A DNA stretch of 64,000 nucleotides, taken from contig CAWGMQ010000007.1 in the NCBI GenBank assembly GCA_963823665.1, forward strand, positions 416,001 to 480,000, given 5' to 3'. Made by a program: the position numbers and the translations under genes. Below are positions 1-64,000 of the stretch, piece after piece; the first letter of the stretch is position 1, and each line of letters begins with the position of its first letter. This DNA comes from an uncultured Planctomycetota bacterium. GTDB taxonomy: Bacteria; Planctomycetota; Planctomycetia; Isosphaerales; Isosphaeraceae. The notes beneath the pieces were generated by a model. The model ran no database searches. It was not told the origin of the DNA and saw nothing but the letters and a program-made list of their open reading frames with translations.

Positions 1-2
1 AC

Positions 3-755
3 GGGCTTTACGGACCAGGCAGTCGCCGCGTGCTCCTCGAAGCGGGTCTCCGCAGGGGAATGCGCGTCGCCGACTTCGGCTGCGGTGTCGGCCTGGTGAC
101 CGCCTTGCTCGCCGAGCTGGTCGGGCACGAGGGGCACGTCGTCGGCCTCGACGCCAGCGCCGCGCAGCTCGACCAGGCACGTAAGCGCATGCCTGCCGGC
201 AGCACAAACATCCGCTTCGCCCTGGCCAGTGCCACCGACTCGGGCTTGCCGCCTGCGTCGTTCGACCTCGTCTATTGCCGCTTCCTCCTGCTCCACCTCA
301 CCGAGCCGGAACGAGCCTTGCGCGAGATGGGAGCCCTGCTCAAGCCGAACGCCATCCTGGTGTGTGAGGATGGCGACCTGACCACGGCAGGCAGCGAGCC
401 TCCGTCGGCACTGGGAGCGTTTGCTGATCTGTGGGGCCGGCTGGGCCCGTCGCGGGGGGTGGATTACACCCTCGGCCGCCGCCTGTTTCAGATGGTTCAG
501 GCCGCCAGCTTCCCGGCGCCGGAGATCGCCTTCAACCAGCCGGTCCTGGCACGCGGTGAGAACAAGCGATTTCTGGAGCTGTCGGTCGCCGAAGCGGGGC
601 CCGCGTTTGTGGACGCAGGATTGATCACGGCGGAGCAGCTCGAGCGCACCGTTGCGGAAATGTGTCGTCTGAACGCGGACGATAACGTCGTCGCGGTGAT
701 GCCGCGCATGGCGCAGGTGTGGGCGCGGAAGCCTGCTGGTCTTACAGGGGGTTAG
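3..755 (+). CDS. Class I SAM-dependent methyltransferase (5' end lies before the window)
   Basis: Motif I VADFGCGVG, then VVGLDAS, FDLVYCRF and LKP; the frame is open from position 3. Confidence 0.85.
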   Translation, partial: GLYGPGSRRVLLEAGLRRGMRVADFGCGVGLVTALLAELVGHEGHVVGLDASAAQLDQARKRMPAGSTNIRFALASATDSGLPPASFDLVYCRFLLLHLTEPERALREMGALLKPNAILVCEDGDLTTAGSEPPSALGAFADLWGRLGPSRGVDYTLGRRLFQMVQAASFPAPEIAFNQPVLARGENKRFLELSVAEAGPAFVDAGLITAEQLERTVAEMCRLNADDNVVAVMPRMAQVWARKPAGLTGG

Positions 756-806
756 GACGGCTTGACCTTGCGCTTGAGCCACCTCCTGTCTGGCCTCGCG
801 CGCTAA

Positions 807-948
807 GAGCGTGTCTGCGAATTGCGGTCGTGTGCGGAAGGGCTCTCACGCCGGTTCTCTCCCCGAGGGAGAGGGAGCGATAAGTCGTCGCGTCGGATTC
901 CTCAACGGGTACAGGACCTTATCGCACGTTGAATTCGCAGAGACGCTC
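807..948. mobile_element. 142-bp MITE-like element with 17-bp terminal inverted repeats
   Basis: GAGCGTGTCTGCGAATT (807-823) vs AATTCGCAGAGACGCTC (932-948), 16/17 complementary; flanked by TAA and CAA; internal CTCTCCCCGAGGGAGAG hairpin. Confidence 0.55.
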
Positions 949-981
949 CAAGGGCGCCGAGTCGATCGGATCGCGCCACGA

Positions 982-1041
982 ATCGGAATGGGGCGTTGCT
1001 GCATATCGCTGCGGCGAGGGACTGTTACAATCGGGTTTCTT
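982..1041 (+). promoter_or_regulatory. Putative promoter block, copy 1 (extended -10 TGTTACAAT at 1023-1031)
   Basis: 60-nt near-identical to 2989-3048; both copies lie just upstream of a gene start. Confidence 0.5.
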
Positions 1042-1077
1042 GAGTTCCGGCCCGGCGATCGATCAGGGGGTGCGGTG

Positions 1078-1586
1078 ATGCATTATCAGGTCGATGAAAA
1101 CTGGCTTCTTCTGCCAGAAGCAACGCGATTCGTCGAACTTGCCGGTGTGGCCACCGACTCGCGCGACCGCGTCTTTGTCTTCGCTCGCGGCGAAACCCCG
1201 ATCATGGTCTTCGACCGCGAGGGTCGGTTCCAGTTCTCCTGGGGTGAGGGCCTCTTGCGCGGCCCCACGGGATCACGATCGGACCGGATGATGCTGTCTA
1301 CATCACGGACGATCTCGACCACACGATCAGGAAGTTCACACCTGATGGGGACCTCTTGCTGACCTTCGGCAAGAGCGGCGTTGCGTCAGACACCGGGGCG
1401 ACCAGCCAGGATTTCCGCAGTATTCGCCGCGCCGGTGCACCGTTTCATTACCCCACGAACGTGGCCCTGGCGGCGGACGGGTCGCTCTATATCAGTGATG
1501 GATATGGAAACGTGCGCATGCATAAGTGTTCACACGATGGCCGGCATCTTTTGTCGTGGGGGGAGCCGGGCGCCCTACCGGGGCAG
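1078..1586 (+). pseudogene. Truncated duplicate of the NHL-repeat gene at 4153
   Basis: Colinear with 4153-4662 (MHYQVDENWLLLPEA...EPGALPGQ), one base missing near 1256; similarity stops abruptly at 1586. Confidence 0.85.
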
Positions 1587-1665
1587 CCGCGTGCGGGCCG
1601 CGTCACCTCAGACCCTCGTCAAGCAGGCCGGTTTGCAACGGCTCGTCCTCTATCGCCCGGCGACC

Positions 1666-1800
1666 CTGGCCGATCTCACGGCCCCCGACCCGCGGCCGAT
1701 CACCTGGGGTTGCTTCAGCCCCGATGAGGGCCGCCTGGCGGTGGCGGGCGCGAGCCACTTGATCCACGTTTGGGATCTGCGGCGGATTCGGAGGCAGTTG
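1666..1800 (+). pseudogene. Relic of a terminal WD40 blade
   Basis: LADLTAPDPRPITWGCFSPDEGRLAVAGASHLIHVWDLRRIRRQL: the FSPD...VWDL pattern, resembling the ends of planctomycete kinase-WD40 proteins. Confidence 0.55.
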
Positions 1801-1803
1801 ATC

Positions 1804-2697
1804 ATGCTTTCTCTTATGCAGACGCCGTTGATCCGCCTGGGCAACCTTTTTCCGCGTCATGAGGTTTACGCGAAGTGCGAGTTCCTTGCCCCGTCCGGTT
1901 GTTTCAAGATTCGCGGCGCGGCGCATCTGCTGGACCACCTGCGTCGTGAAGGGGACATGCGCCAACTGATCGTACCGTCGATGGGAAACACAGCGCTGGG
2001 AGCGGCGACGGGCGCACAGGCATTGGGCTTCAGCATGACCGGCGTCGTGCCGCACACCATCGCCCGCGCCAAGGACGAGAAGCTGAGGGCCCTGGGCGTC
2101 GAATTGATCAAGATTGCTGGTGGGGGCAGCGACCTGTTGCGCTATGCCACCGACCTCGCCAAGGAACGCGGGGGCTATTTCGTACATCCTCACCTGGATC
2201 CGCTCTGGACTGACGGCTACAGGTCCATCGCAGCCGAGGTCGTACTGGATCTCCCCGGTTGCCGGTCGCTCGTGTTTCCTTTGGGCGGCGGGGGCTTGCT
2301 CATGGGCCTGCTGGCGTACTTGCGGAACAACCCGGCGCAGCTCCGACTGTTCGGCTGCGAGCCGTACAACTACCCAAAGTACGCTTGCTTCGACCACGCC
2401 CGGTCTACCACGATCGCGGACGGGCTGATCCTGGAGACTGCCCATCCACAAGTGCAGCACGCGATCACGGATGGGGGGGTGGCGATCTCTCTGGTCCCGG
2501 AGGTAGACATCCGCACGGCGCTGAAAGACCTGTTCGACACGCAGGGGGTGGTGGTCGAACCGTCGAGCGCGATCGCTCTGGCCTTCGTCAGAGCCCGCGC
2601 CGAGCAGTTAGAAGAACCGATCTGCGTGATCCTCACAGGTGAAAATATCGCTCGCGAGGATCACCGTCGACTCATATCCGCGGCGCGCGAAGCTTGA
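1804..2697 (+). CDS. PLP-dependent fold type II enzyme (threonine/serine dehydratase-like)
   Basis: QTPL, KCEFLAPSGCFKIRGA (PLP lysine), SMGN, PLGGGGLL, TIADGL, VEPSSA, ILTGEN. Confidence 0.8.
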   Translation: MLSLMQTPLIRLGNLFPRHEVYAKCEFLAPSGCFKIRGAAHLLDHLRREGDMRQLIVPSMGNTALGAATGAQALGFSMTGVVPHTIARAKDEKLRALGVELIKIAGGGSDLLRYATDLAKERGGYFVHPHLDPLWTDGYRSIAAEVVLDLPGCRSLVFPLGGGGLLMGLLAYLRNNPAQLRLFGCEPYNYPKYACFDHARSTTIADGLILETAHPQVQHAITDGGVAISLVPEVDIRTALKDLFDTQGVVVEPSSAIALAFVRARAEQLEEPICVILTGENIAREDHRRLISAAREA

Positions 2698-2751
2698 GGC
2701 GTCGGGGCTCGCCGCGGCCTTGGATTGGATTTCGGCGCTCGCGTCGCTTAC

Positions 2752-2820
2752 GAAGTTCAGAGCGGAAGGCGGCCTCTTGCAGACTTTCGGCAAGAGCGGT
2801 GTCCCGTCAGACACCGGTGC
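2752..2820 (+). pseudogene. Third, short degenerate fragment of the NHL gene
   Basis: Encodes KFRAEGGLLQTFGKSGVPSDTGA vs KFTPDGDLLLTFGTSGVASDTGA in the intact copy. Confidence 0.65.
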
Positions 2821-2988
2821 TATCCGATCGCCAAGCCGCTAAATCCAGCCCTCCGGGAATTCTGCACCCGGGAAGACACGGCGAACCTCCTCCAGCAATT
2901 CCAGCCACTGACTCCGCGTGTAGCGGTCGGACAGGTGGAACAAGAGGAGCCGACCCGCCCCCGCCAGCACCGCGATACGGCCCACCTG

Positions 2989-3048
2989 ATCGGAATGGCG
3001 CGTTGCCGCATATCGCCGCGGCGTGGGGCTGTTACAATCGGGTTTCTT
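2989..3048 (+). promoter_or_regulatory. Putative promoter block, copy 2 (TGTTACAAT at 3030-3038)
   Basis: Repeat of 982-1041, directly upstream of the gluconolactonase gene. Confidence 0.5.
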
Positions 3049-3084
3049 TGAATTGGGCTCGACGGCCTATTTGGGAGTTTGGCG

Positions 3085-4131
3085 ATGCAACCATTCTCAC
3101 TTTGCGTGATCTTGCTTCCGCTCATCGGAGCATTTGCGCCGGCTGATGCCCACGCCGACGAGCTCGTTCCCCCCGATTCAAAGCTCGAGCTGCTCTATAC
3201 GCGATCCGCTCCGATCAAAGGGGGATTGACCGAGGGCGTCGCAGCGGCGCCGGATGGATCCATGTATTTCTCTGAGATTCCGTTCGGCGACGACAAGGGG
3301 TTGATCATGCGGTTCGACCCTCGCACGAAGCTAACCACGATCTTTAGCCCCGATAGCCACAAGTCCAACGGGTTGATGTTTGACGCCAAGGGAAACCTGA
3401 TTGCTTGCGAAGGTTCCGACGGCGGCGGCCGCTGCCTGGCGCGCTGGGACGTGAAAACCGGCCGTCGCGAGATCATCGCCGACAAGTACAACGGCAAGCG
3501 ATTCAATGCCTGCAATGACCTTTGCATCGACGAAAAAGGTCGCATCTACTTCACCGATCCCCGCTATCTCGGCACGGAGCCGCGCGAGCTGGAATTCCGC
3601 GCCGTCTATCGGGTCGAGACCGACGGCACGGTCGTGGAAGTGACGCACGACATCGAGAAGCCGAATGGAATCGCGATCAGCCCCGACCAGAAAACGCTCT
3701 ACGTCGCGGACCACAACAATGGCACCGACCGGATCGACCCGACCGCACCGCCTCCAGAGAAGGGTGCAATGAAGGTCTACGCGTTTCCGCTGGGCTCGAA
3801 CGGGCTGGTGAACGGGCCGCGAAGGACCCTGATCGACTTTGGCGACGAGGAGGGCAGCGACGGCATGACCGTCGACACCGACGGACGTGTCTACCTCGCC
3901 GCACGCACGCCGAGCCGCCCCGGAATCCTCGTCGTCGACCCGACCGGACGGGAGGTTGCTTTCATCAAGACGGCCGATCCCCAGACGGGCGCGCGCGAAC
4001 CGGTCGGAAATCCGTCAAACGTCGATTTCGGCATCGGCGAGCTGAAAAACTACTTGTACGTCACAATCGATAAGAGCCTGTACCGGATCAAGCTGAACGC
4101 GACCGGCTATCATATTCCCTGGGCGAACTGA
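3085..4131 (+). CDS. SMP-30/gluconolactonase/LRE family protein, exported
   Basis: Signal peptide (AHA|DE), LTEG, SNGL, FNACNDL, YFTDP, PNGIAISPD, DGMTVD, SNVDFG; GGGAG RBS before ATG 3085. Confidence 0.9.
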   Translation: MQPFSLCVILLPLIGAFAPADAHADELVPPDSKLELLYTRSAPIKGGLTEGVAAAPDGSMYFSEIPFGDDKGLIMRFDPRTKLTTIFSPDSHKSNGLMFDAKGNLIACEGSDGGGRCLARWDVKTGRREIIADKYNGKRFNACNDLCIDEKGRIYFTDPRYLGTEPRELEFRAVYRVETDGTVVEVTHDIEKPNGIAISPDQKTLYVADHNNGTDRIDPTAPPPEKGAMKVYAFPLGSNGLVNGPRRTLIDFGDEEGSDGMTVDTDGRVYLAARTPSRPGILVVDPTGREVAFIKTADPQTGAREPVGNPSNVDFGIGELKNYLYVTIDKSLYRIKLNATGYHIPWAN

Positions 4132-4152
4132 ATAAGCAAATGGAGAGGCGTC

Positions 4153-5117
4153 GTGCATTATCAAGTCGATGAAAACTGGCTTCTTCTGCCCGAGGCAGCG
4201 CGATTCGTCGAGGTCGCTGGCGTTGCCACTGACTCTCGCGACCGGGTTTATGTGTTTTGCCGAGGCAAAACACCGGTCCTGGTCTTCGACCGCGAGGGGC
4301 GCTTGCAGTTCTCCTGGGGTGAGGGTCTCTTTGCGCGGCCGCATGGAATCACGATCGGGCCGGATGATGCTGTCTACATCACGGATGATCTCGACCACAC
4401 GATCAGGAAGTTCACACCTGATGGGGACCTCTTGCTGACCTTCGGCACGAGCGGCGTTGCGTCCGACACCGGTGCGACCAGCCAGGATTTCCGCAGTATT
4501 TGCCGGTCCGGTGCACCGTTTCATTACCCCACGAACGTGGCGCTGGCGGCGGATGGGTCGTTGTATATCTCGGATGGATATGGAAACGCACGCGTGCATA
4601 AGTTCTCACCCGATGGCCGCCATCTTCTGTCGTGGGGTGAGCCGGGCGCCCTACCGGGGCAGTTTCACCTTCCGCACGGAATTGCCGTCGGGCCCGACGG
4701 CACAGTCGCTGTGGCTGACCGCGAGAACAGCCGCCTCCAGTTCTTTTCACCGGACGGGCGGTTCTTGCGAGAATGGACACAGATTGCGCGGCCGTGCCAG
4801 GTCGCGATCGATACGCAGGGGATCGTATACGTGGCGGAGCTGGGGTATCGGGCCGGGATGTGGCCCGGGACCGTGCCGCCGGAGCCGGGTGCCACCGGGG
4901 GACGCGTGAGCATCTTCGATTCCGGAGGCGAGCTTCTGGCTCGCTGGGGCGGGGGTTCTGATCCCTGCGCGCGGGTGATTTCTTTGCGCCGCACGATATT
5001 TGCCTCGATTCGCGTGGCGATCTTTATGTGGGCGAAGTGGTCTGGTCGGCGGGGGGCGACGTGGGCGCCGTGCCGGCGAGCTGCCATGCGCTTCAGAAAT
5101 TCACCAGGAAGGGTTAG
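4153..5117 (+). CDS. NHL-repeat beta-propeller (PAL-like family); one frameshift near 4970
   Basis: FARPHGITI, FHYPTNVA, YISDGYGNARVHKF, FHLPHGIAV, VADRENSRLQFF; after the shift GDFFAPHDICLDSRGDLYVGEV...LQKFTRKG*. Confidence 0.85.
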
Positions 5118-5173
5118 AGTCATCGTTTGCGGGATCGTGGCGCCGTGGGCGCGACCTGGAGACGCTCGCATTT

Positions 5174-5233
5174 GTAGGGTGGGTGAAACCCACCAGTAGA
5201 TGCCGGAATCTTGGTGGGTTTGGCCCACCCTAC
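5174..5233. repeat. GTAG-type REP doublet (REPIN-like)
   Basis: GTAGGGTGGGTGAAACCCACC ... GGTGGGTTTGGCCCACCCTAC in inverted orientation, intergenic. Confidence 0.75.
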
Positions 5234-5244
5234 GGGAGCTGTTT

Positions 5245-6330
5245 GTGAAGGCCTGGCGGTTTTATGCATTCGGGGACATGCGGCTTGACGACGTGCCGGA
5301 GGTGGTCGCTCGGCCGGGGCACGTGGTTGTCGAGCCTCTTTGTGTTCAGCCCAGCGTCACGGAGGCGCAACTTGCGTTTGGAATTCCGACGCTCGCGTTT
5401 GCGAACATCAAGCGCCGGCTGGAGACGGAAGCTCCGGTACAGCTTTTCGGTCACGAGTTCTGCGCTCGGGTGCTCGAGGTCGGCGAGGGGGTGACGCGCT
5501 TCCGCCCGGGAGACCGGGTGGCCGCGCGGGCGAAGCTGCCTTGCGGGACGTGTGCTTTCTGCCGGGACGGCCGCAACCATCTTTGCCGCGCGGGGCCGAT
5601 CGTCGGTTTTCAGCTTCCCGGTTGTTTCGCCGAGCGGGCGCTCTTGCCGGAGATCGCGCTCGTGCACGTCGACGATCGGATTTCGGACAGCGAGGCCGCT
5701 TGCTTGCAGTCGCTGAGTGACAGTGTCGCGGCCGTTGAAACCGCTGAGATCAAGATCGGTGACTCGGTCGCGATTTACGGGCAGGGGAGCATGGGGCTCG
5801 AGTGCCTGCAGATCGCGCGGACGAGCGGCGCGGGGCTGATCGTCACCGTTGACGTGCGCGATGAGGCCTGCCGGGTTTCACGCGAGCTGGGCGCCGACGT
5901 GGCGCTCAACGCTCGCGACGACGATCCGGTCACGTCGATCCGGGAGCTGACCGGTGGCAATGGATCGGACGTCGTCTTCGAATGCGCGGGTGGAAGCCCG
6001 AAGCAGGGGCTGGCGGGAACCCGTTCGTTGCAGCAGGCGATCGAATCGGTTCGCTCGGGTGGCAAACTTGTGGGCGTGTCGTGGTTCGGGGCTCCGATGG
6101 AGCTCGACGTCGACTTCTTGCGTGAGCGCAGCCTGCGCTTTCTGTTTCCGGATATCAGCACGCTGGCTCATCTCGAACACACGGTGAGGCTCGTCGCCTC
6201 GGGGCGCGTGCGGCTGAAGCCGACGATCACTCATGTCTTGCACGGACTTGAGTCTGTGCCGCGGGCGTTCGAGATCACCGCGAACAAGGGAAAGTACCAG
6301 GCGATTAACCCCGCGCAGGTCATTCCATGA
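5245..6330 (+). CDS. Zn-binding alcohol/polyol dehydrogenase (MDR family)
   Basis: GHE, CGTCAFCRDGRNHLC structural Zn site, YGQGSMG, DVVFECAG; GTG start with GGGAG RBS. Confidence 0.85.
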   Translation: MKAWRFYAFGDMRLDDVPEVVARPGHVVVEPLCVQPSVTEAQLAFGIPTLAFANIKRRLETEAPVQLFGHEFCARVLEVGEGVTRFRPGDRVAARAKLPCGTCAFCRDGRNHLCRAGPIVGFQLPGCFAERALLPEIALVHVDDRISDSEAACLQSLSDSVAAVETAEIKIGDSVAIYGQGSMGLECLQIARTSGAGLIVTVDVRDEACRVSRELGADVALNARDDDPVTSIRELTGGNGSDVVFECAGGSPKQGLAGTRSLQQAIESVRSGGKLVGVSWFGAPMELDVDFLRERSLRFLFPDISTLAHLEHTVRLVASGRVRLKPTITHVLHGLESVPRAFEITANKGKYQAINPAQVIP

Positions 6331-7646
6331 CGAAGTCTGCGGCGATGGTGCCGGATCGCGACGAGATTCGGAGCTTGCGTGATCTTTCGGCTTACCAGTG
6401 GAAATCGGGTATTGCCGCGTGGCTGGGATGGCTGTTCGACGGCCTGGACATGCACCTGTATGTTCTTGTGGCTGCGCCGTTCGTCGCGGAACTGGTGGGT
6501 GTTACCGACACGCGGAATGAGAGCGTCGGCTGGTACAGCTCGTGGATCCAGGCCGCGTTCCTGGTCGGCTGGGCGCTTGGCGGCGGTTTCTTCGGGCGGA
6601 TCGGCGACCGCATCGGCCGCAGCCGCGCGCTTTGTTTGACCATACTGACGTATGCGCTTTTCACGGGACTGGCTTTCTTCGCGCAAACGTGGTGGCAATT
6701 GTTGATCGTGCGATTCCTGGCGGCGCTGGGCATCGGCGGCGAGTGGGCGGTGGGTGCCTCTTTGCTTTCGGAAACATGGCCGCGGCGGTGGCGGCCCTGG
6801 ATTGCCGCCGTGCTCCAGAGCGGAGTCAATCTCGGCGTGCTGCTGGCCTCGGTGGCGACGTTTGTGCTGGCTGGCACGAGTCCTCGCGCGGTGTTCCTGG
6901 TCGGCGTGCTGCCGGCGCTCTTGGTCTTGTGGATCCGGTGGGCGGTTCCCGAAACGGACGAATGGAGTGCGGCCAAGCGCGAGGCGCAGGACGATGCGCC
7001 GGGAATCGCCGATCTGTTCCGGGGCCGGGTGCGGCGAACGGCGATTCTGGTGATCCTTGTCTGCTCGGTCAGCTTGACTGCGCATTGGGCATTCCTGTTC
7101 TGGTACCAGCAGCACTTGAGGAACTTGCCGGATGTGATCGGCTTATCGGCGGCGCGGAAAAATGAGATTGCCAGCCTTGCCAATTTCCTGGTCATGGGGG
7201 CGGCGATCTTGGGGAATTTCATGGCCGCGGCGATGGCGCGAGTGATGGGATACCGGCGTGCGATCGCGATCCTGTGTCTGGCATACTTTCTTTCGATGCT
7301 ACTCACCTACTCGGCACCTCGAAGCTACCCGGTCTTGCTCGCGTGCATTCCGGTCATGGGAGCCAGTGGCGGCCTGTTTGCGCTCTTCACGATGTACCTG
7401 CCGCCGCTGTTTCCTGTGCTCTTGCGAACGACCGGCGCGGGGTTCTGCTACAACATCGGGCGCATTGCCGCGGCGGTGGGGACGATCGTGTTCGGGTTGT
7501 TCACGAAGGTGGGCGACTACCGGATCGCCTTGATTTGCGCGGGCACGCTGTTCCTGCCGGCGGCGATCATCGCCTGGCGGCTGCCCGAGCTCTCCGACCT
7601 AGATCTTTCGCCTGCTTCTCCACCGGTTCGGCCGGTTCACTCTTGA
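6327..7646 (+). CDS. MFS transporter
   Basis: GWLFDGLD, motif A GRIGDRIGRSR, GIGGEWAVG, RTTGAGFCYNIGR; many hydrophobic helices; ATGA overlap with the previous gene. Confidence 0.92.
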   Translation: MTKSAAMVPDRDEIRSLRDLSAYQWKSGIAAWLGWLFDGLDMHLYVLVAAPFVAELVGVTDTRNESVGWYSSWIQAAFLVGWALGGGFFGRIGDRIGRSRALCLTILTYALFTGLAFFAQTWWQLLIVRFLAALGIGGEWAVGASLLSETWPRRWRPWIAAVLQSGVNLGVLLASVATFVLAGTSPRAVFLVGVLPALLVLWIRWAVPETDEWSAAKREAQDDAPGIADLFRGRVRRTAILVILVCSVSLTAHWAFLFWYQQHLRNLPDVIGLSAARKNEIASLANFLVMGAAILGNFMAAAMARVMGYRRAIAILCLAYFLSMLLTYSAPRSYPVLLACIPVMGASGGLFALFTMYLPPLFPVLLRTTGAGFCYNIGRIAAAVGTIVFGLFTKVGDYRIALICAGTLFLPAAIIAWRLPELSDLDLSPASPPVRPVHS

Positions 7647-7672
7647 CGATTGTCCGATCGCCGTTTTACAAT
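7643..7672 (+). promoter_or_regulatory. Putative sigma70 promoter of the paralog array
   Basis: TTGACG-N18-TACAAT, about 78 nt upstream of ATG 7750. Confidence 0.55.
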
Positions 7673-7749
7673 TGTCGTCGATCGAGCATCCTGTGGGGGG
7701 CGGCTGGTAGCCGGGGGTGCTCGTGCTTGTTGGGGTTGGGAGTGGATTC

Positions 7750-9127
7750 ATGTCGCGCGGGTTTTGCGCATGTGCTTTGTTTGGCGTGCTGGCGGCACCG
7801 TGTGCCGGCGGGCAGACGGATGCGAAGCCTGAGTTGCTGATCTCGCTGACGGTCCGGCCGGTTGCTGCGCCAGAACCGGCGCTTGAGTACGTGCTGCTTC
7901 CCCAGCTCAGGGAGATGACCCCGGGGAACCCGATCCAGGGCTACTTGAAGTGTTACCTCGAGCAGTATCGGTTTGTCTTTGACGAGGAGGAATTCGGGCG
8001 GCGCCAGACGCATCTGACGATGCCGCTCGAGGAATTGCCGGCACCGGAAGCGGCAGAAGTCGACCCCCGGTCGCTGGCGCAGGTTGACACGGCGGCCCGG
8101 CTCGACAAACCTGACTGGCAGGTCCTTCTGAAGCTCAGAGCCGACGGCATCAAAACGATGCTTCCCGACCTGCAGATTATGCGAAATCTGGCCAGGGCGC
8201 TGCAGGCGCGGTTGCGGGCCGAGGTTGCCGAGGGCCGGGTCGACGACGCGATGCGAACGGCCAAGACCATGTTCGCCATGGCGCGGCACATGGGGGAGCA
8301 TCCCACCTTGATCGGCGGTCTGGTGGGATATGCAATCATCAATATGGCGTTCGGCCCGCTGGAAGCGCTGGTGGAGCGCCCCGAGTGCCCCAACCTTTTC
8401 TGGGCGCTCACGAATCTGCCGGATCCCTTGATCTCGATCAGGACGGGAATGGAAGGTGAGCGGCTGATGAACTGGGCGCTTTTCCGGGAGCTGGATCGAG
8501 CCGCTCCCATGAGTGCCGAGCAGATCGAGAAATTCGTCGGCCCGGTCGACGCGATGTTTGCTGAGGGCGACCGTCTCAATATCCGGGCTTTTCTCGCGGA
8601 GCGGACGAGCAACGAACAGAATCTGGCCGCGGCGCGAAAGCGTCTTGCTCTTGCGGGGCTGCAGGAGGCGGATGTCAAAGCGTTCGTTCCCGCTCAGGTG
8701 ATCCTGCTGGATGATGCACGTGAGTGCGATGCCCGATTTGACGAGATCGCGAAGATCGTGGGGTTCTCCGCCTGGCGATTCGAGGAAATGGCGGAAAAGT
8801 TTGCCACCCTCAAGAAAGAACGGGCGTTCTTTGCCGATGCGCTCATGCCTCACCTGCTTGGCGCGGCGCGCTCACGCGCGGATCGAGCAGCGAATCGGCC
8901 TGCTGCGGCATGTCGAGGCGCTGCGGATGTATGCGGCTGAGCACGGCGGTGCCTTCCCGGCGAAGCTATCCGATATTTCCGTGCCGCTGCCGGATGACCC
9001 GTTCACCGGCAAGCCTTTTCTTTACGAAGCAAGTGGTAAGACTGCGCACGTTCGCGGCAGGCCGCCGAAGGCGATGGAGAACGATCGGGCGTTCCGCGTG
9101 CACTATGAAATCACTCTGAAGAATTGA
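7750..9127 (+). CDS. Array paralog P1, secreted helical protein of unknown function; frameshift near 8865
   Basis: ORFs 7717-8940 and 8711-9127 join into a full homolog of P2-P7; signal peptide. Confidence 0.85.
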
Positions 9128-9189
9128 CGAATCGGGTCGGCTGCTCAAACGAGCCGCTGGTCTCTTGTCCGCGAGGGGAGTGCTTTGCA

Positions 9190-10599
9190 ATGAATCGAGA
9201 TCGCCTGGTCCTTGCGGTGCTGGGCGCAATCGTCGCCGTCGCCTCGATCGCTCGACCATGCCCCGCACAGCAGACTGGTGCCAAGCCCGAGCTGCTGATC
9301 TCGCTTTCGGTCGTGCCGGCCGCGGCGCCGCAGCCGGCGCTCAAGTACTTGCTCATTCCCGAGCTCAGGGAGATGAATCCGGGCAACCCGATCCAGGGAT
9401 ACTTGAAATGTTACCTCGAGTCGTACCGGTTCGTCTTCGACGAGGAACAATTCGACCGCCGCCAGATTCTTCTCGCGATGCCGCTCGAGGAATTGCCGGC
9501 GCCTGAAGCGCGCGAATTCGGCCCATTCGCACTTGCCCAGGTCGACGCCGCGGCCCGGCTTGACAACCCCGACTGGCAAATCTTGCTCAAGCTGAGGGCC
9601 GATGGTTTCGAAACGTTGCTCCCCGATGTGCAGGCGATGCGCAGCCTGGGCCGGGCGCTGGCCGTCCGCTTTCGGTCCGAGATCGCCGGCGGGCGAATCG
9701 ACGACGCGATCCGGACCGCCAAGACGATGTTTGCGATGGCGCACCAACTGGGCGAGCATCCCACGTACATCGGCGATCTTGTGGGCATCGCGATCGCATC
9801 GATTGCGATCGTTCCGCTCGAAGAGATGATCCAGCATGCCGACTGCCCCAACCTCTACTGGGCGCTCACCAATCTTCCCGATCCTCTCGTTCCGATCAAG
9901 CGCGCGACGGAAGGTGAGCGGCTCTCGCTCTGTTGGTTCACCCGCGACCTCGACTCGAAGGGTCCTATGAGTGACGAGCAGATCAAGCGGTTCATCGCCC
10001 ACGTCGAGAAAATGGCTGGTAGCGATGCGGCGCTTTTGGCCAACGGTGGGGTTCGGGGCTATCTTGATGCCCACACCAAAGACGTCGCCAAGCTGGCCGC
10101 GGCCCGCAAGCGGCTTGTTGACCTGGGATTGCCGGAGGCACGTGTGAAGGCGTTTTCGCCCGATCAGATCATCCTGCTGGACGAGGAGCGCGAGCTCCGG
10201 GCGCGGTTCGATGACATTGCCAAGCTCATGGGTTTCCCGCTCCGGCAGTTTCAGGAGCTCAACGAAAAGCTAAGCGGCGTCAAGAAAGAGCCGGCGCTCC
10301 TCGCCGACTCCTTCTTGCCCTCGATGACAGCCGTGCGCATGGCGGTTGCCCGGCTCGAGCAGCGGATAGCGCTGTTGCGGAACGTCGAGGCACTGCGGAT
10401 GTATGCGGCGGAGCACAAAGGTGCCTTCCCGGCCCAGCTATCAGACGTTTCGGTGCCTTTGCCCGGCGACCCGGTCACCGGCAAGCCCTTTGTGTATGAA
10501 TTGAGTGGCAAGACCGCGCACCTGCGCGGCACGCCGCCGAAGGGAATGGAAGAGAACCGCTTTTTCCGCGTGCATTATGAAATCACTTTGAAAAACTGA
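9190..10599 (+). CDS. Array paralog P2 (469 aa)
   Basis: Signal peptide ending CPA|QQ; shared motifs PALKYLL, PGNPI, ARLD.PDWQ, KTMFAMA, CPNLYWALT, EALRMYAAEH, DP.TGKPF.Y. Confidence 0.9.
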   Translation: MNRDRLVLAVLGAIVAVASIARPCPAQQTGAKPELLISLSVVPAAAPQPALKYLLIPELREMNPGNPIQGYLKCYLESYRFVFDEEQFDRRQILLAMPLEELPAPEAREFGPFALAQVDAAARLDNPDWQILLKLRADGFETLLPDVQAMRSLGRALAVRFRSEIAGGRIDDAIRTAKTMFAMAHQLGEHPTYIGDLVGIAIASIAIVPLEEMIQHADCPNLYWALTNLPDPLVPIKRATEGERLSLCWFTRDLDSKGPMSDEQIKRFIAHVEKMAGSDAALLANGGVRGYLDAHTKDVAKLAAARKRLVDLGLPEARVKAFSPDQIILLDEERELRARFDDIAKLMGFPLRQFQELNEKLSGVKKEPALLADSFLPSMTAVRMAVARLEQRIALLRNVEALRMYAAEHKGAFPAQLSDVSVPLPGDPVTGKPFVYELSGKTAHLRGTPPKGMEENRFFRVHYEITLKN

Positions 10600-10661
10600 C
10601 GAACGAGATCGGCTGCCTGATTGTGTGGCGAGATTGTGGTCCGTGAAGGGAGTGCTTTCTG

Positions 10662-12070
10662 ATGAGGCGAGATAGGTTGGTCCTTGCGGTGCTGGGCGCG
10701 GTCGTTGCCATTGCTGTGAGCGCTCGATCATCCTTGGCCCAGCAGACCGCTGCCAAGCCCGAGCTCTTGGTCTCGCTATCGGTCGCGCCGGCGCCTGCGC
10801 CCAACCGGCGCTCAAGTATTTGCTCATTCCCGAGCTCAGGGAGATGAACCCCGGCAACCCGATTCAGGGATACTTCAAGTGTTATCTCGGGCAGTACCGG
10901 TTTGTGTTCGACGAGGAGAACTTCGACCGTCGCCAGATTCTTCTGGCGATGCCGCTCGAGGAATTGCCGGCGCCTGATGGGCCAGAGCTGGGCCGATCCG
11001 CGCTCGCTCAGGTCGACGCCGCGGCCCGGCTGGATAGCCCCGATTGGCAGATCTTGCTCAAACTGAGGGCCGATGGTTTCGGTACGTTGCTTCCCGATAT
11101 CCAGGCGATGCGAACCCTGGCCCGGGCGCTGGCCGGTCGGTATCGGGTAGAGGTCGCGAGCGGGCGAATTGACGACGCGATCCGAACCAACAAGACCATG
11201 TTTGCGATGGCACATCAATACGGCGTACACCCCATGCTGGTCGGCAATCTGGTGGGCATCGCGATCGCATCGATTGCGATCAATCCGCTTGAAGAACTGA
11301 TCCAGCAGTCCGATTGCCCGAACTTCTACTGGGCGCTCACCAATCTTCCCGATCCTCTGGTCCCGATCAAGCGCGGGATGGAAGGGGAGCGGCTCACGCT
11401 CTGGGGGTTTACCCGCGACCTTGACTCGACAAACCCGATGAGTGACGACCAGATCAAGAGGTTCATCGTCCACGTCGAGAAAAACTCTGGTAACGATGCG
11501 GCGCTCAATGCCAACGGCGGGGTTCGGGGCTACCTGGCTGCCCGCACCAAAGACGCCGCCAAGCTGGCCGCGGCCCGCAAGCGGCTTGTTGACCTGGGAT
11601 TGCCGGAGGCACGTGTGAAGGCGTTTCCTGCCGATCAGGTCATCCTGCTGGACGAGGAGCGCGAGCTCAGGGCGCGATTCGATGACATCGCCAAGATCAT
11701 GGGCTTCTCGGCCTGGCAGTTTCAGGCACTCTACGAAAAGTTGAGCAGCGGCAAGAAAGAGCCGGCGCTCCTGGCCGACTTATTCTTGCCCTCGCAGGTA
11801 GCCGTGCGGTGGGCGGTTGCCCGGCTCGAGCAGCGGATAGCGCTCTTGCGGAACGTCGAGGCGCTGCGGATGCACGCGGCCGAGCATAAAGGTGCCTTCC
11901 CGGCGCAGCTTGCGAACGTATCGGTCCCCTTGCCGGGCGATCCGGTCACCGGCAAGCCTTTTCTGTATGAGCTGCGCGGCAAAACCGCACACCTGCGCGG
12001 AACGCCGCCCAAGGGAATGGAAGAGAACAAGTTCTTTCGCGTGCATTATGAATTGACTCTGAAGGATTAA
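10662..12070 (+). CDS. Array paralog P3; frameshift near 10802
   Basis: ORFs 10662-10847 and 10820-12070; adding one base restores 469 aa. Confidence 0.88.
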
Positions 12071-12131
12071 TAAGTCGATCGGCGGGACGAATGAGTCGAG
12101 GGTTTCTTGTCGGTGAGGGGAGCGTTCCGTA

Positions 12132-13541
12132 ATGTTGCGAGATAGGTTGGTCATTGCGGTGCTGGGCGCAATTGTCGCCGTCGCCTCGAGCGCTCGGCCG
12201 TCCTGGGCCCAGCAGACCGGTGCCAAGCCCGAGCTCTTGATTTCGCTTTCGATCACGCCTGCCGCATCGCCTCAGCCGGCGCTCAAGTATTTGCTGATTC
12301 CCGAGCTCAGGGAGATGTCGCCGGGGAATCCGATCCAGGGGTATCTGAAGTGTTACCTCGAGCAGTACCGGTTTGTGTTCGATGAGGAGAACTTCGACCG
12401 GCGGCAGGCGCTTCTGGCGATGCCGCTTGAGGAAATTCCGGCGCCTGAAGTACCCGAGCTGGGCCGGTTTGCACTGGCTCAGGTCGACACTGCGGCCCGA
12501 CTCGACAACCCCGATTGGCAGATTCTCCTCAAGCTGAGGGCCGATGGTTTCAGCACCTTGATTCCCGACGTGCAGGCGATGCGAACTCTGGCGCGGGCGC
12601 TGGCCGTGCGTTTTCGGTCCGAGATCGCGAGCGGGCGGATCGATGACGGGATCCGAACCGCCAAGACCATGTTTGCAATGGCACATCATCTTGGCGAGCA
12701 CCCGACGCTGATCGGCGGCTTGGTGGGCATCGCGATCGCATCGATTGCGATCACGCCGCTTGAAGAGATGATCCAGCAGCCGGAATGTCCGAACCTCTAC
12801 TGGGCGCTCACCAATCTTCCCGATCCGATCGTGCCGATCAAACGAGGGCTGGAAGGGGAGCGGCTCACGCTCTGGGCGTTTACCAGCGACCTGGACTCGA
12901 CGCGTCCCATGAGCGACGAGCAGATCAAGGCATTCATCAGACACGTCGAGAAAAATTCCGGCGACGATGTGGCGTTAAAGGCCGACGGCGGGCTCCGCGG
13001 CTATCTTGCTGCTCGCACGAAGGACGCGGGCAAGCTGGTGGCGGCCCGCAAGCGGCTCGTCGAGCAGGGATTACCGGAGGCGCGGGTGAAGACGTTTCCG
13101 CCGGACCAGATCATCCTCCTAGACGAAGAGCGCGAGCTACGGACGCGGTTTGATGACGTCACCAAGATCATGAGCTTCCCGGGCTGGCAGTTTCAGCCGC
13201 TCTACGAGAAGTTAACCAGCGGCAAGAAAGAGCGGATGCTCCTTGCCGACACGTTCATGCCGTCGCAGCAAGCCGTGGTGTGGGCAGTCACCCGGCTCGG
13301 CCAGCGGATCGCGCTTCTGCGGAACGTCGAGGCGCTCCGAATGTACGCGGCCGAGCACAAGGGTACGCTACCAGCGCAGCTTGCGGATGTCTCGGTTCCC
13401 TTGCCTGGCGATCCGGTCACGGGCAAGCCTTTTCTCTACGAGGTAAGCGGCAAGACTGCGCACGTGCGCGGCACGTCGCCGAAGGGAATGGAACAGAACA
13501 GGTTCTTTAATGTGCATTACGAAATTACTCTCAAAAATTGA
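12132..13541 (+). CDS. Array paralog P4 (469 aa)
   Basis: Intact ORF with the same motifs and signal peptide. Confidence 0.9.
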   Translation: MLRDRLVIAVLGAIVAVASSARPSWAQQTGAKPELLISLSITPAASPQPALKYLLIPELREMSPGNPIQGYLKCYLEQYRFVFDEENFDRRQALLAMPLEEIPAPEVPELGRFALAQVDTAARLDNPDWQILLKLRADGFSTLIPDVQAMRTLARALAVRFRSEIASGRIDDGIRTAKTMFAMAHHLGEHPTLIGGLVGIAIASIAITPLEEMIQQPECPNLYWALTNLPDPIVPIKRGLEGERLTLWAFTSDLDSTRPMSDEQIKAFIRHVEKNSGDDVALKADGGLRGYLAARTKDAGKLVAARKRLVEQGLPEARVKTFPPDQIILLDEERELRTRFDDVTKIMSFPGWQFQPLYEKLTSGKKERMLLADTFMPSQQAVVWAVTRLGQRIALLRNVEALRMYAAEHKGTLPAQLADVSVPLPGDPVTGKPFLYEVSGKTAHVRGTSPKGMEQNRFFNVHYEITLKN

Positions 13542-13601
13542 CGTTTTGGATCGGCGGCTCGAACGGGCGGCCGAAAGTTTGGCAGCGGGGGTTGCCTTCT
13601 C

Positions 13602-15011
13602 ATGATGCGTGGCATGTTCTTCCGGGCGACGATCGCGGCGATTCTCGCTCTGGCATCATCTTTTCGGTCATCCATGGCCCAGCAGGCGAGCGCTCCGCCG
13701 GAGACGCTGGTCCGCCTGTCTGTGGCCGCTGCGAAGGCGCCGGAGCCCGCCTTGCGGTACCAGCTTCTGCCCGAGCTCAAGGAAATAAGTCCGGGCAATC
13801 CGATCGAGGGATATCTGAAGTGTCATCTGGAGCAGTACCGGTTCGTGTTTGACGAGGAGGGCTTCGAGCGCCGCCAGAGTCTGCTTGCAAAGCCGCTCGA
13901 GGAGCCGGAGGAGCCCTTTACACGAGAGATTCCTCAGAGCGCTCTGGCACAGGCGGATCGGGCCGCCCGACTTGACAACCCCGACTGGCAGATTCTCTTG
14001 AAGATCAAGTCCGACGGCGTCAACACCCTGCTGCCGGACGTGCAGGCGATGCGTGGCGTCGCGAGATCCCTGCAGGCGCGGTTTCGCACGGAGGTTACGC
14101 GTGGGCAGATCGACGATGCGCTCCGGACGGCGAAGACGATGTTTGCCATGGCTCGTCACATGGGCGAGCACCCGACGTTGATCGGCGACCTGGTCGCGAT
14201 TGCGATTGCAAACATGGCCATGACTCCGCTCGAAGAGCTGCTCGAGCAGCCCCGTTGCCCGAACCTTTTCTGGGCGCTCACAGACTTGCCCGAGCCACTG
14301 ATCTCGCTCAGGACGGGAATTGATGGGGAACGGCTCATCCTCTGGACGCTTTTCCGAGAGCTCAATTCGACTTCGCCGATGAGTGCCGAGCAGATCAAGC
14401 ATTTCATCGATCCGCTCGACGCGGCGATCAGGCAAGTGGCCGGGCCCGGCAACCGGCTGCGAGACCACTTTGCGTCGCTTGCGAAGGACCCTGAGAAAGT
14501 GCGAGCGGCTCGCAAGCGGCTCGTCGCTGGGGGGCTTCTCGAGCCGAGCGTGAGTGCGTTTCCGGTGGAACAAGTGCTCTTACTCGACGAGGCACGCGAG
14601 TGCCAGGCACGATTCGACGAGATCGTCAAGATCATGAAGTTCCCGGCCTGGCAATTTGAGGCTCTGTTCAAGAATTTGAACGCCGGCAAAGGCGCGCAAT
14701 CGATTTTCGCGAAGGAACTCTTCGGACTGGTATCTCTGGTGAACGCCCGCCGCTCGGTGGCCCGGCTCGACCAGCGGATCGCCTTGCTGAGGCACGTGGA
14801 GGCGGTGCGAATGTACGCAGCAGAGCATGGTGGCGCGCTGCCTGCGAAGCTTTCGGAGATTGCCGTGCCGTTGCCGGTTGACCCGTTCACGGGCAAGCCG
14901 TTTGGCTATGAGGTCGCCGGAGGGACTGTGCACCTTCGGGGTTCGCCACACGAAGCCGAACAGAACAACGCGAACTACCGGGTGCATTACGAAGTCACCA
15001 TCGGGCACTGA
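13602..15011 (+). CDS. Array paralog P5 (469 aa)
   Basis: Intact ORF with the same motifs; signal ends SMA|QQ. Confidence 0.9.
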   Translation: MMRGMFFRATIAAILALASSFRSSMAQQASAPPETLVRLSVAAAKAPEPALRYQLLPELKEISPGNPIEGYLKCHLEQYRFVFDEEGFERRQSLLAKPLEEPEEPFTREIPQSALAQADRAARLDNPDWQILLKIKSDGVNTLLPDVQAMRGVARSLQARFRTEVTRGQIDDALRTAKTMFAMARHMGEHPTLIGDLVAIAIANMAMTPLEELLEQPRCPNLFWALTDLPEPLISLRTGIDGERLILWTLFRELNSTSPMSAEQIKHFIDPLDAAIRQVAGPGNRLRDHFASLAKDPEKVRAARKRLVAGGLLEPSVSAFPVEQVLLLDEARECQARFDEIVKIMKFPAWQFEALFKNLNAGKGAQSIFAKELFGLVSLVNARRSVARLDQRIALLRHVEAVRMYAAEHGGALPAKLSEIAVPLPVDPFTGKPFGYEVAGGTVHLRGSPHEAEQNNANYRVHYEVTIGH

Positions 15012-15071
15012 AGACTGATCGAGGGGATCTTGAGGTCATTCGTCGATCGATCGCCGCGGGAGTCGCCTCTG

Positions 15072-16439
15072 ATGAAGCACATTTTGATCGCGGTTGCCGC
15101 CTTTGCCGTGCTTTCCGCTCGTTCCGCGGCGGACGAGACGCTCATTCAGTTGAGCGTCGAGCCCAAGGCGGCACCTGTGCCGGCGCTCAAGTATTTGCTT
15201 TTGCCCGAGCTCAAGGAGATGAATCCGGGCAACCCGATCCACGTGTATCTGAAGTGCGTGCTCGAGGTTCACCAGTCTCTGTTCGATAAAGAACAGTTTG
15301 AGCATCGTGCCAAGCTGCTGGCGATGCCGCTCGTCGCCCTGCCGGAGGCGGAAATCCGCCATTACGGACATCGGACGCTGGCACTGGCGGACAAGGCCGC
15401 GCGGCTCGACAGTCCGGACTGGCAGATCTTGTTGAAGCTCAGAGAGGACGGCATCAGCACGCTGCTGCCCGACGTGCAGGAGATGCGACCGCTCGCCGGG
15501 GCGCTTCAGGCGCGTTTTCGGAGCCAGGTGGCGATCGGCCGCTTTGACGACGCGATTGCGACGGCCAAGACCATGTTTGCGATGGCCAGGCACATGGACG
15601 AGCACCCGACGTTGATTGGCGGCCTGGTGGGAATCGCTATTGCCGGCCTTGCGATTGTCCCTGTTGAAGAAATGATCCAGCAGCCGGGGTGCCCGAACCT
15701 CTACTGGGCGCTGGCAAGCCTGCCGGCACCGCTCATCACCTGTGCGAAAGGGCGGGCAGGAGAGCGGCTCGTGGTCAGTACGGTTTTCAGGGAATTGAAG
15801 TCCGAAACGCCGATGAGCGAGCTGGAGCTGAAGAAATTCATCGACCCGCTCGACGGGCTGCTGGGCGACGGCAGCGCCGCGAACCGCGGCATGGCGACTC
15901 GTTGGATCGTTGAGCGGGCTAGTGCCCCGGTGAAGCTGGCCGCGGCCAAAGCGCGGTTGATCGAAAGGGGCATTCCCGAGTCGGTGCTCCGGTCCTTTCC
16001 AGCCCAGCAGGTCATCCTGCTGGATGACAAGCGCGAATGCGAGGTCCGGTTCGACGAAGTCACCAAGATCCAGATGTTCCCAGCGTGGCAGTTCGAGGCG
16101 CTGGCCGCGGCGGCCAGGCCCCACAAGGAGCCGTCGCTCTTCGCCGATGCGCTCTTGCCGGGCCAGGATCGAGTGCGTCGAATCCAGGCGAAGCTCGAGC
16201 AGCGAATCGCGCTGCTCGTGTGTGTGGAAGCACTTCGCCTGTATGCGGCCGAGCACGGCGGTGTTTTCCCTGCGAAGCTGTCGGATATATCGGTGCCGGT
16301 GCCTGTCGACCCGTTCACGGGCAAGGCGTTCGGCTACGAAACGACTGGCAAGAAGGCCCACTTGCGCGGCACTCCACCAGCCAGCGAAGCGAAGAGCGCC
16401 GAGTTCCGCTTCCATTATGAAATCATCTTGCGAGAATGA
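15072..16439 (+). CDS. Array paralog P6 (455 aa)
   Basis: ATG 15072 after GGGAG; MKHILIAVAAFAVLSARSAA signal; same motifs. Confidence 0.9.
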   Translation: MKHILIAVAAFAVLSARSAADETLIQLSVEPKAAPVPALKYLLLPELKEMNPGNPIHVYLKCVLEVHQSLFDKEQFEHRAKLLAMPLVALPEAEIRHYGHRTLALADKAARLDSPDWQILLKLREDGISTLLPDVQEMRPLAGALQARFRSQVAIGRFDDAIATAKTMFAMARHMDEHPTLIGGLVGIAIAGLAIVPVEEMIQQPGCPNLYWALASLPAPLITCAKGRAGERLVVSTVFRELKSETPMSELELKKFIDPLDGLLGDGSAANRGMATRWIVERASAPVKLAAAKARLIERGIPESVLRSFPAQQVILLDDKRECEVRFDEVTKIQMFPAWQFEALAAAARPHKEPSLFADALLPGQDRVRRIQAKLEQRIALLVCVEALRLYAAEHGGVFPAKLSDISVPVPVDPFTGKAFGYETTGKKAHLRGTPPASEAKSAEFRFHYEIILRE

Positions 16440-16503
16440 GAGTGACAGAAGAAATGAGAAGCTCAATCCCTATCTTGGTTTTTGACGCCGGGAGTTTTCT
16501 GCA

Positions 16504-17880
16504 ATGAAGCGACTGTTGCTGGCGGCCGTTGCGATCGCCGGTGTTTCGATCGATTGCTGCGCACAGGAGACGGAGGTCTCGTTCCGGGTGCACGCGATGC
16601 CGGCGCCTGAGCCCGCGCTCAAGTATCAGCTTTTGCCGCAGCTCGATGAGCTGAATCCCGGCAACGCGGCCCAGAACTATCTCAAGTGCTTCATGGAGCA
16701 ACACCCGTTCTTCTTCAGCAAGCAGGGAGTGGGGGAGCGCGAGCACTATCTCTCGATGACGCTTGCCGAGCTGGCGGGCAAGAAGCTGGGCACGTATGGC
16801 GGAGGCGCGCTGCGGCAAGCGGACTGGGCAGCCCGCATGGAGAGCCTGGACTGGCAGAGCCTGGGGAGTATCCAGGGCGGCGGGATGGAAGCACCGCCGG
16901 CGGAAGTCGGGCCGATGCAGGTTCTGGCCAAGGCGCTTCACGTTCGGTTTCGCATTGAAGTTGCCGAGGGCAGGTTCGACGACGGGGTTCGATCGGCGAA
17001 GACGATGTTCGCCCTGTCGCGCCATCTGGGTGAGCATCCGACCGAAGTTGCCAATCTCGTCGGGCTGTGGCTGGCTCATCTCACGCTTTCCACGATCGAG
17101 GAGATGGTGCAACAGCCGAAGTGTCCGAACCTGTACTGGGCGCTCACCGATCTACCAGCACCGCTCGTCGATCTGCGCAAAGGGGTGCACGGAGAACAAA
17201 CGATGGTCGCGGCGGAATTCCGGGCGATCCGCGCAGACTCGCCGATGACCGAGCAGGAGCTTGAAGCGCTCGTGAGCCGCCTCTCGGGCGTGATCAGCTT
17301 CTCGCGCGAGCAGACCGGCCAGGCGCCGCGCAGCGTCAGGGCGGCGCTTCGAACCAGCACGCGGGACGGCAAATCGGTTGATGCCGCGAGAGAGCGCTTG
17401 ATTCAGTCAGGCTGCAAGAAGGAGACGATCGCCAAATTCCCGCCGCTTCAGATCATCTTGCTGGACCAGAAGCATCGGTACGCGCTCGAGCGTGACGAGC
17501 GGCTCAAGCTGCTTTCGGTTCCGGTGTGGCAGACGCCGGGCTCGGGCTCCGCGGGCAAGCTTCAGGGAGGGGCACGATGGCCGCTGGCGGACCTCTTGCC
17601 GAATATCGACAAGCTGCGTGCGGAGGAAGCCGAGCTCGAGCGCCAGCTCGCCTTGCTGCGGTGGGTCGAGGCGCTGCGCATGTACGCAGGCGGACATGAC
17701 GGTAAGCTGCCGGCCAGTCGCGACGAGATTGCCGTGCCGCTGCCGCTGGACCCGGTCACCGGGAAAGCGTTTGCGTATTCCCTCGACGGGACGACGGGTC
17801 ACATTCGCGGTGAATCGCCTGCGGGACGCGGAACGAGCTCGAGCGCGGGTGTTTACTACGGCGTCACGGTCGGGAAGTGA
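16504..17880 (+). CDS. Array paralog P7 (458 aa, most divergent)
   Basis: PALKYQLLP, PGNAAQNYLKC, KTMFALSRHLGEHPT, CPNLYWALT, EALRMYA, DPVTGK. Confidence 0.9.
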   Translation: MKRLLLAAVAIAGVSIDCCAQETEVSFRVHAMPAPEPALKYQLLPQLDELNPGNAAQNYLKCFMEQHPFFFSKQGVGEREHYLSMTLAELAGKKLGTYGGGALRQADWAARMESLDWQSLGSIQGGGMEAPPAEVGPMQVLAKALHVRFRIEVAEGRFDDGVRSAKTMFALSRHLGEHPTEVANLVGLWLAHLTLSTIEEMVQQPKCPNLYWALTDLPAPLVDLRKGVHGEQTMVAAEFRAIRADSPMTEQELEALVSRLSGVISFSREQTGQAPRSVRAALRTSTRDGKSVDAARERLIQSGCKKETIAKFPPLQIILLDQKHRYALERDERLKLLSVPVWQTPGSGSAGKLQGGARWPLADLLPNIDKLRAEEAELERQLALLRWVEALRMYAGGHDGKLPASRDEIAVPLPLDPVTGKAFAYSLDGTTGHIRGESPAGRGTSSSAGVYYGVTVGK

Positions 17881-17910
17881 TGAATGTGATCGAAGCGAAG
17901 ACAGAGGTGG

Positions 17911-19455
17911 ATGATGAGGGTAAGGAACGCGACGCTCGAGAAGATCGACCCTGCAGAGGCTTGGAAGCCGTGGCAGCCTTCGGCGGGGGATCCGTGGAAC
18001 CGGAAGTGGGCGGCTCAACTCTATCGGCGCGCGGCATTCGGGTATAGCCGCGAGGAGCTGATCGAAGCTGAGCGCCTCGGTCTGCAAGGGACGCTGGACT
18101 TGCTGTTCGAAGGCAGGCCCTATGCGACGGAATCGCTCGAGACGTTGATCGACGTGGGCCGGTTGGCGGCTCTGCGTGACGATGGGGGCAATCAGCTTCG
18201 GGGCTGGTGGCTGTACGCGATGCTCCAGGGCGGCCATCCGCTGCGCGAGAAGCTCACGCTCTTCTGGCACGATCATTTCGCGACCAGCCTGGTCAAGGTG
18301 CAGAACCCGGCGCTCATGTTTCGCCAGAACTGCCTGCTGCGCGAGCACGCGCTCGCGCGGTTTGGGCCGATGCTGCAAGCGATCAGCCGCGACGGCGCGA
18401 TGCTGGTGTGGCTGGATTCCAACAGCAACGTGAAGGGGAGGCCGAACGAGAACTACGCTCGCGAGCTGATGGAGCTTTTCAGCCTGGGGGTTGGCCATTA
18501 CACCGAGAAAGACGTGCGTGAGGCTGCGCGGGCCTTCACCGGCTGGCGGACGGACGGCGCCGAATTTGCGTTCAACGCCGCTTCTCACGATGGCGGGGCC
18601 AAGACGGTGCTGGGCCGGACGGGCAACTGGGATGGCGGCGACGTGGTGCGGATCGTGCTCGAGCAGCCCGCGGCGGCACGTTTCCTGGTGCGCAAGCTGT
18701 ACCGGTTCTTCGTGAGCGAGGCGGATCAAGTGCCCGAGGCACTGCTCGAGCCGCTGTGCGAATCGTTCCGCAAGAGCGATTACGATATTGCGGCGCTCTT
18801 GCGGACGATACTTTCCTCGCGACATTTTTATTCGAGCCATGCGTTTCGCCAGCGCGTGAAGGGGCCGGTGGAATTCGTGCTCGGTGCGGTGCAAGCGGTT
18901 TGCAGGCGATACGCGGAAGACGAACCCGATTATCGGCCACTGCCGCAGCAAATGCTGGTGGGCGAGCTGGCCGAACTAGGGCAAGCCCTTTTCGCACCGC
19001 CGAACGTCAAGGGGTGGCCCGGCGGGAAGGCCTGGCTGAACACGGGGACCCTGCTCGAACGCTCCAATTTCGCTCAAGTGCTGGCGATGGGCACGATCTG
19101 GGCGACCAGGTCGCCGCAGCCGAGGGTGGCACCGGAATCGTCGTACTTATTCACCCTGCGGCAAGTTGTCGGTGCGATCGCGCCGGGCCTCTTCCCGATC
19201 GATATCGCTGCAGAGCCCAGTCCGCCCCGCGCTTTCGATCCGGCGCGGATCCTGGAGGAAGAGCACGTGAGCGGGGCGGAAGACGTGGTGCGCGTGCTGC
19301 TGGATCTTTACCTGCCGGGCGGCGTCTCTTCGATTCTGCGATCGAAGCTGGTGGCGTTCGTGGGCGAAGGGAAGCCGGAAAAGCAAGACCTCGAGCGGCG
19401 GGTGCGCGAGTCCGTGCATGCGATTCTCTCGCTGGCGGAATATCAACTGTGCTGA
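17911..19455 (+). CDS. DUF1800 family protein
   Basis: PLREKLTLFWHDHFATS, NENYARELMELFSLG, ARAFTGW, PPNVKGW, EYQLC terminus. Confidence 0.92.
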   Translation: MMRVRNATLEKIDPAEAWKPWQPSAGDPWNRKWAAQLYRRAAFGYSREELIEAERLGLQGTLDLLFEGRPYATESLETLIDVGRLAALRDDGGNQLRGWWLYAMLQGGHPLREKLTLFWHDHFATSLVKVQNPALMFRQNCLLREHALARFGPMLQAISRDGAMLVWLDSNSNVKGRPNENYARELMELFSLGVGHYTEKDVREAARAFTGWRTDGAEFAFNAASHDGGAKTVLGRTGNWDGGDVVRIVLEQPAAARFLVRKLYRFFVSEADQVPEALLEPLCESFRKSDYDIAALLRTILSSRHFYSSHAFRQRVKGPVEFVLGAVQAVCRRYAEDEPDYRPLPQQMLVGELAELGQALFAPPNVKGWPGGKAWLNTGTLLERSNFAQVLAMGTIWATRSPQPRVAPESSYLFTLRQVVGAIAPGLFPIDIAAEPSPPRAFDPARILEEEHVSGAEDVVRVLLDLYLPGGVSSILRSKLVAFVGEGKPEKQDLERRVRESVHAILSLAEYQLC

Positions 19456-19488
19456 GCTTATCGACTTACCATATCCGGAGACTATCTC

Positions 19489-20730
19489 ATGTTCAATCGT
19501 CGTAGATTCTTGACGCGATCGCTGCAAGGCTCATCGCTTCTGGCCATGGGCACGGTGGTTCCGCAGTTCGTTTCGCGCACGGCGGAGGCGGCTGCGCCGG
19601 GCAAGGACAACATCCTGGTGGTGCTCGAGATGACCGGGGGCAACGACGGGCTGAACACGGTGATTCCCTATGCCGACGACCTGTATCACAAGGCCCGGCC
19701 GACGCTGCGGCAGACCAAGGACGTCGTGATCAGGCTGGACGATCACGTCGGGCTCAATTCGGCGATGCAGGGCATCCGGCCGATGTGGGAGAAGGGGCAG
19801 TTGGCGGTGGTGCAGGGGGTAGGTTACCCCAATCCGGAGCGCTCGCACTTCGAAGCGATGGACATCTGGCAGTCGGCCGACCCGAAGGGGGTCGTCACGA
19901 CCGGCTGGTTGGGGCGTGCGGCGTGTGAGATGAAGAACCTCTCGGGAGGGGTGCCGATCTTGCAGGTTGGCTCGAAGAAATTGCCGCTGGCGCTTTCGGG
20001 TGCGCCGGGCGGCGGGGCAGTCACGGTGTTTGATCAGAATTCATTTCGTCTCCAGCTTGGTGGAGGCAAAGCCGCGCAGCAGAAGGCGAGGCGCAAGCTG
20101 CTGGATGAGCTGGCGGCGGCGGGCGCGAGCAATGGGGATCAGGATCTCACCTCGTTCATCCAGCGGCGGCAAGTGCAAACGCTGACGGCCGTGGAGACGC
20201 TGCGCGAGCTGATGGCGGGGAAGAACGCCGTTGCGCGGCCGGGCGCGGGGCTTTCGCAGAAGCTCTTGCTGATCGCCGAGTTGATCGACCGCGGGTTCGG
20301 CACGCGCATTTTCTATGTCAGCCTCGAAGGTTTTGACACGCACGCCGCGCAGGCCCCCGCGCATGCCGGATTGCTCGGTGAGCTGGCAAGCTCGATCAAT
20401 GCGTTTTTCGAGACCCTCAAGAAGACCGGCAACGACAGCCGGGTGCGACTGATGACGTATTCGGAGTTCGGCCGGAGGGTGCAGGAGAACGGCAGCCGGG
20501 GCACGGACCATGGCGCGGGTTCTTGCCTGTTCCTGGCCGGGCCGTCGGTCAAGGCGGGCGTGGTGGGCAAGCACCCGAGCCTGGCCGATCTCGACGCCGA
20601 TGATCTCAAGTACCACACCGACTTCCGCCGTGTTTATGCGACACTGCTCGACGGCTGGCTGGGGTGCGACAGCAAGTCGGTGCTGGGGGGCAAGTGGGAG
20701 CATGTGAAGGAGCTGGAGGCGAGGGTGTGA
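19489..20730 (+). CDS. DUF1501 family protein with Tat signal
   Basis: NRRRFL, GGNDGLNT, RSHF, GFDTH, SEFGRR, GTDHG. Confidence 0.92.
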   Translation: MFNRRRFLTRSLQGSSLLAMGTVVPQFVSRTAEAAAPGKDNILVVLEMTGGNDGLNTVIPYADDLYHKARPTLRQTKDVVIRLDDHVGLNSAMQGIRPMWEKGQLAVVQGVGYPNPERSHFEAMDIWQSADPKGVVTTGWLGRAACEMKNLSGGVPILQVGSKKLPLALSGAPGGGAVTVFDQNSFRLQLGGGKAAQQKARRKLLDELAAAGASNGDQDLTSFIQRRQVQTLTAVETLRELMAGKNAVARPGAGLSQKLLLIAELIDRGFGTRIFYVSLEGFDTHAAQAPAHAGLLGELASSINAFFETLKKTGNDSRVRLMTYSEFGRRVQENGSRGTDHGAGSCLFLAGPSVKAGVVGKHPSLADLDADDLKYHTDFRRVYATLLDGWLGCDSKSVLGGKWEHVKELEARV

Positions 20731-20773
20731 TTTTGTGCGTCAGGCAACGCGGCCGATCCGTAATCGGAGAGCA

Positions 20774-20802
20774 TTGACACGTAAGGCTGCGTGCAGTAGC
20801 TT
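20774..20802 (+). promoter_or_regulatory. Sigma70 promoter
   Basis: TTGACA-N17-TAGCTT. Confidence 0.65.
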
Positions 20803-20853
20803 TATCTTATCGAGTTGCTCGTGATGGGCACATTCGAGGAATTTGTTATGGTG

Positions 20854-20891
20854 GCCCGGCCGTGCACGTGTGTACGGACGGGTTTTTTTTT
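20854..20891 (+). terminator. Intrinsic terminator
   Basis: GCCCGGCCGTGCAC / GTGTACGGACGGGT hairpin followed by a run of 9 T. Confidence 0.75.
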
Positions 20892-21042
20892 GCACCCATC
20901 TTCTGTTGCGGTTGGGGGCCAGGAGTGTTTCTGCGGCGGATGGTTTTGGATTCGATGTCGCGGCGGGGGCATTCAGGGCTCATTTTGAAGGGGAAAGAGG
21001 ATGAAGATCGAAGTCGACTATCAAGATCGCCCTGTGGAGCGC

Positions 21043-21507
21043 ATGACATTGCTGGCGCACCAGTTCATGAGTAGCCCTGCCGTATCCGTTGGTCCGACGG
21101 CCAGCGTCGCCGAGGTCGCTCAGATCATGGCCGAGAAGCGCGTTGGCTGCGTTCTGGTTGTCGATCGAGAGGGAAAGTTGTGTGGCGTTGTCACGCAATC
21201 GGACTTCGGAGGTGACAATCACGCAGTTCCGTTCTCGATCGAACTGCTGCTCGAGATGTTCAGCCGAGCGCTGTCGCCGTCGGAATTCGATCGAATTCGC
21301 AATGATGCACGCTCGAAGACTGCAGAGGATATCATGGTAACCGAGGTCCATAGCGGCGAGGAGGAGACACCCGTTGAAGAACTGGCTCGATTGATGCTTC
21401 GTTACGACATCGATCACATTCCGATCGTCCGGGACGGGATGCCGGTCGGGCTCGTCGCGCGTCATGATTTTCTGCGGATGGTTGCGACGGACGAACAGTG
21501 TCGATGA
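21043..21507 (+). CDS. CBS domain pair protein
   Basis: FMSSPAVSV, VLVVD..GKLCGVVTQSD, AEDIM, IPIVRDG.PVGLVARHD; GGAG before ATG 21043. Confidence 0.88.
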   Translation: MTLLAHQFMSSPAVSVGPTASVAEVAQIMAEKRVGCVLVVDREGKLCGVVTQSDFGGDNHAVPFSIELLLEMFSRALSPSEFDRIRNDARSKTAEDIMVTEVHSGEEETPVEELARLMLRYDIDHIPIVRDGMPVGLVARHDFLRMVATDEQCR

Positions 21508-21599
21508 CGCGTAAGTCACGGCGCTCGTTTAATTGACTCGTTCGCGGGCGAGTCAGTCACGCTTTCCGGGCAACAGCGCCTCGAGGAGATCGATCAGCG

Positions 21600-22192
21600 A
21601 TGCGAGTGGTGGGCGGGTCGGCGAGGGGATCGAAGCTGCTGGTGGTACCGGGTGATGGGACTCGCCCCATACTGGATCGCGTCAAGACGGCGCTCTTTGA
21701 CATCCTGCGCCGCGGATCGACGGCATCACCGTGCTGGACTTATTTGCGGGGAGCGGAAGCGTGGGCATCGAGGCGCTCAGCCAGGGAGCGGCTCACTGCA
21801 CTTTCATTGACCGCGGGCACAAGGCGGTGGCCACGATCAAGAAGAATCTGGAAGTCACCGGTCTGGGCGACCGGGCCGACGTGTTGCACGGGGATGCGCT
21901 CGGGTATCTGAAAGCAACGACGAAGACGTTCGACCTGATCTATGTCGCCCCGCCTCAATACAAGGGGCTCTGGATCGAGGCCATGCGGCTGGTGGCGGGG
22001 CGGCTGGCGGCACCTTTGCGGGAAAGTGCGGAAGCTGAAGACGAGCGCGAAGCGGGAATGGCGATCGTGCAGATTGATCCCAAGGAATATGAAAGTCTTG
22101 ATTCAGGGCCGATACGCGAGGTGCGGCAGAAGCGGTACGGGAATACGATGCTGGTGTTCTATGAGATCTCGGACAGCGGCTGCGCGGAGTGA
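21600..22192 (+). CDS. rsmD: 16S rRNA m2G966 methyltransferase; frameshift near 21710
   Basis: MRVVGGSARG..L, TRPILDRVKTALF, LDLFAGSGSVGIEALSQGA, APPQY, RYGNT. Confidence 0.88.
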
Positions 22193-22274
22193 GGCTCGAT
22201 GGCTATTCCGGGAGGGAGAAGGAGGGGGCGGTTTTATCGGGGCACTGGCTGAGTGAGCGGCAGTCACTTGGCAC

Positions 22275-22306
22275 GGAGCGGGCGGCACACGGAGTGTGCC
22301 TGCTAC
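22275..22306 (-). repeat. GTAG-type REP, copy 1
   Basis: Minus strand GTAGCAGGCACACTCCGTGTGCCGCCCGCTCC; identical to 23743-23774. Confidence 0.8.
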
Positions 22307-22373
22307 AGGGGGATCGCCGGTGTGGCCGGCGCCGAACCGCTTTCGTCGTGAATTGCGGGAACGGATGTCGAGG

Positions 22374-23586
22374 TCACGGTTTGTCTGCGCGGGCCTTCCA
22401 GGCGGCGAGGACCTTGGCTTCGCGGTCCGGTGTGATACCGGCACGCAGCTTGGCGCGGCGGTCGGCGGGCTGGGTGGAGAACCAGTCGAGCGTGGCCTTG
22501 GCGGTCTCTTCGATCGGAAGGAAGGTCAGCCCTGCCTTCAGGGCGCGTGCGTTCGAGACTCTGGCGAAGCCTGCGGTATCGCCGGAGCTGGGCACCCAGA
22601 CGGGCATGTCGCTCCAGGCGTGAACGCCCTCTTTCTTGAGAAAGTCGGCATCGACCCATGTGAATTTGGCATTGCTTTGTGCGGCTCGCTTGCAGGCGGC
22701 GAGCAGCTTGCCGATCGTGAGGACCTTGTCGGGCCCGAGCGCGTTGAATACTCCGGTCGCCTTGTCCTCGATGAGCTTGACGAGGAACGAGCCCAGGTCG
22801 CGCACGTCGATCAACTGGACCGAGTCCTGGGGGGAGCCGGGCGCGAGCACCTCGCCGCCGCGCGCGACGCGGACTGGCCAGTAGGTGAATCGATCGGTGG
22901 GATCGTCGGGACCGACGATCAGGCCCGGGCGCACGACGGAGACTTTGCCGGGCATGGCTTCCTCGGCGGCCTTTTCGCTCAAGGCCTTGAGCGCGCCGTA
23001 GGTCTGGGCTGTGATCTTCTCGGTCGTGGTGTCGGGGATGGTGGACACCGGGGCCGATTCGTCCATGCCGGGCTTGCTCGTATCGTCATAAACGGAGATT
23101 GAAGAAATATAGACATAGTGGCTGATGTTCGGGCCCAGGACGGCCGCCGCCTTCTTGACCCAACGGGGGACGTTGGCGGAGGTGTCGACGACGGCGTCCC
23201 ACTTTCGGCCCTCGAGGGCCTTCAAGTCGTCGGTTTCGCGGTCGCCGTGCAGCTTCTCGAGATCAGGAAAGAGGCCAGGGCGCGTCTTGCCGCGGTTGAA
23301 GAGCGTGACCTTGTGGCCGCGTTTGAGGGCGGCTTCGACGGTCTGCGGGCCGAGGAAGCCGGTTCCGCCCAGCATCAAGATGGAAAGGGGTTTTTGCGCC
23401 CGTTCAACTGGGGGAAGACCTTCGGTCATGGGGACGGCGAGGTCGGAGACCCGCCGAACCGGGGACGCTGGGCGGGGTGAGTGACCCGCGCCCAACCGCG
23501 GCAGAGACCTCGTGTCCTCGCTCGATTGTGGCTGCTCCGAGGAGGGCACCGGCGGATAGACCGAGGAATTCGCGGCGATTTGTCAT
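22374..23586 (-). CDS. Tat-exported NAD-dependent epimerase/dehydratase (extended SDR); frameshift in the N-terminal linker
   Basis: MTNRREFLG signal (ORF 23404-23586), then LGGTGFLG, FNRG, YISSISVY, YGALK, RPGLIVGP. Confidence 0.85.
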
Positions 23587-23742
23587 TTTGGTGATCCTGT
23601 ATTCACGGTTGGACGTCGGATGCAGCTATAGTATAGTTACGCGCGCGGGTGCGTTCACGCCGCGTTTTTTGCAGCCGGGCAGAATCAAGGGCGATGTTTC
23701 GGCCCGGGATTTTCGAGCCGCGTTGATTTTCCGCTGGGGTCT

Positions 23743-23774
23743 GGAGCGGGCGGCACACGGAGTGTGCCTGCTAC
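23743..23774 (-). repeat. GTAG-type REP, copy 2
   Basis: 32-nt exact repeat of 22275-22306 with a GGCACAC/GTGTGCC stem. Confidence 0.8.
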
Positions 23775-23930
23775 GAGCACGGACCTTTGAGCCGCGCGGA
23801 TTTTCCGCGGGAGTCTGGACGCAGCCGCCCGGATGGAAAAGAATGATGTCCTCTCCCGTTGTAACTCATTCCGATATGGCCGCGGCAGTAAGTTCGCACG
23901 GGTTGCCGGCGAATCCGAGGAGACTTGACC

Positions 23931-25718
23931 ATGAGACGGTGCATTTTGGTCGCATGCATGGCGCTTGCCGTGTTGACGAGCTTCGCCCTCGCGGGCGCAG
24001 GGGGCGACAAAGGGAGTGGCAAAAGCGCGGACATCGAGCGCATCTTGTCCGTGGGGCACGAGCCGAGCCAGGTGATGGACCATCTCGACGTGCTTTGCAA
24101 CCGGATCGGCCCCAGGCTGACTGGGTCCGACAATCTGACGAATGCGTGCGAATGGGCGCGCGATCGATTTGCGTCGTTCGGAATCGACAATGCGCGGCTC
24201 GAGGAATGGGGCAAGTTTCCCGTCGGCTTCGATCGAGGGCCGTGGTTTGGCCACGTGATCGAGCCGGAGGCGAAAAGTCTCGATCTCGTGACGGCGGCCT
24301 GGTCGGCCGGCACCAAGGGAGTGGTTCGCGGCAAGGCCGTGCTTGCGCCGACGAACAAGAAAGAGCTGGACGAGGCGAAGGAGAAGGGGACGCTTGCGGG
24401 CGCGTGGGTGATCATGGCGGCGCGACCGGGTGGCGGGGGCGGGGGAGCGCCCGGGAAGGCTGCGGGTGCTGGAGGCGCGGCGCCGGCTCCCGCGTCCAGC
24501 CCCAGCCCCAGCTCGGATCCGGATTTCCGCCGCACGCTGCGCAAGGAGCTCGAGGATGCGAAGGTGGCCGGGATTATCACCAGCGTGGGCTCGAACGAGT
24601 TGCTGCTCACCTCCGGAAACTATCACATCTCGTGGGACAAGTTGCCGACCGTGCCTTCGATCGGCCTGTTGAGCAAGCAAGCATACGAGATCAGCAGTTG
24701 GATCAAAGAGGGCAAGCCGGTCACGCTCGAGTTTGACATTCGCAACTATTTCAAGAAGGGCCCGATCAAGTTGTATAACGTGATCGCCGACATCGTGGGG
24801 AGCGAGAAGCCCGAGGAGTATGTGATTGTCGGCGGCCACATCGATTCGTGGGACGGCGCCACCGGGGCGACCGACAACGGGACGGGCTGCGCGACCACGC
24901 TGGAGGCGGCCAGGCTGCTGATGAAGGCTGGTGTGAAGCCGAAGCGGACGATCCGGTTCATGCTGTGGAGCGGGGAAGAGCAGGGGCTGCTGGGCTCGGC
25001 CGCCTACTGCAAGGCGCACACGGATCTCATGACGAAGATCTCGGCCGTGCTGGTGCACGATGGCGGCACCAACTTCCTCTCGGGCATCGGCGCGACCGAC
25101 GCGATCTACAACGACTTCGAGCAGGTTTTCACTCCGGTCAAGGAGCTTGACCCGAAGAATTATCCGTTCGCGGTGAGCAAGGTACCGGGACTACGGGGTG
25201 GCGGCAGCGACCACGCGTCATTCCTGGCGGCCAACGTGCCGGGCTTTTTCTGGGGTCAGCGAGGCGGCACGGCCAAGTATCAGCATACGCACCACACGCA
25301 GTTTGATACATATGATGCGGCGATTCCGGACTATCAGAGGCACTCGGCGCTGGTGGTGGCGATGGGTGCGTATGGGATCGCCAATTTGGACCATCTGCTG
25401 TCTCGCGAGAAGATGAAAGCGCCCGGTGGCGGCGGCGGATTCGCCCGCCGAGGCCCCGGGGCGCGGCTCGAGGATATGGTCGTGACCGAAATCACCGACG
25501 GCAGCCCGGCACAGAAGGCCGGCATGAAGGAAGGTGACGAGATTCTCAAGGTCGACGGGACGAAGGTCGGCGAGACCATGGATTTCATCAACGCGTTTCG
25601 TGCCGGAGAGCCGAAGAAAACCGTCACCGTGCGGCGCGGCGGCAAGGAGATCGACCTGACGCTGACCAGGGAGGCACCGCCCGAGGGAGAGCCGAAGAAG
25701 GAAGCACCGCGGCCTTGA
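23931..25718 (+). CDS. Secreted M28 family metallopeptidase with C-terminal PDZ domain
   Basis: IGPRLTGS, GGHIDSWD, DNGTG, GEEQGL, SDH, HHTQFD; PDZ SPAQKAGMKEGDEILKVDG. Confidence 0.9.
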   Translation: MRRCILVACMALAVLTSFALAGAGGDKGSGKSADIERILSVGHEPSQVMDHLDVLCNRIGPRLTGSDNLTNACEWARDRFASFGIDNARLEEWGKFPVGFDRGPWFGHVIEPEAKSLDLVTAAWSAGTKGVVRGKAVLAPTNKKELDEAKEKGTLAGAWVIMAARPGGGGGGAPGKAAGAGGAAPAPASSPSPSSDPDFRRTLRKELEDAKVAGIITSVGSNELLLTSGNYHISWDKLPTVPSIGLLSKQAYEISSWIKEGKPVTLEFDIRNYFKKGPIKLYNVIADIVGSEKPEEYVIVGGHIDSWDGATGATDNGTGCATTLEAARLLMKAGVKPKRTIRFMLWSGEEQGLLGSAAYCKAHTDLMTKISAVLVHDGGTNFLSGIGATDAIYNDFEQVFTPVKELDPKNYPFAVSKVPGLRGGGSDHASFLAANVPGFFWGQRGGTAKYQHTHHTQFDTYDAAIPDYQRHSALVVAMGAYGIANLDHLLSREKMKAPGGGGGFARRGPGARLEDMVVTEITDGSPAQKAGMKEGDEILKVDGTKVGETMDFINAFRAGEPKKTVTVRRGGKEIDLTLTREAPPEGEPKKEAPRP

Positions 25719-25740
25719 GGCCGACTGGGATCCTTCGAGG

Positions 25741-26965
25741 TCAAACCGAGTCCGGCCGATCCCGCGCGGTTGTGCGCGGGGTTGCGTCGGCCGGTGCGCA
25801 AGGATGCTGGCACGTCGGCGAGCGCTTCGTCGGGCACGACGAACGAGTTTTCCAGCAGCTTCTCGTCTTCATTGATCAGGTCGGGGTAGCGCCGGCCCGG
25901 GAGCACGGCGACGGCGAAGACTTCCTGCACGCCCGACTCGAACCGAAGGAGAGCGACCACGCGGCCCGTGGCCAGCTCGACGGCACAGACGCCGCACGTG
26001 CGCTCGGACTCGGCGAGGCGCTCGGTGATCGGGATGCCGCTGAACACGGCGCTTTCACGAACCTGGGAGAGCCCAACGAACGCCAGGCCGCCGGCGAAGT
26101 CGAGGCCGCGGGTAAAGCCGGGCATTTCGGCGATCGGCGTGTAGCGGGAGGTTGCCGGGTCGATGAAGCCGAGCGTGCCGCCGCCGGACTCGCAGACCCA
26201 GAGGCGGCCGCCGTGCCAGCGAGGGGAGTGGGGCATGGAGAGCCCGCGGACGATTACCTCGCCGCTGGCCACGTCCATCAAGAGGCCGCCGTGGGCCTTT
26301 TTTTCACGCCATCCGGCGGGCGTGTCGGTCTCGCCCAGCGCCGTGACGTAGCGTGGGCGGCCATTGACCATGCCCAGGCCGTTCAGGTGGCAGCGGTCGG
26401 TCGGCTCGAGGGCGGTCACAAACGGCGGGCGCCACCGCGGCGTGAAGCTGGCGGAGCGGTCGAGCGTGCATAGACAAGAGAACCGGGTGTTGACGACCCA
26501 GAGCTCACCGCCTGAGCCCCAGGCCAGCTCGTGGCCCTGGATATTGCCCGTGACGTGGCAGGAGCGAGGCAGGAAGCAGCCGTCATGCCGGCCGGGGGGG
26601 TCGAGTTTTGTGGTGACGGCGGGGACGTCGACGAATTCCCACACCTGGATCGAGGTGCCCAGGGCCAGCCGGCCGGCATCGAAGGCCAGGCCCATGGGCG
26701 CCCGGAAGCTGCGGAAGTGGGTATTGAGGTGGTCTCCCTCATCGCGCACCATCACGAGTTTGCCGGCCTGGTAGGTGGTGACCAGGAGCGAGGCGTCGAG
26801 CTGCCGCAAGAGGGCAGGGAAGTTCATCGAGTGAACGGCACGCAGCGGCTCGGGCTCGGGAGTCTCGGGCTTGGGAGTCTCGGGCTTGGGAGTCTCGGGC
26901 TTGGTGTCGGCGCCTGGAGTGTTGTCGTCAGGAGCCGGGGCGGGCGTTTCGGTGGAGGATGGCAT
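25741..26965 (-). CDS. TIGR03032/DUF4915 family protein (3' end uncertain)
   Basis: SLLVTTYQAGKL, VNTRFSCLCT, DRCHLNGL, GLSMPHSPRW, PGFTRGL, VGLSQVRE. As read it runs on to 25334; a TGA in another frame sits at 25741. Confidence 0.8.
26858..26902. repeat. 3 x 15-bp coding tandem repeat (KPETP)
   Basis: GGGAGTCTCGGGCTT three times. Confidence 0.9.
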
Positions 26966-27491
26966 GGAGACGTCTCGCTGGGCAGCATCGCCTCCCGGCG
27001 CGGGGGAAAGCCGGGCCACACTGACTGCCGTGCAACCCGACGCCTTAGCCGGTGGACGCCCTGGTAGAAAAGGAGAAATGCGATTTCGTGATCGGCAGGA
27101 ATGAGAACCTTGGATCGCGGATCGCAGGTCGATTGAATGTTAATGCGGCCGATTGTAACTGAGGTGGATAGGTGCTGGCCAACAAAAACTCACTCGTGAT
27201 CAGTAGCGGGTGCATCGACGCCGCCGATCAAGTGCGCTATTGTCGAGGGAGACTGGCACAGCCGCCGCGGCCGCTGTGGTCGTGAGCGATGTGCTTCCTT
27301 CAATCTATCGATTTTGGCATGATCTTGGTTGTGCGGAGCCAAACGAAACGGGCTGAGTCACGGCTGAACAACCGCAGCGATGAATCGGGTGGCCGCTGCG
27401 GCCAGATGGACTAGGGGAAGAGCGTGGGCACGATTATGGTTCCACCGTGACTCTAGCCAGCCCGTCGATGTCATACGGGGTAGGAGTACTC

Positions 27492-28427
27492 ATGTCAGTT
27501 GGCGCTATCCCGAAGCCGACGATTGAGGCCTGGCAAGCGCAGGAGTTGCGAGCTAGCTTCTTTACGACGCTCGATGCGGTGCCACTGCGGCGGAGCGGGT
27601 GGTGGCAATTGGCCACGGGAGGCGCACCTGAGCGAATCGAGGACAGGCCGCAGGTGCCTCTGCATGTCGAAGAGGGACCGTTCGGAGGCGGTGTCTTGAC
27701 TCTTAATGTTCAGGCCGATCGCGTCGATTGGATACTTGCACCGCAAGTCGATTCGATTGACGGGTTTGAGGACGGTCCGACGGTCGATCGGTTTGCTGCT
27801 GCGCGCGATGAATTCCTCGGTTTGATCTCAGGTTGGGTGCCATCGGCGCCCGACTGCCGTCGCTTGGCGTTCGGCGCCCGGGTACTCCTTCGCGTTCCCA
27901 GTCGGGAAGCCGGATACCACTTGCTGGCCGCTTATTTGCCGTTTGCTCCGGATCCCGAGAGTTCAACTGATCTGCGGTACCAAATCAACCGGCAGCGCAA
28001 ATCGCGTGTCGACGCCGGACTGTTGATCAACCGTCTCCAGAGCTGGTCGGTCCTGTCCTCTCGAAAGAGCGCCGTGTCCGTTGCGGGACGCCTTCGGGTC
28101 CCAGAGGTCGTTCTTCACGAGAAGTGGTCGATCATGCTGGAGGCCGACGTGAACACGGATGCCGAGGCATGGGACAGGATCGTGCGCGAGCGAACGGGTG
28201 TGCTCATTCAGGAACTCGCCGACCTCGCGACACAACTCGTGCTCGAGGGGGACCGACCGGGCCAAGGCGACCCGCCAGCCGCAAGATCGAACGCCGGTAC
28301 AGTTGACGAGACGGTCGAGGCTACGCCTGCTGAAACGCTAATGCCGCCAATTGATATGCTGTTAAAGCTGGCGAGACAGTCGCCTCCCCCGCAATCCTGG
28401 TTCGAGGAGGATTTCAGCGATCTGTGA
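27492..28427 (+). CDS. Hypothetical protein, possibly TIGR04255-like, with an antitoxin-like C-terminal tail
   Basis: AGGAG RBS; RVDW, RRLAFGA, YQINR, INRL..WS, LEADVNT; tail PPPQSWFEEDFSDL; directly upstream of the PemK gene. Confidence 0.6.
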   Translation: MSVGAIPKPTIEAWQAQELRASFFTTLDAVPLRRSGWWQLATGGAPERIEDRPQVPLHVEEGPFGGGVLTLNVQADRVDWILAPQVDSIDGFEDGPTVDRFAAARDEFLGLISGWVPSAPDCRRLAFGARVLLRVPSREAGYHLLAAYLPFAPDPESSTDLRYQINRQRKSRVDAGLLINRLQSWSVLSSRKSAVSVAGRLRVPEVVLHEKWSIMLEADVNTDAEAWDRIVRERTGVLIQELADLATQLVLEGDRPGQGDPPAARSNAGTVDETVEATPAETLMPPIDMLLKLARQSPPPQSWFEEDFSDL

Positions 28428-28445
28428 TGGCAGGAGAGGCGACGG

Positions 28446-28835
28446 GTGCTCTCGGTTCGGTTTGGCGATATTGTTCTCGTTTCGCTGGTTGACATGAATG
28501 GTGTCAACACGAAACCCAGGCCTGCGGTCGTCGTCAGCCCTAATGAGGTGGTCTCGAGCGGCGGTCCTATCGTCGTCGTGGCGCTCACGTCGACGCTCCC
28601 TCGAGTGATGACCGAGGACCACGTCCCTCTTCAGTGGCAACATAACAAGCATCCGATAACCGGGCTCAATAAACCGAATGCGGCCGTCTGCAATTGGCTT
28701 TCGGTTGTGCAACCGGATCAGATAATCAGACAAATTGGTCGAGCGGTCGGCGATCGCCTTCAGGCGATAGCCGCTCGCTGTCGAGAGAACGCCCAAGCGC
28801 TCATCGACTCTGACACCGCTGAAGAGGAAGGCTGA
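28446..28835 (+). CDS. PemK/MazF family mRNA interferase toxin
   Basis: GDIVLV...KPRPAVVVS...VVVALTS...TGL..P; AGGAG RBS. Confidence 0.85.
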   Translation: MLSVRFGDIVLVSLVDMNGVNTKPRPAVVVSPNEVVSSGGPIVVVALTSTLPRVMTEDHVPLQWQHNKHPITGLNKPNAAVCNWLSVVQPDQIIRQIGRAVGDRLQAIAARCRENAQALIDSDTAEEEG

Positions 28836-28933
28836 TCGCGGTCAGACCCAAGCGATCACGAGGCTGCGAATTCTGCCGTGGCGTTCCGCGGCGCGAGCGC
28901 CTGGAATAGAATCAGTGAGCCTGGGAGGTGTGT

Positions 28934-29344
28934 GTGATCCTTCGTATTCGTGACGCGCGGGTCTGTGGGCCGCATTCGTTGCGGTTGACATTCAGCGATG
29001 GGACTACCAAGCAGGTCGAAGTCAGTCCGCTGCTTGACGGCCCGATCTTCGAGCCGCTTCGGGACCCCGTGTATTTTGCGCGTGCGACCCTGGACGCGAC
29101 CTGCGTGACGGTGGTCTGGCCCAATGGCGCGGACTTCGCTCCGGAGGCCCTCCATGAGCTCCAGGCCGAGGCCATGTCCGAATTCTGTCTAATTCTTGTT
29201 CGGCCGGGGAGGGTCGCGGATGGCGGAGCGGGACTATTACGGGATCCGTGCTGCCTCCGCGGTGGATGCCTTGTCGATCGCCGCGGCCAACAGGCTAATC
29301 CGCGAGATGAAGCTGCTCCTTGCCGATTCAGGGAAGGCATGTGA
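28934..29344 (+). CDS. DUF2442 family protein (3' extension doubtful)
   Basis: LRLTFSDG, LDGPIFEPLRD..YF, TVVWPNGADFAPEAL; GGAGG RBS. Confidence 0.8.
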   Translation: MILRIRDARVCGPHSLRLTFSDGTTKQVEVSPLLDGPIFEPLRDPVYFARATLDATCVTVVWPNGADFAPEALHELQAEAMSEFCLILVRPGRVADGGAGLLRDPCCLRGGCLVDRRGQQANPRDEAAPCRFREGM

Positions 29345-29368
29345 GATCAGTGTAACCGGCGCTTGGCT

Positions 29369-30343
29369 ATGATCAATGACATCAAGACTGCTATCGATAT
29401 CAGCTTCAGAGGTCTTCTTCGGCGCGCTCTGCTGGCGGTTTCGTCGATTTTGATTGTGGGCATACCGGGGAGTGTGACGGTCGTGCGCGACGAGCGCACA
29501 CGGCCCAGGAGCGACCGGGTGGCAAGGACTGGATCGGGAAGCTGGTCGTGCCGAAGTATGCCGGGTTCAAACTTCGGGTCGAGGGCAGGCTCGTTGATCC
29601 TGATTGGAGCGAGACGTATCGTGTCTAGCGGGTGGATGGACCGCGGGTCTGGTTGAAAGTCGACGGACGAGGGATATCCGGTTGGGCCGGGGCCGACCAG
29701 GTCGTCCTGGTCGAAGAGGCGAGCGCGTTCTTCGAGCGCATGATCCGGGAAAAGCCCAGGGATATTCGCGGCTACTACATGCGCGGGAGGATCGCCAAGG
29801 AGGAGAAAAAGGACTTCGGGTCTGCTCTGCGCGACTTATTACACCGATGCTCTTTGCAACCGCGGGAGTGCGTGGTGCCGCGAGAAAGAATATGACAAGG
29901 CGATCGCCGATTTCTCGGAGGGGATCCGGATCAATCCGAACCTCGCGGTGCTCTTTCACAACCGCGGTTTCGCATGGCAACGGAAGAAGGAATACGAAAA
30001 GGCGCTGGTTGACTTCGAGCGGGCCATTCGAATCGATCCAACCGACGTCGGCGCACTGAACGATGGCGCCTGGCTCATGGCGACATGCCCGGATGCGAAA
30101 TTGCGCGATGGCGGGAAGGCCGTTGTGTCGGCGACGGCGGCGTGCCAGCTTTCGAAGTGGAATGATTCGGAGCACATCGCGACTCTTGCCGCAGCATGTG
30201 CCGAGGCGACTGATTTCGCTGCTGCCGTCAAATGGCAACTCAGAGCCATCGAGCTTTTGGCGGACGAGACCGAAAAGGACGAGCATCAGTTGCGGCTGGA
30301 GCTTTACCGGGCGAAGAAGCCTTTCCACGAGAGCGAGAACTGA
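29369..30343 (+). pseudogene. Disrupted TPR-repeat protein
   Basis: TPR units (NRGSAW..KEYDKAIADF; NRGFAW..KEYEKALVDF) and AWLMATCPDAKLRDG; in-frame TAG at 29626 plus frameshifts. Confidence 0.7.
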
Positions 30344-30750
30344 CAGGCGAGGGATAACAGAAGATAACGGAGGCAACGAAGAAGAATCAGAGGTCTGATT
30401 CTGCGATCGGGTCTTCCCGGCCGATCCGTTTCCGCGCTGATCGACAGAAACCGCAGTCCGCAATCGCCCCCGCGACGCGTGAGCAGCACGCGCGTCGGCC
30501 CGGGTGTCGGCGCGGTCGCGGTGCGTACGCTCTTGGCGCGGTGGTGGTCGACTGGAGTCCAGCAATAGATACGCGATTGGTCGGTTCGATCAATGGCGGA
30601 CTCGAGACCTTCGTGGTTGATGCCGGTTGAACCGACACCACAGGAATATCGACTTCAGCGCCTGGCTGAGCCGAGTGTCCGATGTCTTTTGCTTCACCAC
30701 CCAGTGCCCGCGCGTAAGCCAGTTCAGTCAATGTGGTTGGCCAGGCGGTC

Positions 30751-31119
30751 TCACGGTCGTTCGCCAATGAACCGGCCGAGCGTGTCTCGGCATCCCGTGG
30801 AGATTCGTCGGAAGCCGGCGCTGAGTCCGTCCGCTTCGCAGAGGCGTGACCAATACTTTAGCGCGTGGTTCGCCACTTCGGGCCACAGGTGCAGGTTCAA
30901 GGCGGTAGGCGGTCGTGGGGTGAATTGTCTCTCGATCAGGTTCGCGTCCGCAGGCGCAAACACCATCGGCAGCATGTCGTACACTGGCGTTTGACTCAGT
31001 GCCAACTGCCTCGCCTCATCGGCGAAGAAGCAAAAGTTGCCGAAGTGCCTGTCCGTGTTCCCGATGAGATCGCCAAAGGTGTCCAGCCAGATCATCCGGT
31101 CGGCATGTCCTGAGTCCAT
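30751..31119 (-). pseudogene. C-terminal fragment of a HipA-family (YjjJ-like) kinase toxin
   Basis: FGDLIGNTDRHFGN and PVYDMLPM.FAP; the N-terminal part is absent. Confidence 0.8.
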
Positions 31120-31477
31120 GCTCAGGAACGGCTCCCGGAGAAATGGTTCCTGGAATGACTCGGTTCTGACCTCACGATGCCAAGATCAATCCGGGAGCCG
31201 CGAGAGGTTCACGGACTGAACGAACGAACTGGATGTGGGAATGGCGGGGGGTGTTTTTCCCGGTTCTTGGCCGCGGTGCGGCAGATTTTGGGGTTTTAAT
31301 CGAGTTCGTCGTTGCATCCCTCGCGACGTGAAAAAAATCTCAGATCAACTGGTCGACGAAATTGGCACATCAGGGAGAGCCGTCGCATATTATCTTTAGC
31401 TCGATCTCGATCGCCGACACTGGAGTCGGCGCACGGGATCACCCACCTCTGATCTTGAACCGAGAATTGACACTGAT

Positions 31478-33551
31478 ATGGCCTCTGATGCACAAATCAA
31501 TGCGAACCGGCGCAATGCGTTGCGCTCCACCGGGCCGACTTCGCCGCGCGGCGCGCGATCAGCTCGAGGAATAGTCGACGCCATGGTATGCGGTCGGAAC
31601 GTGAGAAGCTCGCGCGGGAGGAAAGCATCGCGTACGAAGCGCGATACTTTCGCTGGGCCGCGAATTATGGGGTGGAGTCCGACCCCGAGGAGTTTCTGCT
31701 CAATGCCAACGTGTTCCTGGCGTCGGACATGGATCGGGTCAGGGGTGCGTATCTGGAACTCACTCAAAGCCAGGTCGACGATGCCGACAACGCGGAGATC
31801 AAAGAGGCGAGTGACACGGGCAACCGGCTGTTCTCCGATCCGCGAGGAGTGCCGGTTTCGATGTATGGCAACCGTCGCTTTAACGGCATGAAACCGGGGG
31901 GACCGTCGTGGGGCAGCGCAAAGCGCCGGCGCTTGACCCCGGGGAACTCATGGGGCAACTGGAATCGAGCGCGATGGGGTGCTACTGGATACTGGAAGTT
32001 CTTGAGGAACTGCTGAAGCTGGCGCGGGAGTCCTTCTGGGTTGGAGGAGATCGGCTGCGGATGATCCGGCTGCTGGGGCGGAATCCCGTGGACGCCGTTG
32101 CAGACCGGCGAGTTGCGGAGGTTTTTGCGGCGAGTCACGCGCTTCGGCCAGTGGGCAATGCATTTGCCGAGCTGGAGAGCGATATGAGCGAGCTCGCAGC
32201 CGAGAACCAGGAGAAGGATATCAGGGCGAGGTGGCGCGACCTTTCGCGCAAAGGTGAGCCGGAGAAGGCCAGGCAGAGCCTGATCGGCCTGGTGGAGGGC
32301 GAGATCGAGCGGGTGTGGGCGATTGCGGAGCAATATGAAGAGAATGCGGGTGATGAACCTGCGCGGACCCGGAGGCGCAGGAGTTTCGTTCATAGCCGAG
32401 AAGCCGATGCGATGCGGCGATGGTTCGTGCGCGCCAAGGGGTCGGTGGAGCGGGGGGGGAAGGTACTTCGGCAGGAGGTACGGGCGCGGAGGGCGGATAA
32501 GGATGCGCAGGGATTGCCGCCGGTGCCTGGGAAAGATGTTAGCCCGTATGATGGGCGGCCGGCGTCTTGGTGGAGGGAGAGCGCGGGTGATCGGAAGGCG
32601 GGACGGAGGGCGGAGGGCGGAGGACGGAGGACGGAGATCAGGGCGGAGGGCGGAGGACGGAGGGCGGAGGACGAGCGGGAGGCAGGACGGAGGGCGGAGG
32701 ACCTGGGACGGGGTCAGGAAAGTCTCGTCCAAGGTCGGGAGGGTGATTGTGAGAGCGGCGGAGCATTCGCGGGTGGGTCTTCGGGCGCGGCAGTTGAAAT
32801 TGGCCGTGAGACTCAGGTGGACGGTACACGGTGTGTGCCTGCGGCTTCGAATGCGAAGGGGCGCGGGTGGGAGTCGGTTGTGGTCGAGGAATCGGACGTT
32901 CTCGCGTGTCAGGGGTTCCTTCCGGAGAGGTACATCGAGAATGTGGGTCAGAGCGAGCCTGGGCCTACGGTGGAGGACGCAGTGCCGAGTCGTTCTGGAA
33001 CGGTGAGTTCGGATCCTGGTGAAACCGGGACCTGCGGCACGGATCTGGACGCAGGAGGGGTTGGCGAAGTCGCCCGGGAGGAACTGGCGGAAACCGCTGA
33101 TCGGTGGTGCGATCAAGGGGTTCTCGTAGGCGGCGATGACGTACGAATCGCTGAAAAGGCGCCGAACGAAGCCAATTTTTGTGCTGACGTGTGCATAACA
33201 CAACATCAAGGGATTATTGAAGTTCCGACGAATTCTGGCGGTGTTTCGGGACTTGACGGTTGTCAAACGAAGCCAATTTTTTTGGAAACGAAGCCAATTC
33301 CGGCGAGTGGTTCGGAAGCGGGTAGAGCGGGCGGTTCGAAGGCGCCGGAAGCACGAACTCTGACGGAACGCGAGCGGTGGGACGCGTGGAGGGAGATCAG
33401 GCGGCGGGAGTGGATTCGGTCGCGCGCGGAGAAACAGGCGCGGGAGCGGGACCGCAGCGCGAGGTTGAATGGCGGGGCAGCGAACGCTGGGGCGGATCCG
33501 GGTGGGGCGGCGGGGGACGTGACGGGGTCACAGGATGTGCGGGGGCCCTGA
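31478..33551 (+). CDS. Hypothetical protein with N-terminal ANRRNA..STGP...HG motif; two frameshifts (~31555, ~31915)
   Basis: MASDAQINANRRNALRSTGPTSPRG, continuing through ORFs 31588-32016 and 31908-33551. Confidence 0.65.
32601..32700. repeat. Heptamer tandem repeat GG(G/A)CGGA
   Basis: Interrupted runs of GGACGGA/GGGCGGA. Confidence 0.85.
33165..33299 (+). repeat. Three exact copies of AACGAAGCCAATT
   Basis: At 33165, 33266 and 33287. Confidence 0.9.
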
Positions 33552-33618
33552 GGTGACGCGGGTGGTGTTGGGGATTATCGGCGCGGCGATCGGATCACTG
33601 GCGGGTGGCGCCGTTTTT

Positions 33619-33649
33619 CCCCCCTGGCCCCCTTCTAAAGGGGGGGGAA
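33619..33649. repeat. Dispersed hairpin repeat CCCCCTGGCCCCCTT..AAGGGGGGAA, copy 1
   Basis: Matches 37107-37140 and 44995-45028. Confidence 0.75.
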
Positions 33650-33770
33650 GCTTGGATGGTCGCCGGACGGCTTTGTGGCGACGGCCGCCGGAGGGTGGGC
33701 ATGGAACTCCGCCCGGCCGCTTACCTCAAGGAAGGGAACTGGACGGTGCGGGACCGTATCTAATAAAGGA

Positions 33771-33796
33771 GCGGAGCGGTACCGCGCTCCGTTTTT
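33771..33796 (+). terminator. Possible intrinsic terminator
   Basis: GCGGAGCG-gtaccg-CGCTCCGT stem, then TTTT. Confidence 0.45.
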
Positions 33797-34033
33797 GATC
33801 CGTCCGGATTGTCAATCTTTTAATAAATTCGCTTGCACGACGTATTACCCATCGACTACAAGTGTCTTATTCCGATTCGACGGTTTGACTGCACGGTCGG
33901 TGCATGGATCGGCCCCGATCCGAGGGCATCGTCTCGCGGTGCCGAGAATGAATGAAAGCTGGTGGATCGCACGTTCCGTTCCGGCAGCCGCGCGTCCGGC
34001 TCCAGCCTGCTGAGATGAGGTCATCGAACCGTG

Positions 34034-36179
34034 ATGCGTGTGGCTGTTCTGGCTCTCATCGTGGTTGTCTTGTTCCCCGCGCTGGCATTTGCTCAGGCCA
34101 ACGACAAGGACCAGGACAAGGTCTCGAACGATCAACCCGATCGGCCGTTGCAGATGCCGCCGGCTACCACCGAGGTGAAGGAGGCGCTTGATGATTTCGA
34201 GCGCTTCAGCCGCCGCAATGCGTGGGAGCGGGCACTCAAGGCTCTTTACACGATCAGCCAGGACCAGTCGCAGCGGTTCATTGACGGCGAGAAGGGTTTC
34301 ATCATCCCGGTTGCGCGGAAGCGGCGGCTGGTCTTGAGTGCACTGCCGTCGGCTGGTCAGGCTGCGTATCGACTCTTCTACGACTCGGATGCTCGCAAGT
34401 TGTTCGACGAGGCCAAGGGACCGACCGAGCTGGCGACGCTCGAGCGGATTTATTCGGCCTATTTCAGCACGTCGATCGGCGACAATGCCGCGGACCGGCT
34501 GGGGGACCTCTATTTCGAGCTGGGGCGGTTCGATCGCGCAGCCGACTGCTGGCTCGACGTGCCTGCGCGGGCGAACGGATACCGATCTCTCCCCGGCCTT
34601 GCTTGCGGTCAAAGCGGCGCTGGCGCTTCATCAGGCTCACCGGCGGTCGGAATTCGAGCAGATTCGCACGGACGTGCGCGAGCGGTACTCAGGCGAGAAG
34701 GTTACGCTCGGCGGCCAGACGGCCGCTGCGCCGGCGCTGCTGGAGCGACTGCTCAAACAGGCCGCGCCCGCTGCGGAAGCGGGCGCCCCGTCGGCCGGGA
34801 CAGCCGAACCCGGTCTCGCTCTGGCCGACCAGGTTGAGCCGGTGTGGCAGATGCGGTTCGGAGACTCGGTTGAAGCGGGGATGACGCCGCCGGAGCTGAC
34901 TCAATGGGAAGGCAATGTGCTCTCGGCCGCGGTGCCGGCGGTGGCTGTCACCGACGGGTCGAAGCTATTTGCAAACTATCTTGGCTATCTGTTCGCGATC
35001 GATTTGAAGAGCGGCAAGCTGCTGTGGCGGTCGGCGGCGTTTCATCACGTCGAGATTCCGGCGATGCAGAACATGGGGCAGGGCATCGACGTCACCCGCT
35101 ACGCGATCCTCGCATCGGGCGAGCATGTCTGGAGCCTTTCGCGCGATATGAAGGACGGGAACTTTCAGGCGCCTTTTTCGCTCATGTGCTGCCGGTCGGA
35201 GAACGGGGAAGCCATCTGGCAGTCGAAGGACGTCTCCGACTATGCGGGGCTCGACCTGAACGGGCCGCCGATCCTGGCTGCCGGCAAGATCTTCATGCCG
35301 GCGAAGGGCCAGGGCAATCCTCAGCAAGGGCAGGGGGGGATGCAGCAGCTCGTGCTGGCGATTCAGCCCCACGACGGCAAGGTGATCTGGAAGTCGGAGG
35401 TGGGGTCACTGCGGGCAGATAACAACAATCGTTGGTGGGGGTGGGGCAACCGGGAGCCGGAAGCGCAGCCACGGCTGGTTTATAGCGCCGGATCGCTGTA
35501 CGTCGAGACCCATCAAGGGGTGTTTGCGCGGCTCGACGCCGACAGCGGAGCGCCCGACTGGGGATTCGCCTATCAGACGGACCCGGTGCAAGGGCAAATC
35601 CGCTTCTTCCGATTCTGGGGCGAACCCATGCAGCAGCAAGAAGCCACGCCGGAGGGAAGCCTGCCGCTCCTTTCCGGCGAGACATTTTTGCTGAAGGGGC
35701 TGCAATCGACGCGGCTCAATGCGCTGGACCCGAACCGGATGAAGGTGCTGTGGGAACGGCCTATTTCCAAAGGCTCGCGGTTGCTGGCGGCCGACGACAA
35801 GACCGTTTATCTTGGTGGTGCGGAGATCTCGGCCATCGACCTGCAAAGCCGGAACCTGCTGTGGGCGACGCGGGTGCCGGGCGGGTGTGCCACTGCCCGG
35901 GTGCTCGTGCGGAAGGATGCGATCTGGCAATCGACGCCGCGCGGGATAGTCGAGCTGGACCCCAGGACCGGCCAAGTGCGGCGGTTCTTCCGCGGCAAGG
36001 ACCTGGGCTCGGTGGGTGGCGACCTGATGCTTACCGGCCCGCTGCTTGTTTCCGTCTCCAATCGCACGATCACCGCTTATCCGCGGGGCGCGGGTGCTTC
36101 TCGGGACGTTCCGGCCCGCAACGCCGCTGCTGCATCCAACACCACCACGAGCAAAACCACGGGGGTCACGAATGAATAA
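34034..36179 (+). CDS. Exported TPR + PQQ-like (BamB-type) beta-propeller protein; frameshift near 34560
   Basis: Signal peptide, LGDLYFELGRFDRAADCW, repeated AID..SGK.LW blades. Confidence 0.75.
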
Positions 36180-37020
36180 GCCACGAATTGCGGCCGTCGT
36201 TTTCGTCGTCGCGTGTCTGGGCGCGGTGTGCCCGGCGGAGGCCCAGTGGTTCAACCAGATGCCGACGTCTGCGCCGGCGGGGAACATCGAGGGCTTCACG
36301 GTCACCGGCCGCGCCTTTTCGGCGGCCAAGCCGAACGCCGTGGAGATCGACCTCGATGTGTCGGCGTCATCGGAGCTCACCGCGGACGCGATCGTGAAGT
36401 ACCGTGACGCCAAGAAGCGGGTGCACGACGCGTTCGGGGCGCTCAAGCTCAAGAACGTCACCATCGAGGAGCGGGGGCTGCTGGTCGATCAAAAGGGAAT
36501 GATGCAGAACCCGTATATGTGGGGAGGGATGCCCAACACCCGCACGAAAACTGAGGTCCAGCTCAGCCGGAAGCTGGTTGTGAAGGCGAGCGACATCCGC
36601 TCGATGCCGGAAGACGCGGTTTTGCAGCTCGTGGGCAAGCTGCTCGACGTGGCCCAGGATTCGGGCGGACGGATTGGCGGTCAAAACGACTTCAACCCCT
36701 ATTATTACAACCCCTGGCAGAACATGCAGCGAGGGTTGATTCGCTTTGTCCTCGAAGACGTTGACAAGCTGCAAGAGGAAGTCTACGACAAGGCGATCGC
36801 GGATGCCCGGATGCGGGCCGAACGGCTGGCGAAGCTTTCCAACGTCGAGCTGGGGCCGGTGACGGCGGTGCGGGAGATCATTGTGCCGAGCGACCGGTTC
36901 ATCACCAACGATGAAGAGATGCCGAAGCACCGCCTCGAAGTCGGCCGGTTTCAGGAGATTCCGATTCGCGTCGAACTGCAAGTCCGATTCGAGATTCACT
37001 CCAAGGGTGGCAAGAAATAA
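36172..37020 (+). CDS. SIMPL (DUF541) domain protein
   Basis: Signal peptide, FTVTG...KP, KAIADAR.RAE.LA...VELG.V, V.VRF. Confidence 0.75.
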   Translation: MNKPRIAAVVFVVACLGAVCPAEAQWFNQMPTSAPAGNIEGFTVTGRAFSAAKPNAVEIDLDVSASSELTADAIVKYRDAKKRVHDAFGALKLKNVTIEERGLLVDQKGMMQNPYMWGGMPNTRTKTEVQLSRKLVVKASDIRSMPEDAVLQLVGKLLDVAQDSGGRIGGQNDFNPYYYNPWQNMQRGLIRFVLEDVDKLQEEVYDKAIADARMRAERLAKLSNVELGPVTAVREIIVPSDRFITNDEEMPKHRLEVGRFQEIPIRVELQVRFEIHSKGGKK

Positions 37021-37035
37021 GGAGTGCAAATCGAT

Positions 37036-38284
37036 ATGAGCGAGCACATTCGCGGATTCAACGAGCGGGAGATTTTGCGTAGCGTGGGCGACGGCGACGG
37101 AATGCACCCCCCCTGGCCCCCCCTTCTCAAGGGGGGGAAAGAGAGTGAGACCCTTCTCGACGGGGGGAATCCGTTGGACGCGGCTCGGCGGAAGTCTCGG
37201 CCTCTCGATATCTCGCGGCGGGTTTTTCTGGATCGTTCGACTCTAGCTGCCGCGGCGGCGCTGGCGGGGTTGGGGTCGCTGGCGGGGACTTCGATCAGCC
37301 GGGCGGCGCAGAAGGAGGTCTTGCCCAAGCACATCACGCCCGAGACGCTCAAGGCGGTGATCAAGGGGCTCGATTACCTTCAGCTCAAGCAGTCTGACGA
37401 TGGGTCGTGGGTCATGGGCGGGGGCGAAGGGTACCCCGTGGCCATGACGGCGCTTGCGGGTACGGCGATGCTTGCGCATGGAAATTCGCCCACGCGTGGA
37501 AAGTACGCCAGGAACGTGCAGGGGGCTGTCGAATACCTGGTGCGCTGCGCCACTCCGAATGGCCTTATTACCGGCTCGTCGCAAGACGGGGGCCAGCCGA
37601 TGCACGGGCATGGGTTCGCGCTCATGTTCCTGGCGTGCGTGTACGGCATGATCACAAAGGAATCGTTGCGGCAGAAGGTGCAAGCAGCGGTGCGGAAGGC
37701 CGTCACGCTGACGAGCCAGGGGCAGAGCCTGCACGGGGGCTGGACGTATATCCCCGGCGCCGGCGACGAAGGGTCGGTCACGGTCACACAGGTGCAGGCC
37801 CTCCGCGCGGCGCACAACGCGGGGTTTCTGGTTCCGAGGGCAACCATTGAAGAGGCGGTGAAATACCTGGAGCGATGCCGTACGCCGGAAGGCGGGATCC
37901 AGTATTCGCTGCTGGCCGCGACGGGGCCCAGGCTGCCGATCTCGGCCGCGGCGGTGGCGACGCTGTATAACGCAGGCCAGTTCGACAGCACCATTGCGAC
38001 GGATTGCCTGAAGTACGTCTGGGCCAAATTCAGCGCGACCGAGGGATGGGACAAGGGCGACGGCCACTCGTTCTACGCACACCTGTATGCGGCCCAGGGG
38101 TTTTACATGGCGGGCGACCAGTACTGGGACAAGTATTTCCCCGCGACCCGAGACCAGTTGCTCGCCATGCAACAGCCCGAGGGCTCGTGGAACGGCGACG
38201 GTGTCGGGGACGGTTTACGGGACGTCAATCGCGACCATCATCCTTCAGCTTCCGTACAAATATCTTCCGATCTTCCAGCGATAG
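37036..38284 (+). CDS. Prenyltransferase/squalene oxidase repeat protein with Tat-like SRRVFL; frameshift near 38210
   Basis: [47 protein letters not shown]; ends YKYLPIFQR*. Confidence 0.82.
37107..37140. repeat. Dispersed hairpin repeat, copy 2 (inside the 5' part of the prenyltransferase-like ORF)
   Basis: CCCCCCCTGGCCCCCCCTTCTCAAGGGGGGGAAA. Confidence 0.75.
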
Positions 38285-38298
38285 CGAGGAACGCCATC

Positions 38299-39347
38299 TT
38301 GAAAGACAAATCCACCGACGACATCGACCTGGCCGAGCTGGACGAGCTGAACAAGGCTTATGCGGCCATTCGCGAGCAGATGTCGCGCCAGATCGTGGGC
38401 CAGAACGAAGTGCTCGATCAGCTCTTGATCGCCGTCTTCGCGCGCGGCCATTGCATCCTTGAAGGCGTGCCGGGCCTGGCCAAGACGCTGATGGTGCAAT
38501 CGCTTGCGCAGTCGCTGGCCCTGGACTTCAACCGGATCCAGTTCACGCCCGACCTGATGCCCAGCGACATCACCGGGACCGAAGTCCTTTATGAAGACCG
38601 CGCCAGCGGGGCACGGGAGCTGCGATTCGTGACGGGCCCGATCTTCGCCAATCTGATCCTGGCGGACGAGATCAACCGTACGCCGCCCAAGACCCAGGCC
38701 GCGCTACTGGAAGCCATGCAGGAGCGGCAGGTGACTGCGGGCGGGCACCGGCACGTGCTGCCGGACCCTTCTTCGTGCTGGCGACGCAGAACCCGATCGA
38801 GCAAGAGGGGACGTATCCTCTTCCGGAAGCGCAGCTCGACCGGTTCCTGTTCAAGATCTTCATCACTTATCCCACGCCCGAAGAAGAGCGGCGGATTTAC
38901 CGGCTTACGACGGGTGCTGAAGAGCACGCGATCACGCCGACACTGGACGGCCATCGAATCGCCGCATTGCAGAAGCTGGTGCGCCGGGTGCCGGTGACGG
39001 ATCATTGCATTGACTACGCGATGGATCTGGTGCGGGCCACGCGCGGGCCGGACCATGGCGGGCCCAAGTACATCGGCGACTGGGTGGCCTGGGGCGCGGG
39101 CCCACGGGCGGGCCAGGCGCTGATTCTGGCCGCCAAGGCGAAGGCGGCCTTGATGGGCAGGCCGAGCGTTTCCGTCGAGGACATCCAGTCGGTCGCCCCT
39201 CCGGTGTTACGGCACCGGATCGTGATCAATTACAACGCCCAGGCCGCCGGCGAGTCGAGCGACTCGATCGTGAAGAAGCTGCTCGCCGATGTACCGATCA
39301 GGAAAGGACCCGCCAGTGCCGCCGTCGCGGAAATATTCCGATCCTGA
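38299..39347 (+). CDS. moxR: MoxR family AAA+ ATPase; frameshift near 38768
   Basis: [68 protein letters not shown]. Confidence 0.93.
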
Positions 39348-40242
39348 TGCCATCGCGCAGATTTCGGACCTGGCGCTGCGGTCGCGCAGGCTGGTGGAAG
39401 GTGCGATCAGCGGACAGCATCGCAGCCCGTTCCACGGGTTCAACGTCGAGTTCGCCGAATACCGGGAATACACGCCCGGCGACGACTTGCGGCGGCTGGA
39501 CTGGCGCGTGTTCGCGCGATCGGACCGGCATTACATCAAGCAATACGAGGAAGAAAGCAACGTCCGCGTGACGTTCGTCGTCGACGCCAGCAACTCGATG
39601 AATTACCGCGGTCAGCCGCCGCTATCCAAGTTTGAATATGGCGCCACGCTGGTGGTCTCGCTGGCGATGATGCTGGTGCGGCAGCAGGACCCGGTCGGCT
39701 TCGTCCTCTTTGACGAGGCCGCCACGACGGTGCTTCCGCCGGCGGCGACCCTTTCGCAGATCATGGTCATGTGCGAACTGCTCGAAAAATGCAAGCCGGC
39801 GCGCAAGACGGAGCTGGGCGGTTTGCTCCGGTCACTCTGCGACCGGTTGCGGCGGCGGAACATGATCGTGATCGTGTCGGACCTCCTCACGGATCTGGAA
39901 TCGGTTTACGACGGGCTCAACCGGCTGCGGTTCCTGGGTCATGAAGTGCTGGTCATGCAGTTGCTCGACCGCGACGAGCTGGAGCTGCCGTTCGACGGCC
40001 CGACGATTTTTCACGATATCGAGGGAACGGAGGAGCTTTTCGCCGAGCCCTGGGCGTTTCGCAAGTCGTATCAAAAGGCGATGGCGGACTTTGTGACCAC
40101 GGTGGCGCGCGAGTGCGGGAACCGCGGCTATGACCACGTCAAGTTCCTCACCGACGAACCATTGGGCCGATCGCTGAGCTCCTTCCTGCACGCGCGGCAG
40201 GAATCGGGCCGGGCGGCCGTTCGACAAGGCTCACGATCCTGA
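39316..40242 (+). CDS. DUF58 domain protein
   Basis: GQHRSPFHG.NVEFAEYREYTPGDDLRRLDW, VDASNSM, VSD. Confidence 0.92.
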   Translation: MPPSRKYSDPDAIAQISDLALRSRRLVEGAISGQHRSPFHGFNVEFAEYREYTPGDDLRRLDWRVFARSDRHYIKQYEEESNVRVTFVVDASNSMNYRGQPPLSKFEYGATLVVSLAMMLVRQQDPVGFVLFDEAATTVLPPAATLSQIMVMCELLEKCKPARKTELGGLLRSLCDRLRRRNMIVIVSDLLTDLESVYDGLNRLRFLGHEVLVMQLLDRDELELPFDGPTIFHDIEGTEELFAEPWAFRKSYQKAMADFVTTVARECGNRGYDHVKFLTDEPLGRSLSSFLHARQESGRAAVRQGSRS

Positions 40243-40275
40243 TTTGACAGTTCGCCAGGGCACGCGATTCTGAAC

Positions 40276-42438
40276 ATGCTTACATTTCTAGCCCCGTTGT
40301 TGATCTGGGGTACGCTCCTGGGAGCGATACCCATCATCATCCACCTGCTGAACCGCCGGAGGTTCCGCCGTGTGGACTGGGCTCCCATGCACTATCTGCG
40401 TCTGACGATCCAGCGCAACCGGCGGCGGATTCAATTCGAGCAGCTTCTGCTCCTGCTCTTGCGGATTGCGCTCATTGTGCTGTTATTCTTCTACCTTGCG
40501 CGTCCGCTACTGAACCCGACGGGGCTCGAGACGTGGCTGGGCTCCGGGGGCAGGACGAGCCAGGTGATCTTGATCGACGACTCGCTCAGCATGGGCTTTT
40601 CCGCGGGCGATGCGACGGCGTTCACGCGGGCCAAGGAGGCGGCGGGCTCACTGGTGGCGTCGATCCGGCCGCAGGACCGGTGCACGATTGTGACGACATC
40701 GGCGCCACGGGTCCCGGTGCTGCATGAGGTGGAAGGGACGCGTCGCGAAGAGCTGCTGGGGGCGGCCGGGGCGATTCCGCTTTCGGCCACGCACGCTGCG
40801 TGGCCGGCGGTGCTCGAAGGTCTGGACGAGGTGGTGCGCTCCTGCACGTATCCGACCAAGCAGCTCACGATCCTGACGGATCTGCGCAAAGCGGGCTGGG
40901 ACCGGAGTGTGACGTCGGTCGCGGGGCGATGGAAGCAGGACGGGCTGCGGGTGCGGATCGTCGACCTGGGGGACGACGAGACCGTGAACGTGTCGCTTCA
41001 GGCGCTGGTACCGCTCGATCGCACGATTCTTGCCGGCGCACCCAGTCGCTGGGAGGCTGTGATTCGCAACGACTCACCGCGGGTGATCTCCGGGGCCAAG
41101 GCGGTGCTGCGGGTCGATGACAAGCCGACGGAGCTGAAGCTGCCCGAGATTCCTCCGAGCGAAGTCACGCGGGTTCCGCTGGCGGTTCAGTTTCCGGGAT
41201 CGGGGCCGCACGAGTTTTCGCTGCAGCTTCCCGACGATGCCTTGCAAGGCGACAACCAGCAGTGGGCGGCGGTGCCGGTGAAGGACTCGCTGCTGATCCG
41301 GCTGGTCGACGGCGAGCCTTCGTCGGAGGCTTTTGGATCGGAAGTTGACTACCTGGCGGCGCCTTTGTCGATCGGCATCGGGGCGGCGGAGGCGTGGCGG
41401 GTCGAGACGGTTCTGGACCAGGATTTCCTGTCGCCGCGGCTGGAGACGCCGGACGTGCTGGTGCTGGCGAACGTGGCATCGGTCACGCCGGAGGAGGCCG
41501 AAAAGCTGAGTCAGATGACGAGCGCCGGGATGGGGCTGCTGATCTTCACGGGCGCGAAGCTCGACATCGGGCTTTACAACGACTTGCTCTTCCGCCAGAA
41601 CAACCGGGTGCTGCCGTGCCCGCTGAAGTCGCTCGCCGACGAGAATATTCACGGTGTTTTCATCGAGCCGCTGCATCCCTCGCCGCTGGAGAAGCTGCTG
41701 GATTTGAAGGCTTCTGCGCTCGAGCGGGTGACGCTCAAGCAGATCATGAGCGTGGAGGAGCCGGCGGAGGTGGGGCAGGTGCGGGTGCTGGCGCGGTGGA
41801 ACAACCCGGCGCGGTCACCGGCGGTGATCGAGCGAATCAAGGGGGAGGGCCGGGTGCTGTTGTGGACGACGACGGCCGATCGTGCGGGCAATGACTGGCC
41901 GATCGAGCCGAGCTTCGTGCTGGCGATCCGCGAAGCGGTGCGCGGGGCGGCGCGGCCGACTCCGCTGGACCACACGGTGACGGCGGGCGAGCGGATGAAG
42001 CGAGTGGTGCAGACGAGCCAGCAGCTTTCGAGTGTGCGGTTGACCTCGCCCGGCGGCGGCGAGCCCGAGGCGCTTCAGGCGGTGCCGAAAGCGGACGAGC
42101 CGGGCAGCAAGGAGGCGCCGTCGGTGGAGATCGTGGCTCCCGACACGCGAAGGGCGGGGATTTACCGGTTTTCGTGGGACGAGGGATCGGCGGGCACTCA
42201 GGGGGACATCTATGCCGCGAACCCCGACCCGCGGGAGAGTGCACTCGAGCGGATCGAGACGCGGGAGCTCCATACGTTCCTGTCGCCGCTCGAGCTCGAG
42301 ATTATTCGAGCCCGGAACAACGAGGGGAACCTGTTCTCGCCTACCGGACGAGAGATGTGGCGCGATCTGGCGATCGCGCTGGCCGTGCTTCTTGTTTTCG
42401 AGTCGTTATTCGCGACCTGGGTTGGCCGTTCGCGTTAA
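40276..42438 (+). CDS. BatA N-terminal + vWA domain membrane protein
   Basis: PIIIHLLNRRRFRRVDWAPM, ARP, MIDAS DDSLSM, LTD; C-terminal ES...MWR transmembrane tail. Confidence 0.88.
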   Translation: MLTFLAPLLIWGTLLGAIPIIIHLLNRRRFRRVDWAPMHYLRLTIQRNRRRIQFEQLLLLLLRIALIVLLFFYLARPLLNPTGLETWLGSGGRTSQVILIDDSLSMGFSAGDATAFTRAKEAAGSLVASIRPQDRCTIVTTSAPRVPVLHEVEGTRREELLGAAGAIPLSATHAAWPAVLEGLDEVVRSCTYPTKQLTILTDLRKAGWDRSVTSVAGRWKQDGLRVRIVDLGDDETVNVSLQALVPLDRTILAGAPSRWEAVIRNDSPRVISGAKAVLRVDDKPTELKLPEIPPSEVTRVPLAVQFPGSGPHEFSLQLPDDALQGDNQQWAAVPVKDSLLIRLVDGEPSSEAFGSEVDYLAAPLSIGIGAAEAWRVETVLDQDFLSPRLETPDVLVLANVASVTPEEAEKLSQMTSAGMGLLIFTGAKLDIGLYNDLLFRQNNRVLPCPLKSLADENIHGVFIEPLHPSPLEKLLDLKASALERVTLKQIMSVEEPAEVGQVRVLARWNNPARSPAVIERIKGEGRVLLWTTTADRAGNDWPIEPSFVLAIREAVRGAARPTPLDHTVTAGERMKRVVQTSQQLSSVRLTSPGGGEPEALQAVPKADEPGSKEAPSVEIVAPDTRRAGIYRFSWDEGSAGTQGDIYAANPDPRESALERIETRELHTFLSPLELEIIRARNNEGNLFSPTGREMWRDLAIALAVLLVFESLFATWVGRSR

Positions 42439-42477
42439 ACACAGCTTCTCGTGTTAATCACAGCTTGACGTTCACTT

Positions 42478-44926
42478 ATGAATAGTTTTTTGCAAATCAT
42501 TCTGGGAATCGATCGGCCGAAGGGGGCGGATGCGGCCGGGCCTTCGCGGCTGGAGCTTTCTGCGCTTCCACAAGGAGCAACAGCCGCAGCGCTCATCGTG
42601 GCGGCGGTTGTCTTTCTTTGCGTCGTGTGGTGGCTCTACCGGCATGAGCGGCCGGATCTGTCGCGGCTCAAGCGCGGTCTGATGGCGGGGCTGCGGGCGC
42701 TGACGGTGTTTGCGCTCATCGCGATGCTGGTCGAGCCGGTGCTCGTGAGCAGTCACCGCGAGACGATCAAGTCGCATCTGGCGATCATTCTGGATGATTC
42801 GGAGAGCATGAAATTTTCCGATCCGTATACGGACCAGTCCAAAGCGGCCGAGATTGCCTCGAAGATGAAGCTCGAGTCGGCGGGTGCTCGGTCGTCGGTG
42901 GAGCGGCTCCGCGAAACGTCGCGTCTGGATCTGGTCAAGCACGGGCTGCGTGGGAACCTCGACGCGCTGGCGAAGGGGCGCGAGATCTTCCTTTATGATC
43001 TGGAGTCAGCGGCGCGGCCGGGCTCCGGTGAATCGGCGCAAAAGCGCACGCTGGACGACGTTCAGCCGAACCGGCCGATCTCGCCGGTGGGGGACGCGAT
43101 TCACGGCGTGCTGGCGGGGCATCGGGGGCAGCCGGTGGCGGGCCTGGTGATCGCGAGCGACGGACGGTCGAATGCGGGCGAAGAGCCGCTCAAGGCGATC
43201 GAGACGGCCGTACGGCAGAACATTCCGATCTACGCGGTTGCGGCCGGAGGGGCGGAAGGGCCGCGGAATGTGCGGCTGGCGGAGGTGGAAGCGAGCCCGG
43301 TCGTGTTCGTCCGCGACCCCACCATTCTGGCCGTCGTGGTGGAGGCGCGCGGGCTGCGCGACGCCGAGGCGACGATCGTGCTCGAACAGCGAATCAACGA
43401 AAATGAGTGGGAAAGCGTGGGCAGGGAGCGGGTGGTGCTGGGAGAAGACGGGATCCTCAAGCGCACGACGTTTCGGATCACGCCCAAGGTTGTCGGTCAG
43501 TATGAGTTCCGCGCCAAGGTTGAGGATGCCGGGCCCGAGCTGACGCAGGAGGACAACGTGGCGACGGCTGCGGTGAAGGTGGTGCGGCAGCAGATCCGGT
43601 TGCTCTTGATCGCGGGGTCGCCGTCGCCGGAGGTGCAGTTCCTGCGGAATGCGCTGATGCGCGATCAGCGAGTGGAATTTGCCGGCTGGCTGCAACATGC
43701 GGATCCCGGATTTCGCCAGCCGGGGGACCGCCCGATCACGCCGCCTGCCGAATGACTCGGCCGAGCTGAGAAACTACGACGCTCTTTTGCTGGTTGACCC
43801 GGATTTGCGTGCGCTTGGTCCGCAATGGCCGGAGATGATCACGCACTTCGTCGGCCAGGAAGGCGGGGGTGTGATTTTCGTGGCGGGCGAGCTTTATTCT
43901 CAGCAGCTTTTCGAGGCGGCAGATGGCAAGGGACCTGCCGGGGACTGGACGAAGATCTTGCCGATCGTGCGGGACCCTGGGCTCTTCCGCACGGAGGCCG
44001 AGGTGCGGCTGTCGAGCCAGTCGACTTATGGGCTGGAGCTTTCTCCCGAAGGTCGCGGCGATCCGGTGTTCGAGTTCAACGCCGATCCGATTCGCAACCG
44101 CTCGATCTTGACGAGCCTGCCGGGCATGTACTGGAGCTTTCCGGTGACGAGGTCACGGCCGGGGGCGACGGTGCTGGCGCGGCATGGGGACCCGCGGATG
44201 CAGAACCAGTACGGCCGGCAGACGCTGCTTGCGTCTCAGCTTTATGGACCTGGGCGGACGGTTTTCATCGGGTTTGACAGCACGTATCGCTGGCGCTATC
44301 TGTCGGAAGATTACTTCGATGGCTTCTGGGCTCGCCTGGTCGATCGAGTGGGCCGAAGCAAGGCGCTGGGGGGGCGGTTTCCGTTCACGGTGCACCTGGG
44401 GAAGAGCGTGTACCGGGTGGGGGACCAGGTTCAGGTGGGCGTGCGCTACACGGACCCGGCCGCTCTTGCGGAGGGGACGGAGCTGGCCGCGGATCTCGAG
44501 ATCGCCGGCCAGCCGCCGGAGCCGTTGCGGTTCGAGCGAGTGGCAGATGATCCGGGGTTGTTGACAGCCACGTTTCCGGCGGCGCAGGCGGGAGCGTATT
44601 CGCTGCGGATCGTGCCCACGACCGCGGCGACGGGGGGCTCGGACATCCGGGCGTCGACCACGACGTTTCGCGTCGAGCCGCCCAAGCGAGAGATCGACGA
44701 GCCGTCGCTCAATCGTCCGCTGCTCACGGAGCTGGCGCGGTTGACCGGGGGGCGGGTTTTTGAGCTGGCAGACCTACGTGAGCTGGACGCGGCGATTCCG
44801 ACGCGCGAGGTGACGCGGACGCTGGAAACGCGGGATGAGCTGTGGGATGCGCCGCTGTTTTATGTGACGATCTTGACCTGCTTGACGGTGGAATGGGTGC
44901 TGAGGAAGAAGTATCGGATGGTGTAG
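42478..44926 (+). CDS. vWA + class I glutamine amidotransferase-like membrane protein; frameshift near 43740
   Basis: LDDSESM, ASDGRSN, GGGVIFVAGE, DSTYRWRY, LWD...EWVLRK. Confidence 0.8.
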
Positions 44927-44994
44927 GGGGGCCTGATGAAAAGCGGACCGTTTTCTGTTGCGCTACAGTTTAGTGATGGCGGCCGCCGGGACGA

Positions 44995-45028
44995 CCCCCC
45001 CTGGCCCCCCCTTCTAAAAGGGGGGAAA
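44995..45028. repeat. Dispersed hairpin repeat, copy 3
   Basis: CCCCCCCTGGCCCCCCCTTCTAAAAGGGGGGAAA in an intra-operon spacer. Confidence 0.75.
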
Positions 45029-45134
45029 CTTAGTGTAGGGGCGGTGGTTTGACTCGGTACTTAAACGCGGTTTAGAGGATTAGACGGATCGTCAGGCAGA
45101 AGCCTGACCTACCGGGGAAATCGTCAGGCGAACC

Positions 45135-47360
45135 ATGGCGACTGTTCTTGAACTACCGACGCTTGATCGGCTTCGTGAAGAGCAGCGGGCGCTGCGCGCG
45201 GTGCTGATGCGGCTGCGCAGGCGATTGCGGCTGGAGCTGTTGCTGGAGTTCGGGGCGGATGCCCTGATCGTTCTCGCCGTGACCGGGGCGATTCTTGTTT
45301 TCCTGGATTTTTGGTTTCGATTCGGCGTGCAGGTGCGTCTTGTCTTGCTGTTGCTCGCACTGGCGGGGGTGCTTGTCTTTCTGGGACTACGGGCATTCCG
45401 GCGGTATCAGGCGTCACGGCTTGACGAGCTCACGCTGGCGATGACGCTGGACCGGCACCGGCCGGGGACCGGCCAGCAGATTGCCGATGTGCTTCAGCTT
45501 CCGGAGCTGCTGGATGAGGAGGGGTCGACGGTTTCGCGGGCGATGGTGCGACAGGCGGTGCAGCGCGCGACCGCGGCGCTAGCTGGATCGGATTGGCGCA
45601 CGCTCTGGAATCGCAAGCGCACGGCTCTGGCAATTGCGGCGGTGGTCCTGGGGTTGCTGCTGCCGCTCTGGTTCCACCGGGTCGCTCCGAGGGCGGCTCG
45701 GCTGAGTGCGGCGCGGTGGCTGCTTGGGTCGTCGCAGCGATGGCCGCAGCGGACTTATCTCACCGTGATGGGCTTGAACGCGGCCGGGGAGCTTCTGGTG
45801 CCTCGCGATGAGCGATATCCAGTCGAGGTGCGATCGGACCTGCCCCTGGTCGAACCCCAGGGGGACGACTGGATTGTTCATGGGCGCGGCGAGCCGACGC
45901 TGATCTGGTCGAGGCCGTCGGCTGCGGTTGCTCCTTCGTCGGTGCTGATCAACGAACGGACTGCGGAAGGCAAGGTGAGGAAGGCGGCGATGTCGGAGGC
46001 GGGGCCCGACCGGTTCACGTTCGAGCTGCCGCCGTCGTCGAGCTCGTCGGCGATTGACCTGGCCGGAGGAGACGACTGGCTGGGGCCACTGACGGTGACG
46101 CGGGTCGATCGGCCGTCGCTTGCCGAGACAAGGGTTCGTGTCAAGGAGCCGGGCGCCACGTACACCGGCTTCCGCGCCGTGGAGGATGCGCGGGAGCATC
46201 TGCTTTTCTTGCCCGACACGGAGATCGAGCTGACGCTGGTGGGCACCGAAGCGATCTCGGAGAGCCAGGTGAAGATCCAGGCGGGAAAGACCCTGACGCT
46301 TGCGCGGGGCGACGATCGCTCGTTCACGACGACCTGGAAGCTCACCGAAGCAACGACGCTCGAGATCCTTTTGAAGTCGGCCAGGACGGCGCTTTCTTCG
46401 AAGCCGACGTTCCTCTCGATCGGGCTGCTCAAGGACCGTGCGCCGCGGGTGACGCTACGCGCCCTGGGGACGGGCGGCCATGTGACCCCGATCGCGACAA
46501 TTCCGCTTTCGATCAGTGCGACCGACGATTTTGGTCTGGGGGCACTTCGCTTGCAGGTTGATCGGACGACGAGCACGGACGACAAAGCCGCGCCGGTGAC
46601 CACGCGGGCGACCCAGGCCTTGCCGCTGGTGATTGAGAAGGACCGCCCGCTGCTTGATCATCAGGTGCGCCACGAAGTGGTTTTGCAGGCCGACCCGCCT
46701 CGAATCGGCACGATCATCCGGTTCGTGGCGGAGGCGGACGACCGATGTGCCAACGGCAAGCAGACCGGCCGATCGAGTGCACTGCAAGTTCAGGTGGTCT
46801 CACCGGACGAGCTGTTTTACGAGATCCTGGTCCGGCAGCGGGCCGAACGGGCCAAGTTCCTGGCGGCACTCGAGGCCGTGGAGAAGCAGACGCCGGTGCT
46901 GGCGGGGCAGCCGACGGCGGCCGACTTCCAGAAGGTGATGCGGGTTCATCACACGGGGGCGCGGCAGCTCGAGCAGATCGCCGGGCGCGTGGCCGACACG
47001 CTGCAGGAGATGAAGCTCAACCAGGTGGGATCGCCCAAGTCGCACCGGCTGCTGCAACAGGCGATCATCGACCCGATTCGCGAGCTTGCCACCGGCCCGA
47101 TGAACCAGGCGCGGAGTGTGCTGCAGGCGCTTTCCGGTGCGGCATCGACGCCTGGCGCGAGCGAAGCCGAGGCCCGGCGACTGCATGCGGAAGTTGTTAC
47201 AAAAATGAGGAATATCCTGGACCAGATGTCGCAGTGGGAGAGTTTCGTCGATGTTGTCAACCAGGTCGCCGAAGTGATCAAGATGCAGCAGAAGGTGCTC
47301 AAGGACACCGAGAAAGCGCGGGAAACGCGGACGCGTGAGGTGTTTGATGATAAGCCGTGA
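45135..47360 (+). CDS. Hypothetical membrane protein (3 TM, beta-rich middle, coiled-coil tail)
   Basis: 741-aa ORF; DRAPRV.L...ATDDFGL motif typical of MoxR-cluster membrane proteins. Confidence 0.75.
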   Translation: MATVLELPTLDRLREEQRALRAVLMRLRRRLRLELLLEFGADALIVLAVTGAILVFLDFWFRFGVQVRLVLLLLALAGVLVFLGLRAFRRYQASRLDELTLAMTLDRHRPGTGQQIADVLQLPELLDEEGSTVSRAMVRQAVQRATAALAGSDWRTLWNRKRTALAIAAVVLGLLLPLWFHRVAPRAARLSAARWLLGSSQRWPQRTYLTVMGLNAAGELLVPRDERYPVEVRSDLPLVEPQGDDWIVHGRGEPTLIWSRPSAAVAPSSVLINERTAEGKVRKAAMSEAGPDRFTFELPPSSSSSAIDLAGGDDWLGPLTVTRVDRPSLAETRVRVKEPGATYTGFRAVEDAREHLLFLPDTEIELTLVGTEAISESQVKIQAGKTLTLARGDDRSFTTTWKLTEATTLEILLKSARTALSSKPTFLSIGLLKDRAPRVTLRALGTGGHVTPIATIPLSISATDDFGLGALRLQVDRTTSTDDKAAPVTTRATQALPLVIEKDRPLLDHQVRHEVVLQADPPRIGTIIRFVAEADDRCANGKQTGRSSALQVQVVSPDELFYEILVRQRAERAKFLAALEAVEKQTPVLAGQPTAADFQKVMRVHHTGARQLEQIAGRVADTLQEMKLNQVGSPKSHRLLQQAIIDPIRELATGPMNQARSVLQALSGAASTPGASEAEARRLHAEVVTKMRNILDQMSQWESFVDVVNQVAEVIKMQQKVLKDTEKARETRTREVFDDKP

Positions 47361-47534
47361 GGCCTCAAATAAAATCAGGATTCGCATGCTGCAAACCCCG
47401 CGCGAAGATGGTAGGATCAGAACCGACTACACTCGTCGTAAGACGGGCACCCCGGTGCGGCAACAGCCCGGGGTGCTGTGTCCTCTTCGCTCTTTTGTCG
47501 CCCGAATGAGTGGACCTAACCGGAGGAAAAGCTG

Positions 47535-48056
47535 ATGAGGATCGGTATTATTGCAGTTGGTGGGGCCGGCCTGCTCTCGTGCGTTCTGTGCCTTTCGGCC
47601 AGTGCAGAGGGGCCCATCACGACCATTTCCGGCAAGATGACCACGGTTGCCGGCGATCTGGCCAAGACCGTGACGGGCGAGCCGGTACAGACCCGGCAGA
47701 AAGAGATCGTCAAAGACCTGGATGACCTGATCGCGTCGCTGGAAAAACAATGCCAGCAGTGCAAGAACGGCATGGTGAAGAACAATCCGACTCGCCCGGC
47801 GCGTGAATCGACCATTCGCAAGGGCACTGGCGGCGTCGGCGATCTGGTCAATCCTGCGGAAGGGAGCAAGGACTGGGCAAAGATCTCGCCGAGAGAGCGC
47901 GACCGCATTCTGCAGTCGATGTCGGAAGGCTTCCCCCCCGAGTATCGCCTGGTCCTCGAGCGTTACTACCGACGTTTGGCGGAGGAAAAGACCATTCCCG
48001 CCGGAGCGGACAGCTCGAAGAGCAAGGCCGAACCGACCCGGACCGAGGGCGAGTGA
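47535..48056 (+). CDS. Small exported hypothetical protein
   Basis: GGAGG RBS, signal peptide, W...PRER..I.Q....FPPEYR..LERYYRRLA. Confidence 0.75.
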   Translation: MRIGIIAVGGAGLLSCVLCLSASAEGPITTISGKMTTVAGDLAKTVTGEPVQTRQKEIVKDLDDLIASLEKQCQQCKNGMVKNNPTRPARESTIRKGTGGVGDLVNPAEGSKDWAKISPRERDRILQSMSEGFPPEYRLVLERYYRRLAEEKTIPAGADSSKSKAEPTRTEGE

Positions 48057-48071
48057 GCCATAGGATCTGCG

Positions 48072-51013
48072 ATGTTCAGCGCGACTCTCGTCGTCATCTC
48101 GCTGACCGCCCTGGCGGGTGCGGGCGCGAATTCTGAGTATTCCCGCACACTCAGCTTATCGGCTCTCGATCAAGCCGCTTTTGACGCCGAAACTTACGGC
48201 GAGAAAGCAGGCCTAAAACGAGAAGCCGATGGGCTGCGGATGACCCTGGCCCCCGGGCAGGCGGAAACCGGCTGGAAGACGCCGCAGCAAATAAAATTCG
48301 GCGGCGACTTCACGATCACGGCGACCGTGGTCATCAAAACCCTTCCCAAGCCGGCCCAGGAAGACGGCGCCGCGCTGGGCTTGGCGATTGCCTTTCAGGA
48401 CATCAACCAGCCGGACGGCACGCTGCTCCGAATGCGCGAGCCGAAAGGGCCGGATGTATATCGGTTCATCGACAAGTCCGCGATCAACGCGGCACAGCAA
48501 CAACAGCAGCAGATGCAAATGCAGATGCAGCAGGGCTTTATGGGCGCGGCAAAGCCGCCGAAGGTTCCACGCCCCACGTTTCCGGCTTCGGGCGAGCAGG
48601 TTCGTTTGCAGATCACGCGTGAGGGCCAGATTATTCGCTTCCAGGTGATCGACGTGGCGACCGGGCAGTCGCGTTACCTGGGGCAGGCGCAGCTTGGGCC
48701 CAACGATGTCGCTTCGGTGAAGTTGTTCGTGGCGAATCGCAATGGCGCTGAGCCGATCAACGTGCTGTGGCGTGATCTGACGGTGCGGGCCGAGCGGATT
48801 AACGGGCTGGGGACGATTGTCCGAACCGTGCTTGGGGAAGTGGTTTACGCCGACCCGACTTCGATCGAAAACGATGTTCTGGTGCTGGGGGGCCAGCCCA
48901 AGGCTCCGCCTCAGCCGCCAGCGAAGCCGGGAGCAGCGCCGGGCGCTGCACCGGGCGGTGCTCCGGCCGCGAAGGATGGGCAGCCAGCCGCGGCACCGGC
49001 GGCTGTGAAAGGGGCGGCGGCACCTGCTGCGGTGGCGGCGCCTCCCGCGGGCGCGGTGGTGAAAGCGGTGGCCGTGATGAAGGTTCAAGCCGTACCGGCG
49101 GGCAAGGGCGTGGTTGTGATGAATGCGGGGCAGGTCCAGGCGGCGATGGCGGATCCATTTGGGCCGGCCGGACCGGGGCCGGCGGTTCCACGGGCGGGCG
49201 GCCCTGGTGCTTCTGGGGGTCAAGCTGCCCAGGCGCCGCCCAAACCCAAGGCGAAAGTCCCGATGGATGAGCTGGAGAGTATCCGCTTCGAACGCACGCC
49301 GGCGATGGCGGCCCGGTTCATGGGACAGCCGAATGCCGACTTCACGATGCCTGGCTTGAGCGCCAAGAAGGAAGAACCTCCCAAGAAAGAGGAACCGGCC
49401 AAGAGCGCGGAGCCTGCGAAGATGGTCGACGCGGGCAAGAGCGAGCCCGCGAAGAAGAAGGGCGAGGGCGAAAAGAAGGCGGAGGCTGAGAAGGCCGTGG
49501 CAGCCAAGCAGGGCGCGGCCGTCAAGAAGGCTGCCGCCGTGGCGAAGAAGGAAGAGCCGAAGGCGCCCCGGCTGACGACGTGCTTGCGCCGCCGCCGGGT
49601 ACCACGATCACCAAGATCGCCAAGCTCGAGCCCAAGAAGAACGGCATCCGCGACATGAATATCGCGCTCTTCGGGCTAAGAGACAAGGCGATCAAGCAGG
49701 TGATGATCAACTGCCAGACGGCGAGCGGCCCGGTGGCCTGGCGGCTAGATACGTCGGACTCACAGGACTGGCCGGTGGTGATTCAGCGCGCAGGTGTCGG
49801 GCCGACGGCCGACATCTTTCTCGAGCCGCCGCCGGGCGACTGCTTCGAGAAAGACTTCACGATCAACATCAATTACGAGGACGGCCAGGCTGCCAACGTG
49901 AACACGAAGGCGGCGCTGCACAGCGACGCCAAGCTCGCGGTCGACGCGAAAGCGCCGAGCGGCATTCGGCCCGACGTGTGGGTTTACCTCACCGGGGACG
50001 AACTGCTCTTCGGCAAGCTCGAGGGAATCGGCCCGGATACGTTGCGATTCACGACGCCGTGGCAAGACAAGCTCGAGGTGCCGCTTTCGCGGGTGGCCGG
50101 AGCGCACATCGGTTTGCTCGATCGTAAGGAGACCGTCGAGGCGTTTCGCAAGCGGCTGGAATCGCGAGGGGCCGAGGACGTTCTGCTTGCCCAGACGAAG
50201 AATGGGGAGGTCCTGGCCATCGCGGGTGTGGTCGAGGGGACAGATGCCGAGAAGCTGCGGTTTCGTTATCAAGATAAGACCCGGACCATCGCGCTCAAGC
50301 AGGTTGAAGGGGTGATCATGGCCTCGCGGCCGGAGGCACGGGGGCTGGACGAGCTGCGGCCGACGTTCACGCTGCCCAACTCGGTGGTGATCTCGGGTAA
50401 GTGGAAAGATCTTGATACGAGCACATGGAAGATTGTCACCAAATGGGGGCAAGAGCTCAATCTGCCGGCGGGCGACGTCCAGGACGTGCGATTCCGGGGA
50501 GGCAAGGTGACGTTCCTGTCGGACTTGATACCACTCAAGGTCGAGGAAGCGCCTTACTTCGGACATCGCTTTCCCTGGCGGCACGACGTGAACCTGCTCG
50601 GAGAGTCACTCAAGATCAACGGCCAGAGCTTCGATCGAGGCCTGGCGGTGCATTCACGCTGTATCCTCACGTACGACCTGGGCCGACGGTATTCCCGATT
50701 CGAGGCGATTGTCGGCTTCGACGACGCGGCGCGAGGCAAAGGGCGGGTGGATTGCCGCGTCTTTGCCGACGGCAAGGAGATCTATGCAAATCCCGACCTT
50801 CGCGCTGATGCGCCCCCGGTGAAGCTCTCGCTTCCGGTAGCGAATGCCGAGGAGCTGCGGTTGCACGTCGATTTCGGCCAGGGACAGGATACCGGCGACC
50901 GGGTGATCTGGGCGAACGCCCGCTTGTACCGGCCGCAGGCCGGCAAGGTTTCGGCGCACGGGCAGACGACACCGAGCGAACTTGCAAGGGGCTCGCAGGC
51001 TGGACCTCGCTGA
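48072..51013 (+). CDS. Large exported protein with Q- and A/P/K-rich linkers and a C-terminal NPCBM/NEW2 module; frameshift near 49568
   Basis: FLSDL.P, RGLAVHS, F.AIVGFDD, VFADGK, L.L.VDFG, DRVIWANARL. Confidence 0.75.
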
Positions 51014-51052
51014 GCGAAAACAGAGCACCGAAATACATCCAAGTCCAAAGTC

Positions 51053-52705
51053 ATGAGCAAGTACATTGTTCGTTTCGTTGCGGTGATGATCGGGGTGCTC
51101 CTGGTCACTACGATCGGCGTGATGGCGCTGGACGACAAGGCCGAGTCACCGATTGAAGTCTACGAGTGGTCGGTCTGGGTGGGTAATCCTGCTCAGCCGG
51201 CGCTCAATGCCTCGCGCATTTACAACAACGCGATGCCTGGCGTCGTGGGCACGAGCCGGCCGAAGCTCGAAGAGAAGGAGGCGGCATCGCGCTTTCCGCT
51301 CTCGCCGATATCGGTGGTGCAGTTCTTCGGCTCTGAAGCCCGCGACGTGGACGTGGATCTCAAAGTGAAGAAGGGCACATTCCTGGCTCACTGGCCGGCC
51401 AGCAACGAGCGCGGGGGACGGCTCCAGTGGTTCAAGTCGGACTTGTCGAATGCCGCCCCTTCGCAGATTCCGCCGAGTTACCTGCCTGAGACGCACTGGC
51501 TGGCAAAACTCCGTGACGCAGACTCGGCGCTCTATCTGAAGTACGAGTCTCACTTCGAGCGATTCATCACGTACGACACCGAGCTGTCGCTGCCGATTCC
51601 GCTGCGCATTCGCGGCGGACCGGACGAATACACCTTGCAGAATCTTTCGGGCCAGCGGCTGCTTGATGTGGCGATCATCGTGCCGACGCCCGAGGGCTAC
51701 CGGGTCGGATGGCTCGATGAGCTGCCGACCGCCGCGCCTGAAGACGAGAAGGAAAAGGAAAAGAAGAAGAAAGACGAGGATGTGGCCAAGAAGAAGACCG
51801 AAAAGGAGAAAGCCGACGCCTTCTTCAAAGAAGACGAAAAGAAGAAGAAGGACGACGAGCCGCCGCCGCTGCCTGCCGAGGGAGATGCGAGTGTCAAAGC
51901 CAGGGTCGACCAGCAGCTCAACCGACCGGTCGTCGTGACAGTCGAAAAGGCTCCGCGGCGCAACGTGCTGGACATGATCACCGGTCAGATTCGACTGCGG
52001 TATGAGCTGGACGATCGCACGCTGGCGCAGGCCGACATCAATCTCACGCAGACAACGAGCATGAACGCCAACGGCATCGCCGCTCGCGACGCCCTGGCCG
52101 AGTTGCTCGGCAACCTGGGGCTCAGCTACCGTGTCGCCGACGACGGCCGGCTCTTCATCACCACAGCGGCGCGGCTCTCCGAGGATGCGAGCAAGAAAGG
52201 CGCCGTGATCGAGGGCCCGCCCGTCAAGGTGGTGATGCCGCCGGCGATGAAGGCGTCGAACCCATCGTATGCCGAAATCACACGGCTGGCGCTGGCCCGC
52301 CGTATGGCGGGGCAAGGCCAGCGCGAAAGCGTCGTGCAGACGCTCTTGTCCCAGTACGGCAAAGCCCTCTTCGAGCCGCCGGAGCTGATTGTTCTGGTTC
52401 ATCTGTCGCGGGCCGCGATTGACGATGCGATTGCCCTCGACGTGTTTCCGCCACCCAAGAAGCTGGTGAGAACGGCCCTCCTTGTTGTGCATGGCGTCGA
52501 CCCGCGCCTTCAGGACCGCGCACGGGCGCTGGTCCAGCAGCTTGGCGACCAATCCCCGAGGGTGCGGGATACGGCTGAGAACAACCTTTCCGCGATGGGG
52601 CCCGTCGCCGTGCCCGCACTCGAAGACGCGCTGATCAACAAGGATGTGGAGATCGTCTTCCGCGCCGAAAGGCTGCTGCTGAAACTGAATCGACCAGTGC
52701 CGTGA
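51053..52705 (+). CDS. Exported protein with an STN/secretin-N-like segment and C-terminal HEAT repeat
   Basis: RDALAELL..LGLSYRV.DD..LFITT; LVQQLGD.SPRVRDTA...L..MG..AVPAL. Confidence 0.65.
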   Translation: MSKYIVRFVAVMIGVLLVTTIGVMALDDKAESPIEVYEWSVWVGNPAQPALNASRIYNNAMPGVVGTSRPKLEEKEAASRFPLSPISVVQFFGSEARDVDVDLKVKKGTFLAHWPASNERGGRLQWFKSDLSNAAPSQIPPSYLPETHWLAKLRDADSALYLKYESHFERFITYDTELSLPIPLRIRGGPDEYTLQNLSGQRLLDVAIIVPTPEGYRVGWLDELPTAAPEDEKEKEKKKKDEDVAKKKTEKEKADAFFKEDEKKKKDDEPPPLPAEGDASVKARVDQQLNRPVVVTVEKAPRRNVLDMITGQIRLRYELDDRTLAQADINLTQTTSMNANGIAARDALAELLGNLGLSYRVADDGRLFITTAARLSEDASKKGAVIEGPPVKVVMPPAMKASNPSYAEITRLALARRMAGQGQRESVVQTLLSQYGKALFEPPELIVLVHLSRAAIDDAIALDVFPPPKKLVRTALLVVHGVDPRLQDRARALVQQLGDQSPRVRDTAENNLSAMGPVAVPALEDALINKDVEIVFRAERLLLKLNRPVP

Positions 52706-52721
52706 AGCTGGAGGGGATAGC

Positions 52722-53757
52722 ATGATGCGAATCAAACGGCTACTGGTGACCGGCTGCTGCGGATTCATCGGCTCGAATTTCGTCCGCTTCGTGCTCGAGT
52801 CGGATCCGAACATCGAAATCACCAATCTTGATGCGCTCACTTATGCGGGAAATCCCGATAACCTGGCAGAGATCGAGAAGAGCCCGCGCTACCGATTCGA
52901 GCTGGGGGACATCGCCGAAGGGCCCATGGTGCTGGCCCTGGTGGCGGACGGAAAGTTCGACGCGGTCGTGAACTTCGCGGCCGAAAGCCACGTCGACCGC
53001 TCGATCAACGACGCGACGCCGTTTCTGCGCACCAACGTGGTCGGTACGCAGTGTCTGCTGGACGCGGCCCGTGCAGCGGGTGTGCCGCGGTTTGTGCAAG
53101 TCTCGACCGATGAGGTTTACGGCACTCTGGGCCCGGATGACCCCGAATTCTCTGAGACCACGCCGCTGGCACCCAACAGCCCTTATGCCGCCAGCAAGGC
53201 CGGCGCGGATCTTCTGGTACGCGCGGCCCACCACACGTTCGGCATGGACACGGTCATCACCCGATGCTCGAACAATTACGGCCCGTTTCAATTTCCCGAG
53301 AAGTTGATCCCGTTGTTCATTACCAATGCGATGGCCGAGGTTCACGTGCCGGTGTACGGAGACGGCCGCCAGGTACGCGATTGGATTCACGTCCTGGATC
53401 ACTGCCGCGGCATCGACGCGGCCCTGCGCCGGGGCCGCGCGGGCGAAGTCTACAACTTCGGTGGACGTAGCGAACGATACAACATTGACGTCACTCGCAC
53501 GATTCTCCGGCTCTGTGGCAAGACGGAAGGTTCTCATTCGCTACGTCACCGACCGGCCGGGGCACGATCGACGTTACGCGATCAACTGTAATAAGGCCGA
53601 ATCGGAATTGGGGTGGCGCCCGACCGTGTCCTTCGAAGACGGACTCGCGGATACGGTCTCGTGGTACAAAGCGCACACGCGCTGGATCGAGCGTGTTCGG
53701 TCGGGCGCGTATCGCGGTGGTCAATCGGAGAGCAGCGCCCCAAAGGCGGAAACTTGA
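52722..53757 (+). CDS. rfbB: dTDP-glucose 4,6-dehydratase; frameshift near 53530
   Basis: VTGCCGFIGSNF, DALTYAGN, FAAESHVDRSI, STDEVYG, YAASK, DRPGHDRRYA. Confidence 0.93.
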
Positions 53758-53860
53758 AAGCAGCTTCGACCCAGCCGCGTCCTTTACCGCGTCCGGGATC
53801 GCCGGTTTCCCGTGGGGGCGATGCGGCGCCCGAGGCGAAGTCGCCGCCATGTCTAAAAGT

Positions 53861-54770
53861 TTATGGGCTGGTGAAGGTCACACCAGTTCCCGATACGAAG
53901 CCGACGGTCGGCTGGAGGTTTGCGGCCGCACCGGTGTTGAACGTCGAGAGTAACGTTGTGACATTATTGGTGAACTGCGTCTGGAATGCCCCTAAGGCTT
54001 GGGACATTGCCGTGTCGACGCTGTTGATCGCCGTGTTCATCGCGCTAACGGCCTGCGTGAACGAGTTACTGAAGGTTTGCGTGCTGATGATGCCGATTCC
54101 GGTTGTCGCTGGCGTGGTCGTAGCTCCAGTCGTTGTGCTTGCGCCACTGCCCACCTTGCTCAGCGAGCTGCTGGCAGTGCTGATCTGACTGGTTGCAGCG
54201 CTTATCTGGCTCTGGACTCTTGACGTGAGGGAGTTGACAGCGCTTGTGAGACCGGCGCGGGCGAGATCGAAGTTGTTTTCGAGCGCGTTTGCCGGAACGC
54301 CCAATTGCAGACTGAGCTTGTCCAGCGGCTTCGCAACGATTCCGAACTCCTGCTCGAAGCCGTTGTTGAGCTGAGTCACCCGGGTGTTGAAGGAGGAGAC
54401 GATCTGTTCCAGTTGATTGTTGATCGCCTGAGCGTGGCTCACCAAACCGACCGGGGAACTCACATTCACGCTGGCGTTCACGCGTTGGACCTGCACTTGC
54501 GCGGACAGCCACGCGTGCGAACACGCTCTCCAAGTAATCGGTCCGGTTGACGACGAACGATTTGAGATGTTTCGAGTTGGCCATGAATCCGTGGTCGACC
54601 CGATCGAGCGCTCGCTCGAACGTCCGCACCTGGGCGACACTGAACGGACTCGGTGCCGGCAGCGGAGTGGCGGGTAGGGGGACGCCAGCGTTCAAGGCGA
54701 GACGGTCTTCGAGCATCTCAGCGGAACCAACGAACTTGCGCTTTCTGGATTTGGATTGGCAGCGGCTCAT
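53861..54770 (-). CDS. Ser/Thr/Asn/Gln-rich protein with a LEPRxLL-type planctomycete extracellular N-terminal motif; frameshift near 54500
   Basis: KSRKRKFVGSAEMLEDRLAL, joined to ORF 53861-54640. Confidence 0.7.
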
Positions 54771-54989
54771 GGTTGAACTTCTTTGCGAGTCAGTGTGCGG
54801 ATTGGCCCATTCGGAGCAATCCGTCGGATCGGAATCAAACGACTTCTGCTGACAGGTCCTTCAATGCACAGCGCGTGCCAATCCCGGCAGGACGGCATTC
54901 CTGCGAGTGGAAGGCGTTCGGCGTTAACCGCCTCATCTTGGCGAATTGAACTGGGTTTTCCTGGAAGAACCGGTGTCCGAAAAAGCTCG

Positions 54990-56018
54990 TCATGGAACCT
55001 CGAACACTTCGCCACCATTACGCGTCACGATGCCCTCAAGCACTTTCGGGCTGAGGGGATTCGTCGGCGTGCTCTTGAGAAAGCGAACTGAACCGTCGGC
55101 GAACAGCGCATTGAGGCCGGATGGATGCTTGCTCCCCATTCCGATCGTCGGGTCGTTCAGCGGGGCGAACGCCAGATCGTCAGGCTTGCTCCACGGAACA
55201 GCTCTTGCTGCTTCCACGACAAGCACGGTATTGCCTGGCCCGTCCGTCACCTCGTCGAGAGCAACGCCCACTGGCTTGCCGGTGAACATCGCACGGGGGT
55301 CAACAATGACCTGGTACGGTGTGGTCGTTCTCGAGCTCGGTTCTGTGCTCGGGCACTGATAAACGTTGAGTGCGATGTCGCTCAGTGGCTTGTTGTGCGG
55401 GCTGTCCCACGGCTCGTCGAGGTGAAACTGCTGGTAGAGCGGGTTCTGCTCGAGATATGGGAGCACCAGCACTCGCCAGCTCAGGAGCGGCTTGCCACTG
55501 GCGTCAAACGTGGCTGCGGGCGGAAATGTGCCATAGGAACTTTCGTAATTCATCAGCGCGAGGCCGATCTGTTTGAGGTTGTTCGTGCACTGCGCACGGC
55601 GAGCGGCTTCGCGTGCGGCCCCGACGGCGGGAAGCAGCAGGGCGATCAACATGAGGGGCACAAACACGAGCGACCACAGACTTCCCAGCACGATTCCTGT
55701 GATCGCAAAACCTCTGCCCGTCACATTCTTCTTGGGGTTGCTGATGTCGCTCAAACCCATGATCCCGAAAATGACGGCGGGCACACCAGTGATGCAACCC
55801 AGACAAAAGCACAACCCCAGCACGAAACTCGTGACGGCCTTGCCGCTCATTGCCGGCGGAGGCAATTCGTGGAGTGGCGCGAAGTCGCTTTCGGCGCGAG
55901 GTTTCAGGTGCGGCACGATCAGCTCCCGCTGACAAGTCGGGCATCGCCCCCGCCGTCCTGCGTTCTCGTCCCCGGTCTCAAATTCCTTGCCGCACTCGCA
56001 TCGAATGATAATCGACAT
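54990..56018 (-). CDS. DUF1559 pilin-like protein with N-terminal Zn ribbon and DUF4190-like TM pair
   Basis: CECGK...[46 protein letters not shown]9-DG ([12 protein letters not shown]). Confidence 0.9.
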
Positions 56019-56264
56019 GATGGTCGTCCTCAGGCGCCGCTATATCGAGTCTCAAAGCCCCGTCAGCCTCCATTGAGACTGAAGGAATAACCACGATTCT
56101 ACTGAAGAACCAAGCCGTTGCCGATCGTGAAGACTCGCACCGCCAGTTCGATTCGACTGCATCAACTGACAATGGCCATCCACCGATTCCCTTTTTCCAC
56201 CAAACTGCTGACTATCCCCTCGAACTACTGTATCTTCGATCGTTGAAAGGGAGGGCGATGATCC

Positions 56265-57419
56265 ATGCGAAAGAGTGCGTCGTTGATTGTGTCGGTCGTG
56301 GCAGTGATGGCGACTTCTGGATTCGTTGCTTCCGGCAGCGAAACGCATGCAACGGACGGTCCGCAGGGCCAGAGGAGTTGCGAAAAGATGGACTTCGGCA
56401 AGACCCCGGAGGGCACTCCGGTCGAGATGTACGTGCTCTCGAACGGCAAGATGACAGTGAAGGTCATCACGTACGGCGCGATCGTGACCGAGATCAATGT
56501 GCCTGACCGCAACGGCAAACTGGCGGATGTCGTCCTCGGCTTCGAAAACCTGGAAGGGTACCTGGGCGGGCATCCCTATTTCGGCGCGGCCACGGGACGC
56601 GTCGCCAACCGGATCGCCAAGGCGAGATTCACGCTCGAGGGTAAGGAATACAAACTCGCCGCCAACAACGGGCCCAACACGCTGCACGGGGGCATCAAAG
56701 CATTCGACAAGGTCGTCTGGAAAGCATCTGAAGTGTCTGGGCCCCCGGGGCCGGCCGTGAAGATGTCGTACCTGAGCCCGGACGGCGAAGAGGGCTTTCC
56801 CGGCAATCTCTCCGTTACGGTAACCTACACCGTAACGGCCGATAACGCGCTGAGAATCGATTACGCGGCGACCACCGACAAACCCACGCCCGTGAACATC
56901 ACCAATCACAGTTACTTCAACCTCGCCGGACCGGCCGCCGGCTCCGTCCTGGGCCACGAATTGATGCTGGCGGCTGACCTCTACACGCCGGTCGATGACA
57001 CACTGATCCCGACCGGCGAGATCACCTCCGTGCAAGGCACTCCGCTCGATTTCACGAGACCGGCCACGCTGGGTTCGCGCATTGCCGAATTGAAGGGTGA
57101 GCCCGGCGGCTACGATCACAACTACGTCCTGCGCAGCGGCGGTAAGGAGCTCTCGCTCGCCGCCCGCGTGACCGAGCCTGTAAGCGGTCGGATCCTGGAG
57201 ATGTTCACGACCGAGCCGGCCGTGCAGCTCTACACCGCCAACTTCCTGGATGGAACTCTCAAGGGCAAGCACGAGGTCGTCTACAAGAAACAGCAGGCGT
57301 TTTGTCTCGAGGCCCAACATTATCCCGACTCGGCAAACCAGCCCAAGTTTCCGTCGACAATCCTTCGACCCGGATCGACATACACCCAGACGACAATCTA
57401 CAAGTTCAGTGCGAGCTAG
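56265..57419 (+). CDS. galM: Aldose 1-epimerase, exported
   Basis: GRVANRIA, NTLHGG, GEEGFPG, TNHSYFNL, GYDHNY, FCLEAQHYPD. Confidence 0.93.
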   Translation: MRKSASLIVSVVAVMATSGFVASGSETHATDGPQGQRSCEKMDFGKTPEGTPVEMYVLSNGKMTVKVITYGAIVTEINVPDRNGKLADVVLGFENLEGYLGGHPYFGAATGRVANRIAKARFTLEGKEYKLAANNGPNTLHGGIKAFDKVVWKASEVSGPPGPAVKMSYLSPDGEEGFPGNLSVTVTYTVTADNALRIDYAATTDKPTPVNITNHSYFNLAGPAAGSVLGHELMLAADLYTPVDDTLIPTGEITSVQGTPLDFTRPATLGSRIAELKGEPGGYDHNYVLRSGGKELSLAARVTEPVSGRILEMFTTEPAVQLYTANFLDGTLKGKHEVVYKKQQAFCLEAQHYPDSANQPKFPSTILRPGSTYTQTTIYKFSAS

Positions 57420-57545
57420 AGCAGCGAAACTACATTCGAGCAACCAAGCTGGCCGCTGCGCCCGAAGTTGAGACTCCTTTCCGCAGATGTTCCTTTTTTT
57501 GCCCTTCCCCACGAGCCGATGAGGAGAGGGCCATGGTGAGTGCCG

Positions 57546-58667
57546 ATGAAAGCCGTAGCCGTATTGCCCGGCAAGCCGAATAGTGTGCATCTACGAGAGA
57601 TTCCTGTTCCGAAAGTCACTGACCAGCCTCATCCTCACGTGTGCAAAATCCCTCACGGACGTGGCGTGCTCGTGAAGGTGTTGCAAGTCGGCGTCGATGC
57701 GACTGACCGTGAGATCAATGAGGCCCTTTACGGCAACGCCCCTCCCGGCGGCGAGCACCTGGTCATCGGGCACGAGAGCTTCGGTCAGGTGGTCGAAGTT
57801 GGAGACAGGGTCAAGGAGTTCCGTCCGGGTGACTACGTCTCCTGCACGGTTCGCCGTCCGGGCGAATCGATCTTCGATTTGATCGGCAGGAACGATATCA
57901 CCAGCGACGAGGTCTACTTCGAGCGAGGGATCAATCTCTGTCACGGTTACCTGACCGAGTACTTCGTCGACGACGCGGAATACATGGTGAACGTTCCCCA
58001 GAACCTCAAGCATCTCGGCGTACTCGCCGAGCCGGCCAGCGTCTGCGCCAAGGCTATCGAACAGGCCTTTCTGGCCCAGCAGCGGCTGCAAGTTTGGGAC
58101 CCGAAACGGGCTTTCGTGCTCGGGTCGGGCCAGATCGGCTTGCTCGCCACGATGATGCTGCGGCTTCGAGGAATCGAGGTCCACACGATTGCCACGCGGC
58201 CGGGGCCGCACCGGAAGTCGTCCATCGCCGAAGCGTACGGCGCCCATTACGTGAGCACGAAACAGCAATCGCTCGCGAGCCTCGCCGCGGAGGTCGGAAA
58301 GCCCGACCTGATATTCGAAGCGACCGGAAACGCCGAAATCTGCTTCCGCGCGATGGAGGTCCTCGGTCATAACGGAGCGCTCATCTGGACGAGCATCACC
58401 GGCGGCAAGCACGACGTCTCGATCGACGCCGCCAAGATCAACATCGAATGGGTTCTCGGGAACAAGCTGCTCGTCTCGAGCGTCAACGGCAACCGCCGCC
58501 ATTTCGAGCTGGGTATGCAAGCGCTCTCGCACGGCGAGCTGACCTACCCCGGCGCGACCGACAAGATCCTCACGCATCCGATCCAGGGGCTCGAGTCCTA
58601 CAAGGAAATGATGCAACTGCTCGAGGAAAAAGAGGCGCTCAAGGTCTATGTCAACGTCGCCGGATGA
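57546..58667 (+). CDS. Zn-dependent glucose 1-dehydrogenase (archaeal-type MDR)
   Basis: [10 protein letters not shown]....YG.AP, GHESFG, TVRRP, ERGI...[11 protein letters not shown]. Confidence 0.85.
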
Positions 58668-58734
58668 CGAGTGGTTCATTTTCGATCCGGCTGAGCTTTT
58701 TCTACTCGCACGGCTACGAGTGGGGTAAACAGCG

Positions 58735-59817
58735 ATGGGTGGACTCTCGATTCGGAAAGATCCCTGCGAGCTCGACTTCCTCTCGCTCGGTGCGCTCGTG
58801 CATCGGCTCGACCCCGGCGTGATTCCGTTCCGGAAGGCGCGGTCGGTTGACATTCACGTCTCCGGCGGCGAATACAATGTGGCCGCCGGTCTCGCTGACT
58901 GTTTCGGAATGAAGACGGGCGTCGCGACCGCAATGGTCAATTATCCGATCGGAGAGCTCATCCAGAGCCGCGTGCGGGAAACCGGTGTGACTCCGTTCTA
59001 CAAATGGTTCGAGCACGACGGCGTCCGCGGGCCCAATATGGCCACCGTTTATAGCGATCGCGGCTACGGCGTGCGCCCGCCGGTCGTCTTCTACAACCGC
59101 TCGAATGAAGCCGGCGCTCTGCTCAAGCCCGGCGACTTCAACTGGGCGGAGCTTTTCGGCCGCGGCGTACGCTGGTTCCATTCCGGCGGCATCTTCGCCT
59201 CGCTTTCCGAGACCACGGCCCCTCTGATCATCGAGGGAATGCAGGCAGCCAAGGCTTCCGGCGCCGTCACCTCGTTTGACCTCAACTATCGCGCCAAGCT
59301 CTGGGCGGCCGTCGGCGGCGCCGAGCACGGCCAGCAAGTCATCAAGCGCATCGCCAGCCATCTCGACGCGTTGATCGGAAACGAAGAAGACCTTCAAAAA
59401 GGGCTGGGCGTCCCAGGGCCTGAGGTCACCGGCAAGTCGAGTCTCGACCCCGATAGCTTCTTCGTCCTGATCGATCGCGTCGTCGAACGCCATCCCAACA
59501 TCAAGCTCGTCGCAACGACCCTTCGCGAGGTGCATTCGACCAATCGCCACGATTGGGCCGCCGTTCTCTGGCTGGACGGCAAGCGGTACGTCAGCCCGAC
59601 CCGTGAGCTCGACGTCCTGGACCGAATCGGCGGCGGCGACGGCTTCGCCGCCGGGCTGATCTACGGCCTCTTGTCGGGCCGATCGCCCGAAGACTCCCTC
59701 AGGCTCGGTTGGGCCCATGGTGCTCTGCTGACGACATTCCCCGGCGACGTCACTATGGCCAAGCTGGCCGAGGTCGAGGCGCTCGCCAAAGGCGGCTCGG
59801 CACGCGTCCAGCGATGA
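58735..59817 (+). CDS. kdgK: 2-keto-3-deoxygluconate kinase (PfkB family)
   Basis: GGEYNVA, WFHSGG, SFDLNYRAKLW, GNEED, DRIGGGDGFAAG. Confidence 0.85.
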   Translation: MGGLSIRKDPCELDFLSLGALVHRLDPGVIPFRKARSVDIHVSGGEYNVAAGLADCFGMKTGVATAMVNYPIGELIQSRVRETGVTPFYKWFEHDGVRGPNMATVYSDRGYGVRPPVVFYNRSNEAGALLKPGDFNWAELFGRGVRWFHSGGIFASLSETTAPLIIEGMQAAKASGAVTSFDLNYRAKLWAAVGGAEHGQQVIKRIASHLDALIGNEEDLQKGLGVPGPEVTGKSSLDPDSFFVLIDRVVERHPNIKLVATTLREVHSTNRHDWAAVLWLDGKRYVSPTRELDVLDRIGGGDGFAAGLIYGLLSGRSPEDSLRLGWAHGALLTTFPGDVTMAKLAEVEALAKGGSARVQR

Positions 59818-59904
59818 GTGCGCGGCGGCCCGCTGCTAGATAATCATGACCATTTAGCTCCTCCCCCTGACAACGCCGGAGCATACTCCGGCGGAGATGC
59901 ACCA

Positions 59905-61051
59905 ATGTTGACCGCCCAGGGATCCAAAACGCGTCGCGATCGACTCTGGCGTGCGCTCCCTTCCGAATGCGACCTGCTCCTCGTCGCCGATCCATCTCAT
60001 CTGATCTATCTCGCCGCATTTGTTCCCTCTCCCTTCGTATTCCGGACAGTCGAATCGGGTGCACTGCTGATTCTGGAACCCGACCGCGCGACGCTGGTCG
60101 CGGACGACATGCTCGGCCCATTTCTCGAGCGGGCGTTCGTCGACGAGGTCCACGCTCCCTGTTGGTATGACGGAAACCACTCCGCCCCGCATCGCCGCCG
60201 GCTGCTCGTCGAGTCCACCCTGAACCGCCTCGCGGCAATGCCGGGCAAACGCATCGGCGTCGAGCTCTCGAGCGTCCCGGCCGGAGTCATCGAAGGTCTG
60301 CGATCGGCTCGAACCGGGCTCGAAATCGTCGACATCGCCCCCATCATCCGCAGGCTCCGGCGCTCGAAAGATCCCGACGAGATCGAAGTCCTCCTTCGCT
60401 CAATGCGGGCCGGGGAAAAGGGACAAGCTGCCGCGCTCGCACAGATCAAGCCGGGCATGTCCGAGCTGGATGCCTATCGAATCGTCCAGAATGCGGCGAT
60501 CGAAGATCTCGGCGAGCCCGCCATCCTCTACGGCGACTTCGCATCCGGCCCCCGTTGCGAGATCGAAAAGGGAGGCTCGCCCACCTCGCGGAGAATCGAG
60601 CCGGGCGACCTTCTGCTCCTTGACTTCTCCGTCGTGGTCTCGGGCTACAGGGGCGATTTCACCAACACGTTCGCCGTGGGCCGCGGCCCGACCGCTCGCC
60701 AGCACGAGCTCTTCGAGGCCTGCATGGGCGCCCTTCACGCCGGCGAAGCCAGCCTGAAGCCGGGCACCCCTGCCCGCGCAGTCGATTCCGCGGTACGCGG
60801 CCACTTCGGTTCCCTGAATCTCGCCCACGCCTTCACCAGCCACTCCGGGCCACGGCCTCGGCCTCGGCCACCCCGAGCCGCCGTACTTCGTTCCCAACAG
60901 CGACGACACCCTCGCCGTCGGCGATGTCGTCGCCCTCGAGCCCGGCCTCTACATCGAAGGCGAAGGCGGAATGCGGATCGAGCGGAACTACTTGATCACG
61001 ACCGACGGTTTCCGGACGCTAAGTCACCACGAGCTCCGCATCACGCAATGA
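59905..61051 (+). CDS. M24 Xaa-Pro peptidase family protein; frameshift near 60848
   Basis: LDFSV...GYRGDFT; after the shift [15 protein letters not shown]...GGMRIE. Confidence 0.88.
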
Positions 61052-61127
61052 CAAGAAAACATCGCGAATTGACGCGGCAGAACCAGCCGTGGCTGGGGTC
61101 CTCAACATCGCGAAGTGGCTCGACCGA

Positions 61128-61957
61128 TCAGAACATGCCCATCCCGCCGCCCATGCCCATGCCCCCCATGCCCATGTTGCCCATCACCGCACGCAACGGC
61201 ATCAGCGTAAAGCCCATTCCCGGGATATAGACCAGCACGTAAATCCCATTGCCGTCGCCGATGCCATACCCGTAGCCGCCGTACCCATAGCCCCCGTTGC
61301 CGTACAAGCCGTAACCATACCCTGAGTTTCCGTACCCCTGACCCCATGAAGTTCGAACCCCAGTAGTTGAAGTTCCTGGAACCGGTACCATTCAGCCCGT
61401 TGTTCGCAAGCCCGTTCCCCAGCGTGTTGAGCCCTTGCGAGGCGTTCGTAGCGTTGGTGGCTCGACTGGCGCTGCGTCAGGTTGCCGGTGCCGGCCTGGC
61501 CCTGTCCGCTCGTGAGCATGTTGTTGTTGGTGCCAAGGCTACTGCGTCCGAGCATCGCTCCGGATCGTGCGGCAACGTGCTGCGTCAGACCGGAACGATT
61601 GCCCATTGTCCCACCGCGGACGCCCGTTCCATTGTTGCCACGTGCCACAGCGCTGGTCGCTCCCCCACGAAGCCCTGACGCGCCAAGTGCGAGTAGGCCG
61701 CCCATTCCGGACAGTCCCACCCATATGCGGATATCCACCCATCCTCGCAAATCCGCCCATGTGAGAAACGCCTCCCATGTGGCTCATGCCCCCCATGTGC
61801 ATTCCTCCGCCGATATGGCCCCCACCCATGTGACCGCCGCCGACCGCCGCCCGTGCCCACCACCGCCATGGCCACCACCGCCGTGCCCACGAGCCGGGGC
61901 AGTTCCTCCCGTTATCACAATCAGGATCGTTACAAGCAGGGCCAGGGTGTGAGTCAT
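61128..61957 (-). CDS. Secreted Gly/His/Met/Tyr-rich low-complexity protein; several frameshifts
   Basis: Signal MTHTLALLVTILIVITGGTAPA, HGGGG and HMGG repeats, a GYGYG block and an MGMGG tail pieced across frames. Confidence 0.6.
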
Positions 61958-62134
61958 ACGTGTGCGCGTCTCAGAACGGGGTTTCATCGCCATTCTCCTG
62001 GGTCGGCTAGCCTCGGGCTCTATTCTATTAGACCCCGCTAACTGCCAAAGGTTTCTCCCGGCCCACCGAATTCCTGACGAGTTGTTCAGTGAGACCTCCG
62101 CCGCAGCTCCTCCCGATTCTCGCGAATCGCCAAT

Positions 62135-64000
<1,866 letters not shown>

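Follow-up and report, generated by a model that had tools for sequence, protein, structure and literature searches.

Seven tandem paralogs, encoded on the + strand at positions 7750-17880 of the window (the whole 64,000-nt stretch of DNA analysed here) and 40-83% identical to copy 2, each end in a head that distant relatives link to GspG of type II secretion and, more broadly, to type IV pilins. They belong to a family of thousands of clusters that has no Pfam or NCBIfam model and now gains a fold, a GspG origin and a testable partner. Given that relatives mostly lie directly behind an ECF sigma factor and a likely membrane inhibitor, we put at about even the chance that the family acts as a periplasmic partner, in the position of RseB, in a unit of ECF sigma factor, one-helix anti-sigma and partner. 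The array in the window is a derived, sigma-less branch of this family (six copies of subtype A and one of subtype B), with its own promoter/operator and running into a DUF1800-DUF1501 pair.

A pilin-type head without a prepilin leader

The original prediction was that each copy closes with a pilin- or GspG-like module, and both the predicted structure and transitive profile homology bear out a head of this type. In copy 2 (subtype A; 9190..10599, + strand; 469 aa from the ATG at 9190) the head is encoded at 10318..10599, from P377 to the stop, and thus makes up the final 93 residues, with a helix at 377-408, a P.P.DP.TGKPF.Y loop and three predicted strands. Modelled alone, the last 100 residues of copy 2 reach a pLDDT of 93.8. 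The module (~95 aa) is predicted to form a long helix plus beta-meander, in which an amphipathic helix packs on an antiparallel meander as it does in type IV pilin heads. When this model was compared by VIA with 48,161 representative solved chains, the best 25 rows all belonged to pilus systems (24 pilins, pseudopilins or pili, and one entry titled PilM) at Z 7.5-4.8, and the first unrelated chain followed at Z 4.7. The best match is EpsG (Z 7.5, rmsd 2.6 A, 82 residues aligned). Since a best Z below 8 is middling by the scale of the tool, we take the enrichment, not any single score, as the evidence. Foldseek placed five GspG structures at TM 0.57-0.61, and none of its matches to the module had E <= 0.001.

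The predicted module thus has the long helix and meander that had been anticipated, whereas the profile match anticipated with them did not come directly: the window copies have no family match in Pfam or NCBIfam and do not reach the curated Pfam cut-off of the GspG family PF08334. Among 28 related proteins scanned with PF08334, one passes (L026, 21.3 vs 21 bits) and two more lie below the cut-off, and the score is weak (4.4%) when the profiles of the module and of GspG are compared directly. The connection runs through distant relatives, found by the family profile, whose matches cover the helical domain as well as the module and whose heads retain the GspG-type loop YSVG.NG.DDGG. Their profile aligns with the module profile at 99.35% and with 22 GspG sequences at 97.85%, and it retrieves 2kep, a structure of GspG, at E 2.2e-4; comparison with two unrelated controls gave 0.1%. 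Because the distant members link the module to GspG in this way, the profiles show, through these intermediates, that the head is a GspG derivative whose C-terminal loop was lost in the array clade. That loop, S.G.DG..GG..D in GspG and absent from the array clade, is one that we take to be a calcium site. A PDB sequence search with the family profiles had no pilin among its matches, and the best of these (plant LRR kinases, KdpB) were rejected as short helix matches.

GspG (EpsG 4lw9, PulG 1t92/5wda, XcpT 2kep; PF08334) and type IV pilins are therefore the closest known systems to the head. Head and GspG have in common an amphipathic helix that starts from a conserved proline, a G.yP turn, a P.DP..G..y.Y motif and a beta-meander; the P.DP.TGKPF.Y motif, which had been said to recall GspG, does align with GspG PKDPWG..Y.Y. 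Unlike GspG, the family lacks a class III leader and a hydrophobic assembly helix, whose place is taken by a Sec-like leader and a helical domain of ~350 aa, and the array clade lies outside any T2SS/T4P operon. L032 (1267-2016, + strand) holds the only PF08334 match of the genome, in which a GspG-like head follows an internal membrane helix, again without a prepilin leader. L209 (1238-6721, - strand) has three tandem membrane-anchored distant members and L207 (2113-3204, + strand) a shorter single one, all with the GspG-type loop kept.

The proposed register with the pilin helix of the DUF1559 protein in the window (54990-56018, - strand) holds, with P1, A5, R7, A9, R12, L19, A25, L26 and Y29 identical (9/29), and the G.FP match comes after a one-residue gap. 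Alignment by hhalign recovers the same register weakly (probability 3.8%, P 0.011), so the pairwise likeness, taken alone, is barely beyond chance. The module profile scores 3.4% against 28 DUF1559 proteins of the same genome, and the head reaches the DUF1559 protein at 93% (hhalign) by way of distant family members. Planctomycete DUF1559 (SBP_bac_10) pilins share the helix register with the family head, but only this first helix aligns: the family has no PF07596 domain and no H-X9-DG tail, and its head is GspG-like.

In full length, the model of copy 2 (pLDDT 87.8, pTM 0.84) predicts a single compact protein, laid out as leader, single strand at 35-41, helical body, 32-residue helix at 377-408 and three strands. 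Searches with it found only generic helical repeats (best VIA Z 8.2, to designed repeats; no Foldseek match with E <= 0.001). A stretch of the N-domain ('LLP + helix', residues ~143-166) has an apparent likeness to the pilin helix.

Direct reading of the N-termini of all seven copies agrees with the claim that they lack a prepilin leader, as no G|F...E motif occurs. None of the 7 copies has the class III signal peptide of type IV pilins (G|F...E5) or their hydrophobic assembly helix, and a Pfam scan of the 8 array ORFs gave no N_methyl and no other match. Instead, each copy has a short basic-hydrophobic leader whose likely cleavage site carries A/G (by eye; also in homologues), and the pilin head does, as proposed, follow a helical domain of ~350 aa that has a Sec-like leader. 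We infer Sec export with signal cleavage from these leaders, and the array proteins are likely exported and periplasmic. Processing by prepilin peptidase and normal entry into filaments need the leader and the hydrophobic assembly helix at the pilin N-terminus. With a 350-aa domain in place of that helix, neither this processing nor the usual filament entry is therefore expected. Sec-like leaders are found in close family members, and membrane anchors in many distant superfamily members; one membrane-anchored cluster with wide flanks has no sigma factor among its ORFs of at least 200 aa.

The tandem array and its promoter

All genes of the array lie on the + strand. Besides copy 2, subtype A comprises copy 1 (7750..9127), copy 3 (10662..12070), copy 4 (12132..13541), copy 5 (13602..15011) and copy 6 (15072..16439), and these six copies are 55-83% identical to copy 2. 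Copy 7 (16504..17880) belongs to subtype B, a clade placed last, immediately 5' of DUF1800. It is followed by genes for a DUF1800 protein (17911..19455) and a DUF1501 protein (19489..20730; twin-arginine-like leader by eye), both co-conserved with the array. An MFS transporter gene immediately precedes the array, and no sigma or anti-sigma gene lies upstream.

The pilin region is present in all seven copies, as had been stated, although in copy 1 it lies in the second frame after a frameshift near 8865. Copy 3 has one frameshift near 10800, just after the leader. Copy 1 is intact in a same-genus genome, where breaks fall at other positions, and the frame of copy 3 is restored by one 151-base contig at depth 2, a weak hint; no contig spans the break in copy 1. 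Given these observations, the frameshifts of copies 1 and 3 are likely, though not proven, to be long-read errors.

A quick IQ-TREE phylogeny of 98 intact copies, with fragments left out, recovers subtype B as a 22-row clade that includes copy 7 (SH-aLRT 100). In 21 of its 22 rows the gene precedes DUF1800, and the remaining row is cut by a contig end. As copies 2-6 group together in subtype A with rows from related genomes, we read them as a local expansion. The broken copy 1 stood outside the tree and is assigned to subtype A by its 57% identity to copy 2.

The best sigma-70-like site of the region (10/12) is at 7643..7680 (+ strand), where TTGACG-18 nt-TACAAT carries two ACAATTGT-like palindromes over its -35 and -10 boxes. 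It is likely the promoter/operator of the array. The palindromes suggest a repressor, and they recall operators of the BlaI/CopY type. The motif TTGAC-N17-20-ACAATTGT occurs upstream of copy 1 and of subtype-A copies of relatives (L123, L124, L126, L128-L130, L134, L137, L140, L144, L159, L161, L165, L179 and L185), matches 23/209 loci, several of which are duplicates, and in some genomes was duplicated together with the gene. Genome-wide there are one exact and one two-mismatch site. Because the neighbours of the only other site are uninformative, no regulon was drawn.

Neighbourhoods and possible roles of the family

At 50% identity the family comprises 6,954 clusters with E <= 0.001 and 1,902 with E <= 1e-30, and all names shown for the 120 closest matches and for 10 clusters looked up are 'hypothetical protein'. 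It is present in 35/41 related genomes and in 23/151 across the phylum. The named close loci are all from Planctomycetota save one record titled Alcaligenaceae (L175), in which a close sigma/anti-sigma-like/family locus is nested among planctomycete tree rows; its placement may reflect mis-binning or transfer. A full-text literature search, viewed as titles and the starts of abstracts, returned no description of the family or of a three-gene unit, and papers on planctomycete ECF groups may cover the sigma factor or its context. Such groups are reportedly defined by Jogler 2012 and Wiegand 2020.

We mapped 84 loci: 63 close loci, 20 further stretches (6 of them duplicates, which leaves 14 of divergent type) and the window. 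An ECF sigma factor lies directly upstream in 45/77 (32/63 close and 13/14 divergent-type loci), and a small gene for a one-helix anti-sigma-like protein is usually detected between it and the family member, which thus takes position +2 of the ECF unit; these loci are related, not independent, and the array in the window is without the pair. The anti-sigma-like protein (~135-190 aa), which matches nothing in Pfam, starts with a conserved segment and ends in a short conserved tail; between them lie a single hydrophobic helix and a linker rich in proline. DUF1800, usually with DUF1501 next, is directly downstream in 33/63 close loci. Sigma upstream, DUF1800 downstream or both are found in 55/63, and the other 8 stop close to a contig edge on one side or both; a few of the 31/63 close loci without sigma upstream are cut by contig ends.

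Since these loci had been picked by family membership, a reverse test was begun from the sigma factor. It found 11 sigma loci (E <= 1e-30, 121 genomes), of which 7 have a family member at +2 and 4 have unrelated modules at +1/+2. Three of the +2 loci were newly found, in three other families, and there a sigma gene, a gene for a 119-136-aa one-helix protein and a signal-peptide family member are adjacent or overlap. In L223 (1469-3996, - strand) a related ECF sigma factor is followed by a membrane protein fused, by eye, to a serpin-like domain. The genome of the window has two sigma units elsewhere, outside the array. L208 (2798-4913, - strand) encodes an ECF sigma factor, a small one-helix protein and a distant family member with overlapping start/stop codons, and L205 (7312-11460, - strand) a sigma factor, an anti-sigma-like protein, a frameshifted family member and a signal-peptide DUF1559 protein. 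An anti-sigma of the subtype that would match the array was not found in this genome, which is 92% complete.

One protein, P0282, is a fusion of an ECF sigma factor, a transmembrane segment and a family-like domain (probability 96.6%). For the family member of L135, rather than a window protein, a complex with the tail of the neighbouring anti-sigma-like protein is weakly predicted, at 0.40 against 0.00 for the best of 3 controls; at least 51% of contacts are shared between runs and the partner pLDDT is at least 39. The mark set for this score was reached by 116/157 solved and 2/215 mismatched pairs, but those that reached it with a score of 0.60 or below were only 18/157 solved pairs and both of the mismatched ones.

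Of the conserved links of the family, that to the sigma/anti-sigma-like pair runs deepest. The unit has the same three-gene order and topology as rpoE-rseA-rseB of E. coli, but the family has no sequence match to RseB (no Pfam/NCBIfam), and its predicted fold is mostly helical plus pilin, whereas that of RseB is beta-rich. The anti-sigma-like protein also lacks a Pfam match, its binding by the partner is only weakly predicted, and the array is without the sigma pair. The family protein may work in an RseB-like manner; it is itself no RseB, which, as described in PMC8103513, binds the periplasmic part of RseA. Among known planctomycete groups, subgroups s4 and s7 of ECF213 have a one-helix putative anti-sigma at +1 in the relevant passages of PMC7826278, and the portion of its supplement on this group reports no context conservation past +1. 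ECF213 and the sigma unit of the family are both planctomycete ECF systems with a one-helix protein at +1; here +2 is conserved as well.

In the periplasmic-partner scenario, a family member would bind the periplasmic tail of the anti-sigma, so that this pilin-derived protein holds or releases it, and an envelope cue that engages the protein, possibly pilin-related, would lead to release of the sigma factor. Pilins are a natural candidate for the cue given the 114 DUF1559 matches in the genome. The seven array copies may have kept the binding surface and changed partners, considering that the array is a derived branch without sigma that has its own promoter and runs into DUF1800-DUF1501. This scenario has to accommodate the sigma-less array and the near half of close loci without sigma upstream, the four sigma loci with unrelated +1/+2 genes and the many membrane-anchored superfamily members; the complex score is weak and comes from a non-window protein, the loci are related, and the +2 gene could simply be a target of the sigma factor. 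A more specific version seems to us rather unlikely. In it, planctomycetes, with more than a hundred pilin genes in each genome, would have made the pseudopilin head into a soluble periplasmic receptor that senses the status of pilins or pilus assembly and steers a dedicated ECF sigma factor via a new family of small anti-sigmas, a switch for pilus stress derived from a pilus subunit, with arrays like the present one widening the range of pilins recognised. If the partner role is true, the type IV filament fold would have been put to a new use, with a pilin head acting as a soluble signalling module in the periplasm, and an undescribed three-gene ECF circuit with its anti-sigma family would be added for Planctomycetota, whose pilin and ECF repertoires are large and mostly without explanation.

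The original prediction also proposed that the array proteins are possibly soluble pilus-tip, adhesin or pilin-mimic proteins. The analysis does not support a pilus tip or an adhesin, and a pilin mimic is possible. What is conserved around the family is the ECF sigma/anti-sigma-like pair, the DUF1800-DUF1501 genes and a DUF1559 protein that is secreted, and no pilus machinery (assembly ATPase, platform, secretin, minor pilins) was recognised by eye in representatives of the 60 neighbour clusters that recur most often across the 84 loci. Pilins can be encoded away from pilus machinery. A role as pilus subunit is unlikely for the array proteins, and we think it very improbable that they are soluble subunits of a tip or adhesin, attached to a type IV filament by the pilin head in the way of secreted PilC/PilY1. 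Their predicted pilin fold, export leader and tandem expansion would suit such subunits, and there is precedent, in the part of PMC13533445 that treats them, for PilC/PilY1 adhesins that are secreted, dock on minor pilins and, as signal-peptide proteins, attach to tip pilins by strand addition. Yet the end of the pilin helix that forms the filament core, the N-terminal one, is on structural grounds taken up by its fusion to the 350-aa domain that precedes it, and no adhesin-type domain was detected in the proteins nor any recurrent minor-pilin or assembly gene, by eye, in their neighbourhoods.

The family could instead be an output of the sigma factor, namely a decoy, cap or chaperone for pilins, soluble in the periplasm, that acts alongside the secreted leaderless DUF1559 protein and whose head would bind the many pilins of the cell or the pilus platform; this we hold to be possible, if doubtful. 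It would fit the divergent-type loci, where the next gene encodes a signal-peptide DUF1559 protein (a leaderless pilin fusion) in 12/14, the abundance of DUF1559 in this genome, the persistence of the array under its own promoter without the sigma pair, and two proteins in which the family domain is fused to a secreted DUF1559 protein, P0271 (clean) and P0272 (with a leader-like linker). These were the two fusions found in a search of longer proteins, and the lack of a prepilin leader in either is weak evidence. Leaderless SBP_bac_10 proteins of the Sec/SPI type have been detected by proteomics in Tuwongella, according to the passages of PMC8567305 that concern them. That no pilus-machinery genes, by eye, recur nearby speaks against a decoy, and signalling is better suited by the sigma-family fusion and by how tightly the gene is coupled to that of the anti-sigma-like protein. 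In a separate protein, P0161, the family domain stands behind a thioredoxin-like (WCGPC) domain. It is also conceivable, although improbable in our view, that the pilin head is only a relic of evolution, capping a helical protein that binds ligands or acts as a scaffold, the array supplying binding subunits for DUF1800-DUF1501 with ligands broadened by duplication. The frequency of DUF1800 as the next gene, the tie of the subtype B clade to it, the divergence among subtype-A copies and the loss in the array clade of a loop that distant members retain would all agree with this. The DUF1800 link is limited to one branch, however, whereas the link to sigma is found in several families across the phylum.

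Other genes in the window

Several other features of the window were noted. Near its start, at ~1248-1724 and in front of the gene at 1381, part of the repeat-protein gene of 4153-5199 is present as a nearly identical duplicate. A PemK/MazF-like toxin gene and, after it, a DUF2442 gene occupy 28446-29344. At 37024-44926 lies a MoxR AAA / DUF58 / BatA-vWA operon, whose MoxR ORF is apparently joined to a prenyltransferase-like region, possibly via a frameshift. Finally, a DUF4190-DUF1559 protein encoded at 54990-56018 (- strand) carries a cysteine-pair motif at its N-terminus and has two membrane helices in place of a prepilin leader.
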